Below are positions 1 to 64,000 of a DNA stretch of 64,000 nt, one piece after another. How positions within the stretch are numbered: position 1 is the first letter of the stretch; each line of letters opens with the position of its first letter. A model generated the notes under the pieces. The model ran no database searches and was not told the DNA's origin. It saw only the letters and a list, made by a program, of their open reading frames with translations. The stretch covers positions 63,302,001 through 63,366,000 of the forward strand of contig NW_027361690.1 in assembly GCF_039654945.1 (NCBI RefSeq). Direction: 5' to 3'. The DNA comes from Dendrobates tinctorius. Taxonomy: Eukaryota. The translations under genes were made by a program, and so were the position numbers.

Positions 1-1176
1 TCCAGCCAAAAACGTCAAATGGCGCTGCTTCCCTTCCGAGCTCTGCCATGCGCCCAAATAGTCATTTACACCCACATATGGGGTATCAGTGTACTCAGGA
101 CAATTTGCACAATAACTTTTAGGGTCCTGTTACCCTTGGAAAAATAAAAATTGGGGGTGAAAAGATCATTTTTGTGGAAAAAATATGGTTTTTTAATTGT
201 ACCGCTGTACGTTATAAACTTCTGTTAAGCCCTTGTGGGTTCAAAGTTCTCACCACATATCAAGATAAGTTCCTTGGGGGGTCTAGTTTCAAAAATGGGG
301 TCAATTGTGGGGGTTTCCACTGTTTAGGTACATCAGGGGCTCTCCAAACGTGACATGGCGTCCGATCTGAATTCCAGCCAATTTTGCATTGAAAAAGTCA
401 AACGGCGCTCCTTCCTTTCTGAGGTCTGCCATGCGCCGAAACAGTGGTTCCCCCCCACATATCAGGTATCAGCGTACTCAGGACAAATTGCACAATAACT
501 TTTGCAGTCCAATTTCTCCTGTTACCCTTGATAAAATAAAAAAAATTGAACCTGAATTATTTTTTTTGTGAAAAAAAGTTAAATGTTCATTTTTTTTTTA
601 AATATTCAAAAAATTCCTGTGACGCACCTAAAGGGTTAATAAACTTCTTGTGGTTTTGAGCACCTTAAGGGGTGCAGTTTTTAGAATGGTGTCACTTTTG
701 GGTATTTTCTATCATATAGACCCCTCAAAGTGGCTTCAAATGTGATGTGGTCCGTAAAAATAAAATGGTGTTGCAAAAATGAGAAATCGCTGGTCAATTT
801 TTAACCCTTATAACTTCCTAACAAAAAAAAATTTTGGTTCCAAAATTGTGCTGATGTAAAGTAAACATGTGGGAAATGTTATTTATTAAGTTTTTGTGTG
901 CCGTATCTCTGTGATTTAAGGGCATAAAAATTCAAATTTGGAAATTTTCGAAATTTTCACCAAATTTCCGTTTTTTTTCACAAATAAACGCAAGTTATAT
1001 GAATGAAATTTTACCACTAACATGAAGTACAATATGTCACGAGAAAACAAGGTCAGAATCACCGGGATCCATGAAAGCGTTTCAGAGTTATAACCTCATA
1101 AAGGGACAGTGGTCAGAATTGTAAAAATTGGCCCGGTCATGAACGTGCAAACCACCCTTGGGACTTAAGGGGTTAA
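1..1176. mobile_element. Right end of a non-autonomous piggyBac-like (TTAA) element with internal ~370-bp degenerate repeat
   Basis: Ends AAGGGG-TTAA at 1167-1176 (CCC terminus plus TTAA target). 1-150 is repeated at ~374-530. Reverse-complement homology to ~25900-26320. Confidence 0.65.
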
Positions 1177-1231
1177 ACTGGAATATATCATTTTCCACTG
1201 GGACAATACATGTCATAGAAAAAGCTATTAT

Positions 1232-1653
1232 TTAGCTCCTTCACACGAGATTTTGCTTCAATTTAACGTTTGTTATAAAATCAGAAAATCTGAAGCAAAA
1301 TGTGAGTTTTTTAATATGAGATATGAACAATGGATGCTTCTGATTAGGAAAATTTATTGTGAATTCATCCCAAAATTCTCGGTCGTGCATCCGCCCTTTT
1401 TGCGCCGCACCGAGCGCTCAAAAATGCAACACAGTGCGTTTGGCGCACGTCGGCGCAGAGCAAAAAGGGTGGATGCCCGGGCAAAAGTGTACCAGTGCAT
1501 GACCAGCGTACCCAACGATAAGTATAGGGTATGCCAATCGCATGCAGCATCATGCGATCCGAGGAGGAGCTGACCAGAGGAGGTACGGCCAGGGGCGGAG
1601 CTTAGTGGCGGCCCTGTGCTGCGCCCAGTAACGCTAGTGTGAAACTAGCCTAA
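1232..1653. mobile_element. Degenerate PIF/Harbinger-like MITE
   Basis: Right end agtgtgaaactagcc-TAA; left end tta-gctccttcacacg. Same terminal type as the MITE at 41841-42355. Confidence 0.45.
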
Positions 1654-1805
1654 GTGCCCAAGAAAAAATATGCAACTCCAGGTAGAGAAAAGTTAATCCA
1701 TGTGGCAGAAATGACCAGAGTACATATTAGAGATTTGAAAGCTAAGGTATAAGGAAGATATATAATAGAAAAAATTTTGCTACATTACCTTAAGTAGTGG
1801 TGGTA

Positions 1806-1839
1806 CCCCATCGCGTTTCGCATTTGCTTTTTCAAGGGG
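1806..1839 (-). ncRNA. Degenerate minimal hammerhead ribozyme (U3:A8 variant)
   Basis: Minus strand: CCCC-UUGAAAA-A-GC AAAU GC-GAAAC GC GAU-GGGG. U16.1 is mutated to A. Confidence 0.5.
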
Positions 1840-1923
1840 AGTGTGTTTTTTAATATAGTCAGGTAAAATTACCTTTGGGTATCTTTTATACAGTGTGCCG
1901 CTACCTCCTGGATTAGCGCGTCC

Positions 1924-1959
1924 GCCCCGACGCGCGTTTCGGCTCCTTTCTCAAAGGGC
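1924..1959 (-). ncRNA. Minimal hammerhead ribozyme in a Penelope pseudo-LTR fragment (U3:A8 variant, shortened stem II)
   Basis: Minus strand: GCCCU-UUGAGAA-A-GGAGCC-GAAAC GCGC GUC-GGGGC. The flank (1900-2035) is homologous to the Penelope 3' end at ~37815-37955. Confidence 0.65.
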
Positions 1960-3539
1960 CTGCTACCAACCATGTGTCTCCATTATTTATATCTCCCAGC
2001 CGCAGCGTGGTATACCGTGCGACCAGAAGTGACGCTCACCACCCGGATGTGACACGTCACATCCGGGTGGTGAGCGTTACTTCCAGTCGCACGGACTAGA
2101 AGTGACCACGGTTATCTGATTATATTTGCAGAGTATTATTGTAAATATGGGTATGAGGGTTATTGCCAGGCAAGCGGCATTGTTTTATGGTTGACATCTA
2201 AATCATAATCTGTGATGTGGCCTATACAGCTTGCGATATAATTATGGCTATATTAATATTTGTAGTAGTTTATTATTAGGTCTTTTTCAGTTCTGCCCCT
2301 TGTAGCTGCAATATATTGCTGACAGTCCCTATGTCTATCCATTTTCGTGGTAGCTGTCTCTTCCTGGATTTGCGCGCTTAATGAGTGACTGTGAGCAATG
2401 AGTGTATCTGTACTCTCCTACTTCGCCAGTTTTGGCAGTATGGCTTTAATGAATTTGTTTCAATAAAAATTATATTTTTATACACACAAATAATTGCCTT
2501 GTGAGCATCCTTTTTCCTATGGTTCTATGAGGTACCGGCAGACGCGGAGGGTCCTCTTCAATCCTCTTCCATGCACTTCCATATTATGTGAATATGTCAT
2601 CGTACCCGGGGGAATCCCTTTCATTATTCCTAGCTAGGGACTCCCTTGGTTAAGAAGACTCTCCACACAGGTAAGGACCTTGGCAAAGGGGAGAGAAGCG
2701 ATTTTTATTTTCTCAATAAGATAAAGTGTACACGGGCGCTACCTATCTAGAAGCTAGAACTCAGATGCAGCTGGAAAGGAGACAGGACTGTGTCGTTTCC
2801 GGTTTTAAAACTGAAAAAATATGTAATTATATAGCTTACCGCGCTATACTTAGTGGATGTGTAGAAAAAGGGGAGAGGTCTTTAGTTGTGGGTGGATAAA
2901 AGAATTATTAATTCAGTTGTTAGTACTTACTTCAAATGATGGAGTTGTAGAATATTCTATGTAGTTTGAGGTGGTTATCTAGCGAATACCTCGCCAATGG
3001 TTTTGTGATGATGTTTTCTTGTAGTAGTCGGTGATGCTGATAAAGTAATAAAGGTAAAATTAAAATAACAGTAGTGTTAATATCCCACACTGAACCTTTT
3101 ATATTCACTGTACTCACTAGTGATTTCTAAGTGTTTCTATTCCATTTGGAGTGGTACAGTGGTACTTGCTGATGGCCCAATAGCACAGTGCTGTACGGGA
3201 AAGGGGTTGGACTTAATTAGTACCAGTGACCGTAAGCTGGACACTAAGTCACAGTTACAGGGACACGTCTGCACTTACTTGCACTTGTTTTATGTTGAGA
3301 AAAAGTAAGCAGGAACAATATTCACTAATATGAGCATTGTAGTGAGGCTTTGACTGTAAAAAAAGATTATATTCACTATATGGATTATAGAGGCCGCATG
3401 AATTGTGGCATGTGTTAAAAGGGCGCACTGACACTCTTTTGGCCCCAGGCACACGAAAACCTCGCGCCAGCCCTACCCCCCCCACAACTTTAGCCAAATA
3501 ACCCCCAGTTTTCAATGCTTAACTATTATAAAGTTAATT

Positions 3540-3784
3540 AAGGTTGCCAAGCTTAAGTAATAAGAATTGATGTCGTTGGCATTGAAATGGGCACTGTTGG
3601 TGTGTTTACTGTCCTCCACTCTCAGCCGACTTTGCTTCCCCATTGACTTGCATTGGGTTTCGTGTTTCAGTCGGACCCCTACTTTTCCCTATAGTTGGCC
3701 GATTTCGTTCGACCCGACTTTTTAGAAAGTCGAGTTTCATGAAACCCGACTCGACCCAAAAAAAGGCAAAGTCGCTCATCTCTA
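3540..3784. mobile_element. hAT-type terminus (TAGAGATGAGCG TIR)
   Basis: Ends cgctcatctcta at 3784. Close reverse-complement match to 56149-56395. Confidence 0.6.
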
Positions 3785-3925
3785 GTTCAGACAGCTAGAT
3801 AATCATGAACCGAGTTCCTAGGAGGCTCCTGTGCTGTGTAATTGGATGACATTAGTTTGATGGACCTTTCTCATCTTATCTGTAGGAGTTTAGTTGTCTA
3901 CTATCCAGATGTATTGTTCCATACC

Positions 3926-5440
3926 TTAACCCCTTAATCCCATGTGACGTACGTCACAGCGATCAGCGGCGCCCACGTGGTGAGCGCCGCTGATCGCGGC
4001 CGGGTGTCAGCTAATTATCACAGCTGACACCCGGCACAATGTGTCAGGGGTGGTCACGAACCGCCCCCGACATGTTAACCCCTTGCACACCGCGATCAAA
4101 CATGATCGCGGTTTACCGGGGGTTAAAGGGAAGCATCGGCAGGGAGGGGGCTCCCTCTGTGCTTCCCTGAGCCCACCACTGCAGTGCAATGTGCAGCGCT
4201 GCTGCGTGGGTCTCTTTCCCTACAGGTCCCCGGATCCAAGATGGCAACGGGGACCTTCGGGGGCCTGTAGGGAGCTGACTTCTTCAGTGCCTGCAAAGCG
4301 CAGGCATGAGGAAGTCTGCGTCTATGCCTGTGACAGATCGCTGATCTGTCACAGTGATCTGTGATGTGACAGATCAGCGATCTGTCAGAGGACAGTGATG
4401 TCCCCCCTGGGACAACCTAATAAAGTTAAAAAAAAGTGTAAAAATAATTTTAAATAAATTAGAAAAAAAAAATATTCCCCATTAAATTAATTTTTTGGAA
4501 ATAAAAAAATAAAAAACCAATAAAAGTACACATATTTGGTATCACCACGTCCGTAACGACCTGCCCTATAAAATGGTCCCAATTAGTTAACCCCTTTAGT
4601 GAACCCCTTAAAAAATAAAAATAAAAAACGAAGCAAAAAATAATGATTTATTATCTTACCGCCGAACAAAAAGTGCAATAATGCGCGATCAAAAAGACGC
4701 ATATAAATATCCATGGTACTGCTGAAAATGTCATCTTGTCCCGTAAAAAACGAGCCAGCATACAGCATCATCAGCAAAAAAATAAAAAAGTTATAGCTCG
4801 CAGAATAAAGCAATGCAAAAATAATTATTTTTTATATAAAATAGTTCTCATTGCATAAAACCACCAAAACATAAAGAAACAACATAAATGAGGTATCACT
4901 GTAACCGTACTGACCTGAAGAATAAAACTGCTTTATCAATTTTACCGCACGCGGAACGGTGTAAACGCACCCCCCAAAAGAAATTCATGAAATGCTGGTT
5001 TTTGTTCATTCTGTGTCCCAAAAATCGGAATAAAAAGCGATCAAAAAATGTCACATGCCCGAAAATGGTACCAATAAAAACGGCAACTCGTCCCGCAAAA
5101 AATAAGACCTTGCATGACTAGGTGGGTCAAAATATGGAAAAATTATAGCTCTCAATATGTGGTAGTGCAAAAACTATTTTTACAATAAAAGGCGTCTTTT
5201 AGCGTGTGACAGCTGCCAAACATAAAAACCCGCTATAAATAGCAAATCAAACCCCCGTTATCACCCCCTTAGTTAGGGAAAAATAATAAAATTAAAAAAA
5301 TGTATTTATTTCCATTTTCCCATTAGGGTTAGGGCTAGGGTTAGGGCTGAGATTAGGGTTAGGGGTGTGTTGGGGTTAGGGTTGGAGTTAGAATTGGGAG
5401 GTTTCCACTGTTTGGGCACATCCAGGGCTCCAAACTATAA
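3926..5440. mobile_element. Non-autonomous piggyBac-like element, cut by a CR1 insertion
   Basis: Starts TTAA-CCCCTT at 3926; many internal palindromes; reverse homology to 31001-32243. Confidence 0.65.
5323..5390 (+). repeat. Degenerate telomere-like (TTAGGG/CTAGGG)n tract inside the piggyBac-like element
   Basis: ttagggttagggctagggttagggctgagattagggttagggg... Confidence 0.8.
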
Positions 5441-7436
5441 AGAGGGAAGAATAGGAAGCATTTAAGGAAACCAGGATGGATGAACACAGAACTTAAGCAC
5501 TTGCTAAAAAGGAAGAAAGAAATGTTTATAAAATGGAAAAAGGGAGGCATATTTAAAGAAGAATATAATGCTGTCTGCAGAACCTGCAGGGCACGAATCA
5601 GATTAATTAAGCTGACAATGAATTGAGGATTGCAAGAGACATCAAAAGCAATAATAAAGGATTTTGGGGATATGTCAAAAGTAAAAGAAAAGTCAAAGAT
5701 GCTATAGGATTTTTACAGCATGAAAATGATGAAATGGTAAGACAGGATGTTGAGAAGGCCGAACTTTTAATGTCCTATTTTTCATCTGTTTTCTCTCAGA
5801 AAGGAAATGTAGCATCAACTTTTCTTCACTGTCCTATTAAGGGAATAGAAGAATCCAGGATAACTATAAACAGAAATATAGTGAGGAAACACTTAGCTAA
5901 CCTAAATGAATTCAAGTCTCCAGGTCCAGATGAATTACACCCCAGACTATTGAAGAAGGCAGAAGAAATTTTTGAACAACTCTCCATAATCTTTGAAAAT
6001 TCATAGAGAACAGGAGAAGTCCCAGAAGACTGGAGAAGAGCAAATGTTGTTCCTATCTTCAAAAAGGGGAAGAAGATGGACCCAGGCAACTAAAGTATAG
6101 GCCGGTGAGTCTGACTTCTATATCGGAAAAGATCTTTGAGCAAATTATTAAACAACATGTATGTCAGTACCGGGATAAGAATGAAGTGATTAAACAGAAT
6201 CATCATGGGTTTGTAACTGATAAGTCATGTCAGACTAACTTAATTTCCTTCTATGACAGAATCACTGATTGGGGGATCAGGGAATGCTGTAGATATAGTA
6301 TATCTTGACTTCAGCAAAGCATTTGACAAAGTGTCTCACACAATCCTTATTGAAAAAATGACTAAGTATGGAATGTACAAGGCAACTGTTAGGTGGATTC
6401 ATAACTGGCTTAGTGATCGGACCCAAAGAGTAGTCGTAAATGGCTGCACATCCAGTCGGAAGAGTGTCTCAAGTGGGGTACCACAGGGCTCTGTCCTGGG
6501 CCCTGTATTGTTCAACATCTTTATCAATGATTTAGATGAAGGAATTGAGGGTAAACTGATTAAATTTGCTGATGACACAAAGCTAGCTTGGATAGCTAAT
6601 ACTAGAGAAGAGAGAGAAGATTCAAAAAGATATAAATAAACTGGAGCAGTGGGCAGCAACTAACAGAATGGTTTTTAACAGGGAAAAATGCAAAGTACTA
6701 CATCTGGGCAATAAAAATGAAAAAAGCATATACAGAATGGGAGGAATAGGACTAAGCAACAGCACATGTGAAAAAGACTTGGGTATACTAATAGATCACA
6801 GACTGAATATGAGTCAACAGTGTGATGCAGCAGCAAAAAAGGCAAATGCAATTCTCGGATGTATTAACAGAAGCATACAGTCTAGATCACGTGAAGTCAT
6901 TATTGCCCTCTACTCCTCTTTGGTCAGACCTCATCTGGAATACTGTGTCCAGTTTTGGGCATCACATTTTAAAAAAGGCATCAACAAACTGGAGCAAGTT
7001 CAGAAAAGAGCGACTAGAATGGTGACCGGTCTGCAAACCCTGTCTTATGAGGAAAGGTTGCAGGATTTGGGAATGTTTAGCCTGCAAAAGAGAAGATTGA
7101 GAGGAGACTTAATAACTGTCTACAAATATCTCAAGGGCTGTCACATTGCAGAAGGATCATCTTTATTCTCATTTGCACAAGGAAAGACTAGAAGCAATGG
7201 GATGAAACTGAATGGGAGGAGACACAGATTAGATATTAGAAAAAACTTTTTCACAGAGTGATCAATGAGTGGAACAGGCTGCCACGAGAGGTGGTGAGTC
7301 CTCCTCCAATAGAAGTCTTCAAACAGAGGCTGGACAGATATCTGTCTGGGATGATTTAGTGAATCCTGCTTTGAGCAGGGGGTTGGACCAGATGGCCCAG
7401 GAGGTCCCTTCCAACTCTACGATTCTATGTTTCTAT
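5441..7436 (+). mobile_element. CR1 LINE, 5'-truncated, ORF2 (RT) pseudogene
   Basis: Fragmented ORFs with [35 protein letters not shown]. 3' tail gattctatg. Same family as 19993-22765. Confidence 0.95.
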
Positions 7437-8424
7437 TCATTGTTACCATTCACTGCATTGTTCGGTCATTTCAATAAGTTTCCTTTTTGCAGCAGTATGG
7501 TTGTGGAAGTAATACATAAAATTAATTAAACTGGAAAATATTCCTCATTTGAAGGCCATCTTTGATCTGTTGCTGCAAGCCTGCAAAATCTTATAATGGT
7601 GTTTTAAATCCTCTATAATTTGCAAACATTACATTTCCTAAGTAACGCTGTGTTCAATAATCCTCAATTCGGCTACTAAGAAATTCAAGCAGCCATTCCT
7701 AAACCTTTATTCATTTTTAATCCCACAGCTGTTTCCATGGAAATGATCTGATAAGATATAGCCCTTTAGGCAGATGGGCCTATGGAGGATCTTGGCCTAT
7801 ATAAATCAGTGAATATTTTTAGTATTTTCTGAAAGACAGAACATTTCTTCCAACTAATAATTAATCTGAACAATACACTTCTATTTTACTACAACGTAAA
7901 AAAAAATATTTTTTTAATTGCACAAGTACCTTTAGTAGTTTTTGGAAGATTATATGCTTGTCTAAATTTGCCATTTGGCATAGTCATTTCACTGAACCAA
8001 GGGCTGGTAAATAGAGGAAAAATAATACTCCACTGTTTAATTTTATTAAAAAAAAATGTATTGCCTTCCCCTATAGTATAAATCCTCTTCATCTTACTTT
8101 GCTCTATGCTGGGTCTTCAGGCACTGAGGAGTGGCTTCTGACTTGTCATCGCAGTGCACATCATGACATCCCAATGTTCATTCCCAGGGGCATTGACTAT
8201 GCCTTGGGTGATGCACATTGTAATGTTGTGACATCATGATGTGTGCCGCGATGGCACAGTGCGCAGTGCTGTCAAAGACCTAATTGACACCTGAATACCC
8301 AGTGTAAAGTGAAATAAGATGAAAAGGATGTGCTCGATGGTGGAAAGCAAAATGAGGGAACACCGTGTACCATAGAGCTGTGGGGGTGGTGGGTTTTTTT
8401 AGCAGTGAGTACTCCCTAGCACAC

Positions 8425-8945
8425 TGAAGGAAATCTGTCACCAGATTTTTGCTACATCTTCTGAGAGAAGAAGAATGTACAGGCAGAGACCCTGATTCCA
8501 ATGATGAATCACTTAGATTAGAGGGTGCAGCAGTTGTGACACAATGAGAGTTCATATTAGGGCAGAAAGGTGGCTCAGTGGTTAGCATTGCAGTCTTGCA
8601 ATGTTGGGGTCCTGGGTTCAAATCCCACCAAGGACAACATCTGCAAGGAGTTTGTGTGTTCTCTCGGTGTTTGTGTGGGTTTACTCCGGTTTCCTCCCAC
8701 ACTTCAAAGACATACTGATGGGGATTCTAGAATGTGAGCCCAAATGGGACAGTGCCAATAATGTTTGTAAAGCACTGTGGAATTAATGGCACTACATAAA
8801 TGAGTAAAATAAATAAATATTAGCAATGCAGCTCAGAAAGCTGTCCCCTCACCAGGCTTTCTATATACATTATCCATTGACAGTGAGCTGCTTATCAGAG
8901 GAGGAGGTGTTGTTGGCTGGAGGCAGTTAATTCCAGCAATGATAA
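8425..8945. mobile_element. Degenerate T2/Kolobok-type MITE hosting a SINE
   Basis: aaggaaatctgtcaccag start resembles anuran TTAA-AGG MITE ends. Boundaries approximate. Confidence 0.35.
8560..8818 (+). mobile_element. tRNA-derived SINE
   Basis: A box tggctcagtgg, B box ggttcaaatcc, A-rich tail, flanking ATATTAG duplication. Confidence 0.85.
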
Positions 8946-9349
8946 AGTGCCATGTAATAAATTTAATGAGATTCAAATTCCCCTGTAAAGTTCACATTAT
9001 TTGTTGAACTTGAGTTCTGGCAGATTCGATTATATATATAAAGCTCAGTGTATATATGTGTGTGCTTGTATCAAGCCACGCCTATTCCACATAGAGCCGC
9101 CCACTCCACATAGCCACACGGTCCACTTTGTTAGTGCACATGGGCAGAGATACATTCACCTCGAAAGCCACCCTCCAAAACTCAACTGCTGCGACATCCC
9201 AGCCGCTGCGAGCTACAATCAGGGCCGCCACCTTCAGAGTATCAGTGCCCGGCAGGCATAGGCCACATCTAGCTTCATCATATCTAAAATGAAGTTAGTC
9301 CTGTGAGGCATGACGTCAAGGGAAAGGGAGGAGCATCATGGATTACACC

Positions 9350-9964
9350 GCTGTGCTCATAACACGAAGTTGCTGTGCACGTGTAAGGTGAAAATGAGAG
9401 GAGTGAGGGTAAAATAGTGGAGTGAGGGTAAAATGAGAGGTGTGAGGGGAAAATAAGAGAAGTGAGGTGCTGCTGCAGTAACAGGCTGTGTATATAGAAG
9501 AGTGAGGTGCTGAAGGTGGAGGCTGTGTATAACCACGAGTGGGAGAAAAATACAAAAATGGTGATGTGTTTCTAATATACTTTTCCTCTGGTTGTTTTCC
9601 TCCAAGTTTTAGCTTACAAATACTGAGGCAAAAATACTGACCACATAACAAGTGAATGAAGTCTAAAGGAGAAAAGTGTTGTGCTGCAGAAGAAGTAGGC
9701 TGTGTATACGATATGCTTTATTGCAATTAGTGCAATTTCTCTCGGGATCAAGTGTTTCCAGTTGTATATGGAAGAGGAGTATGAGGTGCTGCCAGAGGAG
9801 GTGACTATAAAGGAGAAAATCTGTTCTGCAGAAAAATGCTGCGTATAAAGGAGGAGCGTGAGGTGCAGGAGGAGGCTGTGTAAAAAGGAGCATGAGGTGC
9901 AGGAGGAATATGGACCCTTAACTGCCACCATTAAAAGTCACATTGGCAGTCGTTAAGGGGTTAA
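9350..9964. mobile_element. piggyBac-like element end with degenerate tandem repeats
   Basis: Ends AAGGGG-TTAA at 9964; repeated gaggtgctg...ggctgtgta units. Confidence 0.45.
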
Positions 9965-10142
9965 TATTGTGTTAAAAAACTTTTGCTTCAACAAAATGGT
10001 GCCGGTTGTGTTTCGTGTACCAGTGAGGGAGCGTTGCAACAGCGACAATTTCTTTTTCTTGTGTACGCTCCCACACTGGTCTTCGGAACAGAGTGGGCTG
10101 CTCTTGTGCAGATTGAGAGCATTGCTTGCTGATAGATGCTAT

Positions 10143-11455
10143 TGTGGCGCCCCTGAGGCTCAGTCGCCAGAGGTACTGCACCTTCTCCTAAGGTGTAGTG
10201 CCCCACCAACTAGGTAAGTTGGGAACTCCTTTCCGCACTCCAACACCTGCACCCACACACAGGATAGCTCAGCAATGGACCAGATTGCGGCTCCATGCTT
10301 AGAGGGTAGCAGAGCACCTTTCGTGGGTCCTTGCTTCGTAACACGAGATGTGCTGGGAGGTGGGTGGCGTTAGATATAAAAGAGTGGGAAAGTTTAGAAT
10401 TAGAGTGGAGTCTCAGTCTGACAGAGGGTCAGAGAGGAAGGAAGTCACTCAGATAGGAGTGAGGATCCCTGGAAGAGGGATGGAGGAACGAGTGCTGCAG
10501 CTGCCTCAGTGATCTGAGCCAGCTGGCAAGGGAAAAAGAAGAAAAGGAGAGAGACGTAGAACTGCAACCTAAGCTTCCATAAGAGAGAGAAGGAACAGCG
10601 CGGAATGAAGGAGTAGGAGAACAGAGAGGAGTTGTGGGTTGGAAGAGGAACCCTGCCTATAGGTTCTCAGCGCAAGGCCGGGGCCCCATCCCCGAGGTTG
10701 TATGGACAATTATGGTTCTGCAGCAGACACCGGTGGAGTAGTTGGCTGTAAATGCACTACTCCCATCTAAGACTTGGGACACAACAGCAACACGGATAGA
10801 GCGCTGGGATCCAGGAGGTCCCTGATCAGGCTACAGTTGTCTGTCATACAAGTAGAGTTGTTAGGAACATCTGACAGGAGGAACTTCAGAGTAACCACGG
10901 TACTGGAGCTCTTCACACTAATAGGCGCAATAGTGGAGTCGTTCAGGACAGGTACATGTTGGCGGAGTGTTGGAGAGGAGAAGCCTAACTTGCCCGGGAG
11001 GTTGATTGAGTCTCTGCCCCGGAGGACACGGCATGTAAGCGGGCACCAGTAGTTACCAAGAACTGTGAGTAAAGCATTGAAACTGCAAGCCCTGGTGTCC
11101 TCCATTCCTTCTTGCGTCTGCCAGCACTGCTACATTCCCTGCGCCGGAAACTACACCATCAAGGTGTCCCCACATCTACACTGCCCTGGGACAACAGCCC
11201 TGCCTGTGGAGGGCTATACCACCATTGCTGCATCCCACCATCTGTCCCAGAGGATCTGTCTGCAGCGTCGACTTAACATCTCCCTTGCCGAACACCACAG
11301 GTGGCGTCACGAACTATTCAATTCCATTAACTACACACCACCATTGACATTGGGCGCCCAGGGCCACGGACCGGGTCACCGCTGCCGTGATACTTTCCCC
11401 CTGACACCGGCCCGGTACCGAGTACCCCACTGCCCTGGGACTGGAGGGCGACCCA
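10143..11455 (+). mobile_element. Solo LTR (Gypsy-type)
   Basis: TG...CA termini with 4-bp TSD CTAT (10139-42 and 11456-59). Same family as 38507-39585 and 56935 onward. Confidence 0.8.
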
Positions 11456-11499
11456 CTATTGCGCATGTGCCAGCACCCTTTTGTTGAAGCAAAATTTTT

Positions 11500-12476
11500 C
11501 TTTTTTGAAAACCACAATATTAAATGTGCAGGTGCAGTGTTTAAATTGCGAAGCACGTCACTGAAGGTTCAGTGACCTGTCATTTAAGCCCAGAATGATC
11601 ATGATGAGGCCAGAGCACCAAAAAACATCCGCATACCGGCACGCCCCAGAGTCCCAGCATCTTTTTAACTTAAAACTTCAAACACAGATTAAAAAAAAGA
11701 AACACAATATGGATTTCTCTAACCCAGGTATCATTTTATTCGGTGTGACAGCGCCAACCTAACAATGCCTGTAGTTTAGTTAGCAAAATCCTGATGTCAC
11801 ATTCGCTTTAAAATTACTTAGACATTATTCTATCCAATAGAGTTCCTCAACTCCTTGGAACCACAAGAACTTCCTCCACACAAACTCTTTATAAAACCTA
11901 GAGCACCTATTCTGCTGTTTAGAAATTTAGATCCACCAAAGCTGTGTAATGGAACAAGACTCTTGATTAAGAACATATTTACAAATGTCATTGAAGCAAC
12001 CATTTTGACACAATGTGGCAAAGGGGAGGACATTTTCATTCCAAGAATTCAACTCATTTCATCTTATTTGCATTTTGATTTTAAACACCTCCAGTTTCCA
12101 GTTCGACTGGCATTTGCAATGTCCATTAACAATGCTCAGGGACAGTCTTTGAAAGTAATAATGATCGATTTGCAATCTCCATGATTTTCTCATGGTCAAC
12201 TTTATGTGGTCTGTTCAACAGTTGGAACTACCAAAAATCTGTTAATTTTTGCAGCGGAAGGAAAAACCAAAAATGTTGTTTATTAAAAGGTTCTTAAATG
12301 AGTTGAAAATAAAATACTATCAATACTTGGGTAATCATTTAGGTAATTTGTGTTGCAAATCTGTAGTGTTGGATATACGATGTGAAATGCTTTTATGTGC
12401 AATATAATCATTAGAATTTGTTATAACGATCCACAGTTAGTTACTATGCCCGGGCAACGCAGGGCTCTTCAGCTAG
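11500..12476 (+). mobile_element. Helitron 3' part with PIF1-like helicase C-terminal remnant
   Basis: ORF 11855-12184 has [14 protein letters not shown] and [19 protein letters not shown]. Subterminal hairpin gcccgggcaacgcagggc, then CTAG|T at 12476. 5' boundary uncertain. Confidence 0.85.
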
Positions 12477-12843
12477 TCTATTATCTAACCAAAAAGGGGA
12501 CACTGATAAAAGCTAATTACAAGTCCTTATACAGCTGATGCAAAGATAAAAAAAGTTATGGGTCTTGGAAGGCAGGGATGAAAAAAGTAGGAAGGAACTG
12601 CTGCGTCAAAAGCAAAACCTGGACATGGTAAGGGTTAACACTAGGATGCCTAAATTTACAAACTTCAGTTATAAAAAAAAGAAATGGAGCCTATAGAAAT
12701 ACAAGGAAAAATTGTATTCTAAGCTATGAAAAAGATAAATTTAATGTAGTAAACTAATGAAAGGCAAATGTAACATAGTGAGTTTGTACTGAATCAAGAG
12801 CTATCAGTAAAGTGTGAATATAAACTGCTCAATGGGTACCAAG

Positions 12844-15800
12844 TAGTGATGAGCGAGCAATAAAATGCTCGGGTGCTCATTGCTTGAGTCGAGCAAATTG
12901 GAATGCTCGACCCGATCAACGAGCCCAATGTAAGTCTATGGGAAACTCGAGCATTTTTCCGTTGGCCCCCCCGGCGGTCTGCAGATGGACTAGAAATTGT
13001 GGAAATCAATGGGAACAGCATGGGCCAAGACTCCTGGAAGCATTTCTGACTCCCAGGTCACTGCTGTGAACAATGTTGTCAGAGTCTTACGCCACTTTTA
13101 CAGACTCACAATAAAACAAATAAAAACAAAACCAAAATGGATTTTTCTGGGAAATCTTTTAAGGAACATCCTTTCCAAGGTAATGACTTGTATATAAGGC
13201 AAAATAAATAACAAAAAACAAAAATGCCCTTCCACACCATGGGCTATGTTCACACATAGCATTTTTGATGCGTTTTTGAACTTTAGCATTGCTTTCAACA
13301 AAGACAAATGCATTCACTGTCAAATGTAATTTTAACACTTTGCAACCTTAACTGGCCATTTGGTGTGTGACACATCATCAGACGCATCATGTTTCATTTA
13401 TGAAGGAGGGACTCTGAAAGTCACAAAGCCTATTTTTATAGGGCCATCAGGCGGCCTTTACTATTCTTAGAGAGCCATAAACCGGCTATGCTTTATTGTT
13501 ACCATTAATAAACAGTGAATCTCCTATACTGTTATTGCACATGCAGTGAGTGGCAGGACTCATTTGGACGCACCCCATACCCCTTTGAAGAGACGTACAG
13601 GAGGACCTCCTAAAAAAAAAAGTTTTCATTATTAGGAAGTGGGTCTCCCATACTGTTTGCCTGTGCAGTGAATGCAATGGCTGCCAAAAATTTGGAGGCA
13701 CTCCAATGCCCCTTGGAAGAGATGTGGAGGAGGGTCTCATCAAAAAATGTTCCCTTTAGAAAGGAGCAGGTTTCCTATACTTGTAATTCCCATGCACTAA
13801 GTGTATGGGCTGTCACACATTTACATCTTGGGAGTTTACATGAACATACTGTATACCAATTTTTTTACAGGCATCATAAACACCCTTTAAAAAAATATGT
13901 CGGTGTTGCAATCACGGACCATGGTCACTCTGGTGATATGGTGGTGGAGGATGAGGATGAGGAGATGGAGGACAACAACAAATAGCCAAAATCAGGAAGC
14001 GTGTACCCATGTGTGGGTGTGAAGAGGTGCATGGAAATAGACCTAAAAAAGGACACTGGATTTGAGTTTGTTACACTGCTATCATTCGGTGGTGTAGAGA
14101 AGTCTGGCCAAATCCAGCCCTTGTTCATTTTTAAAAGAGTCAGCCTGTCAGCATTTTCAGTTGACAGACGGATGTGCTTATCAGTTATAATTCCACCAGC
14201 AGCACTAAAAACCTGCTCGGACAAAACGCTAATGGCAGGGCAGGACAGGACCTCCAAGGTATAGCGAGCCAGTTCATGCCACGTGTCCAGCTTGGATACC
14301 CAATAATTAAAAGGCACAGAGGAATCAAGGATGTTGGTACTGTCAGCAAGGTGCTCCCTCATCACCTTCCCAAACTTTGCACTCCTTTTGAGAGTACCTC
14401 ACGACCCAGGGCCTGTGCAATGGTAGGGTCTGAGAAAACTTTTCCAGAACTTTGCCAGTGTTACCCTGCCTCTGCTGGATTGGAGTTGTGTCCCTCTAGC
14501 CTGTACTCCTTGGTTGGCAATGAACTGTGACCTCTGCCGCCAGCGTTTTCACAGCATGGGCCAACTGGTACTGCCTAATTTAAGTAGATCTGTTTTCCTA
14601 TGGAATAAGAGAAAGTTCTCCTTGTAGTGTGGGTCTAGAAGTGTCACCAATCAGTAATGACTGTCCCCCAAAATTTGGAGAACTCTAGGGTCATGGAAAA
14701 GGCAGCGTAACATAAACTCAGCTATGAGTGCCAGACTGCTAACAGGCAAGACTTCTATGTCCTCACCAAGAGAAAACCAAAAACAAAACACAAAACAAAT
14801 ATCCTGGAATAAAAAAGTAAAAAAATATATTGCAAAAATTGCATGAAGGTAGTAATAATAGTAATAATAAGGGTATTTAGTTAACATAATTTTGATCAAA
14901 ATAATGTAGAAGCCATCCCGCCACGTCACGGCAACCCTTGTGGGACAGTCCTAACTCTTGTATTTAAAACCTTTCCACTTGTCAAGTGACGTAAATGTGA
15001 ACAAGGACAGAGGGACTGAACCACCAGTAATAGTGTAGGCCAGACAGGATGGATTTTCCAACTCAGAAACAGGGCGGTCACACCCTTATATGCACAGAAT
15101 GCACAATGAAACAAATGAGAAACTGGCCAGTTTCTCAGGTCCTCACCAAGAGGACAACTTACCATGCTCTCCTCCTCCTCCATATCCTTAAGCCATCCAC
15201 GCTCAACAGATGTCATGACAGTTGTGCAGGTAGTATCATCTATAGCGCATGAAACTAGTTTCTGTTTTTCCTCCTTCTCCTCCTCTTCCTCATTGTCAAC
15301 CAACCCATGTTGGGATGAGATAAGGCTGGGCTGTGTGTAATCACCCTGTATGGTCCCTTGCGCCCTCTCATCATGCTCTGTCTGCAATGCATCCTCTTTG
15401 ATAGTGAGCAGAGAGTGTTTCAGAACACAGAGAAGTGGGATGGTGATGCTAATTATGGCATCATCACCACTCACCATCTTGGTGGAGTCCTCAAAGTTTT
15501 GGAGGATGGTACATATGTCTGACATCCATGTCCACTCCTGAGGTCTTATGTGTGGTGTCTGAACTGAAGGTTAATCACATGGGCCAGGCATGGTATTTGT
15601 GTGAGCTCACCTCAGAGCCGCCACCAGGTTCCGGCCATTATCACACATGACCATGCCTGGCTGTAGGTTCAGTGATGTCAGCTACAGATCTGCCTGCTCT
15701 TTCAGAGCTGTCCACAACTTTTCAGCATTGTGCGGTTTTTCACCTAATCATATCAACTTCAGCACAGCCTGTTGCCGCTTGGCTGAGGCAGTGCTACAGT

Positions 15801-17600
15801 TCTTCCAGCTTGAGACTGATGTGGCCATTTTGGAGATGAGGCTGAAGAGGAGGAGGTACAGGAGCTGTAGACTGTGAGGGCAACCCTGATTGACCTAGGT
15901 CCCACAATCCTTGGCGTCGGGAGGGTGTGTTCCATCCTAAGGTCCAATTGGGTCCCGGCTTCCACTATGTTAACCCAGTGTGCCGTCACCAAGATGTACC
16001 ATCCTTGCCCACAAGCACTTGTCCACGGGTCCGTCATTAGGTGGACTTTCCCAGTAACAGCATTGTTGAGGGCACAGCTAATGTTGTAGACACATGCTTG
16101 TGTAATGCGGGGACGGCACTAAGGGAGAAATAGTGGTGGCTGGGGACCGAGTACTGAGGGACGGCCACCACCATCAGGAGTTCCATCTCCAACATTTTGA
16201 GTGCAAGCCGTTGCAAAATGTGTGAATTTAGTAGTGTGGCCTGTGGGGCGTTGGCTGCGTATTTGCGCTTGCGTTCCAAGGACAGGGGTATGGACAACTG
16301 AATGCTGCACTGAGACAAGGACGTGGATGTTCTTGATGATGGAGCTAGTTCAGTGTGTGCAATGACAGGTGCAGGACAAGAGGCATCTCCATATGCACTA
16401 TGGACAGTGGATTGACTTGTACATACAACAGCGGAAGAAACATTGTTGTTACCTGGAGACAGTGTTCCTGGACTCTGGGGTTCGCCCCTAAAGTCGGGTG
16501 CTTTGCTTTGCTGCCATGTGTCTGATCATGCTGGTGGTGGTCAGGCTGGTAGTTTTGCTACCCCTGTTGATGCTGGCCTGGCAGGTGGTGCAAATGGCCT
16601 TTTTGGGGTTATCAGCAGTGTCTTAAGAAAACAACCAAACTCAGGAAGACCTAACAGTTAAACTGGCAACTTCCATCATATTAATGTTACGGGGAATGGT
16701 TGTCCATCATCTGTCTGTGGCCACCACACTGCTTCTTCCTGCCTGTTGGGGTGCTATGCCTTCCTCCCCCTTTGTGCTGCTGTCCTTGCTCTGCATGTCC
16801 TCCTGCCAGGTTGGGTCAGTTTCTATATCATCCACCACCTCGTCTTCCACTTCCGCACCCTGGTCCTCCTCCTTACTTTCTGTCAAATGTGTCTCATCAT
16901 CGTCCACCTCTTGTGACACTTTCCCACCATCGCCTTCATGTGACCGTGGCGGCTCAAATATTTGAGCATCGCTACATGCGATCTCCTCTTGCCCCACTTC
17001 AAGTGGCCTGAGCAAAAGGCCCGAATCTATAAATGGAAAAGTGAACAGCTCTTCGGAATGTCCAAGTGTGGGATCAGTTGTCTTCGGGTACTCGGCATGG
17101 TGGGAGGAAGGAGGATCAGGCTGAGATATTTGCGGTCCAGATTCATGGCTACTCAGACTTGACCTTGTGGAAGACAGGGTGGTGGTGGTGGCAGCAAAGT
17201 GACAGGAAGCATTATTAGCTATCCAACCAGCAACCTTTTGACACTGCTTTGGGTTCAATAGTCGTGTGCTGCTGCGGTCCCCAAGTAATTGGGACAGGAA
17301 GGTCGGGCAAGATGTGGGTGTTTGTTTTTGGCACAATTTCTGCTTGCCCACGGCCTCTGCATGCACTATCACCATCACGTCTAGTTCACTACAAATGGTT
17401 GAATTTGGAGCGCACTGATGTGTGATCCGTGTGATGGACAAACCCCAGTTTAAAATATCTGACCTGTAGGTAACTGTTTTTTTCAGCAAACTGGTGTCAA
17501 TAACTTGGCTAAGACACTACAACAAAATTTAAATGGAAGCCTGAAATGGCACAATTTTGAGTGCACTGATAAATGGTCCGTGTGATGGACAAACCCCAGT
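12844..17600 (-). mobile_element. Decayed hAT DNA transposon (BED finger, DDE and dimerization domain transposase pseudogene)
   Basis: TIR tagtgatgagcg at 12844. Dimerization motif CPAISVLSEQVFSAAG (13925-14365), CDNGRNLVAA (~15640), TDPWTS..VTAHW (15759-16037), BED CTTC...RH (~16510-16600). Confidence 0.9.
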
Positions 17601-19306
17601 TTGTCACTACCAAGTGGAGTCCTCTGGACAGGGACATTCACACTAGTTTGCTAGGCACCTCATGTAACACTGGTTTTCCCATGTCTCGGCTCCCCATGAG
17701 TGAATCGCCTCTCCAGCAGGATACACCCTGATGCTGGAATGCTATATCTAATACCAATGGTGAGACCAAACCATTTTTTATTGAGCACTGGTTCACATGA
17801 ACACTTTTTTGTAATGTTTTTGTGTTATGTCCTTTTAATGGTTCATTAAAGGTTATGTTTTAATTTACTTTATGTGGGATACTCTCCAGGCTGTGTGCAA
17901 CATTTAACCCCTGATGTTTTTTTGGAATAGTGTTAAAAAGCTCACACTATAGCTGAGTGTATCCAGTACATGTCACACAAGCACATGGATTCCATATGGA
18001 TGGGACACACGAACATCAAACAAATACACGGATGTCACATACGTATATACGGATGGCACACTGACCACAGATCTCCCCAGTACTGGTTTCTCCAATATAG
18101 GAATCACCAGTATGTGTGAAAGGGGGATGAAGTATAATAAGTACTATAGTTCCTGTATAGTCCATATAATAACCTATTTTCCAGATTAAAGTTCTTACCC
18201 CCAAAACAGAAGAAATCCAAAACATAAAATAGTTTATTGAAAAATAGGTTAGAAGATTTAAAAAGTTGTGTATTATGGAATGCCTCTACAAGGGGGCACA
18301 AAATACACCTGACAAAGAAAAAACATAAGATGAAATAAAATACGTAGTATGGAGTTAAGTAAAAAAGGGGTACTTTGATTATAACAGACATAGTGTCTAT
18401 AGAAAAAAACACTGTGGTTCCTCTTTAAAAAGACTGTGGCTGCGCACAAAAAAAACACTTCTCCATCATGCCGGTAGTATTTACTACAATACAAACTAAT
18501 ATAGAGAAGTAGCACAAATATCCTAAAGTAGCATTTATGTCAGATCATAAAAAAGGATAATTAAATAAAGAATTGCCCTTAGACTATAATGAGTTAAAAT
18601 TCTTCGCAAAAAAAAAAAAAGGTAACAGCACATTAGTGAAAATCAGATGTGTGAATACAGCTCTAAATACCCAGTAAAAACTGTCAGTACAACTGTTGCA
18701 CAAAAGTATCTGCTAATAGCTGGTGAGGAGTCACTGGTTGGCAAACACTAATCATTCTTACTGATTCAATGTGGATCACCAAATTCTGTCATGAGTCCTG
18801 TAATTTCAGTTTCCTGCATGAGAATCTCTACCCTAGATCTGTAAGTGGTTCTAACCTACACAATAATCCATAATATTGGAGCCTGCAGCATTACACGCAC
18901 AGTAGCTTGCCCGTGCTGTAAAACTCAGCAGAGAGATTAGAACATGTAGGAAGTTCATTAGTTCTAGTTCTTTGAATCTCACCTTTTGATGATGCATCCA
19001 GCTGTCACTGATCTCAAACTAAACCTTTTATCTATGTCATTGCATTCAATGTTTTCTTTGACAAATTTGGAATGTAATTATTCATCTGGTACAAGTGTCC
19101 TGTCAACTATAAATGGCTTTAATTGTCTCGCTATCAGCCTTTTCTCCGCTAGAGAGCCTTTCAACAATTCACTCTGTGCGCTTCGTTTGTGTTTAGCTAA
19201 CTTTTCAGCATGTCTACCGGTTTTTAATTTGTGCTGATCTGTGCTTACATCAGTATGTCACATTTTTTACTGTACCAAGATTAATTACAGTAAAACAAGC
19301 AAACAC

Positions 19307-19979
19307 TAGGGATGAGTGAATAGCTTTGGACAGGGCCGCCATCAGGGTATTACTGTCCTGACTGGAGTATGGGGCCCGATCAGCAGAGGGGGCCCGCATC
19401 AGGCCTCGTCACCTCTACCCATCAGGCCCCACTGCCCCGCCCCCAGCGGCAGGATTCTGCCGATCAAGTAACTGAACCTGCGTCCAGGACACAGGTTCAG
19501 TTACCCTATTTCAAAGAGAGAGCGGTGTGGCTGTGGACAGTTTGAGGGGTGGAGGCGAGGCTGGGGTGGAGCCTGGGCGGAATCTCAAGGGGGCCCCAAA
19601 AATTTTGCCACTATGGGGCCCTGAACTTCCCAGTGGCAGCCCTGGCTACAGATAAGAGCTTATCAGAATAGCTATAGCACTTACCATATAACTGCATCGG
19701 GAACCCGGATACCTGGAGCGCTCCCGATGATGAGCTGTTCAATGCCACAGCTGCATTTGTAGCGGCTGTTTCACTGTCACAACACCTGTATGGAGAGCCC
19801 AACACACAGGCTCTCCAAACAAGTGTTGTGACTGTCACACAGCAGCGACACATGCAGCTGCGGCGCTGGACAGCTGATCATCGAGAGCGCTCCAGGTATC
19901 CAGGTTCACGATGCAGCTGTTTGGTAAGCGCTATAGCTATTCGGATAAGCACTTAGCCAAAGCTATTCGATCAACCCTA
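19307..19979. mobile_element. hAT-type MITE with a second hAT MITE nested at 19331-19644
   Basis: Outer TIRs tagggatgagtgaatagcttt / aaagctattcgatcaacccta. Inner cagggccgcc...ggcagccctg. 8-bp TSDs only partly conserved. Confidence 0.7.
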
Positions 19980-19992
19980 GCAAAATACATAG

Positions 19993-22765
19993 CACTACTC
20001 TTGATGTCATTGGAATCACTGAAACTTGGTGGGACAATACACATGATTGGAATACAAGACTAGAAGGATACAACTTATTTGCAAGAAACAGACTTGATAA
20101 ACGAGGAGGGGGTGTCGCATTGTATGTTCGAAACGCGTATATCTGCACAGAGATTGAAGCTTCAGAGACTGGGAGTTCTGTGGAAACTGTTTGGGTAAGA
20201 ATACAAGGACAGAACAATGGAAAGGACACCATTGTAGGCATTTACTACAGGCCGCCTGTGCAAGCCGAAGATATAGATGAACTCTTTATGCATCAGATGG
20301 CCAAGTTCTCCAAAAAATATGACATAGTTGTCATGGGAGATTTCAACTATCCAGACATTTGTTGGGAATCTCTCTCAGGCAAAACTAACAGGTCAAGGAA
20401 ATTCTTATCCTCTCTTGCTGACAACTTTATCTTCCAAAAGGTAAGGGAGAAAACAAGGGGAACTGCTACCTTGGATCTAATCCTTATAAACAGGGAGGAA
20501 ATGGTTGAGGAGGTAAAAGTGGCTGGGACCCTAGGAGGTAGCGACCATGCTATTTTAGAATTTTGGATAACTAGAGGTGGAAGACCTGTGAAGACTCAGA
20601 CGTCAAGGTTAGATTTCAGAAAGGCAGATTTTAAGGGATTCAGAAAGAGAATTGGAGGGATCCAATGGCTGGATATCCTTAAAGACAAAAATGTCCAGGA
20701 AGGATGGGAAATCTTGAAAAATGAAATTCTCAAAGCACAGTTGTTAACAATTCCGAAAAGAGGGAAGAATAGGAAGCATTTAAGGAAACCAGGATGGATG
20801 AACACAGAACTTAAGCACATGCTAAAAAGGAAGAAAAAAATGTTTATAAAATGGAAAGAGGGAGGCATATCTAAAGAAGAATATAATGCTGTCTGCAGAA
20901 CCTGCAGGGCACAAATCAGAATATCTAAAGCTGAAAATGAACTGAGGCTTGCAAGAGATGTCAAAAGCAATAATAAAGGATTTTGGGGATATGTCAAAAG
21001 TAAAAGAAAAGTCAAAGATGCTATAGGATTTTTACAGGATGAAAATGATGAAATGGTAAGACAGGATGTTGAGAAGGCTGAACTTTTAAATTCCTATTTT
21101 GCATCTGTTTTCTCTCAGAAAGGAAATGCAACATCAACTGTTATTCACTGTCCTATTAAGGGAATAGAAGAATCCAGGATATCTATAAACAGAAAGATAG
21201 TGAGGAAACACTTAGCTAACCTAAATGAATTCAAGTCTCCAGGTCCAGATGAATTACACCCCAGAGTACTGAAGGAGATAGCAGAAGAAATTTTTGAACC
21301 CCTCTCCATAATCTTTGAAAATTCTTGGAGAACAGGAGAAGTGCCAGAAGACTGGAGAAGAGCAAATGTTGTTCCTATCTTCAAAAAGGGGAAGAAGGTG
21401 GACCCAGGCAACTATAGGCCGGTGAGTCTGACTTCTATACCAGGAAAGATCTTTGAACAAATTATTAAACAACATGTATGTCAATACCTGGATAAGAATG
21501 AAGTGATTAAACAGAGTCAGCATGGGTTTGTAACTAATAAGTCATGTCAGACTAACTTAATTTCCTTCTATGACGGTATCACTGATTGGGTGGATCAAGG
21601 AAATGCTGTAGATATAGTATATCTTGACTTCAGCAAAGCATTTGACAAAGTCTCTCATACAATCCTTATTGAAAAAATGACTAAGTATGGAATGGACAAG
21701 GCAACTGTTAGGTGGATTCATAACTGGCTTAGTGATCGGACCCAAAGAGTGGTCGTAAATGGCTGCACATCCAGTTAGAAGAATGTCTCAAGTGGGGTAC
21801 CACAGGGCTCTGTCCTGGGCCCTGTATTGTTCAACATCTTTATCAACGATTTAGATGAAGGAATTGAGGGTAAACTGATTAAATTTGCTGATGACACAAA
21901 GCTAGGAGGGATAGCTAATACTAGAGAAGAGAGAGAGAGGATTCAAAAAGATTTAAATAAACTGGAGAAGTGGGCAGCAACTAACAGAATGGTTTTTAAC
22001 AGGGAGAAATGCAAAGTACTACATCTGGGCAATAAAAATGAAAAAAGCATATATAGAATGGGAGGAATAGGGCTAAGTGACAGCACATGTGAAAAAGACT
22101 TGGGTATACTAATAGATCACAGACTGAATATGAGTCAACAGTGTGATGTAGCAGCAAAAAAGGCAAATGCAATTCTAGGATGTATTAACAGAAGCATACA
22201 GTCTAGATCACGTGAAGTCATTATTTCCCTCTACTCCTCTTTGGTCAGACCTCATCTGGAATATTGTGTCCAGTTTTGGGCACCACATTTTAAAAAAGAC
22301 ATCAACAAACTGGAGCAAGTTCAGAAAAGAGCAACCAGAATGGTGACCGGTCTGCAAACCCTGTCTTATGAGGAAAGATTGCAGGATTTGGGAATGTTTA
22401 GTTTGCAAAAGAGAAGACTGAGAGGAGACTTAATAGCTGTCTACAAATATCTAAAGGGCTGTCACATTGTAGAAGGATCAACTTTATTCTCATTTGCACA
22501 AGGAAAGACTAGAAGCAATGGGATGAAACTGAATGGGAAGAGACTCAGATTAGATATTAGAAAAAACTTTTTGACAGTTAGAGTGATCAATGAGTGGAAC
22601 AGGCTGCCATGAGAAGTGGTGAGTTCTCCTTCAATGGAAGTCTTCAAACAGAGGCTGCACAGACATCTGACTGGGATGATTTAGCGAATCCTGCTTTGAG
22701 CAGGGGGTTGGACCAGATGGCCCAGGAGGTCCCTTCCGATTCTATGATTCTATGATTCTATGATT
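19993..22765 (+). mobile_element. CR1 LINE, near-complete ORF2 (APE endonuclease plus RT), 5'-truncated
   Basis: ITETWW, GDFN, SDH, FADD motifs. 20120-21778 and 21827-22612 are in the same frame, split by one TAG. (ATTCTATG)n tail. Confidence 0.97.
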
Positions 22766-23028
22766 GTAACACAGATATTAAATCAGTACCATGCAAGACA
22801 CTGATACGGTATGTTACTTGTAATACCCTTTATGGGCTTATTCATTAGTAAGCATCCCCTAATTAATGGGCTCAGATGAACAGCACTGCTGCATCCCCAA
22901 CTAGTGTCCTGCATTCAACATCCAGCCGAGGCATTATGTGAGCACCATAGCAAATCTGCAGTGGTTGATCAGCTGATGTGGTCACTTTCTGCCCCTGATT
23001 GACTGTAGCGCTCATGTTACCCCCCCCA

Positions 23029-23453
23029 GAGGCTCCACGGACTTTATTTGTGCATTCATATTTCCCAGGGAGCATTGCACCTAGGATTTCACTGATTGAG
23101 CGCCTTTGCTTTCTGCCGCAGTGTTTTCTTTGACTGGTCTCCCTGAGGTCAGTGATTGTTTCGTGATTTTGGTCTACTAGGCATTGCACCCACCTAGCCA
23201 GAATCCTACTCCACACTGATGAGGGGCAACACCCCGAAACAGCTGTCTGTGGATGGATACCTGGCCTTGGTATTTGCCTTGTCATATCTGTAAACTCGTA
23301 AAGAGCTGGATATTGACTTAAAGGGCCACTTAATATGGTGGTAATGGTGGTTTCCGAAAGGAGCCACCCCTTGGCTGGGTCCTTCCCTGGAGGAAGATCT
23401 GGCTAGTCCCGTTTTTGAGACTCTCAAATGAGGCTCCACGGACTTTATTTGTG
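23029..23453 (+). mobile_element. Retrozyme-like 401-nt unit with 24-bp terminal redundancy
   Basis: gaggctccacggactttatttgtg at 23029-52 and 23430-53; central canonical HHR; homologous to the 352-nt unit at 27867-28502. Confidence 0.75.
23210..23253 (+). ncRNA. Canonical minimal type I hammerhead ribozyme
   Basis: UCCACA-CUGAUGA-GGGG CAACA CCCC-GAAAC AGCU GUC|UGUGGA. Predicted cleavage after 23247. Confidence 0.93.
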
Positions 23454-24280
23454 TACCTCATATTGAAAGAACACATACTGAAAATAACAAATGATATACA
23501 TCAACTAAGAAAAATACATTAAATAAAGCCCAATATACTGTAGGTGAGTAATATATATTTGCTAGGTGGATGAATGGTGAACCATTCGGAAAAACACAGG
23601 GAACCAAGAGAGGATGTACCAAACCTGAGGTCCAAAGAAGAAGGTGTGGGACGAATGATGCAAGGATAAAAGTACCTTTATTAAACAAGAATGGTAAATG
23701 GTAGCACTGCATGCAAAGAAGTGCCCGCACTTGAATGAAAAACAATGATAAATAAACACGATAAAAAATAAATATTTATAAATGATGGATTATTCAAAAA
23801 CTAAAAACCCCTAGACCACTGAATGAAGATAGGGTATTCCAAGTAAGTGATAAGCCATATAATGACATTAGATGAATATTACAGTGAGTAGTAGGTGGTG
23901 ATAAACCCCCCCAAAAAATCATATGCATACATTGCCTGAAGCAAAAAAAGGGAGCAAAGATGTGGACAATGAAAGAGTGCCTCATGAGACATGATGAGTG
24001 TCAATCAAGTAAGTGACTGAGTAAGGATGAAAGACAAAAAAGGAGACCAAAGGTGTAAAAAGTGGAGCTACAATGCGGGTTAAAAAAATCATCCAGTAAA
24101 TATTGTTCACTGACCTTTTGAATGTGTATAGTGACAGCATTATATTGTTGGTTTTAAGTTCGTATTTTTGTACTGTTTAAAGATTTTTAATGTGTGCTGG
24201 TGTGAAAAATCTGAACCATGTGATGGAGGACGGGGTTTTTTGAATCCTTGGTCAATATAAAACCCTGACTCACTGGTATA

Positions 24281-24334
24281 ACACTAGGTTATGACTAAGG
24301 GGCGTATTTGGCCCTGAAACGTGTAAACCGGTGT
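24281..24334 (+). ncRNA. Minimal hammerhead ribozyme, A3:U8 core variant
   Basis: ACACUAGGUU-AUGACUA-A-GGGGC GUAUUUG GCCCU-GAAAC GU GUA|AACCGGUGU. TATAAAA about 25 nt upstream. Confidence 0.7.
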
Positions 24335-24768
24335 CTGGGACCTCTGCTATTTCTGCCATTTTTTTCTATTGTCGGTTGTCTATGCTTTATATGAAGATTT
24401 TGGAATAAAGTCAGTTGGAGTGCAACCTCTTTGTGCTGGATTTTTTACTACTAATAAAATGACTGTCACAAAATTAGCCAAAGGCGTACAAGTATATAGT
24501 CAGGAGAAGTGTTAATAATCAAACAGTAGGAAGACACTTGAATTGAGAAAGTGTCCTCGGAAGCAAGTATAGGTTAAAATGAATGATATAGAAGACACAG
24601 GTATATGGCATGGATGCAGAGGTCCACGTATGCTGGATGAATGAAAAAGTGAACGTGTCTCAAATATCAAGTTAATAAGTGGAGTCTAAATGAATGGGTA
24701 TATAATGAGGACAAAATAAAGGTGGCTCAACAAGCAGGGAGGAGATACCTGGGTGGTTCATAGTTTAC

Positions 24769-25006
24769 TAATAATAATAATAATCTTTATTTTTATATAG
24801 CGCTAACATATTCCGCAGCGCTTTACAGTTTGCACACATTATCATCATTGTCCCCAATGGGGCTCACAATCTAAATTCCCTATCAGTATGTCTTTGGAAT
24901 GTGGGAGGAAACCGGAGAACCCCCACACAAACACGGGGAGAACATACAAACTCCTTGCAGATGTTGTCCTTGGTGGGATTCGAACCCAGGATCCCAGCGC
25001 TGCAGC
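24769..25006 (-). mobile_element. tRNA-derived SINE (same family as 8560), 5'-truncated, L2-like tail
   Basis: B box gggttcgaatccc on minus; tail gcgctatataaaaataaag(att)n. Confidence 0.85.
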
Positions 25007-27866
25007 CTCTATCCACTGAGGTTCAAGTGCAGCGCACACCCCGACATGCATTTCAGAACATATCCTTCCTCAAGGTTCCTCATATTGAGTAAAGAAGCAT
25101 GGCTACATCCTAAATTGTAAATGGAAAAAGACCTAACACGCTAACACTCCATTTAACCCATATTGCTCTACAACCTCCGTTGTGAACAGGTAATTGAAGT
25201 AGGTTATCTGATGGAGAGAAGACATGAAATATGTACAAGAGGCTGGGAGGTGACACTTTTTACACTTTTTCTCTCCTGTGTAGACATGGCTTCCTATGTT
25301 CACAAGAATTAAAGGCAAACAGGACGGTAGCTGTTCAGTTATGAATATTTTTTTTTTGTGACCGGTGTATGTCTTATATTTATGGGAGACATATTTACTT
25401 ACAATACATTACTGTGTTGTCTATCTATACAAAGCTAAAATCATGATAAGAAATATGGCATTGATATCTCCCGTCTGGGACCTCTGGAGGACAGATATCT
25501 TTAAGTTCGAGGATCTTATAATTTTTGGTGCCTAAGTCATATCCCAACTATCAGCCACGATCTGAGGTCACCAAGCGGAGTGGCTTGAATCTGCTAAAAA
25601 CAGATTCTGAATTAATGCCAAGGATGATAGGGGATACAGCTTGTTGTAGGACTGCACCCATTTCCTACTTGGAGCACTCCCCTCCACAATAATCTATGTT
25701 ATTCTTGCAACATCAGGTCTAGTAAAGTTGTTTTGTTTAGTCTATTTTATTTTTATGCTATTATATACACTGTATGGTCTTGTCCCCTTTGTAATATCTT
25801 TTGCAAATGATCCCTATTTTTTAAATTAAATACATAAAGTTTAATAGCATTGTTCCTATAGCTCTATAAACAACACCCATGAAACTTTCCTTCATAACAG
25901 GCCAATTTTTTCAATTCTGACCAGTTTCAGTTTATGAAGTAATAACTCTGAAACGCTTAAACATATCCCACTGAGACTGTTTTTTTTTTAAACATATTGT
26001 ACTTCATTATAGTAGTAAAATTTGTTCGATATAACATGCTTTTATTTCTGAAAATATTGGAAATTTGGCCAAAATTTTGAAATGTTTGCAATTTTTTTTG
26101 TCAGGAAGTTAGAAGGGTTAAAAGGTGATCAGACAGTTTCTAATTTTTCCATAAAATAAGCAAAACCATTTCTTATGGTCCACCTCACATTTGAAGTGAC
26201 TTTAAGGGGCCTATATGACCGAAAATACCCAAAGGTGACACCATTCTAAAACTGCACCCCTCAAGGTGCTCAAAACCACATTCAAGAAGTTTATTAACCT
26301 TTCAGGTGCTTCACAGGGAATAATGCAATGTGGAATGAAATAAAAATAAAATGTAATGTTTTCCCACAAAAATAGGATTGCGGATACCATGTCATATTTG
26401 AAGAGCCCCTGACATGCCCAAACAGCAGAAACATCCACAAGTGGTCTATTTTGTAAACTACACCTCTTAGGCGGGAACACCCCTGCAGCTGGGGCTGCAC
26501 AGAGTGGATCCAGAAAAGCCACATGATGGGTAAGAAACCAAGGGTATGGGATGGTTTCATATGTACAGGGCTCTTTGATCTAAGCATGTAGTTTTTTGCA
26601 TTTGCCTTACCTTCCACCCTATATCTGTTGTTATCCCCTATTAGCATGATTATTATGCACTATACACTTTATTATATGATGGATGTGGTAATTTCTGGTT
26701 GGCGCACCGTTTTTCTACCTGCTTCTCCTGCTGAACATGTAATTGCTACTATTGTTGTAGTTCTGCTTGATGATTCTTTTATTTAAAAGAATTTCAGATT
26801 TTCATGCAATAAATTTCTATCTTTTTAGTCATTTCTGCACTTGGACTCCTCTTTTTCTTTTTGGTTTAAGTACCCCATAAGTTGTTGAAAGCTACTCTTG
26901 AGGCACAGTGCACAGCTCAGAGAGGAAGCTATATTACAGTGCAGATTTTGCTGTGCTGGTTTGAGGGTGCCATGTCACATTGGCAGATCTCCTGGGGTTC
27001 CAGAACAGAAGAAAACCCCATATGTGACCCCATTTGCAAACTACTCATCTCAATGAATTCATCTAGGGGTGCAGTGATCATATTAACACCATAGGTAGGT
27101 CACAAAATTTTATACCATTTGGCAGTGAAGAATAAATAATTATATTTTCACCACAAAAAAATTGTTTTAGCAACAGATTACATTTTCACACAGGAAAATG
27201 GGTATAAATTGTGCTAAAATGTGTCACACAATTTCTACTGAATGTGGCAATAGCCCATATGTGGATGTACAGTACTGCTTAGCCACACAGCGGGACTTGG
27301 GAGGGAAAGTGTTCTATTTGTCTGTTGGAGAACAAATTATTGTAGAATAGTATGCGGTCTTGATACACAAAGCCCCTAAATGCCAGAAGTGCAGAATCCC
27401 CCCTTCATTGACCCCATTTTGGAAATTACACCCCTCTGGGAATTTATCTACAGGTGCAGTGACTATTTTGACTCCAGCTCATGCTTCTGGAGACATGCAC
27501 CCATAAATTAGGTGAGCTCTCATAGCTACAGAAATGTCAAACGTGTGGTTTAGGCACACTGTGTGGCTCCGATGGGAGTGGGGCATTTGGATTTGGGAGC
27601 CAAGAATTTGTTGGATTTCGAGTGCGAGAAGCTAGAGCATTTTTACAGAGCTTTTGTACTACCAGTAACTTGGGAGCCCCCTATCTTTCCATTAACAAAT
27701 GGAAAGGGCTGGCGGAACGCACCAAATATTAAAAGATGGTAATAAGGTGCGTTCGCAGCCCGGGGTCCACCGTGCAGAGGTGGTAAACTGCTGCTCAGTA
27801 ATGGCGGACGCTATATGGCGGTATAATAGAAAAACATACGTGGGTTAGCGTCACCCGGTGTGTATA

Positions 27867-28502
27867 TGAAGAGGAGGATGAATGAACTCATGGAGATCAA
27901 CATCCGACACTGCAGAGACACCATCACGTGTTTCTCAGCGCAGTGATTCTAGAGCACTGCCCCCATCCCTTATGGGAAATATGTAAAACATGCAAAACAG
28001 AAGCCGCCGAGACACCATCACGTGTTTCTCAACGCAAGCAATGACCAGCCAGGTCTTTGCCCGGGAAGGAACAACCACGGGAAGGGCAGTCTCCAATGAA
28101 GGAAACCACCTATACCAAAACATGGTATCCATCCACATACAGCTGTTTCGGGGTATTGCCCCTCATCAGTGTGGAGTAGGAAACTGGCTGGTAGGAGCAA
28201 TGCCTAGTAAAAAGACTATGAAGAGGAGGATGAATGAACTCATGGAGATCAACATCCGACACTGTGGAGACACCATCACGTGTTTCTCAACGCAGTGATT
28301 CTAGAGCACTGCCCCCATCCCTTATGGGAAATATGTAAAACTTGCAAAACAGAAGCCGCGGAGACACCATCACGTGTTTCTCAACGCAAGCAATGACCAG
28401 CCAGGTCTTTGCCCGGGAAGGAACAACCACAGGAAGGGCAGTCTCCATTGAAGGAAACCACCTATACCAAAACATGGTATCCATCCACATACAGCTGTTT
28501 CG
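27867..28502 (-). mobile_element. Non-LTR retrozyme-like tandem (352-nt unit, about 1.8 copies)
   Basis: Period 352 (27866 vs 28218); HHR in each unit; flanked by GGTGTGTATA at 27857-66 and 28503-12. Confidence 0.85.
28132..28175 (-). ncRNA. Canonical minimal type I hammerhead ribozyme
   Basis: Minus: UCCACA-CUGAUGA-GGGG CAAUA CCCC-GAAAC AGCU GUA|UGUGGA. A 3' half copy lies at 28484-28504. Confidence 0.93.
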
Positions 28503-30565
28503 GGTGTGTATAGGGGCGGACTCTGTTGCTTCACAGAGCCACACTACCCCAGAACATAAATGCCGGAGCCTGTTTAAAGCTCACAGACATTGGCAAAGGA
28601 GCGCACAGAATGCAGTCACAGAACTCTGCCCCAAGCACACGGGGTCAGAGTCCTGCTAGACCTTCTGGGCGCGTGGTGTCGCACCTGCGGATGCCACTAT
28701 AGACGCTGACTATGGTGGAGTGTCGAGCACGTGCACCGTGGCGTGCAGAGCCAGCGGTGGACACTGATGCCAGGCTCAGACTCTGCCTCTACCTACACCT
28801 ATGCCTGGGCGCTTAACAGGCTAGGCTGCACAACACATGTGTACCAAGGGTAGGGGTTTCTTAATGAATCATTCACCATGCATGCAACACTCACTCCTCA
28901 TAGTCTGGTAATGCAGTCTATACTAGCGCATGGCCGAGTGGCCATGCAAACCTTTTATAGCAGCGTCCTTCCGGGACCTTCCTGACCTTTCTGATGGTCC
29001 AATCCGAGCTGGAGAAGGACCAGAGCATGTGACCTCCGATCGTCCCACGGGCATGCTCAGTGGACCAAAAGGAGGACTTAGTCCCTGGAGTAGCTCGCTG
29101 CTGACCAGCATGCGTTGCTATAGCTGGACCAGAGGTAGCAGCAGCTACCAAACCCACAGAGCTGGTCTGAGCAGAGTGCCGGGATCGACGAGTCTACTGA
29201 GCAGCCTCCTCTGTGGCTGGAGAGGAATGGGAAACTGCCGAATGCATGGCTCGGGATTCCTGCTGTGCAGCAACAGGGACCTGATGCCTAACAAGACCTG
29301 AGTGGAGGTTGTTTTTGTGAATTGAGTTGAAGCTTTTATTGGGAACATTTAATATAAAATTTTGGATCACATTTATCAGGCACTCTAAGATGAGCACTTA
29401 CTTTGGGATTTCCATCTAAATCTCTGAGTGAGATGATTCATATGAAATCCCCAAGGGATATATTCTCTTTGATGAGGCAGCAGAATTACTCCTTGAATCC
29501 GTCTGGCCCCTGTTCAGTGGTTTCCTTCTTTTCAGAAGTGCACAAAACTGTGTTGGATCGCACTTTTATGTAAGCCTGAAAAGATGGACACCACAGGCTC
29601 ACAGGTCCTATGGCGTCAACAGTGTCTCCATCTGCCTTATTATAGAGAATCTTCCTCTAGAGGTTTCGTCTGAATCACGTATTTCAGAAATTTACATGGA
29701 CACCCCGATGTAAGCGCTCAGCACAGAGAGCTGGAAAATTTGTGAGCCAAGCCTTACTGCAATCTTTGGGAGGCAGAATGAACAAATCAACAGTGGTTTT
29801 ATTTATTTTTTACGCTGTTCCTCAGTAGAAATGATAAGACAACTTTATTCTTTGGGTCGGTGCGATTACAGCGATACCAGATTTATATCTTTTTTTTATG
29901 TTTGGCTGCTGTTAAAAAAAAAAAAAAAAAAGCAAAAAGCATTTTTTAATGTGTAACAAAAATAAGATTTTGCATCACCATAATTATACAGCTATAATTT
30001 TTCCACATTTTCTTCCAACAGAGTCATGTGAGGGCTTGTTTTTTGTGGGACAAGTTGATATTTTTTTGGTACCATTTTCAAGCACATGATTTTTTTTAAT
30101 CAGTTTTATTTACATTTTTGTGAGACAGACTAAACTAAACAAAAACCAGCAATTTGGGAATAGTGTTTTTTTTTTTATTGCCATTCCGCATGTGGCAAAA
30201 TTGATAAAGCAGCTTTATTCTTCAGGTCAGTACTATTACAGAGATAGCACATTTTTATAGTTTTTTTTAGGTTTTGCCACTTTTGCACAATAAAAACTAT
30301 TTTGCAGGAAAAAAGAATTTTTTTTTAATCGTTTTATTCTGAAAGCTATAACTTTTTTATTTTTCCACTGCTTGAGTCGTATGGCAGCTTGTTTTTTGTG
30401 GGACAAGATGTTTTCATCGGTACCATTTTTACTTCCATTTAACTTTTGATTGCGCTTTATTCCACTTTTTGTTCGGCGGTATGATGAAAAAGCAAAGTGT
30501 TTTGCTACGTTCTTTTTTTTTTTTTTTTACAGTGTGCACAAAAGGAGTTAACTAGTGGGATAGCC

Positions 30566-30938
30566 TTAAAACTATGTGCCCACGTATGCAGAAAATTTCT
30601 GCTTCAAAACCGGACTCCTTCCCAGAAAACGCGCGTTTTATTTCCACACATTTTTTGTGCATTTTCCACGCGTTTTTAGCGCAAAAAACGCGTGTTTATG
30701 TTTTTTTTCCGCGCATCTTCTGACTCATAGGAAATAGCTAAAAATGCGGACTTTTCCACAAAATTAATGAGCATGCTGCGTTTTTACCGCAAAGCGTTTT
30801 TTTCACGGAAAAAACGCATCAATGTGCATAAAAAGTGCGGAATTCATTTATAATGATTGGGATGCTTCTTGTAAGCATTTTTTAAACGTTTTGACCAGGA
30901 CAAACGCTTCAAAAACGCTTACATGGGCACACTGTCTA
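30566..30938. mobile_element. Harbinger-like palindromic MITE
   Basis: Ends actatgtgcccacgt / acatgggcacactgt with flanking TAA; internal aaaacgc/gcgtttt repeats. Confidence 0.55.
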
Positions 30939-31000
30939 AAGGTGTTTGGGAGTTGATTTTAAGTTTACCTTCAACCAGAAATGGTCCAACTAGCTCATCT

Positions 31001-32243
31001 TTAACCCCTTCATGACCGGAGGTATTTTCTGTTTTCAGTTTTTGCTTTTTTGCTCCCCTTCTTCCCAGAACCATAACTTTTTTATTTTCCCATCAATAGG
31101 GCCATTTGAGGTCTTGTTTTTTGCGGGACGAGTTGTACTTTTGAAAGATACCATTTGTATTAGCATATGTACTGGAAAATAGGAAAAAAATTCCAAGTGC
31201 GGTGAAATTGACAAAAAAAAGTGCAGTCCCACAGTTTTTTGTTTTGCTTTTTCACTAGGTTCACTAAATGCTAAAAGTGAACTGCCATTATGATTCTCCA
31301 GGTCATAATGAGCTCGGAGACACCAAATATGCCTAGGTTCTTTTTTATTTAAGTGGTGAAAAAAAATTCCAAATTTTGTTCCAAGAAAAAATTTGCGCCA
31401 TGATTTGATACCTGTAGCATCTCCATTTTTCGTAATCTCAGGTTGGGTGAGGGCTTATTTTTTCGCTCCATTCTGACATTTTGTTATACAAATTTGGTGC
31501 ATATATGATCTTTTACTCGCCCGATATTGCATTTTAATTCATTGCTGCCGTGACCAAAAAAAACGTAGTTCTGGCATTTTGATTTTTTTTCTTGCTACGC
31601 CGTTTACCGATTTTGTTAATCCTCTGTTGATAGATCAGGCAATTCTGAATGTGATGATACCAAATATGTGTATGTTTGATTTTTTTTGTTTTATTTTGAA
31701 TGGGGCAAAAGTGGTGCGATTTGATCTTTTATATTTTATCTTTTTAAAACCTTTTTTCACTTTTGGCATGCTTCTATAGTCTCCATGAGAGACTAGACAC
31801 TGCCATAACCCGATTGTCTCTTCTACATACAGGCGATGGATAGATCACCTGTATGTACCCTGAATTATTCACTTGCTATGAGCGCCGACCACTGGGCGGC
31901 ACTCACAGCAAACCAGCAGTGACAGCCATAGAGGTCTACAGGAGACCTTTGCTTGTCATGCCAACCCACGAGGGACTTGAGAGCACGTGATGGGGGTCAC
32001 CAATGGGCTGATTTCTGGCATGGTTGACAGAAGTACATGTTAAATGACACATTTTGCGGCATTTAATCGGTTAATAGCCGCAGGTGGATTGCGATTCCAC
32101 CCGCTGCTGTTCCAGGCACAAGTCAGCTGTTGAAAACAGCTGATATGTCCCAGGAAAGATTTGGGCTCAGTGCCGGAGCCCACATCAATGGAAGGGAGTC
32201 CGACATCGGCGTACATTTATGCCCGATGTCTGAAAGGGTTTAA
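31001..32243. mobile_element. piggyBac-like MITE
   Basis: TTAA-CCCCTTC ... GAAAGGGT-TTAA. Confidence 0.75.
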
Positions 32244-32369
32244 TATCAACCCATAGCAGCACCACAACTCCACCTTATTGATGTCTGAGTCAAAGTAGAG
32301 GTCTGTGCCCGTTACTGATGGGGCCCATCCATCCAGTCCGTCAAGAGTTACTCTTATTTTGTCAGTCCA

Positions 32370-32962
32370 TAAAACTTTTGAAAGACCTGTCTTCAGATGT
32401 TTCTTGGCTTATTCTTCACGTTTTAACATGTGTCTTGTTCAATGGTGGTTTCAGCCTTCCGTACCTTGGTCCTGTCCCTGAGCAGTGAACACCTTGTATT
32501 TCTGTGCTTTACAGGGGGGTTGCAGTTCTCGAATATGAAAGTACTGGAGGATAATATTCCCTTGGTCATTTCACAGTTTAAGATTTGAGAAGAATTATGT
32601 CTGCCTTTTTCAACATGTTTTTGCAACAAAACTTTTAATGGTTTTAATGGTTTTGTAATCACGCATTTGTAAGAGTGTTGCATCGCTGTGAAAGACTTAG
32701 AAATTTTTGAATTTTCAGAGTCAGTTACGTCTTTTTTTTCGGCCCATTTTGCCTGAGGGAAACAAGCTGCTGTATAATTCCTCACACCTTGATAAAGGGT
32801 GATATCCTTAGGCCTCACCCTCTCTCATTGCATAAATACACATCACCTGATCTGCTTCATTCAATAAGCTTTCAAGTTTATCCAGCTTGGAGCTGTAAAA
32901 TCTGCATAAAAATGATATGGCTAAAATACTCACTTGCCTAAAAATTGTGAACATAATGTGTA
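32370..32962. mobile_element. Tc1/mariner remnant
   Basis: End cttgcctaaaaattgtgaacataatgtg-TA resembles amphibian Tc1 TIRs (recognised from memory). Confidence 0.4.
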
Positions 32963-34059
32963 TTAGATAGGTTTTTCCAAAAAGATACTAAAAGGGATAT
33001 TATCAAGAAGGTGCAGGGGCAGAGTTTGGGAACACAGATCCAAATGTTCATGGTGCAACCTTTATTTATTACACATCCATATGTATTTGTAAAGGGATTG
33101 TTTTAGCCCACGGTATCAGATCTATTGGGTTAATGTTGCAACATGTATGTCCATAGAAAAAAAAACATAAAATCAATGTATTCCTGTACAACGCTGTTAA
33201 TTTATTGATTTCTGTAACAAAATTCTAGTAAACACGTGTTTGTTGCTTATGAGTCACTTTTAAGACTAACGCTTGCCAGTTCTCTCTTTTATAAATGTTG
33301 ATTGCTATCAAAAAGTTTCTTCTAAGAAAGAGCAAGTTATGGGATGGTAAATCTGCCAAAGACAAATTATAGTGAAGTTAATTAGCAACAAAGTTTGCAA
33401 ATATGAAATACTTCAATCATGCCTTGAGCTCAGAAGTTCCCAAAAGCATCATAATTGCTAAAAAATTCATTACTAGATTTTGTGTTGCTTGGAGAAGTAG
33501 AACATTTCTTTCCTTTTTTGCTGAAAGTAAAACTGTTCAAAATCAATATTCATGAATTTGTTAGATCTGACACACTAGCATGTATGGATAATTAGCTTGA
33601 CCAAAAGTAAAGGAAACATAACAATTGAGAGCTTCAAGCTATATAAAAGCATTAATTTTGGAGATTTAGTGGCATGCTCGCCACTGCTCGAAACTGAATC
33701 CGAGCATCGAGGTGTTTGGATACGGTCATTAGTTTTACTCGATCAAGTATCGCGAGTACTTGAGCTCCATGCCTGAGTCTCCACTCTGCATGTTTCATGC
33801 CTGTTAGCCAATAAACATCTGGCAATTGCCCGCCATACATGGGAATGCCATAGCCATGCTGTGATTGGCCGGCCGCATTGCATCATCGGGTCCATCATGT
33901 GATTCTCGCCACACTGTCCTCAGGAAGCAGTTCAGAGAGAGTTGGTATAGGAGGGAGAGCATATTTTAAAGCGGGCATATAGTCAGGGTATATTGCCTTA
34001 CAGTCCTTCTACAGGTACACTATTGCTGCAACCTAAAGAGAACAGTCCTTTGTCAGGGC

Positions 34060-35478
34060 TACATAGTAACAAAGTTAGCAAGGCCAAAAAAAGACATTTG
34101 TCCTTCCAGTTCAGCCTAAATTCCGTCAGCATAAATCCAAAGATGTACGTCCTTCTAAAGAACCTAATAACTGTAAGATACAATATTGTTAAGCTCCAGG
34201 AAGACATCCAGGCCTCTCTTGAACTCCTTGACTGAATTCGTCATCATCACCACCTCCTCAGGCAAGGAATTCCAGATTCTCCCTGCCCTAACAGTAAAGA
34301 ATCCTCTTCTATGTTGGTGGAAAAACCATCACTTCTCTAGATGCAGAGAATGCCCCCTTGTGACCATCACATTCCTTGGAATAAACAGAGCCTCTGAGAG
34401 ATATTTGTATTGTCCCCTTATATACTTATATATGGTTATTAGATTGCCCCTCAGTCATCTTTTTTCTAGACTAAATAATCCTAATTTTGCTAATCTCTCT
34501 GGGTATTGTAATTTCCCCATCCCCTTTATTAATTTTATTGCTCTCCTTTGTACTCACTCTGCTTCCATTACATCCTTCCTGAGCACCAGTGCCCAAAACT
34601 GTACACAGTACTCCATGTGCGGTCTAACATGTATATCCAGACCTCTTTTAATGCACCCCATGATCCTATTTGCCTTGGCAGCTGCTGCCTGGCACTTGCT
34701 GCTCCAGGTAAGTTTATCATTAACTAGGATCCCCAAGTCCTTCTCCATGTCAGATTTACCTAGTGGTTTCCCGTTCAGTGTGTAATGGTGATATTGATTC
34801 CTTCTTCCCATGTGTATAACCTTACATTTAGCACTGTTAAACCACATCTGCCACCTTTCGGCCTAAGTTTCCAACTTATGCAGATCCATCAGTAGCAAAA
34901 TACTATCTTCTCTTGTATTGACTGCTTTACATAGTTTTCTATCTGCAAATATCGATATTTTACTGTGTAAACCTTCTACCAGATTGTTAATAAATATGTT
35001 AAAGAGAATAAGTCCCAACACCGACTCCTGCGGTACCCCACTGGTCACAGTGACCCAGTTATAGAATATACCATTTATAGCCACCCTCTGCTTTCTATCA
35101 CTAAGCTAGCTACTTACCCATTTACACACATTTCCCCCAGACCCAGCATTCTCATTTTGTGTAACAACCTCTTGTGTGACACGGTATCAAATGCTTTGGA
35201 AAAATCAAGATATACCACATCCAATGACTCACCTTGGTCCAGTTTATAGCTTACCTCTTCATAAAAACTGATTAGATTGGTTTGACAGGAGCAATTCCTC
35301 ATAAACCCATGCTGATATGGTGTTAAACAGTTATTCTCATTGAGATAATCTAGAATAACATCCCTCAGAAACCCTTCAAATAATTTACTGACTGTAGAGG
35401 TTAGACTTACTGGCTTGTAATTTTGAGGTTCACTTTTAGAGCCCTTTTTGAATATTGGTACCACATTTGCTATACGCT
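34060..35478 (-). mobile_element. CR1 LINE (different subfamily), 5'-truncated
   Basis: Minus ORFs: [41 protein letters not shown]. ttactatg tail. Confidence 0.9.
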
Positions 35479-35479
35479 A

Positions 35480-38440
35480 GGCGGGAATTATATCGAAGGA
35501 GTTGGCGACTGCTTTAATTGTATCTGAGCAAACTATCCCGACCTTTTATTTATTACCGAAAATTCATAAGGATGCACAGGCGCCACCCGGTCGCCCTATC
35601 ATCTCAGGAAAGATACTATCTGGAGCATGTGAATCGGTGGATAGACGCTAAGTTACAACCATTAGTGGAGGGGTTGCCATCTTTCTTGAAAGATACAGGA
35701 GAATAGTTGAGGTGAGTGGATGGACTACAATTGGAAGACGATATGATGCTGGTGACAGGGACTTTGAGTCCCTGTATACCAGCATCAGACATGAGGATGG
35801 CCTTCAAGCTATGACATTCTCTCTCAGTATGTCTAATTTACCTGATAACATTAGGGAGTTAATTATTGAGTTATTAAGCTTCACGCTTACTCAGCTTCTT
35901 TGTCTTCAAGAGGTCTTTCTTCCTGCAGCTCCAGGGAACAGCTATGGGGCCATCCTTCACACCTGCTTATGCTAACCTGTTCATGGGGCTGTGGGAGAGA
36001 GACCTCTCCCTGCCGGATCAGTTGTCACCGATGTGCCGCATCCTATCTTGAACGCAGTACATCGACGACATTTTGCTGGCCTGGCAGGGGTCTAGGGACT
36101 GCTTTCATGCCTTTATGTCATCTCTGAATAGTAACCTTTCAAAACATTTGTATTACTTATAAATGTGATTCAGAGACTATCGAATTTTTGGATGTGGTAC
36201 TGAAAAAGGATCATAGGGGTGTAATACAGACAGACATCTTCCGGAAGCCAACATCTACCAATATGTTATTGCCTGCGACCTCCTCCCACTCGGGTCACAT
36301 GATCCAGTCTGTCCCCACTGGACAATTTCTGCGATTGCGCAGATTATGTTCAACTGACGAGGATTTCTTCAGACAAGCAGAGGACCTAAAAGAGAGGTTG
36401 CTAGAATGCGGTTTCAGTAACTGCATGATTAAGAAGGCATTTAATAGGGCCAAATATTCGTCAAGGAATATACTCCTGTATGGGACAAGGCTAAATAAGG
36501 ATTTGAGTATTGTAAGGTTTGTTACAAATTTCCATTCACAGTTTCCTTATATGAGAAAGATTCTTGATAAGTCATGGCATATACTCAAGGCAGACCCGGT
36601 GGTCTCCAAGTTCCTTCCTGAGAGGGCCGCTATTGCAGCCAGAAGGTCAGGAAATTTACGGGACTGATTGGTCTGTAGTCATTATACTGGGGAGCCAGTC
36701 ACTACCTTTCTAGACCAAGTGGTGGGGCATTACGGAAGCTCCTAGTGTGGCTGTTGTGTTGCCTGTCCTAACATCAATCGTATTGATACCTTTGTAAATC
36801 ACGATGGCTCTTGCGAATTTAAAATCAAGAAACGTATCACATGTACTAGCAAGAATGTGATATATTATGCTGTTTACCCATGTAATATGATACATGTGGG
36901 CATGACAACTAGACAGCTAAAAATATTTGTTCAAGAGCACGTACTTTGCATTGAGGCAGCAGTGGCCATCGAGGATGTACGACTATTGAAAACTATCCCC
37001 CGCCACTTTAAAAGATATCATGGCTGTGATGGCGGCCTTCTCAAGGTCAGGGGCATTGACATGCTAGATGTGGGTATCCGTGGTGGTGGGTTCTCCAGGA
37101 GGTTAGGCCAGCTTGAGTCCAGGTGGATATGGACACTTGGAACAGGCCATCCATCTGGACTCAGTGAGAATATTAATTTTGCCCCATTCTTGTAGTCACT
37201 GTTCTGTATTATAGATGGCACCTATGCTGTGTGTGTTCTCACTTTTAATTGATTTTAATTAAGTTTTTTTTAGCTTTTTCGCTTATTCCTTGCCCTTGTG
37301 TGGTGATGGATGGAGGAACGTGGACTTATCTTTGTCCAGCAACTGGTCGTTTCCTGATGTGAAGAAGCAGTGAAGCTAATTATTATATATATTATTGCAT
37401 AGCGTTTATTTTTGTGAATATATGACATTGTGTATAAAATTTATAACATTTTTATGCATATATGTACTATCATTCTTGGCAGTGTTTCGTTACGTATTGG
37501 ATTATTCCTTCTATAATATGTCCTGTTTCCACTATGCGATCACCATAGATGTTTTTAACATTGTTGTATGTTTGTATATTGTAATTCCTATGTAGCAGGT
37601 TAGCACTCCCGTCCTGTACGCGCATGTTTTCTCTCCACAGCTATTCCTGCCTGCTTTCGGCATCTCATCGCGATGGTGGAGTCTGCCCCGGCTCCTCCCA
37701 TTGTGCCGCTACTCCTGCCCCCTTTTGGCATCTCGTCACTGTGGTGGGGTCCGCCCCGGCACCTCCCATTGTGTCGACGCTGGTCGGTGTCGCGGTTGAC
37801 TTGTCAACAGTGCGCGTCACTTCCGGGCCGGGACTGCTACTTCCGGTAGCGCGGTTTGCCACGCTGTGACCGGGAGATATAAAAGATGGATACTTACCAG
37901 TTTGAGCAGGCCCCTGGAGAAAGGAAGGTCCGAAACGTGCATCGGGGCGGACACGCCTATTAAGGGCATTGGTATCGCCTCTTACTGCTGACACCCACCG
38001 GTAAATATTATATTCTATTGGGCATTGTTCCCTATTATGGTGGGCGCTATGTTGAACATGGGAAGTTGGTAGTTAGGTGGCGCTGTTATCTTCATGCATA
38101 TGCTGCATTAACGAATATTAATAGAAATTGTGGGTAATATCCCTTGTTATTGTAAGCTATTTGAGGCTGTGTATGTAATGGTTTAATTATCTGCTGTTAT
38201 ATCTCTTTATACATCAAATTTGTAGGCAGAGCTTAGGTGATGTAATTATACTCCATGCCTGGATGGGTGCGTCGTCATGTGTGTGTATGTGAACATTCGC
38301 TAGTGAGTGTGTTTGTCTATTCCCGTTTGTTCCCAATATTGGTGTTATGTAATTTTTATAAAAGTATTTTTCATAATAAAATTTGATATTCATTATTTAA
38401 TACATTGTCCTTTTAATCATCGTTTTTTGATTTGATTCTA
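35480..38440 (+). mobile_element. Penelope-like element (Neptune type): RT plus GIY-YIG pseudogene and 3' pseudo-LTR
   Basis: GTAMGPSFTPAYANLFMG (~35935), YIDD (~36058), Cys cluster (~36745), IYYAV..HVGMTTR..VQEH (36857-37195), terminal HHR. Confidence 0.9.
37910..37948 (+). ncRNA. Degenerate hammerhead ribozyme in Penelope pseudo-LTR
   Basis: GCCCC-UGGAGAA-A-GGA AGG UCC-GAAAC GUGC AUC-GGGGC. Confidence 0.65.
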
Positions 38441-38506
38441 GGTTGGGGAGTTACGTAGAATGGCTAATAGCAAGCAAAGGTAGCAAAGCTGTGTTTGGTC
38501 TCAACA

Positions 38507-39585
38507 CGTAGCAGGGGCCTGGTCGCCTCCCAAGGACCATCCATTAAGGAGTTATTATGACCCTGGGTTGCCCTCCCAGGGCTGTGGGATACTCGGTACC
38601 GGGCCGGTATCAGTGGGATGTGTCACAGCAGCAGTGACCCGGACCGTGGCCCTGGGCGCCCAAGTAATAGGAAAATGTGAATGGTGGAATGTAGTTAGAT
38701 GAATAGTTTGTGACGCCACCTGTGGTGTTCGGCAAGGGAGGTGTTAAGCCGACGCTGCATGTAGATCAGCTGGTACTGATGGTATGGTGCAGCAAAGATG
38801 TAAAAGCTCCCCACAGGTGAAGCTGTAGTCCCAGGGCTGTGTAGATGTGGTTGGCACGGGGATGTAGCGGTGCCGGAAAGGTAGGAAGCAGACAAGACAC
38901 AGCGGGGTGCAATTTCTGTACCTTTACTTGATAAATGCAGTCCAGGGTCCTGATTACAGATGGTACCGGAGCAGGCTAGCCTGGAGGCAACTCAGGAATT
39001 CTCTCTTAGCAGATGGGCTGTGCAGTCTCCTTCCTAGTGCTTATTTGAGGGATCTCCAGTACTGAGTTACACTGGAGTTCCTCCTGTCAGATGTTCCCAA
39101 GAACTCTACTTGCACGGCAGACAACTGTAGCCTGTTCCAGGGACTCCTCACTCCTAAGTCCCTGCTCACTATCCGTGTTGCTGTTGTGCACTCAAGTCTT
39201 AGATGGGAGTATTGCATTTACAGCCTTCTACTCCTCTGGTGTCTGCTGTAGGACCATCAGTGTCCATACAGCTGTGGAGACCAGGCTCCAGTTCATGCGC
39301 TCTTACGGGAGGTGAGCTCTTCCTCTCAGCTCTATCTCAGCGCTCCTTCCACATGTCTGCACACTTCACCCTCCGCAAACTAACTCCCCACTCCTTCCTC
39401 TTGGCTCTCAGAGCACTCCTCCCCTTTATTTCGGTTCAGAGTCCCCCTTGCTGGCCTGGAGTGGAACTGTGTTGCATGCATAGATTGACTGTGAGAGAGA
39501 CCCGTCATTGCCTCCAAGCCTGGCATTACCCTCCCTGGAGGAAGGCAAAGCCACTGTGGCGGCCATACTCCTGGGGGGCGCCACA
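38507..39585 (-). mobile_element. Solo LTR, family of 10143-11455
   Basis: Minus start tgtggcgcccc; shares ccttgccgaacaccacaggtggcgtcac. No TSD seen. Confidence 0.7.
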
Positions 39586-39659
39586 ACCTATCTTAGGTAT
39601 TGGAGTGTTTAGTTGCTAAAGGCAAAGGGAGGGGATTTAGGTTCATCCCAGGGTGGCAG

Positions 39660-40436
39660 GAAAGGAGTGACCCAGAGGGGTTAAATGTTAGTGTAAAGCA
39701 TGGCCCATTGCTTTTTCTCTGGGGACATCACAAAGACACATTTTGTGGGAAGAAGTCAAGGAACAACGGGGACCAGCAGCTTCCCATGTGGCAGCCTCTC
39801 CCCCGCAAGCCAGTCCTTTCAACTCAATGGAAACTTACTCTGATGTTCTGCATACTTTTTCCTACTGCAATTGTATTTGCATATCTGACCAGTGTATATG
39901 CATAACCATTGTGGATATAGTGTTTTGTCTAGTGTGATCTTAAGGTGATTAAATAAATAACTTAACCTTGGTTTGCTCTTTTATATCAGTCTACAAATCC
40001 TAGCGTCAATGATCTCGACTTATCTTTCCATGCTACCGGGGCAAGTTTTTGGCCCGATATAATCCTGTTAATGATCCGGGCTCTTAGGCTCTTATCTAAC
40101 GAGGAACTGGTGGCAGCCCTACCAGGCTGACCAGGCACTGTTTCACTTCTGCTAACGGCAGAGACCTCTTAGTCTGTCAGGATTGTGAGCGAGTGTGGTG
40201 CCACGTCAGTGACTGCGTGGGCCACATTCTCTCACTCCCCGAGCCTTCCTGGGACCGTGTGGACAGGGGGTGCCTGAGGAAACTGTGTCAAGCAGACTTT
40301 ATTTGTACCCTGGGGGTGCGGAATTTCATGTTGGTGCAAGTGAGGTGATTATACTACGTGATCCCTCAGATCTAATAGTGACATCAGGTGGGTTGGCAAA
40401 TTGCAGGTTCTTCACATATGGTGGCAGTGTTGGGAT
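39660..40436 (+). mobile_element. LTR 3' part plus tRNA-Leu primer-binding site
   Basis: AATAAA at ~39951; ...ttcaCA at 40416 followed by tggtggcagtgttgggat (16/18 match to the complement of the tRNA-Leu 3' end). Start approximate. Confidence 0.55.
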
Positions 40437-41840
40437 TCTCTGTGATCTCTATCGTGCCATCCTTCACACTGTTTTTAGCGACAGCAGGCATAGGCTCATG
40501 TAAGTAGTACTCTCATCAACCGACACTTGTGACTGGAGTTAAACTTTTTACTGCTGGTCACAGCTGCTGGCTCACACTGTCTTCTGACAGTGTGGGAATC
40601 GCAGCTCTTTGACCTGCGGTAGTGATCTTACCACAGATCAGAGCCCATGTTTACTACGCTGTCATGCACCTGACAGTGTGGCAAACAAATGTTCTGACCC
40701 CCCCCATTCAACTGAATGGGTTCCGGGTTTGGGTTTAGGTACCATTCTAGTACCAGAACCAAACTTTTTTCGATGAAGCCACTGGACCTGAACATCCACG
40801 GGTTAGCCCATCACTATTATTGATTTGCAAAAGTAGTGCGATAATCACACCAGGACTGAAAAATTATTGGCCAATACTTGGCATGGCTGTGATGGCTCTG
40901 GAAGTGCCAAGAGTCTAAAAGCTTGGTGATTGGCTATGCTGTAGCATTTCAACAAGTTTTATTAGACTGGAGAACCTGAACAGGAAACCAGACATACAGT
41001 AAATGTTCAGTACCGAACACTAGGTGTCCGGTAGGAACCCCAAACTTTCCGGTTTGGGTTCACTCATCCCTAGTCAGCAGGGCTCTTCTACCCCTCTACC
41101 TCTAGTATTTTCCAAGCAATTCAATTATATGTGAATATCTGTTCTGGTCTAAAATTCTAAGTAATATTTATATGTCATTAAATAGATACACCAAAAAAAA
41201 AAAAAAATCCTCTAAAATATGAATTAAAAGCTAAATATTTAAAATAATCTAGATAGACAAAAAACAACATAACATCTCCCACAGGCCCTCCAAAAAATTG
41301 AAAAATAGAGGGATGTCTTGATAGTTTATTTAGCAGGGACTTAGGTCAGAAAAAATGCTATAGTGTGGATCTAATAAACCTACACTTACCCTAATGGGTC
41401 CTTTGAATCTGTCTCCCTGCCTAACTGTGGAGGTTGGCACCTTAAAATTCTACATGGCGCCTCCGTTTAATGTCGGCAGTAGCTACAAATCCCTGCTTGC
41501 CCCTATTATAGAGCTATATAAATTATTCTACCTGCATCCAGTACACAATATGTCTGATAACATGGGGGGAGCTATATCTTGTAATTGATGATATTCTATC
41601 AGATTTTTGCACATATCTGTTGAACCAGTTTTAGGGTTCATATATTGATAAACATCAAATATAGTTCTTGGAAGTGTTCCCTCAAAACTTGCTTCATTGC
41701 ATCTATAGGCACTATACAGTAAAGTGCACATGTGCTAGAGGTAGATATAGTTATATTCATATAGCATCTAGGGTGAAAATGCATAAAAAAGAAACCCATC
41801 AAAGCAAACAGGAATTTCCTGAATAGAGTCATTTCTCTTA

Positions 41841-42355
41841 GGCTACTTTCACACATCAGTTTTTTGCCGTCAGGCATGATCCGGCTTTTTTTAGAAAAAA
41901 CGGATCCGGCATAAATTTTGGAGAACTGTAGAAACGGATCCGTTTTTTTGCTGGATCCGTCTCTGTTCCTGGAGGCTGGCCAATTGGATCTGAGCATGCG
42001 CAGACTTAAAAAAACCGGATCCGGTTGCTGGATCCGTCTTTTTCTGGATCCGGCGCATTCCGGCGCCCATAGACTTTCATTGTAGCAAAAAGCTGGAAGC
42101 GCCGGATCCGGCGCTTCCGGCTTTTTCGCCGGAGACAAAAAACGTTACAGTAGACGTTTTTTCAAGACGCCGGAATGAGACAAGTTGCCGGATCCGGCAA
42201 AAAACGGATGAAACGCAATGCCATCCGGCACGATCCGGCGCTAATGCAAGTCAATGGGGAAAAACCGGATCCGGCATTGCATTTTGCCGGATCCGTTTTT
42301 TCCAAAAAAATCCGGATCGCGCCTGAAGGCAAAAAACTGATGTGTGAAAGAGGCC
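41841..42355. mobile_element. PIF/Harbinger MITE
   Basis: Long TIRs ggctactttcacacatcagttttttgcc / ggcaaaaaactgatgtgtgaaagaggcc, TTA TSD, many ccggatccgg palindromes. Confidence 0.9.
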
Positions 42356-42768
42356 TTAGACAAAAAAAGAGCATTTTATGGGTAAACATCATAAGTCACA
42401 TGTCTGCTTAGTTGTTCCTTGTTAAGAATGTCACTTCTCTCATTCATATACAAGATGCAAATGCATAAGAGAAATCAATCAGTTAGGAATTTCCTGAATA
42501 AAGTCTTATTACTCATAGACAAAAAATATCATTCTATGGGTCAGCATCATGATAAATCACATGACTGAAAGTCTAGGATGGAGCGCATCCGGAAACATGC
42601 CAGACACCAGATACTATGGACTTTTGGGCGCTAAAAGACAGCGAATTAAACTCAAGACAGCTGTTTCTGACTACTCCCCTTCTCTAAACCGGAAACGGTA
42701 ACTACGGTAGTTAGGTTTTCCGTAGTCCACATTCAAGCATCTACTACTGTGACATACTCTTATATTGT

Positions 42769-42816
42769 GTCCCATGATGAGCCCCGTTAATGGGAGGGGG
42801 CAAAACGTGTAGGGAC
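42769..42816 (+). ncRNA. Degenerate hammerhead ribozyme
   Basis: GUCCC-AUGAUGA-GCCCC...GGGGC-AAAAC GU GUA-GGGAC. C3 and G12 are mutated. Confidence 0.6.
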
Positions 42817-43459
42817 GAGGGATAACCTAACTGGGAAAAATCTACTAGATAAGTGATTTATCATGATGCTGACCCATAGAATGCTCTTTTTTTGTCTATG
42901 AGTAATAAGACTTTATTCAGGAAATTCCTAACTGATTGATTTCTTCTATGCATTTGCATCTTATATATGAACTAGCTGAAGAGCCCGGCGTTGCCTGAGC
43001 ATAGTAACCAACTGTGTATAGTTATGACAAATTATAATGATTATATTGCACATAAAGACATTTCACATCAAATATTCAACACTACAGATTTGCAACACAA
43101 ACTAACTAAACGATTACCCAAGTATTGATAGTATTTTATTTTCAACTCATTCAAGAGCCTTTTGATAAACAACATGTTTGGTTTTTCATTTCGGTGCAAA
43201 GATGAACAGATTTTTGGCAGTTCCAACTCTTGAACAGATCACGTAAATTTGACCATGAGAAAAGCATGGAGATTGCAAATCGATCCCTACTACTTAAATC
43301 GATCCCTACTACTTTCAAGGACTGTCCTTGAGCATTGTTAATGGACATTGCAAATAGCAGTTGAATTGGAAACTGGAGGCGTTTAAAATCAAAAAACAAA
43401 TCAAATGGAATGAGTGGAATTCTTGGAATGAAAATGTCCTCTCCTTTGGCACATCCTGT

Positions 43460-45295
43460 TTCTGAGCTGTGTATCTAACCCTATCCTTTGTGATAAAGTC
43501 TGCTGAGCTGTGTACCTAATCCTCTCCTGTGTGATACTTTCTGCTGAGCTGTGTATTTAATCCTATAGTATTACTGACTGCTCAGCCGTGTATCTAATCC
43601 TCTCCTGTGTGATACTGACTGCTGAGCTGTGTATCTAATCCTATCCTGTATGATTCTGACTACTGAGCAGTGTATCTAATCCTATCCTGTGGATACTATT
43701 GAGGAGAAATAGCGCAATACTGCATTATCCAGTGTAGGTATATCAATTTAAAAATAGTACACTTACCAGATGAAGCTTGTAATAAGCATGGAGGATTCGC
43801 TGATGCAGGAACCACAGATCCACGAGGGACCGACATAGAAGATGCAGGATAGGAAAAAAGTGATCAGACAATCCGCGCTGCGAATCACTATAAACAATTA
43901 TTATTACAGTGGTCTTTATTCGACACGTTTCAAAGTTTCACAGAACTTCTTCCTCAGGAAGGAGGTCCTCAGGAGTTTTTCCTGAGGAAGGAGTTCTGTG
44001 AAACTTCGAAACGCGTCGAATAAAGACCACTAATAATAATTGTTTATAGTGATTCGTAACACGGATTGTCTGACCACTTTTTTCCTATCTTGCATAATCC
44101 TATCCTGTGTGATACCATCTGCTGAGTCGTGTATCTAACCCTATCCTGTGTGATACTGACTGCTGAGCCGTGTATCTAATCCTATACTGTGTGATACTGA
44201 CTGCTGAACCGTGTATTTAATCCTATCCTGTGTGATACTGTCTGCTGAGCTGTGTATCTAATCCTATACTGTGTGATACCGTCTGCTGAGCCATATATCT
44301 AACCCTATCCTGTGTGATACTGTGTGCTGAGCTGTGTATCTAATCTTATCCTGTGTGATACTGTCTGCTGAGCCATGTATCTATTCCTACCCTGTGTGAT
44401 ACTGACTGCTGAGCTGTGTATCTAATCCTATCCTGTGTGATACTGACTGCTGAGCCGTGTATCTAATCCTATCCTGTGTGATACCATCTGCTGAGCCATG
44501 TATCTAACCCTATCCTGTGTGATACTGACTGCTGAGCCGTGTATCTAATCCTATCCTGTGTGATACTGTCTGCTGAGCTGTGTATCTTATCCTATACTGT
44601 GTGATACCGTCTGCTGAGCCATATATCTAACCCTATCCTGTGTGATACTGACTGCTGAGCCGTGTATCTAACCCTATCCTGTGGGATACTGTGTGCTGAG
44701 CTGTGTATCTAATCCTATCCTGTGTGATACTGTCTGCTGAGCCATGTATCTATTCCAACCCTGTGTGATACTGACTGCTGAGCTGTGTATCTAATCCTAT
44801 CCTGTGTGATACTGACTGCTGAGCTGTGTATCTAATCCTATCCTGTGTGATACCATCTGCTGAGCCGCGTATCTAACCCTATCCTGTGTGATACTGACTG
44901 CTGAGCTGTGTATCTAACCCTATCCTGTGTGATACTGCGTGCTGAGCTGTGTATCTAATCTTATCCTGTGTGATACTGTCTGCTGAGCCATGTATCTATT
45001 CCTATCCTGTGTGATAATGACTGCTGAGCTGCGTATCTAATCCTATCCTGTGTGATACTGTCTGCTCAGCCGTGTATCTAATCCTATCCTGCTTGATACC
45101 GTCCGCTGAGCCATGGATCTATTCCTATCCTGTGTGATACTGACTGCTGAGCTGTGTATCTAATCCTATCCTGTGTGATACTGACTGCTGAGCCATGTGT
45201 CTAATCCTCTCTTGTGTGATACTAACTGCTGAGCTGTGTATCTAATCCTGTGTGATACTGACTGCTGAGCTGTGTATCTAATCCTATCCTTTTTG
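43460..45295. repeat. 41-bp minisatellite within the Helitron
   Basis: Unit tgctgagctgtgtatctaatcctatcctgtgtgatactg(t/a)c; interrupted at 43698-44095. Confidence 0.95.
43979..44020 (+). ncRNA. Minimal hammerhead ribozyme with a mirror copy on minus at 43919-43960
   Basis: UUC-CUGAGGA-A-GGAGUU CUGUGA AACUUC-GAAAC GC GUC|GAA. Predicted cleavage after 44017. Confidence 0.8.
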
Positions 45296-48199
45296 ATGCT
45301 GGGCTCCCCCTGCATTCTGTGTCAGAGGGTGGTCTATGTTGGCACGGTAATAAATTGTGTTATTTCCAGCTTTACAGAAGGACGATAATTCCATAGAAAT
45401 GATAAGAATAATAGGCCTCAGTTACCACAACTGTCTACAAAGAAAACTGTTGCTGATAGCAACCAATCACAGCTCATTTTTCATCTTTTAAACAGCTCTG
45501 GGACAGCATGGCGAGTTTTGAGTGGCGACTTTTGTGTTTCAACTTTTATGCGGCGACTTTGGTGTATGTGTGGTGAAATGTGTGCTGAGGGTGGTATATG
45601 TGTTGAAGCACGCGGTAGTGTGTGGCGCATTGTGTGTGTGTGTTCATATCCCCGTGTGTGGTGAGTATCCCATGTCAGGGCCCCACCTTAGCAACTGTAT
45701 GGTTTATACTCTTTGGCGCCATCGCTCTCATTCTTTAAGTCCCCCTTGTTCACATCTGGCAGCTATCAATTTGCCTCCAACACTTTTCCTTTCACTTTTC
45801 CCCATTATGTAGATAGGGGCAAAATTGTTTGGTGAATTGGAACCCGCAGTTAAAATTTCGCCTCACAACATAGCCTATGATGCTCTCGTGGTCCAGACGT
45901 GTGACTGTGCAAAATTTTGTGGCTGTAGCTACGACGGTGCAGATGCCAATCCCGGACATACACACATACATACATACACTTTTTCCCCCATTATGTAGAT
46001 AGGGGCAAAATTGTTTGGTGAATTGGAACGCATGGGCTTAAAATTTCGCCTCACAACATAGCCTATGATGCTCTTGGGGTCCAGACGTGTGACTGTGCAA
46101 AATTTTGTGGCTGTAGCTGCGACGGTGCGGATGCCAATCCCGGACATACACACATGCATACACACATACACACACACACACTTTGAGCTTTATATATTAG
46201 ATGAGAGAAGGGACAGCCTTAACTAGGAACAACTAGGACAAGTGACTTATTATGATGTTTACCCATAAAATGCTCTTTTTTGTCTAAGAGAAATGATGAG
46301 ACTCTATTCAGGGGTTTCCTGTTTGCTTTGATGGGTTTCTTTCTATGCATTTTCACCTTAGATGCTATATAGCTTCCCCCCATGTTATCAGACATATTGT
46401 GTACTGGATGCATGTAGAATTATTTATATAGCTCTATAATAGGGGCAAGCAGGGATTTGTTGGGACTGCTGACGTTGAGCAGGGGTGCCATATCAAATTT
46501 TAGGGTGCCAACCTCCGCAGTTAGGCAGGGAGACAGATTCAAGGGACCCACTAGGGTCAGTGCAGGTTTATTATATCCACACTATAGCAATTTTTCCACC
46601 CTAAGTCCCTGCTAAATAAACTATCAAGACATCCCCCTATTTATCAATTTTTTGGAGGGCTTGTGGGAGATGTTATGTCGTTGTTTGTCTATCTAGCTTA
46701 TTTTTAATATATTAATTAAAAGTTAAATTTTAGCGTTTTTTTTTTTTTTTAAATGTATCTTCCAAAAAGGTTTTTGGTTTTCCATATGTCATTAAATAGG
46801 ACCTAAAACCAGATCAAAAGTGGTCAGTTTATCTGATTCCCGCTGTTCCCTTGAGTATAATGATTTTGTTTGTTTTTTGTTTGGGTTTTGTTTTTTTAAA
46901 TCTGCTATATCATTCCAGAGATTTTGACCTTTTCATTTAGTGCTAGTTTTTACCAAGGGGGCATTGCTCACATGTTAATTATGCAGAGAAGCATAAATGT
47001 ACGTCTACAAATAATTATGCGAGCATAAGTAGTCTTGGAAAAGACCATAAACATTAACACTAAAGAAAATGGCCCAAATCTCTGGAACTGTATGACAGAT
47101 AAGAAAACAAATAACAGATTGTTCAGGAATAAAACAAAAGTGAAAACTAACTAAATTTGACCTGAAGACAGGTCAGTAGAAAGAGAACTGCACTTCAGCT
47201 ATAACCCAAAATTCTGTAGGGTAAAATGAGCCTCTAATATTTAACTAAATTTATGATACACTAGGCAATATTACAGAACATAAAAGAATCCTTGACATTA
47301 CTTACACATCAGCATCGGATTTCCTCTGTGGGTTAGAATATTCCCATAGATATTTCCTGAGATTCGTCTTGCGTTAAAAAAGGAACATCAGCATTATGAT
47401 AAGTGAGAGCTGGAGGGAAAACTTTGTAAGTTGTTCTTTCATAGGAAATAAAAAGTAGAAATAGTGTGTACCTAGATTTGTTCAGGATATTAGTATTCCT
47501 ATCTCTTCAGCATGCTCCAGTTCCATTTTAAGACATAAATTGTAATACAACATGTAAACTACCTGCACATTTATGTGTAGGATCATACTAACAAAAAAAA
47601 GACTAAATATTTCACAAGCTTGGGGCCTAATTCATTATTGCTTTTGTGTCTTTTTTTTCCCTCTTCTTTTGTTTATTTTTATGTTTTTCATTGTGCTTTA
47701 TTCTTTTTTTTTATCAGAACTTGACATTTTCACTGATACCATTTTTTTTACCTGCAAATTTTTCTTCACTGTATTCCAATTTTTTGAGTGTCAGTATGAT
47801 TAAAAGAACTAAGTTTGTAATTTAATTTATTTTATTGTATGGTGTTCGAAGTACACACTACATAAGAGTTTTATACTTCCGGATGCTATTGATATGGCTA
47901 CCCTAATTATGTCTGTTTTTTGTTAAATTATATATTTAGTTAAATATTTAATTTTTAGTGGCAAAACAGTTTATGTTATTTTTTTTTCTTGCTTTTTGTG
48001 TGTTGTTTTTTAAAATGTCATATTGTTTCCTTTTTTTTTTTTTAAGTTTTTACTTAATCCCACTAAAAGACATGAATATGTTTTACTTTAGGGCTGACAC
48101 TCATCAGCATAAATAAAATCAGCTCCGTGTTGTACCTGAAAAGTCGGATAAGAGTCATGTGAGTGTTATGCGAGTGTCATACAAGTCATACTAGAATCA

Positions 48200-51000
48200 T
48201 TCTTATGCCGCTTGAACCGTGAACGATAATGAATGGAACATTAAACTAACATTGAAATACAGTCAAACTTCACTGGATTTTCTAGATTTATTAATTTCAA
48301 AATCAGCCACCGGATCAATTGAAACCGTTATTTTTCGCAAAACTACTGCGACTAATGCACTATTACATTTTTCATCTTCCCTTCCGCCTAAATTAAAAAG
48401 TTCCATTCCAGTCGGTCAATATCTGCGTGCCCGTCAAATTTTTTCAGATGACACCACGTTTGCCAAACAGGCTAAAGAGCTTTCTGGTTGCTTCAAAAAT
48501 AGGGGTTACCTTAATAGGGATATCGCGAGAGGCTATACCCGCGCATTGAATTCTGAGAGATCAGCCTTGCTGACCTCTGCTTCCAGGAACAGGAACAGAA
48601 AAATTGAGAACCCTATTCCTAGGTTTATTACCAAATTTAATTGTAACTGGAAAGAGATAAATAGAATTTTGAGGCAGCATTGGTCGGTCCTGTTAACCGA
48701 TAAAGATCTAAGGCAACAACTGACACCATATCCAGCTGTCACGTGGCGTAGATCATGCAACATGAGTGACATTTTGTGCAATAGCCACTATATACCTCCT
48801 AAAACTAATCCTTTTGCTACTGTCAGGAAGGGCCCCCTTTGGGGTTGCTTCCCCTGTGGTGACTGCTCTGCCTGTCCATATATCTCTAGGACCAAAGAAT
48901 TCTCTAACTTCGGAAATAAAGTCTATAAACTTGTCCACCACATTACATGCAACACGGAGGCAATAGTCTATCATGCCAGCTGCCCTTTTGGCCGCATCTT
49001 TACTGGCATGACTACTCGAACTCTCAAAGTCCGTGTGCAAGAACATGTGCAAAACATCAAAAATGCGGCTAATTGTTCCGATCCAGGTTCTTTGAAAACG
49101 ATCCCTAAACACTTTTTTGAAACCCATCACAGTAATCCTAAGGGGTTTACTGTTTGTGGAATTGATCACAATTATATGGGCATCCGTGGGAGAAAAAACT
49201 TCTGCAAAAAAAAAAAACCCGCTGGATGGTCATATTGGATTCTCTTATGCCAAATGGCCTTAATGAGGCCATCAGCTTCAAGTCTTTTCTTTGATTATTT
49301 TTTGTATTTGTTTGTTATTTTATGTTGGCAGTGCTATATAGGTTTTATACTTATTTCCTTTTTTCCTCTTTTCTCATTCAGTAGATATTGATATACTATT
49401 ACCATTTGTATGCTGTTCATATGGGTTTCTTCACCTCTTTGGATTTGATCCCTATCATTAGACTACAAATCACCTTTTCAGCATACTATTGACCTTGATC
49501 CAACTGGCAGTTGTGTTTTGGCTTTGAAAGACTTTATATCGTCTTGTCTCTGGATATTGTGGACATAATTACAATAATATATTCGGCATTTTTGTAATAA
49601 CCTTACTTTGGTATAGTAAATGAATCTTTGTCATTAATGTGCTCATCAATATTTTTATTATGTAATTTTATCCTATCTGGGCTAAAACCCATGAATTTAT
49701 ATAACTATATGATATTGGTTTTCTATCAGCCTTTATCTAGGCCGTTAGGCACATTAGTTATCTTTACCTGTCCTGATGTCCATGCAGCATTTGTTATTTA
49801 TACTCAGTACATCTCTATTTGATTTATTATGAAACATTTTCTGAGTTCTAGTCCTTATACAGTTATCATGCTGTTATGTTATGGTTTATATATAATTCTG
49901 TCTTTCATGTCTTGGATTGTATTTTTCTCCACTCTCTCCTAGCCATATATGACACCTACAATATATACATAACTGTTGTACCAGGTTGCCTTGGCGACTG
50001 GGGGCGGTACGAGAAGAGAGATAAATAACATCCGTCAGTGTTTTTCCATATGATTTATAGATGTTATTTATATATGCTCATTTGATATTTGTCATTTATA
50101 TACTTTGATTAATGTGCCGCGCCGTTATTATGGCGCTGCAATTTGCTAGCTTTGCCATTGAGATGATGAGTGACGTATTTTCTTTTCATTATCCACCACG
50201 GGCACTACTTCACTCCACTATGGGGTGGCGCCTTACGCTGAGACATAGCTAGATTTATATATCCGGCTGTGATGCCTGCTTGGGTCTTTCTGCGCAGACG
50301 CGACTCGCGCATGTGCTGTGCCGTGGCCGTGGCTTTGTGTGCTGGTGGCATTGCCGTGGTGATGGCAAGAGATGAAGCACGTCCTCCTTCCCATCATTGA
50401 TTGCGGGCGTGGGCGCACTCTGCCAGGGGGCGGTGCATCACTCCTAGTTACGCGCCGATTCATGGATGTACCTCTTCTTCCCGCTGTCTTTCATTGTTAA
50501 CCACGCCTCCTGACAAAGCCGGGTGCGGTGAAACGCGTGTCGAGGATCTCGTACATCTCCCCTATGCTCCTGCACTGGCAACTACAGTATGTCTCAAGGT
50601 AATGTGCAGACCAGTCTTATTATAACTCTACTTGGTTGACACACTGCATTTGCACTTTATTTTTGGATATCTTTCTGGGACTGCTAACCATGAAATTCAT
50701 ATAGACTCTAGCCACTTATTAAATATGCAGCACTATTGGGGAATGCGTATTTCTTTTGTATTATTTTACCATCATATATACTACCTATATGTTTGGCTAA
50801 CTTTCTCTGAATACCCTGTCTATTTTAGATTAATGATGCAATAAAATTGACTATTTTACTAAAACGACCCCTATTTTCTTTTTCCTTCATTTTTTATTAT
50901 TATGCTAATTTAATTGAAATTGTAGTGAATCTACTAGGACCTTTTACATCTAGGTTCTATTTTTCTTTTTTCTTTGGTTATTATACACTGGCTTAGGGGT
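48200..51000 (+). mobile_element. Second Penelope-like element (Neptune type), 5'-truncated: RT thumb, Cys cluster, GIY-YIG and pseudo-LTR
   Basis: ORF 48219-49391: FLDLLI, SIPVGQYLR, CFPCGDCSAC, IVYHASC..FTGMTTR..VQEH. HHR at 50506. Confidence 0.9.
50506..50545 (+). ncRNA. Hammerhead ribozyme (CpG-decayed) in Penelope pseudo-LTR
   Basis: CCUC-CUGACAA-A-GCCG GGUG CGGU-GAAAC GCGU GUC|GAGG. G8 is changed to A. Confidence 0.7.
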
Positions 51001-51887
51001 TTTGTCCCAATTGGCCATGGTGACAGCTTTGTAGGTTTAAATGTCTGCAACCAACTAACTGATGTACTCCACAAAATAGATAGAACAACATTGAAGCCAT
51101 GCCAATGCGTTGCATAACCATAAGATCTTCAAGCAGGGGAGGCAGCAGCATCTCTACTATTTCACACTGGTATTACAGGTTACCCTACTCAGCTATGTTT
51201 AATTTTCACTTGCCCATTTTAAAAACATGTCTTACTGTGTTACGCTGTTTCCATTATACCGATAGGAGTTGTGGGTCAGCAGCTCTTAGACCTTTATGTA
51301 ATTCCACCTCTAGGGTTGGTGCCTTGAAAAAGTTATTAACATTTCAACCATGAAAGACTGAGATGGAAAGAACACTTTGACAGAACCACAATGTGTAACT
51401 GATGCATGTGGTATTTTTATATCTTCCCAAGTCCTAGTTCGTTGCTTTGTACATGTCCTCTTACAGTTTTCAGATAATGTAAGTGGAGTGTATTCATTCC
51501 TATACATGTTTGTTGCCTCTGTTAATAGCTCCTGCGTTTTGTATTTTAGTTTTCTTCCAGTGTGCTTCCCCTGATGAGGTCAGTGTTGTCGCGGGGCCAG
51601 GAATTAAACACTTTCCTTTATAAGTACTTTTGATGCATCACGCATACTGCAGACTCATGCTCGCCGTCTCCCATAAATCACTTTCATGAGACACTAGTTG
51701 CTTTCTCTCCCTGCATTGCTTTATTTAAACACAGCTATTAATTAAATTTTCAATTCTTAAAGCCAAGACCAAGCATTTATTTTTTCATTTATTTAATCAT
51801 CGCATTCAAAGCAATAAAAAGTTGTATTTTCTGCTATTTAAAAAAAAAAAGTTTGGTGGCTTGTTTTGTGTGGATGAGTCATATATA

Positions 51888-52030
51888 CAGTTGTACTCAA
51901 GTTTACATATCCCGGCAGAATTTTTGCTTTCTTGGCCTTATTTCAGAGAATATGAATGATAACACCAAAACTTTTTCTCCACTCATGGTTAGTGTTTAGG
52001 TGAAGCCATTTATTGTCAAACTACTGCATT
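51888..52030. mobile_element. Tc1-like TIR remnant
   Basis: TA-cagttgtactcaagtttacatatccc start. Confidence 0.5.
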
Positions 52031-52572
52031 TAATAAAATTTTATCATTAATTTATGTTCTCCAACAATTTTTGTAATATAAAACTGCTTCTTGCGGGATA
52101 AAAAAGCAGCGATTTTGCCATTTTTCTTCTCTTCTGTTTATCTCATGGAAAAAATAGCACTGGCTTTATTCCACAGGTGGGTAAAATTATTTTTTCATTG
52201 TCATTCCCAATTTTTTTTTTTTTTTTTGCTGATTTAACGTGTGGAAAAATAAAATTTAAATTTTACAGATCAGTACAAAAATCTCTGTATTGCAAAAAGC
52301 ATATCTTTCTTATTTCTCAATGTATCTACAGTATAAAAGGTCTTTTTTGATGGATAGATGCTAGGATTTTTTGTCAAATTATAGTGTAAATTGGTTAATT
52401 TTAATTTTTTTTTTGCGTGGGGGAGAGGGTGTAAAAATCAGTTGTTTTGGCATTTTTTTTTTTTTTACATTTTTTGCTCCATGAGTTTTACAGTATAACT
52501 AATGCATTATCATTTTTCTAATGTTTATTTCAATTTTGGCAGTAGCAAATATATCTTTTTTTAGGTTGAAAG

Positions 52573-53790
52573 TAGAGATGAGATAATATTTCAATGCTCG
52601 ATTCGGATTACGATTGCCGAATTTGCAATACTCACCTATCAGTTCATTGAATATTCGCAGAACATAACCGAACGCCATTCATGTCAATGGGAGGCAAAAA
52701 CAAAACGATGCATAACACCTTATAACGGTCCCAAATGCTGCTAAAACACCTCAAATGATGGACAGACACCAGGAAAGTGGCCTCAATTCACCCACAGTAC
52801 AAATTTTAGCATGGCACTGCAGCAATTAGCCAGGCATGAGGTATCGGGGTCTAGGACAGCATTTACAGCTTTCCAATGAAAGTCACAATAAGAAGAGGTG
52901 GGTGAGGAATCAGTGTAGGCCTCCTTTGCGAGTTGCCCTGATACCACATGCAACACCTCTACCTGCTTTCATGCTGGGCCACACTCAGATGGCACAAATA
53001 TCAGTTTTGCAACCTACCATTGTAAGAAAAATTTAAGGATAGTAACATGGGTAGTTGCGTCCAAGGAAGAGGAGGCCTGATGGTCTGGGAAGCCAATTGC
53101 TACAGGCAACATCCAGGAAGGAGACCCAAACAGGAGTGTTCACATTTCCAAAAACTACTGGCAGACACCACAAAAGTGGCATCAGTTTCACCACAGTAGA
53201 AATAGTATAATAGGGACCGACAGGTCTTCCACTACACCCAATTCAGCAGGTGGACACCCAACCTGTAGTTTTAACATTTTAAAAAATGAGGGCCTGACAC
53301 CACCGAAGTGGAATAACTGTCACAAGACTAGAAATATTATAACTGGGACCGACACGTCTTCCACTACAGCTAACCCAACAGATGTAGACCAACCATGACT
53401 GCTCATATTTCCACAAATTTGTGTTATTAGCAGCAGGCACAGAAGCCACACTAAAGATATCACAGTGCAGTTATGTGACATTAAAGCATCACACTAAAAA
53501 ACGTAATATCACCTAGTCTGTACGGTCTGCGAGTGGGGTGCAAAATTCCTGGGAGATCGATGACTTTTTCATCTTAATGAAAGTTCGGCGGTCTACAGTT
53601 TCACGTGACAGCCGGCTGCACCTATCCATCAGGACACCACCAGCAGTGCTGATGACACGTTCTGAGAGAATGCTGACTGCCAGGCATGATAAAACCTCCA
53701 AGGCGTGTGAGGGGAGCTCAGGTCACACATACATTTTGGAAGGCAAAAATGTGAAAGGATCCAAACTCTTCTTGATGGTATTGATATTTA
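52573..53790 (-). mobile_element. hAT 3' remnant with dimerization domain
   Basis: tagagatgag terminus at 52573; SCLAVSILSERVISTAGG...RLS (53513-53701). Confidence 0.75.
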
Positions 53791-53794
53791 GTTC

Positions 53795-55791
53795 CCAGTA
53801 ATGCCTTGCGCCTTAGACCGGAGATGATGTCACTCTCGCGAGAGCGCAACGTCATCAGCAGTGTTTCGCGCAAAGCATTACTGGGACCGTGAGGCCGGGA
53901 GCGTAGAAGGAGATCGCGGGCCATCAGAAGGTGCGTATATAACTATTTTTTATTTTAACAGAGACCATGAAAACCAGGAAAGGGGGGTGACGGGACCATG
54001 CATACCAGGAAAGGGGGGTGAGGGTGACCATGCATACCAGCAAAGGGGGGTGAGGGTGACCATACATACCAGCAAAGGGGGGTGAGGGTGACCATGCATA
54101 CCAACAAAGGGGGGTGAGGGTGACCATGCATACCAGAAAAGGGGGGAGGGGGACCATGCATACCAGCAAAGGGGGAGGGGGGCCATGCATACCAGCAAAG
54201 GGGGGTGAGGGTGACCATGCATACCAAGAAAGGGGGTGAGGGGTACCATGCATACCAAAGGGGGGGGACCATGCATACCAGCAAAGGTGGGTGAGGGTGA
54301 CCATGCATACCAGGAAAGGGGGGTGAGGGTAACCATTCATACCAGGATAGGGGGTGAGGGTGACCATGTATACCCGGAAAGGGAGTTGAGGGGACCATGC
54401 ATACTAGGAGAGGGGGGTGAGGGTAACCATGCATACCAGGAAAGGGGGGTGAGGGTGACCATGCATACCAGGAAAGGGGGGTGAGGAGGACCATGCATAC
54501 CAGCAAAGGGGGGGAGGAGGACCATGCATACAAGCAATGGGGGGAGGGGAACCATGCATACCAGCAAAGGGGAGGAGGACCATGCATACCAGCAAAGGGG
54601 GATGAGAGTGACCATGCATACCAAGAAAGGAGGGTGAGGGTGACCATGCCTACCAGGATAGGGGGGTGAGGGTGACCATGCATACCAGGAAAGGTGGGTG
54701 AGGGGGACCATGCATACCAGGAAAGGTGGGTGAGGGGGACCATGCATACCAGGAAAGGGGGGGACCATGCATACCAGCAAAGGTGGGCGAGGGTGACCAT
54801 GCATACCAGGAAAGGGGGGTGAGGGTGACCATGCATACCAGGATAGGGGGTGAGGGTGACCATGTATACCAGGATAGGGAGGTGAGGGGACCATGCATAC
54901 CAGGAAAGGGAGGTGAGGGGACCATGCATACCAGGAAAGGGGGATGACGGGACCATGTATACCAGGAAAGGGGGGAGAGGGGGACCGTGCATTCCTGGAA
55001 AGGGGGGTGAGGGGACCATGCTTACCAGGAAAGGGAGGTGAGGGGACCATGCATGCCAGGACAGATAGGTGGGGTGACCACGCATACCAGGAAAGGGAGG
55101 GGAGGGGACCATGCATGCCAGGAAAGGGGGTGATGGGACCATGCCTACCAGGAAAGGGGGGTGAGGGGGACCATGCATACCAGGAAAGGGGGGTGAGGGG
55201 ACCATGCATGTCAGGATTGGGGCATGAGGGTACCAAGCATACCAGGAAATGGGGGTGACGGAATCATGCATACCAGGAAAGGTGGTGAGGGGGATCATGC
55301 ATATCAGGATTGGGGAGTGAGGGGACCATGCATGTCAGGATTGGGGCGTGAGGGTACCAAGCATACCTGGAAATGGGGGTGACGGAACCATGCATACCAG
55401 GAAAGGGGGTGAGGGGACCATTCATACCAGGAAAGGGGGTGAGGGGACCAAGCTTACCTGGAAAGAGGGGTGAGAGGACCATGCATACCAGGAAAGGGAG
55501 ATGAGGGGTACCATGCATATCAGGATTGGAGGGTGAGAGGAGAATGCATATCAGGATTGGGGGTGAGGGGACCATGCATATTAGGATTGGGGGGTGAGGG
55601 GACCATGCATACCAGGATGGGGGGGAGGGGTACCATGCATATCAGGATTGGGGGGGTGAGAGGACCATGCATATCAGGATTGGGGGGTGCATTATTATTT
55701 TTATTATTATTATTATTATTAATAAACTTAATAAATAAACTACATACATATTCTAGAATACCAGATGCGTTAGAATCGGGCCACCATCTAG
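53795..55791 (+). mobile_element. Non-autonomous Helitron 3' part
   Basis: Hairpin ccagat-gcgttaga-atcggg, then CTAG|T at 55791. 5' boundary uncertain. Confidence 0.6.
53960..55690 (+). repeat. G-rich minisatellite, ~30-33-bp unit
   Basis: Unit ccatgcataccaggaaaggggggtgagggtga, roughly 55 copies. Confidence 0.95.
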
Positions 55792-55799
55792 TTTTATAT

Positions 55800-56148
55800 A
55801 ACACTCCATTGTTCCGAATGGTCATGGTCAGACACATTTTCAGGCCATCCACAAATTCCTGCATTACACCAATAATGCACAGTGTCCCCCATGAGATGAC
55901 CCCAACTTTGACCGTCTGCTCAAAGTTCGGCCAGTCATCGAACACTTCAACAAAAAGTTTGCTGAAGTGTACGTGCTCCAAAGGGACATCTGCGTGGATG
56001 GGTCCTCAGTCCATTTTAAGGGAAGGCTCGGATTCCATCAGTACCTGCCCAGCAAGAGGGCCAGGTACGGAATCAAACTCTACAAACTGTGTGAGAGTAC
56101 CTCAGGGTACACCCACAGGATTAGAGTGTACGAAGGAAATGACACCAG
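55800..56148 (+). pseudogene. piggyBac (PGBD4-like) transposase fragment
   Basis: ICVDGSSVHFKGRLGFHQYLPSKRARYGIKLYKLCESTSGY. Confidence 0.85.
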
Positions 56149-56934
56149 TAGAGATGAGCGACTTTGCCTTTTTTCGGGTCGAGTCGGGTTTCATGAAACC
56201 AGACTTTCACAAAAGTCGGGTCAAACGAAATCGGCCGATTATCGTGAAAAGTCGAAGGCCAACTGAAACACGAAACCCAATGCAAGTCAATGGGGAAGAA
56301 AAGTCGGCAGTGAGTGGAGGATAGGAAACACACCTACAGTGCCCATTTTAATGCCAAAACCATCAATTCTTATTACTTAAGCTTGTCATCCTTAAGGAAT
56401 CCCTGTACTAGTCTGGACTCCTCGTTGTCCCCATCTTCCATCTCTCTGCACTTGGACTCTTTAGGCAGAGGGCATACAGACGTGATGTCATCGCGCTCTC
56501 TGACCAGAATGTCACTGTCAGGAAAGACATCACGGCGGTGGAGGAGGGAGAGGTAAGTATTTCAACTTCGCAAGTGCTGTGATCCTGAGCAAGCAGGGGG
56601 GCCCACTCATTGGTGACAGCACTGGCACAGGGACCCTCATAGTACGGCGGTGTGTCTGACGGCGTGTGGGCCCTCCCACCGGCAGAGACACTTTTGGGTA
56701 CAATGCGGGGCCCTGTGCCATCGCCCATGAGTATGCCCCCCCACCTGCACAAGCAACCTGCACTTTCATCTGCATCTTCCTCTTTGTCACCGTGTAAGGT
56801 AGTATAGTATGCGGGAAAGTTAACCTGAGTTTCATCAGGGTCAGATTCTGCCTGTGTAGAGTGCGAGGGGAATGTAGTGGTCTTGGTCAATGTACCAGCA
56901 GAATCATCTAGCAGTGGCTGGGCATCAGTGCACT

Positions 56935-57500
56935 TGAGGCGCCCCCAGGAGTACAGTCGCCACAGTGGCATTACCTTCCTCCTAGGGAGTGTGATGTCAT
57001 GCTTGGGAGCAACGAAGGATCTCTCTAGCAGTTAAACCAACACACAACACAATTCCCACTCCAGGCCAGCAGGGAGAGCTCTGAACCTGACTGCTGAGGA
57101 GCTGCTCTCTGTGGTCGGGAGGAGGGAAGTTAGGGCAGTCTGTGAAGGGAAGGGGAAGTGTGTGGATTTGAGAAGGGGAGCTTGGGGATGAGCAGAGTTA
57201 AGGCTCACTCCTAGCTGGAGCGCATGGTCCGGATTCCGGTCTCCGAGTTTGTAGGGACACTGTTGGCCCTTCAGCAGAAACCGGAGGAAGTAGCAACTGT
57301 AAATGCTTTGTTCCCAACTAAGGCTCGGAGGCCCCAGCAGCGACTTGTGTGAGCCAGAAGGAAAAGGCTACAGTTGCCTGCCATACGAGAAAGTTTCAAA
57401 AGAGAGTCAACAGGGGGAACTTCAGTGAACTCAGTACTGCGAGGACCTCAGATAAGCGCTAGAACAGAGGCCACACTACCTATCTGCAGAGACAGAATTC
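56935..57500 (+). mobile_element. Truncated LTR, family of 38507-39585
   Basis: tgaggcgcccccaggagtacagtcgccacagtggc matches the reverse complement of 39550-39585. Confidence 0.7.
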
Positions 57501-57555
57501 GTAATTTGCTTCCAGGCTGACCAACTCTTTCTCGATGTCAGATTCATCTTGGACT

Positions 57556-60500
57556 TGTGACGTCCGCCTGTGGGTCTGGGCTGCAGCCAGGCAACACCCC
57601 GAGAAACACTGATACCCTTTACCCCTATACAGGGATCTGGATTTATAGCAGAGCCCAGGAGGCGCTGTCTGAATAGGAGCAGTGACCAGAGCAGGACGGT
57701 CGCCAGAAAGGTGTTCCAATACGGGACACAAACGTGGAGATATGCAAGTCTAAACCAGTCGGGCAGCAATGGTACAAAATACGGTAGACAGAAGCAGAGT
57801 CAGATTCAGGCCAAGAGTCATAAACCAGGAGAGTAGCAGAGGTACAGAATCGTTAGGCAGAAGCAGAGTCAGATTCAGGCCAAAAGTCATAAACCAGGAG
57901 AGTAGCAGAGGTACAGAATCATTAGGCAGAAAGAGAGTCAGAAGTCCAGGCCAAAGTCAGTCAGTCAGTCAGTCATAAAGTAATTCACACAGTAACACAC
58001 AGGGGAACCAAGAATATATCCGGCGGCTTGCAAGACCAGTCCCAAGGTATTTCAGGGATCAGGTCACCCCTCATAGGTTCCTGTACTGATGATGTCATCA
58101 GTACCGCCCCCAGGACCAGGCCAGATGGAGATGCAGTAACCTCTTGATGACTGACAGAGGGGTGGAGCCTGCGTCCACCAGATGCCTGCGCCGGTGCCCT
58201 TACTCTGTCAGCACCATAACTCCCGGGCGAGCCATGGCACCTCCTAGTGACCGCGACAGGAGCAGCAGACCCAGAATTTAACGGCGACGTGACAGACCGG
58301 CGCCTCCTAGAGGCTAAAGCCGAGACAGTAGGCTCTGAGCCTGACGTGACAGAACCACGGCCCCTTCCAGTGGCCGAGGCAGGAACAGCCGTCCCTGAGT
58401 CTGACGATAAAGTGGCGGTCCGGAGCCTCCTAGTCTCCGCGACCGGAACAGCAGGCCCTAAGTCTGGCGGAAACGTGACAGTACCCCCCCTCCAAGAGGG
58501 GCCTCCGGACCCTCAAAACCCGGTTTATCAGGGTGAAGGAGGTGAAACCTTCTAATCAACCCCTTGGCATGAATGTCACTAGCGGGGACCCAGGACCTCT
58601 CCTCTGGGCCATAGCCTTTCCAATGAACTAAATATTGCACAGACTTTCTCACTAAACAGGAATCAAGGATGCCCTGGACTTCGTACTCCAAGGCACCCTT
58701 GACCAAAACTGGAGGAGGAGGGGACTGGGCAGGATGAATTGGGGAGCGGTACACCTTGAGAAGGGATTTGTGGAAAACATTAGGAATTTTAAAAGACTGA
58801 GGGAGCCTTAAACGAAAGGCTACCGGGTAAATTACATCTAATATCTCGTAGGGACCAATAAACCTGGGCCCCAGTTGGGCAGATGGCACCTTAAGCTTTA
58901 TGTTTCTGGTAGACAGCCAAACTTTGTCCCCAACTCCTAGGTGCGGCCCCGTGGACCTCCGTTTATTTGCGGCCAAAGCCTGCCTGACCTGGGACCCTTT
59001 CAAGTTTGTGTTCACCTCCGACCAGATTGTCCTTAAGTGACGTATGGAATTCTCCACTCCCGGAAGCTCCGACATCTTGGCCGAAAATGAACCAAAACGT
59101 GGGTGCAAACCATGATTGCAGAAGAACGGGGTGGTTTTGATAGATTCCTGGTACTGGTTATTTAGAGCGAACTCAGCTAATGGGAGATGTTCCGCCCAAT
59201 CAGACTGATGTTCCGAGACATAGCAGCGAAGATATTGCTCTAGAGCCTGGTTGGTACGCTCCGTTTGACCATTGGTCTCAGGGTGGTAAGCGGAGGAGAA
59301 GGATAATTCAATACCAATACGTTTGCAGAATGCTCTCCAGAATTTGGAAACAAACTGGGTACCTCGGTCGGACACGATATTCTCTGGAGTGCCATGCAGC
59401 CTTATTACATGAACAATAAACAACTTACTCAGAGTTTCTGAATTAGGTAATCCAGAGAGGGGAACGAAATGACATTGCTTACTGAACCTGTCCACCACCA
59501 CCCAGATACATGTCTTCCCCTCTGAGGGTGGTAGGTCAGTAATGAAGTCCATGGAGATGTGGGTCCATGGACTCTCTGGAGCGGGCAAGGACTGGAGCCA
59601 GCCGGCAGGCCGATTGTGAGGGGACTTGGCGCGAGCACAGATTTCACAAGCTAGTACATAATCCTTGCAGTCCTTAACTACCATTGGCCACCAAAAACTC
59701 CTAGTCACAAGTCTGGCGGTATTATTGACCCCAGGATGGCCTGCCAGGACGGAGTCGTGCGACTCCTTCAGAACTTGTAGGCGAAACGGCGCTGGAACAA
59801 ACAATTTCTGGGGGGGCGTCGAGTCAGGGGCTGGTTCTGGGGACCTACGGATCTCCTCCAGAAGGTCCAGAGACACAGCCGACACAACAATACCATTGGC
59901 CAGTATTGGAACTGGCTCCGAGTCCTCAGCCTGTGAGGGGCAGAAACTTCGAGAGAGAGCATCAGCCCTCACATTTTTGGTACCAGGACGAAAGGTTATT
60001 AAGAAATCAAACCTAGAGAAGAACAAGGCCCACCTCGCTTGTCTAGGATTTAATCTTTTAGCTGACTCCAGGTAAGTCAGATTCTTGTGATCTGTAATCA
60101 CAGTGATCTTATGTTTGGCGCCTTCGAGGAAGTGGCGCCATTCCTCGAAGGCCCATTTGATCGCCAATAACTCCCGATTACCTATATCGTAATTCTTCTC
60201 AGTGGCAGAGAATTTGCGGGAGAAAAAGGCACATGGGCGAAGCTGAGTGAGTGATGCAGTGCCTTGCGACAGCACTGCTCCCACTCCGACCTCAGAGGCG
60301 TCCACCTCTACAATAAACGGGCGGTCCAGATCAGGCTGAACCAAAACTGGGTTGGCTACAAAGCACTCTTTTAACGTAGCAAAAGCCTGAATTGCCTCAG
60401 GGTTCCAATTGGTCACGTCTGCCCCTTTTCGGGTCAAATCCGTGAGTGGTTTAGCAATTTCGGAGAAACCCCTGATGAATTTTCGGTAATAATTTGCAAA

Positions 60501-62944
60501 CCCTAAAAATCGCTGCAGCGCTTTTAGCGACTTGGGTTGCACCCAAGTTTTAATAGGTTGGATCTTGGCAGGATCCATACGGAAGCCTGTGCTTGAAACC
60601 ACATATCCTAAAAATTGTACCTCCTCCGCAAAAAAAACACATTTCTCCAGTTTAGCAAACAGGGAGTGTTCTCGCAGTCTCTGCAGTACAGAGCGAACGT
60701 GCTGAGCATGTGTCACAGGGTCAGCAGAATAAATCAAAATGTCATCTAAATACACGACGACATACACCCCACAAATGTCCCTGAAAATGTCATTTACAAA
60801 GTGCTGGAACACGGCAGGTGCGTTACTGAGTCCGAAGGGCATTACCAAAGTACTCAAAGTGGCCAAGAGGGGTATTAAAGGCTGTTTTCCACTCATCCCC
60901 GTCTCTTATGCGGACTAGATTGTATGCCCCCCGGAGGTCCAGTTTAGTAAACCAACGGGCTCCCATTAGCTGATTAAAAAGATCAGGGATGAGTGGAAGC
61001 GGATACTGGTTCTTTATAGTGATTGCATTCAATTCCCGGTAATCAATGCAGGGTCTGAGACCACCATCTTTCTTTTCTACAAAGAAGAAGCCAGCTCCAA
61101 CTGGTGAAATGGACGGTCTAATAAACCCCTTTTTTAAGCTATCAGCTATGTACTCGTTCATAGCCTGACGCTCTGGACCTGAGAGATTAAATATTCTCCC
61201 TTTTGGGAGACGGGCATCTGGAATCAGATCTATAGGGCAATCATACTTTCTGTGAGGGGGTAGCTTTTCAGATTTTGCAATAGAAAAGACATCCTCAAAA
61301 TCTCTGAAGGCAAACGGTATGTGGAGGGGTTTAACTTTAACTTGGTTTACTGTTAGCGATATGCAGTTTTCCTGACAGTGTGAACTCCAGCGTATAACAT
61401 CGCCTAGGTGCCAGTCGATGACTGGATTATGCTGGCGTAGCCATGGCATTCCCAAAATGACTGCAGCAGACAAATTATCCATCACAAAAAATGACATAAC
61501 CTCGGTATGCAGTGCTCCCACCAACATAGTGATTTTGTCAGTAACAAATTTAACCCCCTCCTGGACAATAGATGTGCCATTAATAGCCGTAGTTTTTATA
61601 GGGGCATTAAGTCTTAATAGGGGTACACCGAGACTTTTAGCAACCAAAGAATCCATAAAATTCCCTTCAGATCCACAATCCACATATGCGTTCACACACT
61701 GAGATTTCTGACCAAAAGAAAGGGCAATAGGCAATAAAACTTTAGCCGCATCTGCGGGCAATACCTGTGCCCCTGGGCAACCATAGCCAGAGTTGCCCAG
61801 AGGCCGATGTCTCAGTAGTATGGATCTCTGACGCTCAGCTCTCTCTCTGAAGGCTCCAGACTGCAGCATACTGGTGCAGGAAGATGAAAGTGCTCCTTCA
61901 GGCTGTGCACTGAACCAGGTGTTTAGGCCAGAAATCAGCTCAGTCAGAAGAAGGGAGAGAAAAAAAAAGTTCAGGGAGACTGCTTTTGTATATGCTGGAT
62001 ATATACACAAGAAGCAGTTTTTTTTTATGTGGCCAGATATAATGTGACGTCCGCCTGCGGGTCTGGGCTGCAGCCAGGCAACACCCCGAGAAACACTGAT
62101 ACCCTTTACCCCTATACAGGGATCTGGATTTATAGCAGAGCCCAGGAGGCGCTGTCTGAATAGGAGCAGTGAACAGAGCAGGACGGTCGCCAGAAAGGTG
62201 TTCCAATACGGGACACAAACGTGGAGATATGCGAGTCTAAACCAGTCGGGCAGCAATGGTACAAAAACGGTAGACAGAAGCAGAGTCAGATTCAGGCCAA
62301 GAGTCATAAACCAGGAGAGTAGCAGAGGTACAGAATCGTTAGGCAGAAGCAGAGTCAGATTCAGGCCAAAAGTCATAAACCAGGAGAGTAGCAGAGGTAC
62401 AGAATCGTTAGGCAGAAGGAGAGTCAGAAGTCCAGGCCAAAGTCAGTCAGAAAGTAATACACACAGGGGAACCAAGAATATATCCGGCGGCTTGCAAGAC
62501 CAGTCCCAAGGTATTTCAGGGATCAGGTCACCCCTCATAGGTTCCTGTACTGATGATGTCATCAGTACCGCCCCCAGGACCAGGCCAGATGGAGATGCAG
62601 TAACCTCTTGATGACTGACAGAGGGGTGGAGCCTGCGTCCACCAGATGCCTGCGCCGGTGCCCTTACTCTGTCAGCACCATAACTCCCGGGCGAGCCATG
62701 GTGCCTCCTAGTGACCGCGACAGGAGCAGCAGACCCAGAATTTAATGGCGACGTGACAGACCGGCGCCTCCTAGAGGCTAAAGCTGGGACAGTAGGCTCT
62801 GAGCCTGACGTGACAGAATCACGGCCCCTTCCAGTGGCCGTGGCACGAACAGCCGTCCCTGAGTCTGACGATAAACTGGCGGTCCGGCGCCTCCTAGTGG
62901 CCGCGACCGGAACAGCAGGCCCTAAGTCTGGCGGAAACGTGACA
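57556..62944 (-). mobile_element. Gypsy chromovirus (Tf1/sushi-like) LTR retrotransposon lacking gag
   Basis: LTRs at 57556-58480 and 62043-62944 (TGT..ACA), TSD GGACT, PPT at 58484-58493. Confidence 0.97.
58458..61790 (-). pseudogene. pol: pol: protease, RT, RNase H, integrase, chromodomain; one frameshift near 60850
   Basis: [51 protein letters not shown]. Confidence 0.95.
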
Positions 62945-64000
62945 GGACTGGGGAATTCACAATTTGACTTGATAACCCGGGCATGGTATGATAGAAAGAG
63001 CTACATGGACTAATGTGAAGTGTGGCCTGCTGCATCATTCAATTTTGGTGGGGGTGAAGGACACAAGGAAAAGGGTTCTTCCTGACCAGGAGCCAGCACT
63101 TGACGACTCAGTGCTTGCATTTTTTGAAACTTCAGAAGAGGAGGGCATATTTGCTGGAGTCTGTTTCAGCAATGTACAGTAAGCGAAAACCAGTTCCTGA
63201 TGCTCCGGCTTTAAAAGCGGTTAACCTACTCCCAGAAAAGGTAGCCTTCCAGGCGTCCCGGAGCCAGACCATGACGCAGGCTCAACACCTCCTGCCTTAG
63301 CTGCTATTGTGCTTTTGCCACTACCAGCAGATGCACCACCACCATCAGTACCAGCTGGCCCCCCCCACGCCCACGTCCGCGGCCTCTTCCACCATACTTC
63401 CAAATTTTGGAGAAAATGTACCCAAAATAACATCAGATATATGGTACTATATCAGAAGCATACAGCTCTATACAGTCAAAGGATAATTGTCAATCTCCCT
63501 ATATATTTCGTGAGTCACACAGAGACACTCACAGGCTCAGTATGGATTAGACAAGAATATAAAAAGTAGAAAAAGGGTACAGCATCATCAGATACCAGGT
63601 ATATATAGTATAGTTTAAACATTCTAAATCTCTGTATATATTTCAGGAGGCAGACACAGACGCTCTCAGGCTCAGCATGGATTACAACACAATATAAAAA
63701 GCCGTAAAACGGTAATGGATCTGAAGCATTCAGCTGTACACAGTGTAGGGGTCATTGTCAATCTCAGTATTTATTTCCACAGTCAGAAACAGACTCTCAA
63801 TTGGTCAGTTTGGATAAGACCAGAATATAAAAAGCAGTAAATGGGTAATGTATCACAAGCGTAGAGCTGTATACAGTGTTGGGGTAATTTTTAAATCTAC
63901 ATATAAATTGCAGGAGTAACCCACAGACTCTCACACGCTCAGGATGAATCACGCCCCAATATAAAAAGAAGATCCGCAAGAAATAATCACACATGTGGGC

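Follow-up and report, generated by a model that had tools for sequence, protein, structure and literature searches.

Amphibian retrozymes are units of 330–353 nt whose hammerhead ribozymes have a weak helix III and act as dimers; they are expressed as circRNAs and are predicted to be highly self-paired (PMC7229834). Rtz331 and Rtz353 of the axolotl (HHR_Amex1/Amex2; Cervera & de la Pena 2020, PMC7229834) are non-coding, have a GC content below 50% and occur as tandem or single copies, with a type I hammerhead in which a tetraloop caps a very short helix III. Satellite 2 of newts and salamanders is a tandem hammerhead repeat of about 330 bp, the ribozyme of which is weak by itself and cleaves in dimeric form (PMC7229834). 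A survey of Xenopus species lists 57 retrozyme families, gives an average consensus length of 316 bp for amphibians and records retrozymes in each of its seven sampled amphibian genomes (Li, Clavereau & Pollet 2026, bioRxiv 10.64898/2026.07.22.740005). Plant LTR retrozymes and Avsunviroidae likewise have small circular RNAs, processed by hammerheads, whose fold is compact and branched (PMC4918200, PMC9695139).

Two hammerhead elements of Dendrobates tinctorius

The window, a stretch of 64,000 nt of Dendrobates tinctorius DNA (contig NW_027361690.1), contains two elements, A and B, which probably (at a probability of about 0.8) belong to two related families within an already published kind, the non-LTR retrozymes of amphibians; the fold of the HHR domain described below is included in this explanation. 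The elements and their ribozymes are as follows.

23029–23453, + strand: element A, a retrozyme with a 401-nt unit in about 1.06 copies
23206–23256, + strand: type I hammerhead of A, recognized by its core pattern and an Rfam RF00163 match
23206–23215 with 23248–23256, + strand: helix I of the A hammerhead, 9 bp with one bulged C
23216–23222, + strand: core CUGAUGA of the A hammerhead
23223–23226 with 23232–23235, + strand: helix II of the A hammerhead, 4 bp with a 5-nt loop
23236–23239, + strand: GAAA of the A hammerhead
after 23247, + strand: predicted cleavage site GUC of the A hammerhead
23274–23345, + strand: A-specific insertion relative to B, 72 nt at the junction
27865–28504, − strand: element B, a retrozyme with a 352-nt unit in 1.82 tandem units
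27857–27866 and 28503–28512: 10-nt direct repeat GGTGTGTATA at the ends of B, read directly from the sequence
28129–28179, − strand: hammerhead of B, its sole complete one
28179–28170 with 28137–28129, − strand: helix I of the B hammerhead
28169–28163, − strand: core of the B hammerhead
28162–28159 with 28153–28150, − strand: helix II of the B hammerhead
after 28138, − strand: predicted cleavage site GUA of the B hammerhead

Both elements carry the type I core at the expected spacing: CUGAUGA and GAAA, which fit the pattern CUGANGA...GAAA, together with GUC in A or GUA in B as the NUH triplet. Helices II and III end in loops, and helix I is the open one, made by the flanks. The A hammerhead matches the full-length RF00163 model at 20.0 bits (E 0.005), below the gathering score of 34, and the best Rfam match of the B hammerhead is to the type III model RF00008 at 16.6 bits; these sub-threshold scores are probably due to the short helix III of amphibian motifs. 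Helix III has 2 bp and an AGCU loop. Because such a short helix is combined with a palindromic loop (ACAGCUGU), cleavage of multimeric transcripts most likely proceeds through a double hammerhead. The core pattern is absent from the complementary strand of A and of B, so that each element carries a ribozyme on one strand only.

The first-pass annotation had proposed two related families of hammerhead retroelements, and the intact cores and whole-length homology bear this out. A and B are collinear over the whole unit at 62–80% identity, depending on gap treatment, and a 99-nt block of A is 89% identical to B. Like metazoan non-LTR retrozymes, they appear to be non-coding tandem units in the size class of about 170–400 nt with one type I hammerhead, a GC content below 50% (48.7% and 48.9%), no LTR, PBS or PPT, no terminal repeats being found in A and B beyond the unit itself, and a duplication of more than 4 bp when one is present. 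Only short mechanical ORFs overlap B.

The copies differ in the permutation of the unit at their ends. A ends in an exact 24-nt terminal overlap (23029–23052 is identical to 23430–23453; possibly 35 nt at 91%) and, with 1.06 copies of its unit, is a monomer; no target-site duplication was found at its ends. The tandem units of B are 97.6% identical over 288 nt, and its 5' end in the RNA sense is truncated within a hammerhead. Since the outer bases of the direct repeat overlap element sequence, the true target-site duplication of B is 6–10 bp, and it brackets the 1.8-mer alone. The permuted ends, the copies longer than one unit and the target-site duplication support an RNA intermediate in insertion. 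Such a route agrees with published retrozyme biology (PMC7229834). Non-coding tandem transcripts would be cut to unit length by the type I hammerhead, which according to the literature may act as a dimer, and then be circularised, possibly by a host tRNA ligase. From the circular unit RNA, a DNA copy would be made by a reverse transcriptase provided in trans, for which the literature suggests Penelope-like or LINE enzymes. One complete ribozyme per locus makes the release of unit-length RNA impossible from either A or B, and both are dead, inactive genomic copies.

A and B resemble Rtz331 and Rtz353 in their amphibian host, in unit length (about 330–353 nt; 352 nt in B), in a type I hammerhead whose helix III is very short and ends in a tetraloop, and in being non-coding tandem or single copies with a GC content below 50% and an RNA predicted to be highly self-paired with the ribozyme free (PMC7229834). 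The GUA cleavage site of B is also that of a cloned axolotl Ax353 copy (PMC7229834). Outside the ribozyme core, however, comparison by eye with Ax353 (PMC7229834 supplement) revealed no alignable similarity; helix II has a clean G-C pair in A and B where axolotl Amex2 has U.U; and A and B, known here from genomic DNA alone, belong to a frog rather than a salamander. Satellite 2 shares the palindromic helix III loop that permits a double hammerhead. However, it forms long arrays, whereas A and B are dispersed at 1.06 and 1.8 units, one with a target-site duplication, which argues that they are retrotransposed copies. The Xenopus retrozymes are likewise frog elements, with dozens of families, dispersed monomers and many monomeric copies (bioRxiv 10.64898/2026.07.22.740005). 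Plant LTR retrozymes and Avsunviroidae differ in having type III ribozymes, in contrast to the type I ribozyme on one strand only of A and B; plant retrozymes possess LTRs, a PBS/PPT and duplications of 4 bp, whereas A and B have no LTR; and viroids have ribozymes in both polarities and no DNA stage, unlike the genomic DNA copies of A and B (PMC4918200, PMC9695139).

Predicted fold around the ribozyme

In the predicted HHR domain, a helix H1 of 8–9 bp would close a multi-branch loop with the ribozyme, hairpins H3 and H2 and a small CUUCC hairpin. Every motif and helix listed in the first-pass annotation was located in A and B at the position given there.

23194–23202, + strand: 5' strand of closing helix H1 of A, CUAGCCAGA, pairing with 23398–23406
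23398–23406, + strand: 3' strand of H1 of A, UCUGGCUAG
28184–28192, − strand: 5' strand of closing helix H1 of B, ACCAGCCAG, pairing with 28052–28044; its core CCAGCCAG is 28191–28184
28044–28052, − strand: 3' strand of H1 of B, CUGGCUGGU; its core CUGGCUGG is 28052–28045
23346–23368, + strand: hairpin H2 of A (the GGUGGUUUCC hairpin), GGUGG(U)UUCC, GAAA loop, GGAGCCACC
28085–28110, − strand: hairpin H2 of B (the GGUGGUUUCC hairpin), 10-bp stem with three G.U pairs, loop UUCAUU
23257–23273, + strand: hairpin H3 of A directly after the ribozyme, AUACC, 7-nt loop, GGUAU
28112–28128, − strand: hairpin H3 of B directly after the ribozyme, AUACCA, UGUUU loop, UGGUAU
28193–28207, − strand: 3' strand of helix H4 of B, CUAGGCAUUGCUCCU, pairing with 28316–28301 at a probability of about 1.0
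28301–28316, − strand: 5' strand of H4 of B, GGGGGCAGUGCUCUAG
23177–23191, + strand: A copy of CUAGGCAUUGCACCC, the 3' strand of H4
23068–23084, + strand: A homologue of the partner strand that CUAGGCAUUGC has in B (H4), read directly from the sequence

Circular minimum-energy folds contain helix I, helix II, H1 and H2 in both elements, with 63–66% of bases paired; by prediction, the RNA is highly self-paired and leaves the ribozyme free to fold, as in retrozymes. In the circular fold of B, all four helices have pair probabilities of about 1.0, H1 included. In A, the probabilities are 0.55–0.71 for H1, 0.58–0.87 for the inner part of H2 only, its outer stem being paired in the minimum-energy fold, and only 0.26 for H3. 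The 3' strand of H4 in B immediately adjoins H1 on the same strand, and the two helices are possibly coaxial. The earlier proposal that CUAGGCAUUGC has a partner strand in both elements holds for B; in A the helix is degraded, and the two H4 strands can be matched only by allowing for one A.A and one U.U mismatch and for a bulge of 2 nt. There, CUAGGCAUUGC has no well-defined partner (at best 0.26, to a different strand), and H4 is absent from the minimum-energy fold. CUAGGCAUUGC, CAUAUUUCCCA and CCUUCCC are found in both elements; an 11-nt identical run like CAUAUUUCCCA is, by our estimate, not unusual at 62–80% identity over more than 300 aligned columns.

A branched fold common to both families, as proposed from the first reading, is well supported thermodynamically around the ribozyme of the sense-strand RNAs. 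Compared with shuffles, the HHR domain alone has z scores of −4.55 in B and −4.45 in A. For the whole unit, the sense-strand scores are −4.17 in B and −2.47 in A, and those of the antisense strand −3.19 and −1.62. With every ribozyme base excluded, the inner region reaches −3.81 and −3.77 in the two families in the sense orientation, compared with −1.80 and −2.64 in the antisense. RNAalifold gives a consensus energy of −53.7, where shuffled columns give −32.0 ± 5.6, and for the non-ribozyme part −41.05, where they give −22.2 ± 4.2. The structure conservation index is only 0.43, and structural conservation between A and B does not extend to the distal half of the circle. Folded alone, the 72 nt acquired by A form two self-contained hairpins (z −2.95), which suggests a general pressure for self-pairing.

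Covariation and the origin of the common helices

The covariation tests rest on 2.8 copies, and their power is minimal. H1 shows one compensatory pair (C-G to U-A) among the 30 named pairs, a count matched by 258 of 500 shuffles. H2 shows two one-sided transitions to G.U, both wobble-compatible, and a completely replaced loop (GAAA in A; UUCAUU in B, with UUCAAU in its other copy). The H3 stem is identical in A and B, substitutions being confined to the loop (four of seven bases differ). All H1 and H2 changes keep pairing except for one H2 base deletion, which leaves a bulged U, and one H1 end pair per family. The RNAalifold consensus has no excess of compensatory change, with two two-sided changes against a shuffled mean of 2.9–3.3, and 67 of its 73 pairs are invariant. 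Among double changes, transfer of the B fold to A keeps one pair and breaks two, and the A-to-B transfer keeps three and breaks two. Pair survival outside the ribozyme exceeds the null in one of four alignment-by-direction set-ups (the fold of B transferred to A, P = 0.011), and in the other three P is 0.14–0.43, with no signal from the reverse transfer or the MAFFT alignment. The substitution rate differs weakly between paired (18.6%) and unpaired columns (28.6%; Fisher P = 0.07). No significantly covarying pairs outside the ribozyme, by the R-scape/Rfam standard, were found in the 2.8 copies. With a single compensatory base pair in so few copies, covariation cannot be shown from the window, and the description of the structure as covarying is not borne out: its one compensatory pair has no statistical weight, H4 is degraded in A and there is no global excess.

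It is improbable that purifying selection acts in both families on the structure outside the ribozyme, with genuine covariation and a viroid-like RNA as the replicating unit. The C-G to U-A exchange in H1, the wobble-compatible H2 changes with their replaced loop, the loop-only substitutions of H3, the sense-biased stability and the pair survival from B to A in one set-up would fit such selection. However, compensatory change is not in excess, H4 of A has two disruptive mismatches, and the reverse transfer and MAFFT give no signal. Nor does an RNA rather than DNA replicating unit, as first proposed, follow from a fold: a DNA stage is evident from the flanking duplication of B and from the DNA copies themselves. 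Because the complementary strand has no ribozyme, symmetric rolling-circle RNA replication of the Avsunviroidae kind has no basis, and the suggested viroid-like RNA-to-RNA replication is unsupported. It is less probable still that A and B derive from autonomous Penelope-like elements, as pieces of their terminal repeats (pLTRs), rather than being independent retrozymes. In Xenopus, retrozyme families and Penelope pLTRs are sister groups (bioRxiv 10.64898/2026.07.22.740005), but no Penelope reverse transcriptase or GIY-YIG ORF adjoins A or B. The ORFs upstream of A (20120–22612) are those of a LINE with AP endonuclease and reverse transcriptase, and an array of 8-nt repeats (22738–22765) begins 126 nt downstream of them and ends 264 nt before A; the duplication of B encloses nothing but its 1.8-mer; and no further A- or B-like sequence was found within the window.

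An unlikely but more serious alternative is that the common helices are merely inherited in the most conserved blocks, with no structural selection outside the ribozyme, and that the stability is a product of composition, of history or of constraints on the sequence itself, for example motifs for protein binding or promoters. The invariance of most consensus pairs, the weak substitution difference between paired and unpaired columns and the structurally unconserved distal half are consistent with inheritance, as is the location of the H1 5' strand, the whole of H3 and the H2 5' strand in or beside the 99-nt block. However, the ribozyme-free inner region is stable in both families (z about −3.8) and weaker in the antisense orientation, the 72 nt newly acquired by A fold on themselves, and the H1 and H2 changes keep pairing with the few exceptions given above. 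The HHR domain is plausibly under selection, as suggested by this thermodynamic and strand-specific support together with the compatible changes in H1 and H2. For the retrozyme reading of A and B, selection on the fold would agree with the literature, and the domain is probably kept because a compact structure makes the circle more stable while the ribozyme can still form freely.

Significance for frog retrozymes

Animal retrozymes are abundant, and two published studies of them (PMC7229834, bioRxiv 10.64898/2026.07.22.740005) go no further than minimum-energy predictions and include no comparative test, the Xenopus study containing neither RNA structure nor covariation analysis. The window yields a specific hypothesis, with H1, H2 and H3 at named coordinates, but does not by itself establish a conserved module. 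Tentatively, and at somewhat less than even odds, frog retrozyme families may retain, through selection acting at the RNA level, a discrete HHR domain (H1 with the AUACC and GGUGGUUUCC hairpins) that tolerates self-folding insertions at the junction and serves as a module for circularisation, stability or reverse-transcriptase recognition. If this is true, animal retrozymes would have in the HHR domain their first structure beyond the ribozyme to be backed by covariation. If conserved, H1 and the hairpins beside the ribozyme would be concrete targets for mutagenesis of circularisation, of stability and of recognition by the mobilising reverse transcriptase.

Anatomy of the two insertions and their ribozymes

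The DNA is of vertebrate, frog-like character and is crowded with retroelements. In a core pattern search of the window, the hammerhead core is matched exactly twice, at 23216-23240 on the plus strand and at 28169-28145 on the minus strand, and each match sits inside a repeat, here called A and B:

23029-23453, plus strand: hammerhead retrozyme copy A, one 401-nt unit followed by an exact second copy of its first 24 nt
28504-27865, minus strand: related copy B, 1.82 tandem units of 352 nt (B1 and B2), 97.6% identical over 288 nt

The terminal repeat of A is possibly longer, 35 nt at 91% identity, and no target-site duplication was found around this copy. B starts within a truncated hammerhead and carries the 10-nt string GGTGTGTATA on both sides (27857-27866 and 28503-28512). 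Because this repeat overlaps the sequence of B itself, the true target-site duplication is 6-10 bp. The positions within the unit at which A and B end are not the same, as would be expected of copies made from a circular or multimeric template. A BLAST search for further copies within the window returned only A, B and the partial unit of B. Since each locus holds one complete ribozyme, neither A nor B is able to release a unit-length RNA, and both are thus dead copies.

Both ribozymes have a full type I core (CUGAUGA, a 4-bp helix II and GAAA), a helix III of 2 bp capped by AGCU, and a helix I of 9 bp with one bulged C. The cleavage site is GUC in A and GUA in B, and the predicted ligation junction would join GUC or GUA to UGUGGAUGG. 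Because ACAGCUGU is self-complementary, a double hammerhead could form from two ribozymes; amphibian retrozyme hammerheads have a weak helix III and are reported to act as such dimers (PMC7229834). At gathering thresholds, Rfam gives no match in the window. Its type I model aligns with A from end to end at 20 bits, below the threshold of 34, and B scores lower. The anatomy of A and B matches that of published amphibian non-LTR retrozymes, whose units are 330-353 nt long, whose linear and circular RNAs are abundant and probably ligated by tRNA ligase, and whose RNA is predicted to fold compactly with the ribozyme left free (PMC7229834). Retrozymes are present in all seven amphibian genomes sampled, and the Xenopus families have been linked to Penelope pLTRs (bioRxiv 10.64898/2026.07.22.740005). 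Structural conservation was tested in neither study.

A and B share a 99-nt block of 89% identity that spans the ribozyme and its flanks (BLAST). Collinear similarity extends over the whole unit, at about 80% identity over 313 columns in a global alignment with liberal gaps and at 62% with MAFFT. Only in A are the two hairpins 3' of the ribozyme separated by an extra 72 nt (23274-23345). Across this insertion MAFFT puts the second hairpin (H2) in the wrong place; an anchored pairwise alignment was therefore used in most tests, and both are reported. The approximately 29-nt motif GUUGAGAAACACGUGAUGGUGUCUC, which contains the palindrome CACGTG, occurs twice per B unit, 94 nt apart:

28009-28036, minus strand: GUUGAGAAACACGUGAUGGUGUCUC copy
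27912-27942, minus strand: GUUGAGAAACACGUGAUGGUGUCUC copy
28360-28388, minus strand: GUUGAGAAACACGUGAUGGUGUCUC copy
28266-28294, minus strand: GUUGAGAAACACGUGAUGGUGUCUC copy

Within B both copies are identical, and in A the matching segments have drifted apart. This suggests that the duplication inside the unit is ancient and that homogenisation or constraint has acted in B.

Neighbouring elements and searches for relatives

A lies downstream of a LINE on the same strand:

20120-21778 and 21827-22612, plus strand: LINE ORFs, AP endonuclease and reverse transcriptase
22738-22765, plus strand: 3.5 copies of an 8-nt repeat (GATTCTAT), 126 nt downstream of the LINE ORF

The array resembles a CR1-type tail. 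The possibility that this LINE carried or templated A is rejected, because the array comes after its ORF and ends 264 nt before A. A tRNA-like segment between A and B (24965-25030, minus strand) scores 21.6 bits with the tRNA model of Rfam, short of the threshold, and possibly forms the head of a tRNA-derived SINE. A near-perfect palindrome at 43900-44080 has a hammerhead-like core (CUGAGGA ... CGAAAC) in its right arm, and this core, at 43982, was discarded as a relative in view of its lack of similarity to A or B. A Ty3/gypsy-type pol (58458-62376, minus strand) with protease, RT, RNase H, integrase and chromodomain is split between two ORFs, 812 and 517 aa long, that overlap. Pfam matched none of the long ORFs at 48219-49391 (plus), 53955-55298 (minus) and 55470-56324 (plus), the last two of which lie within a GC-rich stretch (51-55% GC, 54-60 kb).

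No homologue of A or B was detected when collections of metagenomes and of viral and prokaryotic genomes were scanned for exact patterns. In six metagenome loci, likeness is limited to the ribozyme core. One of them, on contig TBL_comb48_EPIDRAFT_1068898 (L006; 156-206 and 755-805, minus strand), consists of 599-nt tandem units that each bear a hammerhead core, and it resembles a retrozyme of another eukaryote; a second locus (L002) has a similar, 546-nt spacing. Outside the core, L006 and L002 are both unrelated to A and B. The A/B motifs were not found in published text in a relevant context, and comparison by eye with the axolotl clone Ax353 (PMC7229834 supplement) revealed no evident similarity outside the core.

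Stability and substitution pattern of the fold

The first-pass annotation had described a covarying secondary structure shared by A and B outside the ribozyme. Every sequence string that it named is present where it was placed. Pair probabilities of the helices concerned were taken from circular folds of both copies.

Pair probabilities of helices H1-H4
H1 (closing helix): B, about 1.0; A, 0.55-0.71
H2 (GGUGGUUUCC hairpin, 3' of the ribozyme): B, about 1.0; A, 0.58-0.87 for the inner part only, the outer stem being paired in the MFE fold
H3 (AUACC hairpin, 3' of the ribozyme): B, about 1.0; A, 0.26
H4 (CUAGGCAUUGC and its partner; helix next to H1): B, about 1.0; A, at most 0.26, without a defined partner

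In A, the strand that corresponds in position to the CUAGGCAUUGC partner, read from the alignment, is 23068-23084; its complementarity to CUAGGCAUUGC is interrupted by two internal mismatches and a 2-nt bulge.

The fold exceeds chance thermodynamically, as judged against dinucleotide shuffles.

Fold z-scores
Whole unit: sense, B -4.17, A -2.47; antisense, B -3.19, A -1.62
Domain closed by H1: sense, B -4.55, A -4.45
Stretch from the ribozyme to the H1 3' strand (no ribozyme bases): sense, B -3.81, A -3.77; antisense, B -1.80, A -2.64

A structured RNA that uses G.U pairs accounts for this sense-strand bias better than a DNA palindrome does. The 72-nt insertion of A forms two self-contained hairpins (z = -2.95). 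The circular RNAalifold consensus of A and B reaches -53.7 kcal/mol, compared with -32.0 +/- 5.6 for column-shuffled alignments; when the ribozyme is left out, it reaches -41.05, compared with -22.2 +/- 4.2, and none of 200 shuffles is as low.

Covariation is not shown on present data. In H1, one pair is altered on both sides with pairing kept (C-G in B, U-A in A), one end pair is exclusive to A and another to B, and the difference in the 5' strand is accounted for by a 1-nt indel in a plain sequence alignment. In H2, two one-sided transitions retain pairing through G.U, the deletion of one base leaves a U bulged, and the loop has been replaced. The H3 stem is unchanged, its loop differing at four of seven bases. 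H4 has one compatible change, one double change to A.A and one single change to U.U. About four compatible events thus stand against three to five incompatible ones in H1-H4, and in a pair-count test the covariation score is equalled by 258 of 500 shuffles. When the MFE fold of B is mapped onto A, 10 changed pairs remain paired and 16 are broken; in the reverse mapping the figures are 9 and 22, and double changes in both mappings together are kept in four cases and broken in four. A permutation test of pair survival that preserves the substitution spectrum was run in four non-ribozyme set-ups: with the fold of B transferred to A in the anchored alignment, 62 of 78 pairs survive versus 54.8 +/- 3.0 expected (P = 0.011), and the other three give P = 0.14-0.43. 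In the alifold consensus, 67 of the 73 pairs are invariant, two-sided changes number 2 versus a shuffled mean of 2.9-3.3, and the structure conservation index is 0.43. The seven differences between B1 and B2 comprise two at unpaired positions, three that keep pairing and two that break it. The first-pass observation is confirmed in part; its sequences and helices are real, and covariation is not shown.

RNA intermediate and the hammerhead domain

The same annotation read the viroid-like fold as a sign that RNA, rather than DNA, is the replicating unit. Its interpretation finds support in part. An RNA intermediate is supported through the anatomy of the insertions and not through the fold, from which the step to RNA as the replicating unit is unwarranted. 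Viroid-like RNA-to-RNA replication is unsupported, since the core pattern search places a hammerhead in only one polarity of each element. The shared HHR domain (A 23190-23410, B 28195-28041), which is closed by H1 and contains the ribozyme, H3 and H2, can reasonably be proposed as a functional module, and we infer that it is under selection. The value of A and B lies in this precise hypothesis, which is open to genome-wide testing.

What the first reader, a model, noticed from the sequence alone, without database searches (positions are those of the whole stretch)
27857..28512. Retrozyme-like tandem: 352-nt hammerhead unit inserted as a 1.8-mer with a TSD
Seen: a non-coding 352-bp unit, near-identical between copies, with a canonical minimal type I HHR on minus (palindromic ACAGCUGU stem III) and a flanking GGTGTGTATA duplication. 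The two GUA cleavage sites (28490 and 28138) are exactly one unit apart. Known: newt satellite 2 and metazoan non-LTR retrozymes have this layout and produce small circular RNAs. Inferred: a young, non-integer-length cDNA copy of a circular RNA, inserted by target-primed reverse transcription. I do not recognise this family and cannot confirm it is new.
Basis: partly seen in the sequence, partly recalled or inferred. Interest (0 to 1): 0.9.

Follow-up and report, generated by a model that had tools for sequence, protein, structure and literature searches.

The report
Frog hammerhead retrozyme insertion, truncated dimer
This is one reverse-transcribed insertion (1.8 head-to-tail units of 352 bases) of a very abundant, non-coding frog repeat carrying a small self-cutting hammerhead RNA motif, a kind of element already described in salamanders and clawed frogs, so it is real but ordinary.

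Summary
A 352-bp unit lies as 1.82 tandem copies (27865-28216 full, 28217-28504 partial, 97.6% identical). It is flanked by an exact 10-bp duplication at 27857-27866 and 28503-28512. The minus strand carries one complete type I hammerhead (28124-28183, cut after 28138). A second one is truncated inside helix II but keeps its cut site (after 28490). Contigs from a DNA run show copies of the surrounding host repeat with one target copy and no insert, so this is a true insertion.

The unit is a very high-copy family in this frog and in a second species label. The family majority has GUC at the cut site; this copy has GUA at both sites. The layout, a 5'-truncated copy ahead of a full copy with a variable-length duplication and no poly(A), is the published Penelope-type insertion pattern. 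It matches metazoan "non-LTR retrozymes".

RNA circles and self-cleavage are untested. Rfam does not recognise the motif; a descriptor scan and compensatory changes in related hammerheads support it.

The scan has already noted this 352/353-nt family elsewhere in this genome. Verdict: a new member of a known kind, of low interest.

The parts
27857..27866 (.). Target-site duplication, left copy (GGTGTGTATA). Its last 2 nt (TA) also fit the unit (microhomology).
   Evidence: Empty-site paralogues of the host repeat carry one copy only (joints 27828->28513 and 27831->28515).
27865..28216 (-). Full-length 352-nt unit (downstream copy in RNA sense). Its low-coordinate end is the 3' end of the inserted cDNA template. 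No poly(A).
   Evidence: No Pfam-bearing ORF.
28124..28183 (-). Complete type I hammerhead. Helix I UCCACA/UGUGGA, core CUGAUGA, helix II GGGG/CCCC with loop CAAUA, GAAA, helix III AC-AGCU-GU, and GUA with cleavage after 28138.
   Evidence: Below Rfam thresholds.
28217..28504 (-). 5'-truncated 288-nt unit (upstream copy in RNA sense), 97.6% identical to the full copy.
28476..28504 (-). Hammerhead remnant: CCC-GAAAC-AGCU-GUA|UGUGGA-UGGA. It keeps the substrate strand and the cut site (after 28490). It lacks helix I 5' strand, CUGAUGA and the 5' half of helix II.
   Evidence: Cofolding shows it can pair with the complete copy as half of a double hammerhead.
28503..28512 (.). Target-site duplication, right copy (GGTGTGTATA). 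Its first 2 nt (GG) also fit the unit.
27912..28036 (.). Internal about 30-nt direct repeat inside each unit (27912-27942 and 28006-28036; again at 28264-28294 and 28358-28388).
28112..28209 (-). About 98-nt hammerhead module shared at 89% identity with a second, otherwise unrelated 401-nt family at 23175-23273 (+).
   Evidence: In one search, loose ends at 28209 continue as 401-family sequence.

Best explanation
This is a dead, ORF-less insertion of an abundant 352-nt 'non-LTR retrozyme', a non-autonomous hammerhead-bearing retroelement.

The RNA sense is the minus strand. A reverse transcriptase primed at a nicked target started at the element's 3' end (window side 27865). It copied one whole unit, ran on through a hammerhead cleavage site into a second unit, and stopped 288 nt into it, inside helix II. 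Second-strand repair left a 10-bp target duplication.

The product, a 5'-truncated copy in front of a full copy with no poly(A) and a variable-length duplication, is the signature of Penelope-like element (PLE) integration. The enzyme was therefore most likely a PLE RT/GIY-YIG endonuclease acting in trans (inferred).

In the family's life cycle, multimeric transcripts fold into double hammerheads through the palindrome ACAGCUGU. They cut themselves into 352-nt monomers, which a host ligase may circularise (inferred from axolotl and newt work).

At this locus only the upstream cut site can be given a complete double-hammerhead core. This copy is therefore probably a poor source of monomers.
For: Shown:
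- 1.82 tandem units at 97.6% identity.
- An exact 10-bp flank duplication that is unique in the window.
- DNA-run contigs that join the two flanks with a single target copy and no insert (joints 27828->28513 and 27831->28515 with 34-37 intervening letters ending in the target motif).
- The unit's summed word depth is 10-100 times that of its flanks, with about 15,900 contigs laid in run X1. The unit is also present under a second species label, X20.
- A complete hammerhead under a strict descriptor: 2 hits against 0.023 expected.
- Helix I is kept through compensatory changes, and a palindromic helix III is kept, in related hammerheads from two lake-metagenome tandem repeats.
- The 352-nt monomer folds better than all 200 shuffles, z = -3.9.
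- The homodimer folds as a textbook double hammerhead, and the two ACAGCUGU boxes pair in the fold of the 640-nt locus RNA.
- No ORF with a Pfam match.

From papers:
- PLE insertions are 5'-truncated partial tandems with variable TSDs (PMC8557442).
- PLE RT starts internally on its RNA (PMC11167929).
- Metazoan retrozymes are 150-450-bp tandem units with type I hammerheads, below 50% GC and with TSDs over 4 bp (PMC7229834).
- Xenopus retrozyme families are sisters of PLE pLTRs (10.64898/2026.07.22.740005).
Against: No PLE coding sequence lies in this window. I could not compare the unit's 3' end with any PLE of this genome, so the mobilising enzyme is inferred from architecture and literature alone.

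The optional PLE marks, a 30-40-bp tail or an inverted 5' copy, are absent here.

Rfam does not recognise the hammerhead.

Self-cleavage, transcription and circles are untested. The one run guessed to be RNA (X15) shows the unit enriched over its flanks, but contig depths cannot separate RNA from DNA carry-over.
Confidence: 0.8

Rival explanations
1. The template was a covalently closed 352-nt circular RNA, copied by rolling-circle reverse transcription for 1.8 rounds. This is a sub-case of the best explanation, not exclusive of PLE enzymes.
For: The cDNA crosses two cleavage sites without a break, and its length is not a whole number of units. Where the family majority is known, each difference between the two copies is private to one copy. 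One CpG decayed separately in each copy (CA against TG). This fits two copies that were identical at insertion. Axolotl units of 331 and 353 nt exist as circles (PMC7229834). PLE RT initiates internally, so it could use a circle (PMC11167929).
Against: An uncleaved multimeric transcript, or template switching between linear RNAs, gives the same product. Autonomous PLEs of several kb form the same partial tandems without being known to circularise (PMC8557442). There is no circle evidence for this frog, and the hammerhead is weak as a monomer.
Confidence: 0.35
2. It was mobilised by a LINE (APE-type endonuclease plus RT), like a SINE.
For: An APE+RT LINE lies 5 kb away (20120-22612). A 10-bp TSD is also compatible with LINE TPRT.
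Against: There is no poly(A) or microsatellite 3' tail. Head-to-tail partial dimers are not a LINE/SINE pattern. No similarity to the LINE was found by blastn within the window.
Confidence: 0.07
3. It is a fragment of a tandem satellite moved or left behind by DNA-level events (unequal exchange, segmental duplication, deletion), not a retro-insertion.
For: Hammerhead satellites in long arrays exist in newts and axolotl. The family is extremely abundant.
Against: The boundaries are clean, with an exact 10-bp duplication. Paralogous host-repeat copies have one target and no insert.
Confidence: 0.03

Closest known systems
Axolotl non-LTR retrozymes Rtz_331 / Rtz_353 with HHR_Amex1/2 (Cervera & de la Pena 2020, PMC7229834), and newt satellite 2
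   Same: Amphibian host. Unit of about 350 nt, non-coding, below 50% GC. Type I hammerhead with 6-bp helix I, 4-bp helix II and a 2-bp helix III capped by a tetraloop (as in HHR_Amex2). Expected to work as a dimer. The monomer RNA is highly self-paired.
   Different: Sequence homology to the axolotl or newt units was not tested, as no sequences were at hand. Helix II here is a perfect GGGG/CCCC, without the U-U mismatch of Amex2. Here it is a dispersed 1.8-mer with a TSD rather than a long array. Circles and cleavage were shown there and are untested here.
Xenopus non-LTR retrozyme families related to PLE pLTRs (Li, Clavereau & Pollet 2026, bioRxiv 10.64898/2026.07.22.740005)
   Same: Frog host. 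Families of monomers, dimers and multimers averaging about 316 bp in Amphibia, non-autonomous, and co-occurring with PLEs. One primer for an X. laevis 'Penelope-6_XT' retrozyme begins with the same 10 nt as the helix I region here. This is a weak hint only.
   Different: By the scan's own notes, which I did not verify, this genome is a dendrobatid poison frog. That genus is not named in the paper's text. Family-level identity with any of the 57 Xenopus families could not be tested, because the consensus sequences are not held.
Penelope-like element insertion architecture (Craig et al. 2021, PMC8557442; Frangieh et al. 2024, PMC11167929)
   Same: A 5'-truncated copy precedes a full copy, the TSD is of variable length, there is no poly(A), and a hammerhead sits in the repeated part.
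   Different: No RT/GIY-YIG ORF. The tandem period equals the whole 352-nt element. The hammerhead is canonical rather than the minimal PLE variant. No tail and no inverted arm at this copy.

Membership tests
Metazoan non-LTR retrozyme (PMC7229834) | Type I hammerhead with the conserved core (CUGAUGA, GAAA, NUH) and helices I-III | tested here: met
   All core positions are present, with H17 = A. Helix I 6 bp, helix II 4 bp, helix III 2 bp plus a palindromic loop.
Metazoan non-LTR retrozyme (PMC7229834) | Hammerhead sits in short head-to-tail repeats of 150-450 bp | tested here: met
   352-bp period, 1.82 copies. Only one of the two hammerheads is complete.
Metazoan non-LTR retrozyme (PMC7229834) | Non-coding, below 50% GC, no LTR/PBS/PPT | tested here: met
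   GC 48.6%. ORFs are 105 aa at most and have no Pfam match. The repeats are tandem, not terminal. PBS and PPT were not specifically searched.
Metazoan non-LTR retrozyme (PMC7229834) | TSD longer than 4 bp when present | tested here: met
   10-bp exact duplication, plus empty-site paralogues.
Metazoan non-LTR retrozyme (PMC7229834) | Transcribed, self-cleaved, and accumulating as circular RNA | tested here: inconclusive
   Only Logan contigs of runs guessed to be RNA were available. The unit is enriched over its flanks in X15, but this cannot be separated from DNA. Cleavage needs a bench test.
Penelope-type (PLE-dependent) insertion | Partial tandem: a 5'-truncated copy upstream of a full copy, with a variable TSD | tested here: met
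   288-nt truncated copy plus 352-nt full copy in RNA sense, with a 10-bp TSD.
Penelope-type (PLE-dependent) insertion | 30-40-bp tail or inverted 5' arm (optional features) | tested here: not met
   The TSD abuts the unit directly on both sides. No inverted arm was found.
Penelope-type (PLE-dependent) insertion | 3'-end similarity to an autonomous PLE or pLTR of the same genome | not testable with these tools
   No PLE coding sequence in the window. The rest of the genome cannot be reached.
Rfam Hammerhead_1 / Hammerhead_3 (clan CL00010) | Score at or above the gathering threshold | tested here: not met
   No hit at gathering score. The best hit is 16 bits against 48.5 for Hammerhead_3, in a wrong register.

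The most novel reading that the evidence does not exclude
The about 100-nt hammerhead module behaves as a portable cassette. It is shared at 89% identity by two frog families whose remaining 250-300 nt are unrelated (352-nt and 401-nt units). Its core, helix II, loop 2 and loop 1 flanks recur almost unchanged in 600-nt tandem units of an unknown lake organism. That would point to recombination between retrozyme RNAs, or horizontal spread of the ribozyme module, as a driver of new families. In addition, 5'-truncated copies like this one would act as substrate-only halves of double hammerheads.
Probability: 0.25. Interest if true: 0.4.

Novelty: new member of a known kind. Interest (0 to 1): 0.2.

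Why it matters
It adds a clean, well-delimited example to the growing evidence that animal hammerhead repeats are non-autonomous retroelements spread by reverse transcription. It has a TSD, empty sites, and a truncation point inside the ribozyme.

The cDNA crossed two intact cleavage sites. This shows that the template was not a cleaved linear monomer.

For this genome it is mainly an annotation matter. The family should be masked and named as a retrozyme-type repeat.

Tried and rejected
- Tandem Repeats Finder found nothing. The copy number is too low for its score, so this is not evidence against the repeat.
- Rfam, at gathering and at permissive thresholds, gave no credible hammerhead hit.
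- A search for a PLE or other coding partner in the window found only an APE+RT LINE and a Ty3/gypsy pol. Fourteen other ORFs had no Pfam match.
- A search for an in-window paralogue of the host repeat, to align an empty site directly, found none. I relied on the joint letters instead.
- The exact 36-nt hammerhead pattern had 0 hits in JGI metagenomes. A shorter core pattern gave two lake contigs with related hammerheads but unrelated units. No further copies of the frog family could be fetched. The test of fixed against permuted 3' ends therefore could not be run. The only hint is heterogeneous loose ends in 20 X1 contigs just before 27874, which suggests that other copies end at the same place.
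- MAFFT misplaced the helix III length difference, so I parsed the six hammerheads by anchors in a script.
- The supplement of the Xenopus preprint holds only primers, and none matches the unit beyond 10 nt.
- Species identity (dyeing poison frog) comes from the scan's notes and was not verified.
Full report
WHAT IS THERE. Reading the sequence and three repeat analyses confirm a 352-bp period. Copy 1 is 27865-28216. Copy 2 is 28217-28504 (288 nt). They differ at 7 columns, giving 97.6% identity. Tandem Repeats Finder reported nothing, which reflects the low copy number. GGTGTGTATA occurs only twice in the 64-kb window, at 27857 and 28503, touching the repeat on each side. Two nt at each junction (TA on the left, GG on the right) fit both the duplication and the unit. 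A flank repeat of 10 nt or more arose in 100 of 20,000 random boundary pairs 640 nt apart in this repeat-rich window.

THE RIBOZYME. On the minus strand, 28183 to 28124 reads CCUAC / UCCACA / CUGAUGA / GGGG-CAAUA-CCCC / GAA-AC-AGCU-GU-A | UGUGGA / UGGA. All hammerhead core positions are present. Helix I has 6 bp and helix II has 4 bp. Helix III has 2 bp capped by the palindromic loop AGCU, so ACAGCUGU is self-complementary. H17 is A, and cleavage falls after 28138.

A strict descriptor finds this motif and one more (23216, + strand) in the window. Random windows of the same composition give 0.023 hits each. Rfam does not support the motif. There is nothing at gathering score, and the only permissive hit is a mis-registered 16-bit Hammerhead_3 match.

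Independent support comes from relatives. Two lake-metagenome contigs with 626- and 599-bp tandem periods carry hammerheads with the same core, helix II, loop 2 (CAAnA) and flanking CCUAC...UGGA. Their helix I sequences differ (GCCUAA/UUAGGU and ACUUCA/UGGAGU) yet still form six pairs. Their helix III palindrome is shorter (ACCGGU). These compensatory changes argue for a selected fold.

In the terms of Cervera & de la Pena (PMC4209133), this is the 'canonical metazoan type I' hammerhead, not the helix-III-less min-HHR of Penelope elements.

The element's high-coordinate end (28504) lies inside the 3' strand of helix II. Only CCC-GAAAC-AGCU-GUA|UGUGGA remains there, with its cut site after 28490, exactly 352 nt from the other.

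IT IS AN INSERTION. I laid Logan contigs of four runs on 27400-28950. The flanks are themselves a repeat. DNA-run contigs of other copies of that host repeat join 27828 to 28513 and 27831 to 28515. The 34-37 intervening letters are diverged versions of the left flank and end in a single copy of the target motif (...CCCAGTGTGTAC...CGGTGGATACAGA). These are empty sites. Together with the exact 10-bp duplication, they show a discrete insertion and exclude a satellite remnant.

THE FAMILY. In the DNA run X1 the unit's summed word depth is 1e5-9e5, against 4e3-2.5e5 for the flanks. About 15,900 contigs were laid. Runs under a second species label (X20) hold the family too.

The family majority differs from this copy at several places. 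At 28138 most contigs read G on the plus strand, so the family consensus site is GUC. This copy has GUA at both sites, so its template already carried GUA. Core positions of the hammerhead are not among the listed variable places, though 38 rows were not shown.

Loose ends at 28209 continue as the sequence of the second family in this window. That family is the 401-nt unit at 23029-23464. It shares only a ~98-nt hammerhead module at 89% identity. Within the 60-nt ribozyme, the two families differ only in loop 2 and at H17.

The scan's earlier notes list the same 352/353-nt family elsewhere in this genome and call the host a frog, the dyeing poison frog. I did not verify the species.

AGE. The 7 mismatch columns between the copies include 27913-14 CA against 28265-66 TG. 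That is one CpG decayed separately in each copy. Another is a CpG-to-CpA change at 28431. Where one search shows the family majority (28265, 28342), one copy keeps it. The two copies were thus probably identical when inserted and have each drifted about 1.2% since. The insert is not brand new.

MECHANISM. Shown: the insert is a head-to-tail 1.8-mer of a non-coding unit. ORFs are 105 aa at most and have no Pfam match. It has a TSD and no poly(A), and it is continuous across two cleavage sites. The template was therefore not a hammerhead-cleaved linear monomer.

Inferred: the RNA sense is the minus strand. Reverse transcription began at the 27865 side and ended prematurely at 28504. A 5'-truncated copy preceding a full copy, with a variable-length TSD, is the published Penelope-like architecture (PMC8557442). 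Penelope RT initiates internally on its RNA (PMC11167929). Animal retrozymes have been argued to be non-autonomous PLE derivatives (10.64898/2026.07.22.740005).

I therefore favour PLE-type target-primed reverse transcription in trans. No PLE gene lies in this window; only an APE+RT LINE and a gypsy pol are present. A head-to-head pair of PLE-style minimal hammerheads does lie at 43928-44011.

FOLDING PREDICTIONS. The 352-nt monomer (28489 to 28138) folds at -122 kcal/mol as a circle. Shuffles give -101 +/- 5.5, so z = -3.9 and 0 of 200 shuffles do as well. 66% of bases are paired.

Two complete hammerhead segments cofold into the classical double hammerhead, with an 8-bp intermolecular helix III and swapped helix I strands. 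The energy is -48.5, against 2 x -21.3 for the two monomers.

In the fold of the whole 640-nt locus RNA, the two ACAGCUGU boxes pair with each other. The truncated copy supplies a substrate strand to the core of the complete copy. The site after 28490 therefore gets a full active site. The site after 28138 can rely only on the weak monomeric form. This copy is thus probably a poor producer of monomers. This is a prediction and has not been tested.

COMPARISON AND VERDICT. The element meets every testable criterion of metazoan non-LTR retrozymes (PMC7229834). The untested criteria are RNA circles and cleavage. It resembles axolotl Rtz_353/HHR_Amex2 in unit size and helix III, and it resembles the Xenopus families in host and dispersal.

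I found no paper on hammerhead repeats in poison frogs, and that genus is not named in the Xenopus preprint. Interest is low because the kind is published and the scan has already met this family repeatedly.

Noticed in passing
window 23029-23464 (+): A second hammerhead element. The unit is about 401 nt and its first 24-35 nt are repeated at its end. It has a GUC site after 23247. It shares only a ~98-nt hammerhead module (89%) with the 352-nt family, and it lies about 400 nt downstream of an APE+RT LINE ORF pair (20120-22612).
   Followed up: partly
window 43928-44011: A head-to-head pair of Penelope-style minimal hammerheads (CUGAGGA core, 6-bp helix II, GAAAC-GCGUC) on opposite strands, 25 nt apart. 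It looks like a fold-back PLE-type insertion.
   Followed up: no
L001 1-1157 and L002 1-1133 (JGI contigs TBL_comb48_EPIDRAFT_1067204 and _1068898): Lake-metagenome contigs made of 626-bp and 599-bp tandem units, about 42% GC. Each unit has a type I hammerhead nearly identical in core, helix II and loop 2 to the frog motif, but with covarying helix I. These are retrozyme-like repeats of an unknown eukaryote.
   Followed up: partly
window 27700-27864 and 28513-28950: The host sequence of the insertion is itself a high-copy repeat (word depth up to 2.4e5 in run X1), of unknown class. A different ~385-bp diverged direct repeat lies at 27012-27476.
   Followed up: no
window 58458-62376 (-): Ty3/gypsy-type pol with long open frames (protease, RT, RNase H, integrase, chromodomain).
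   Followed up: no
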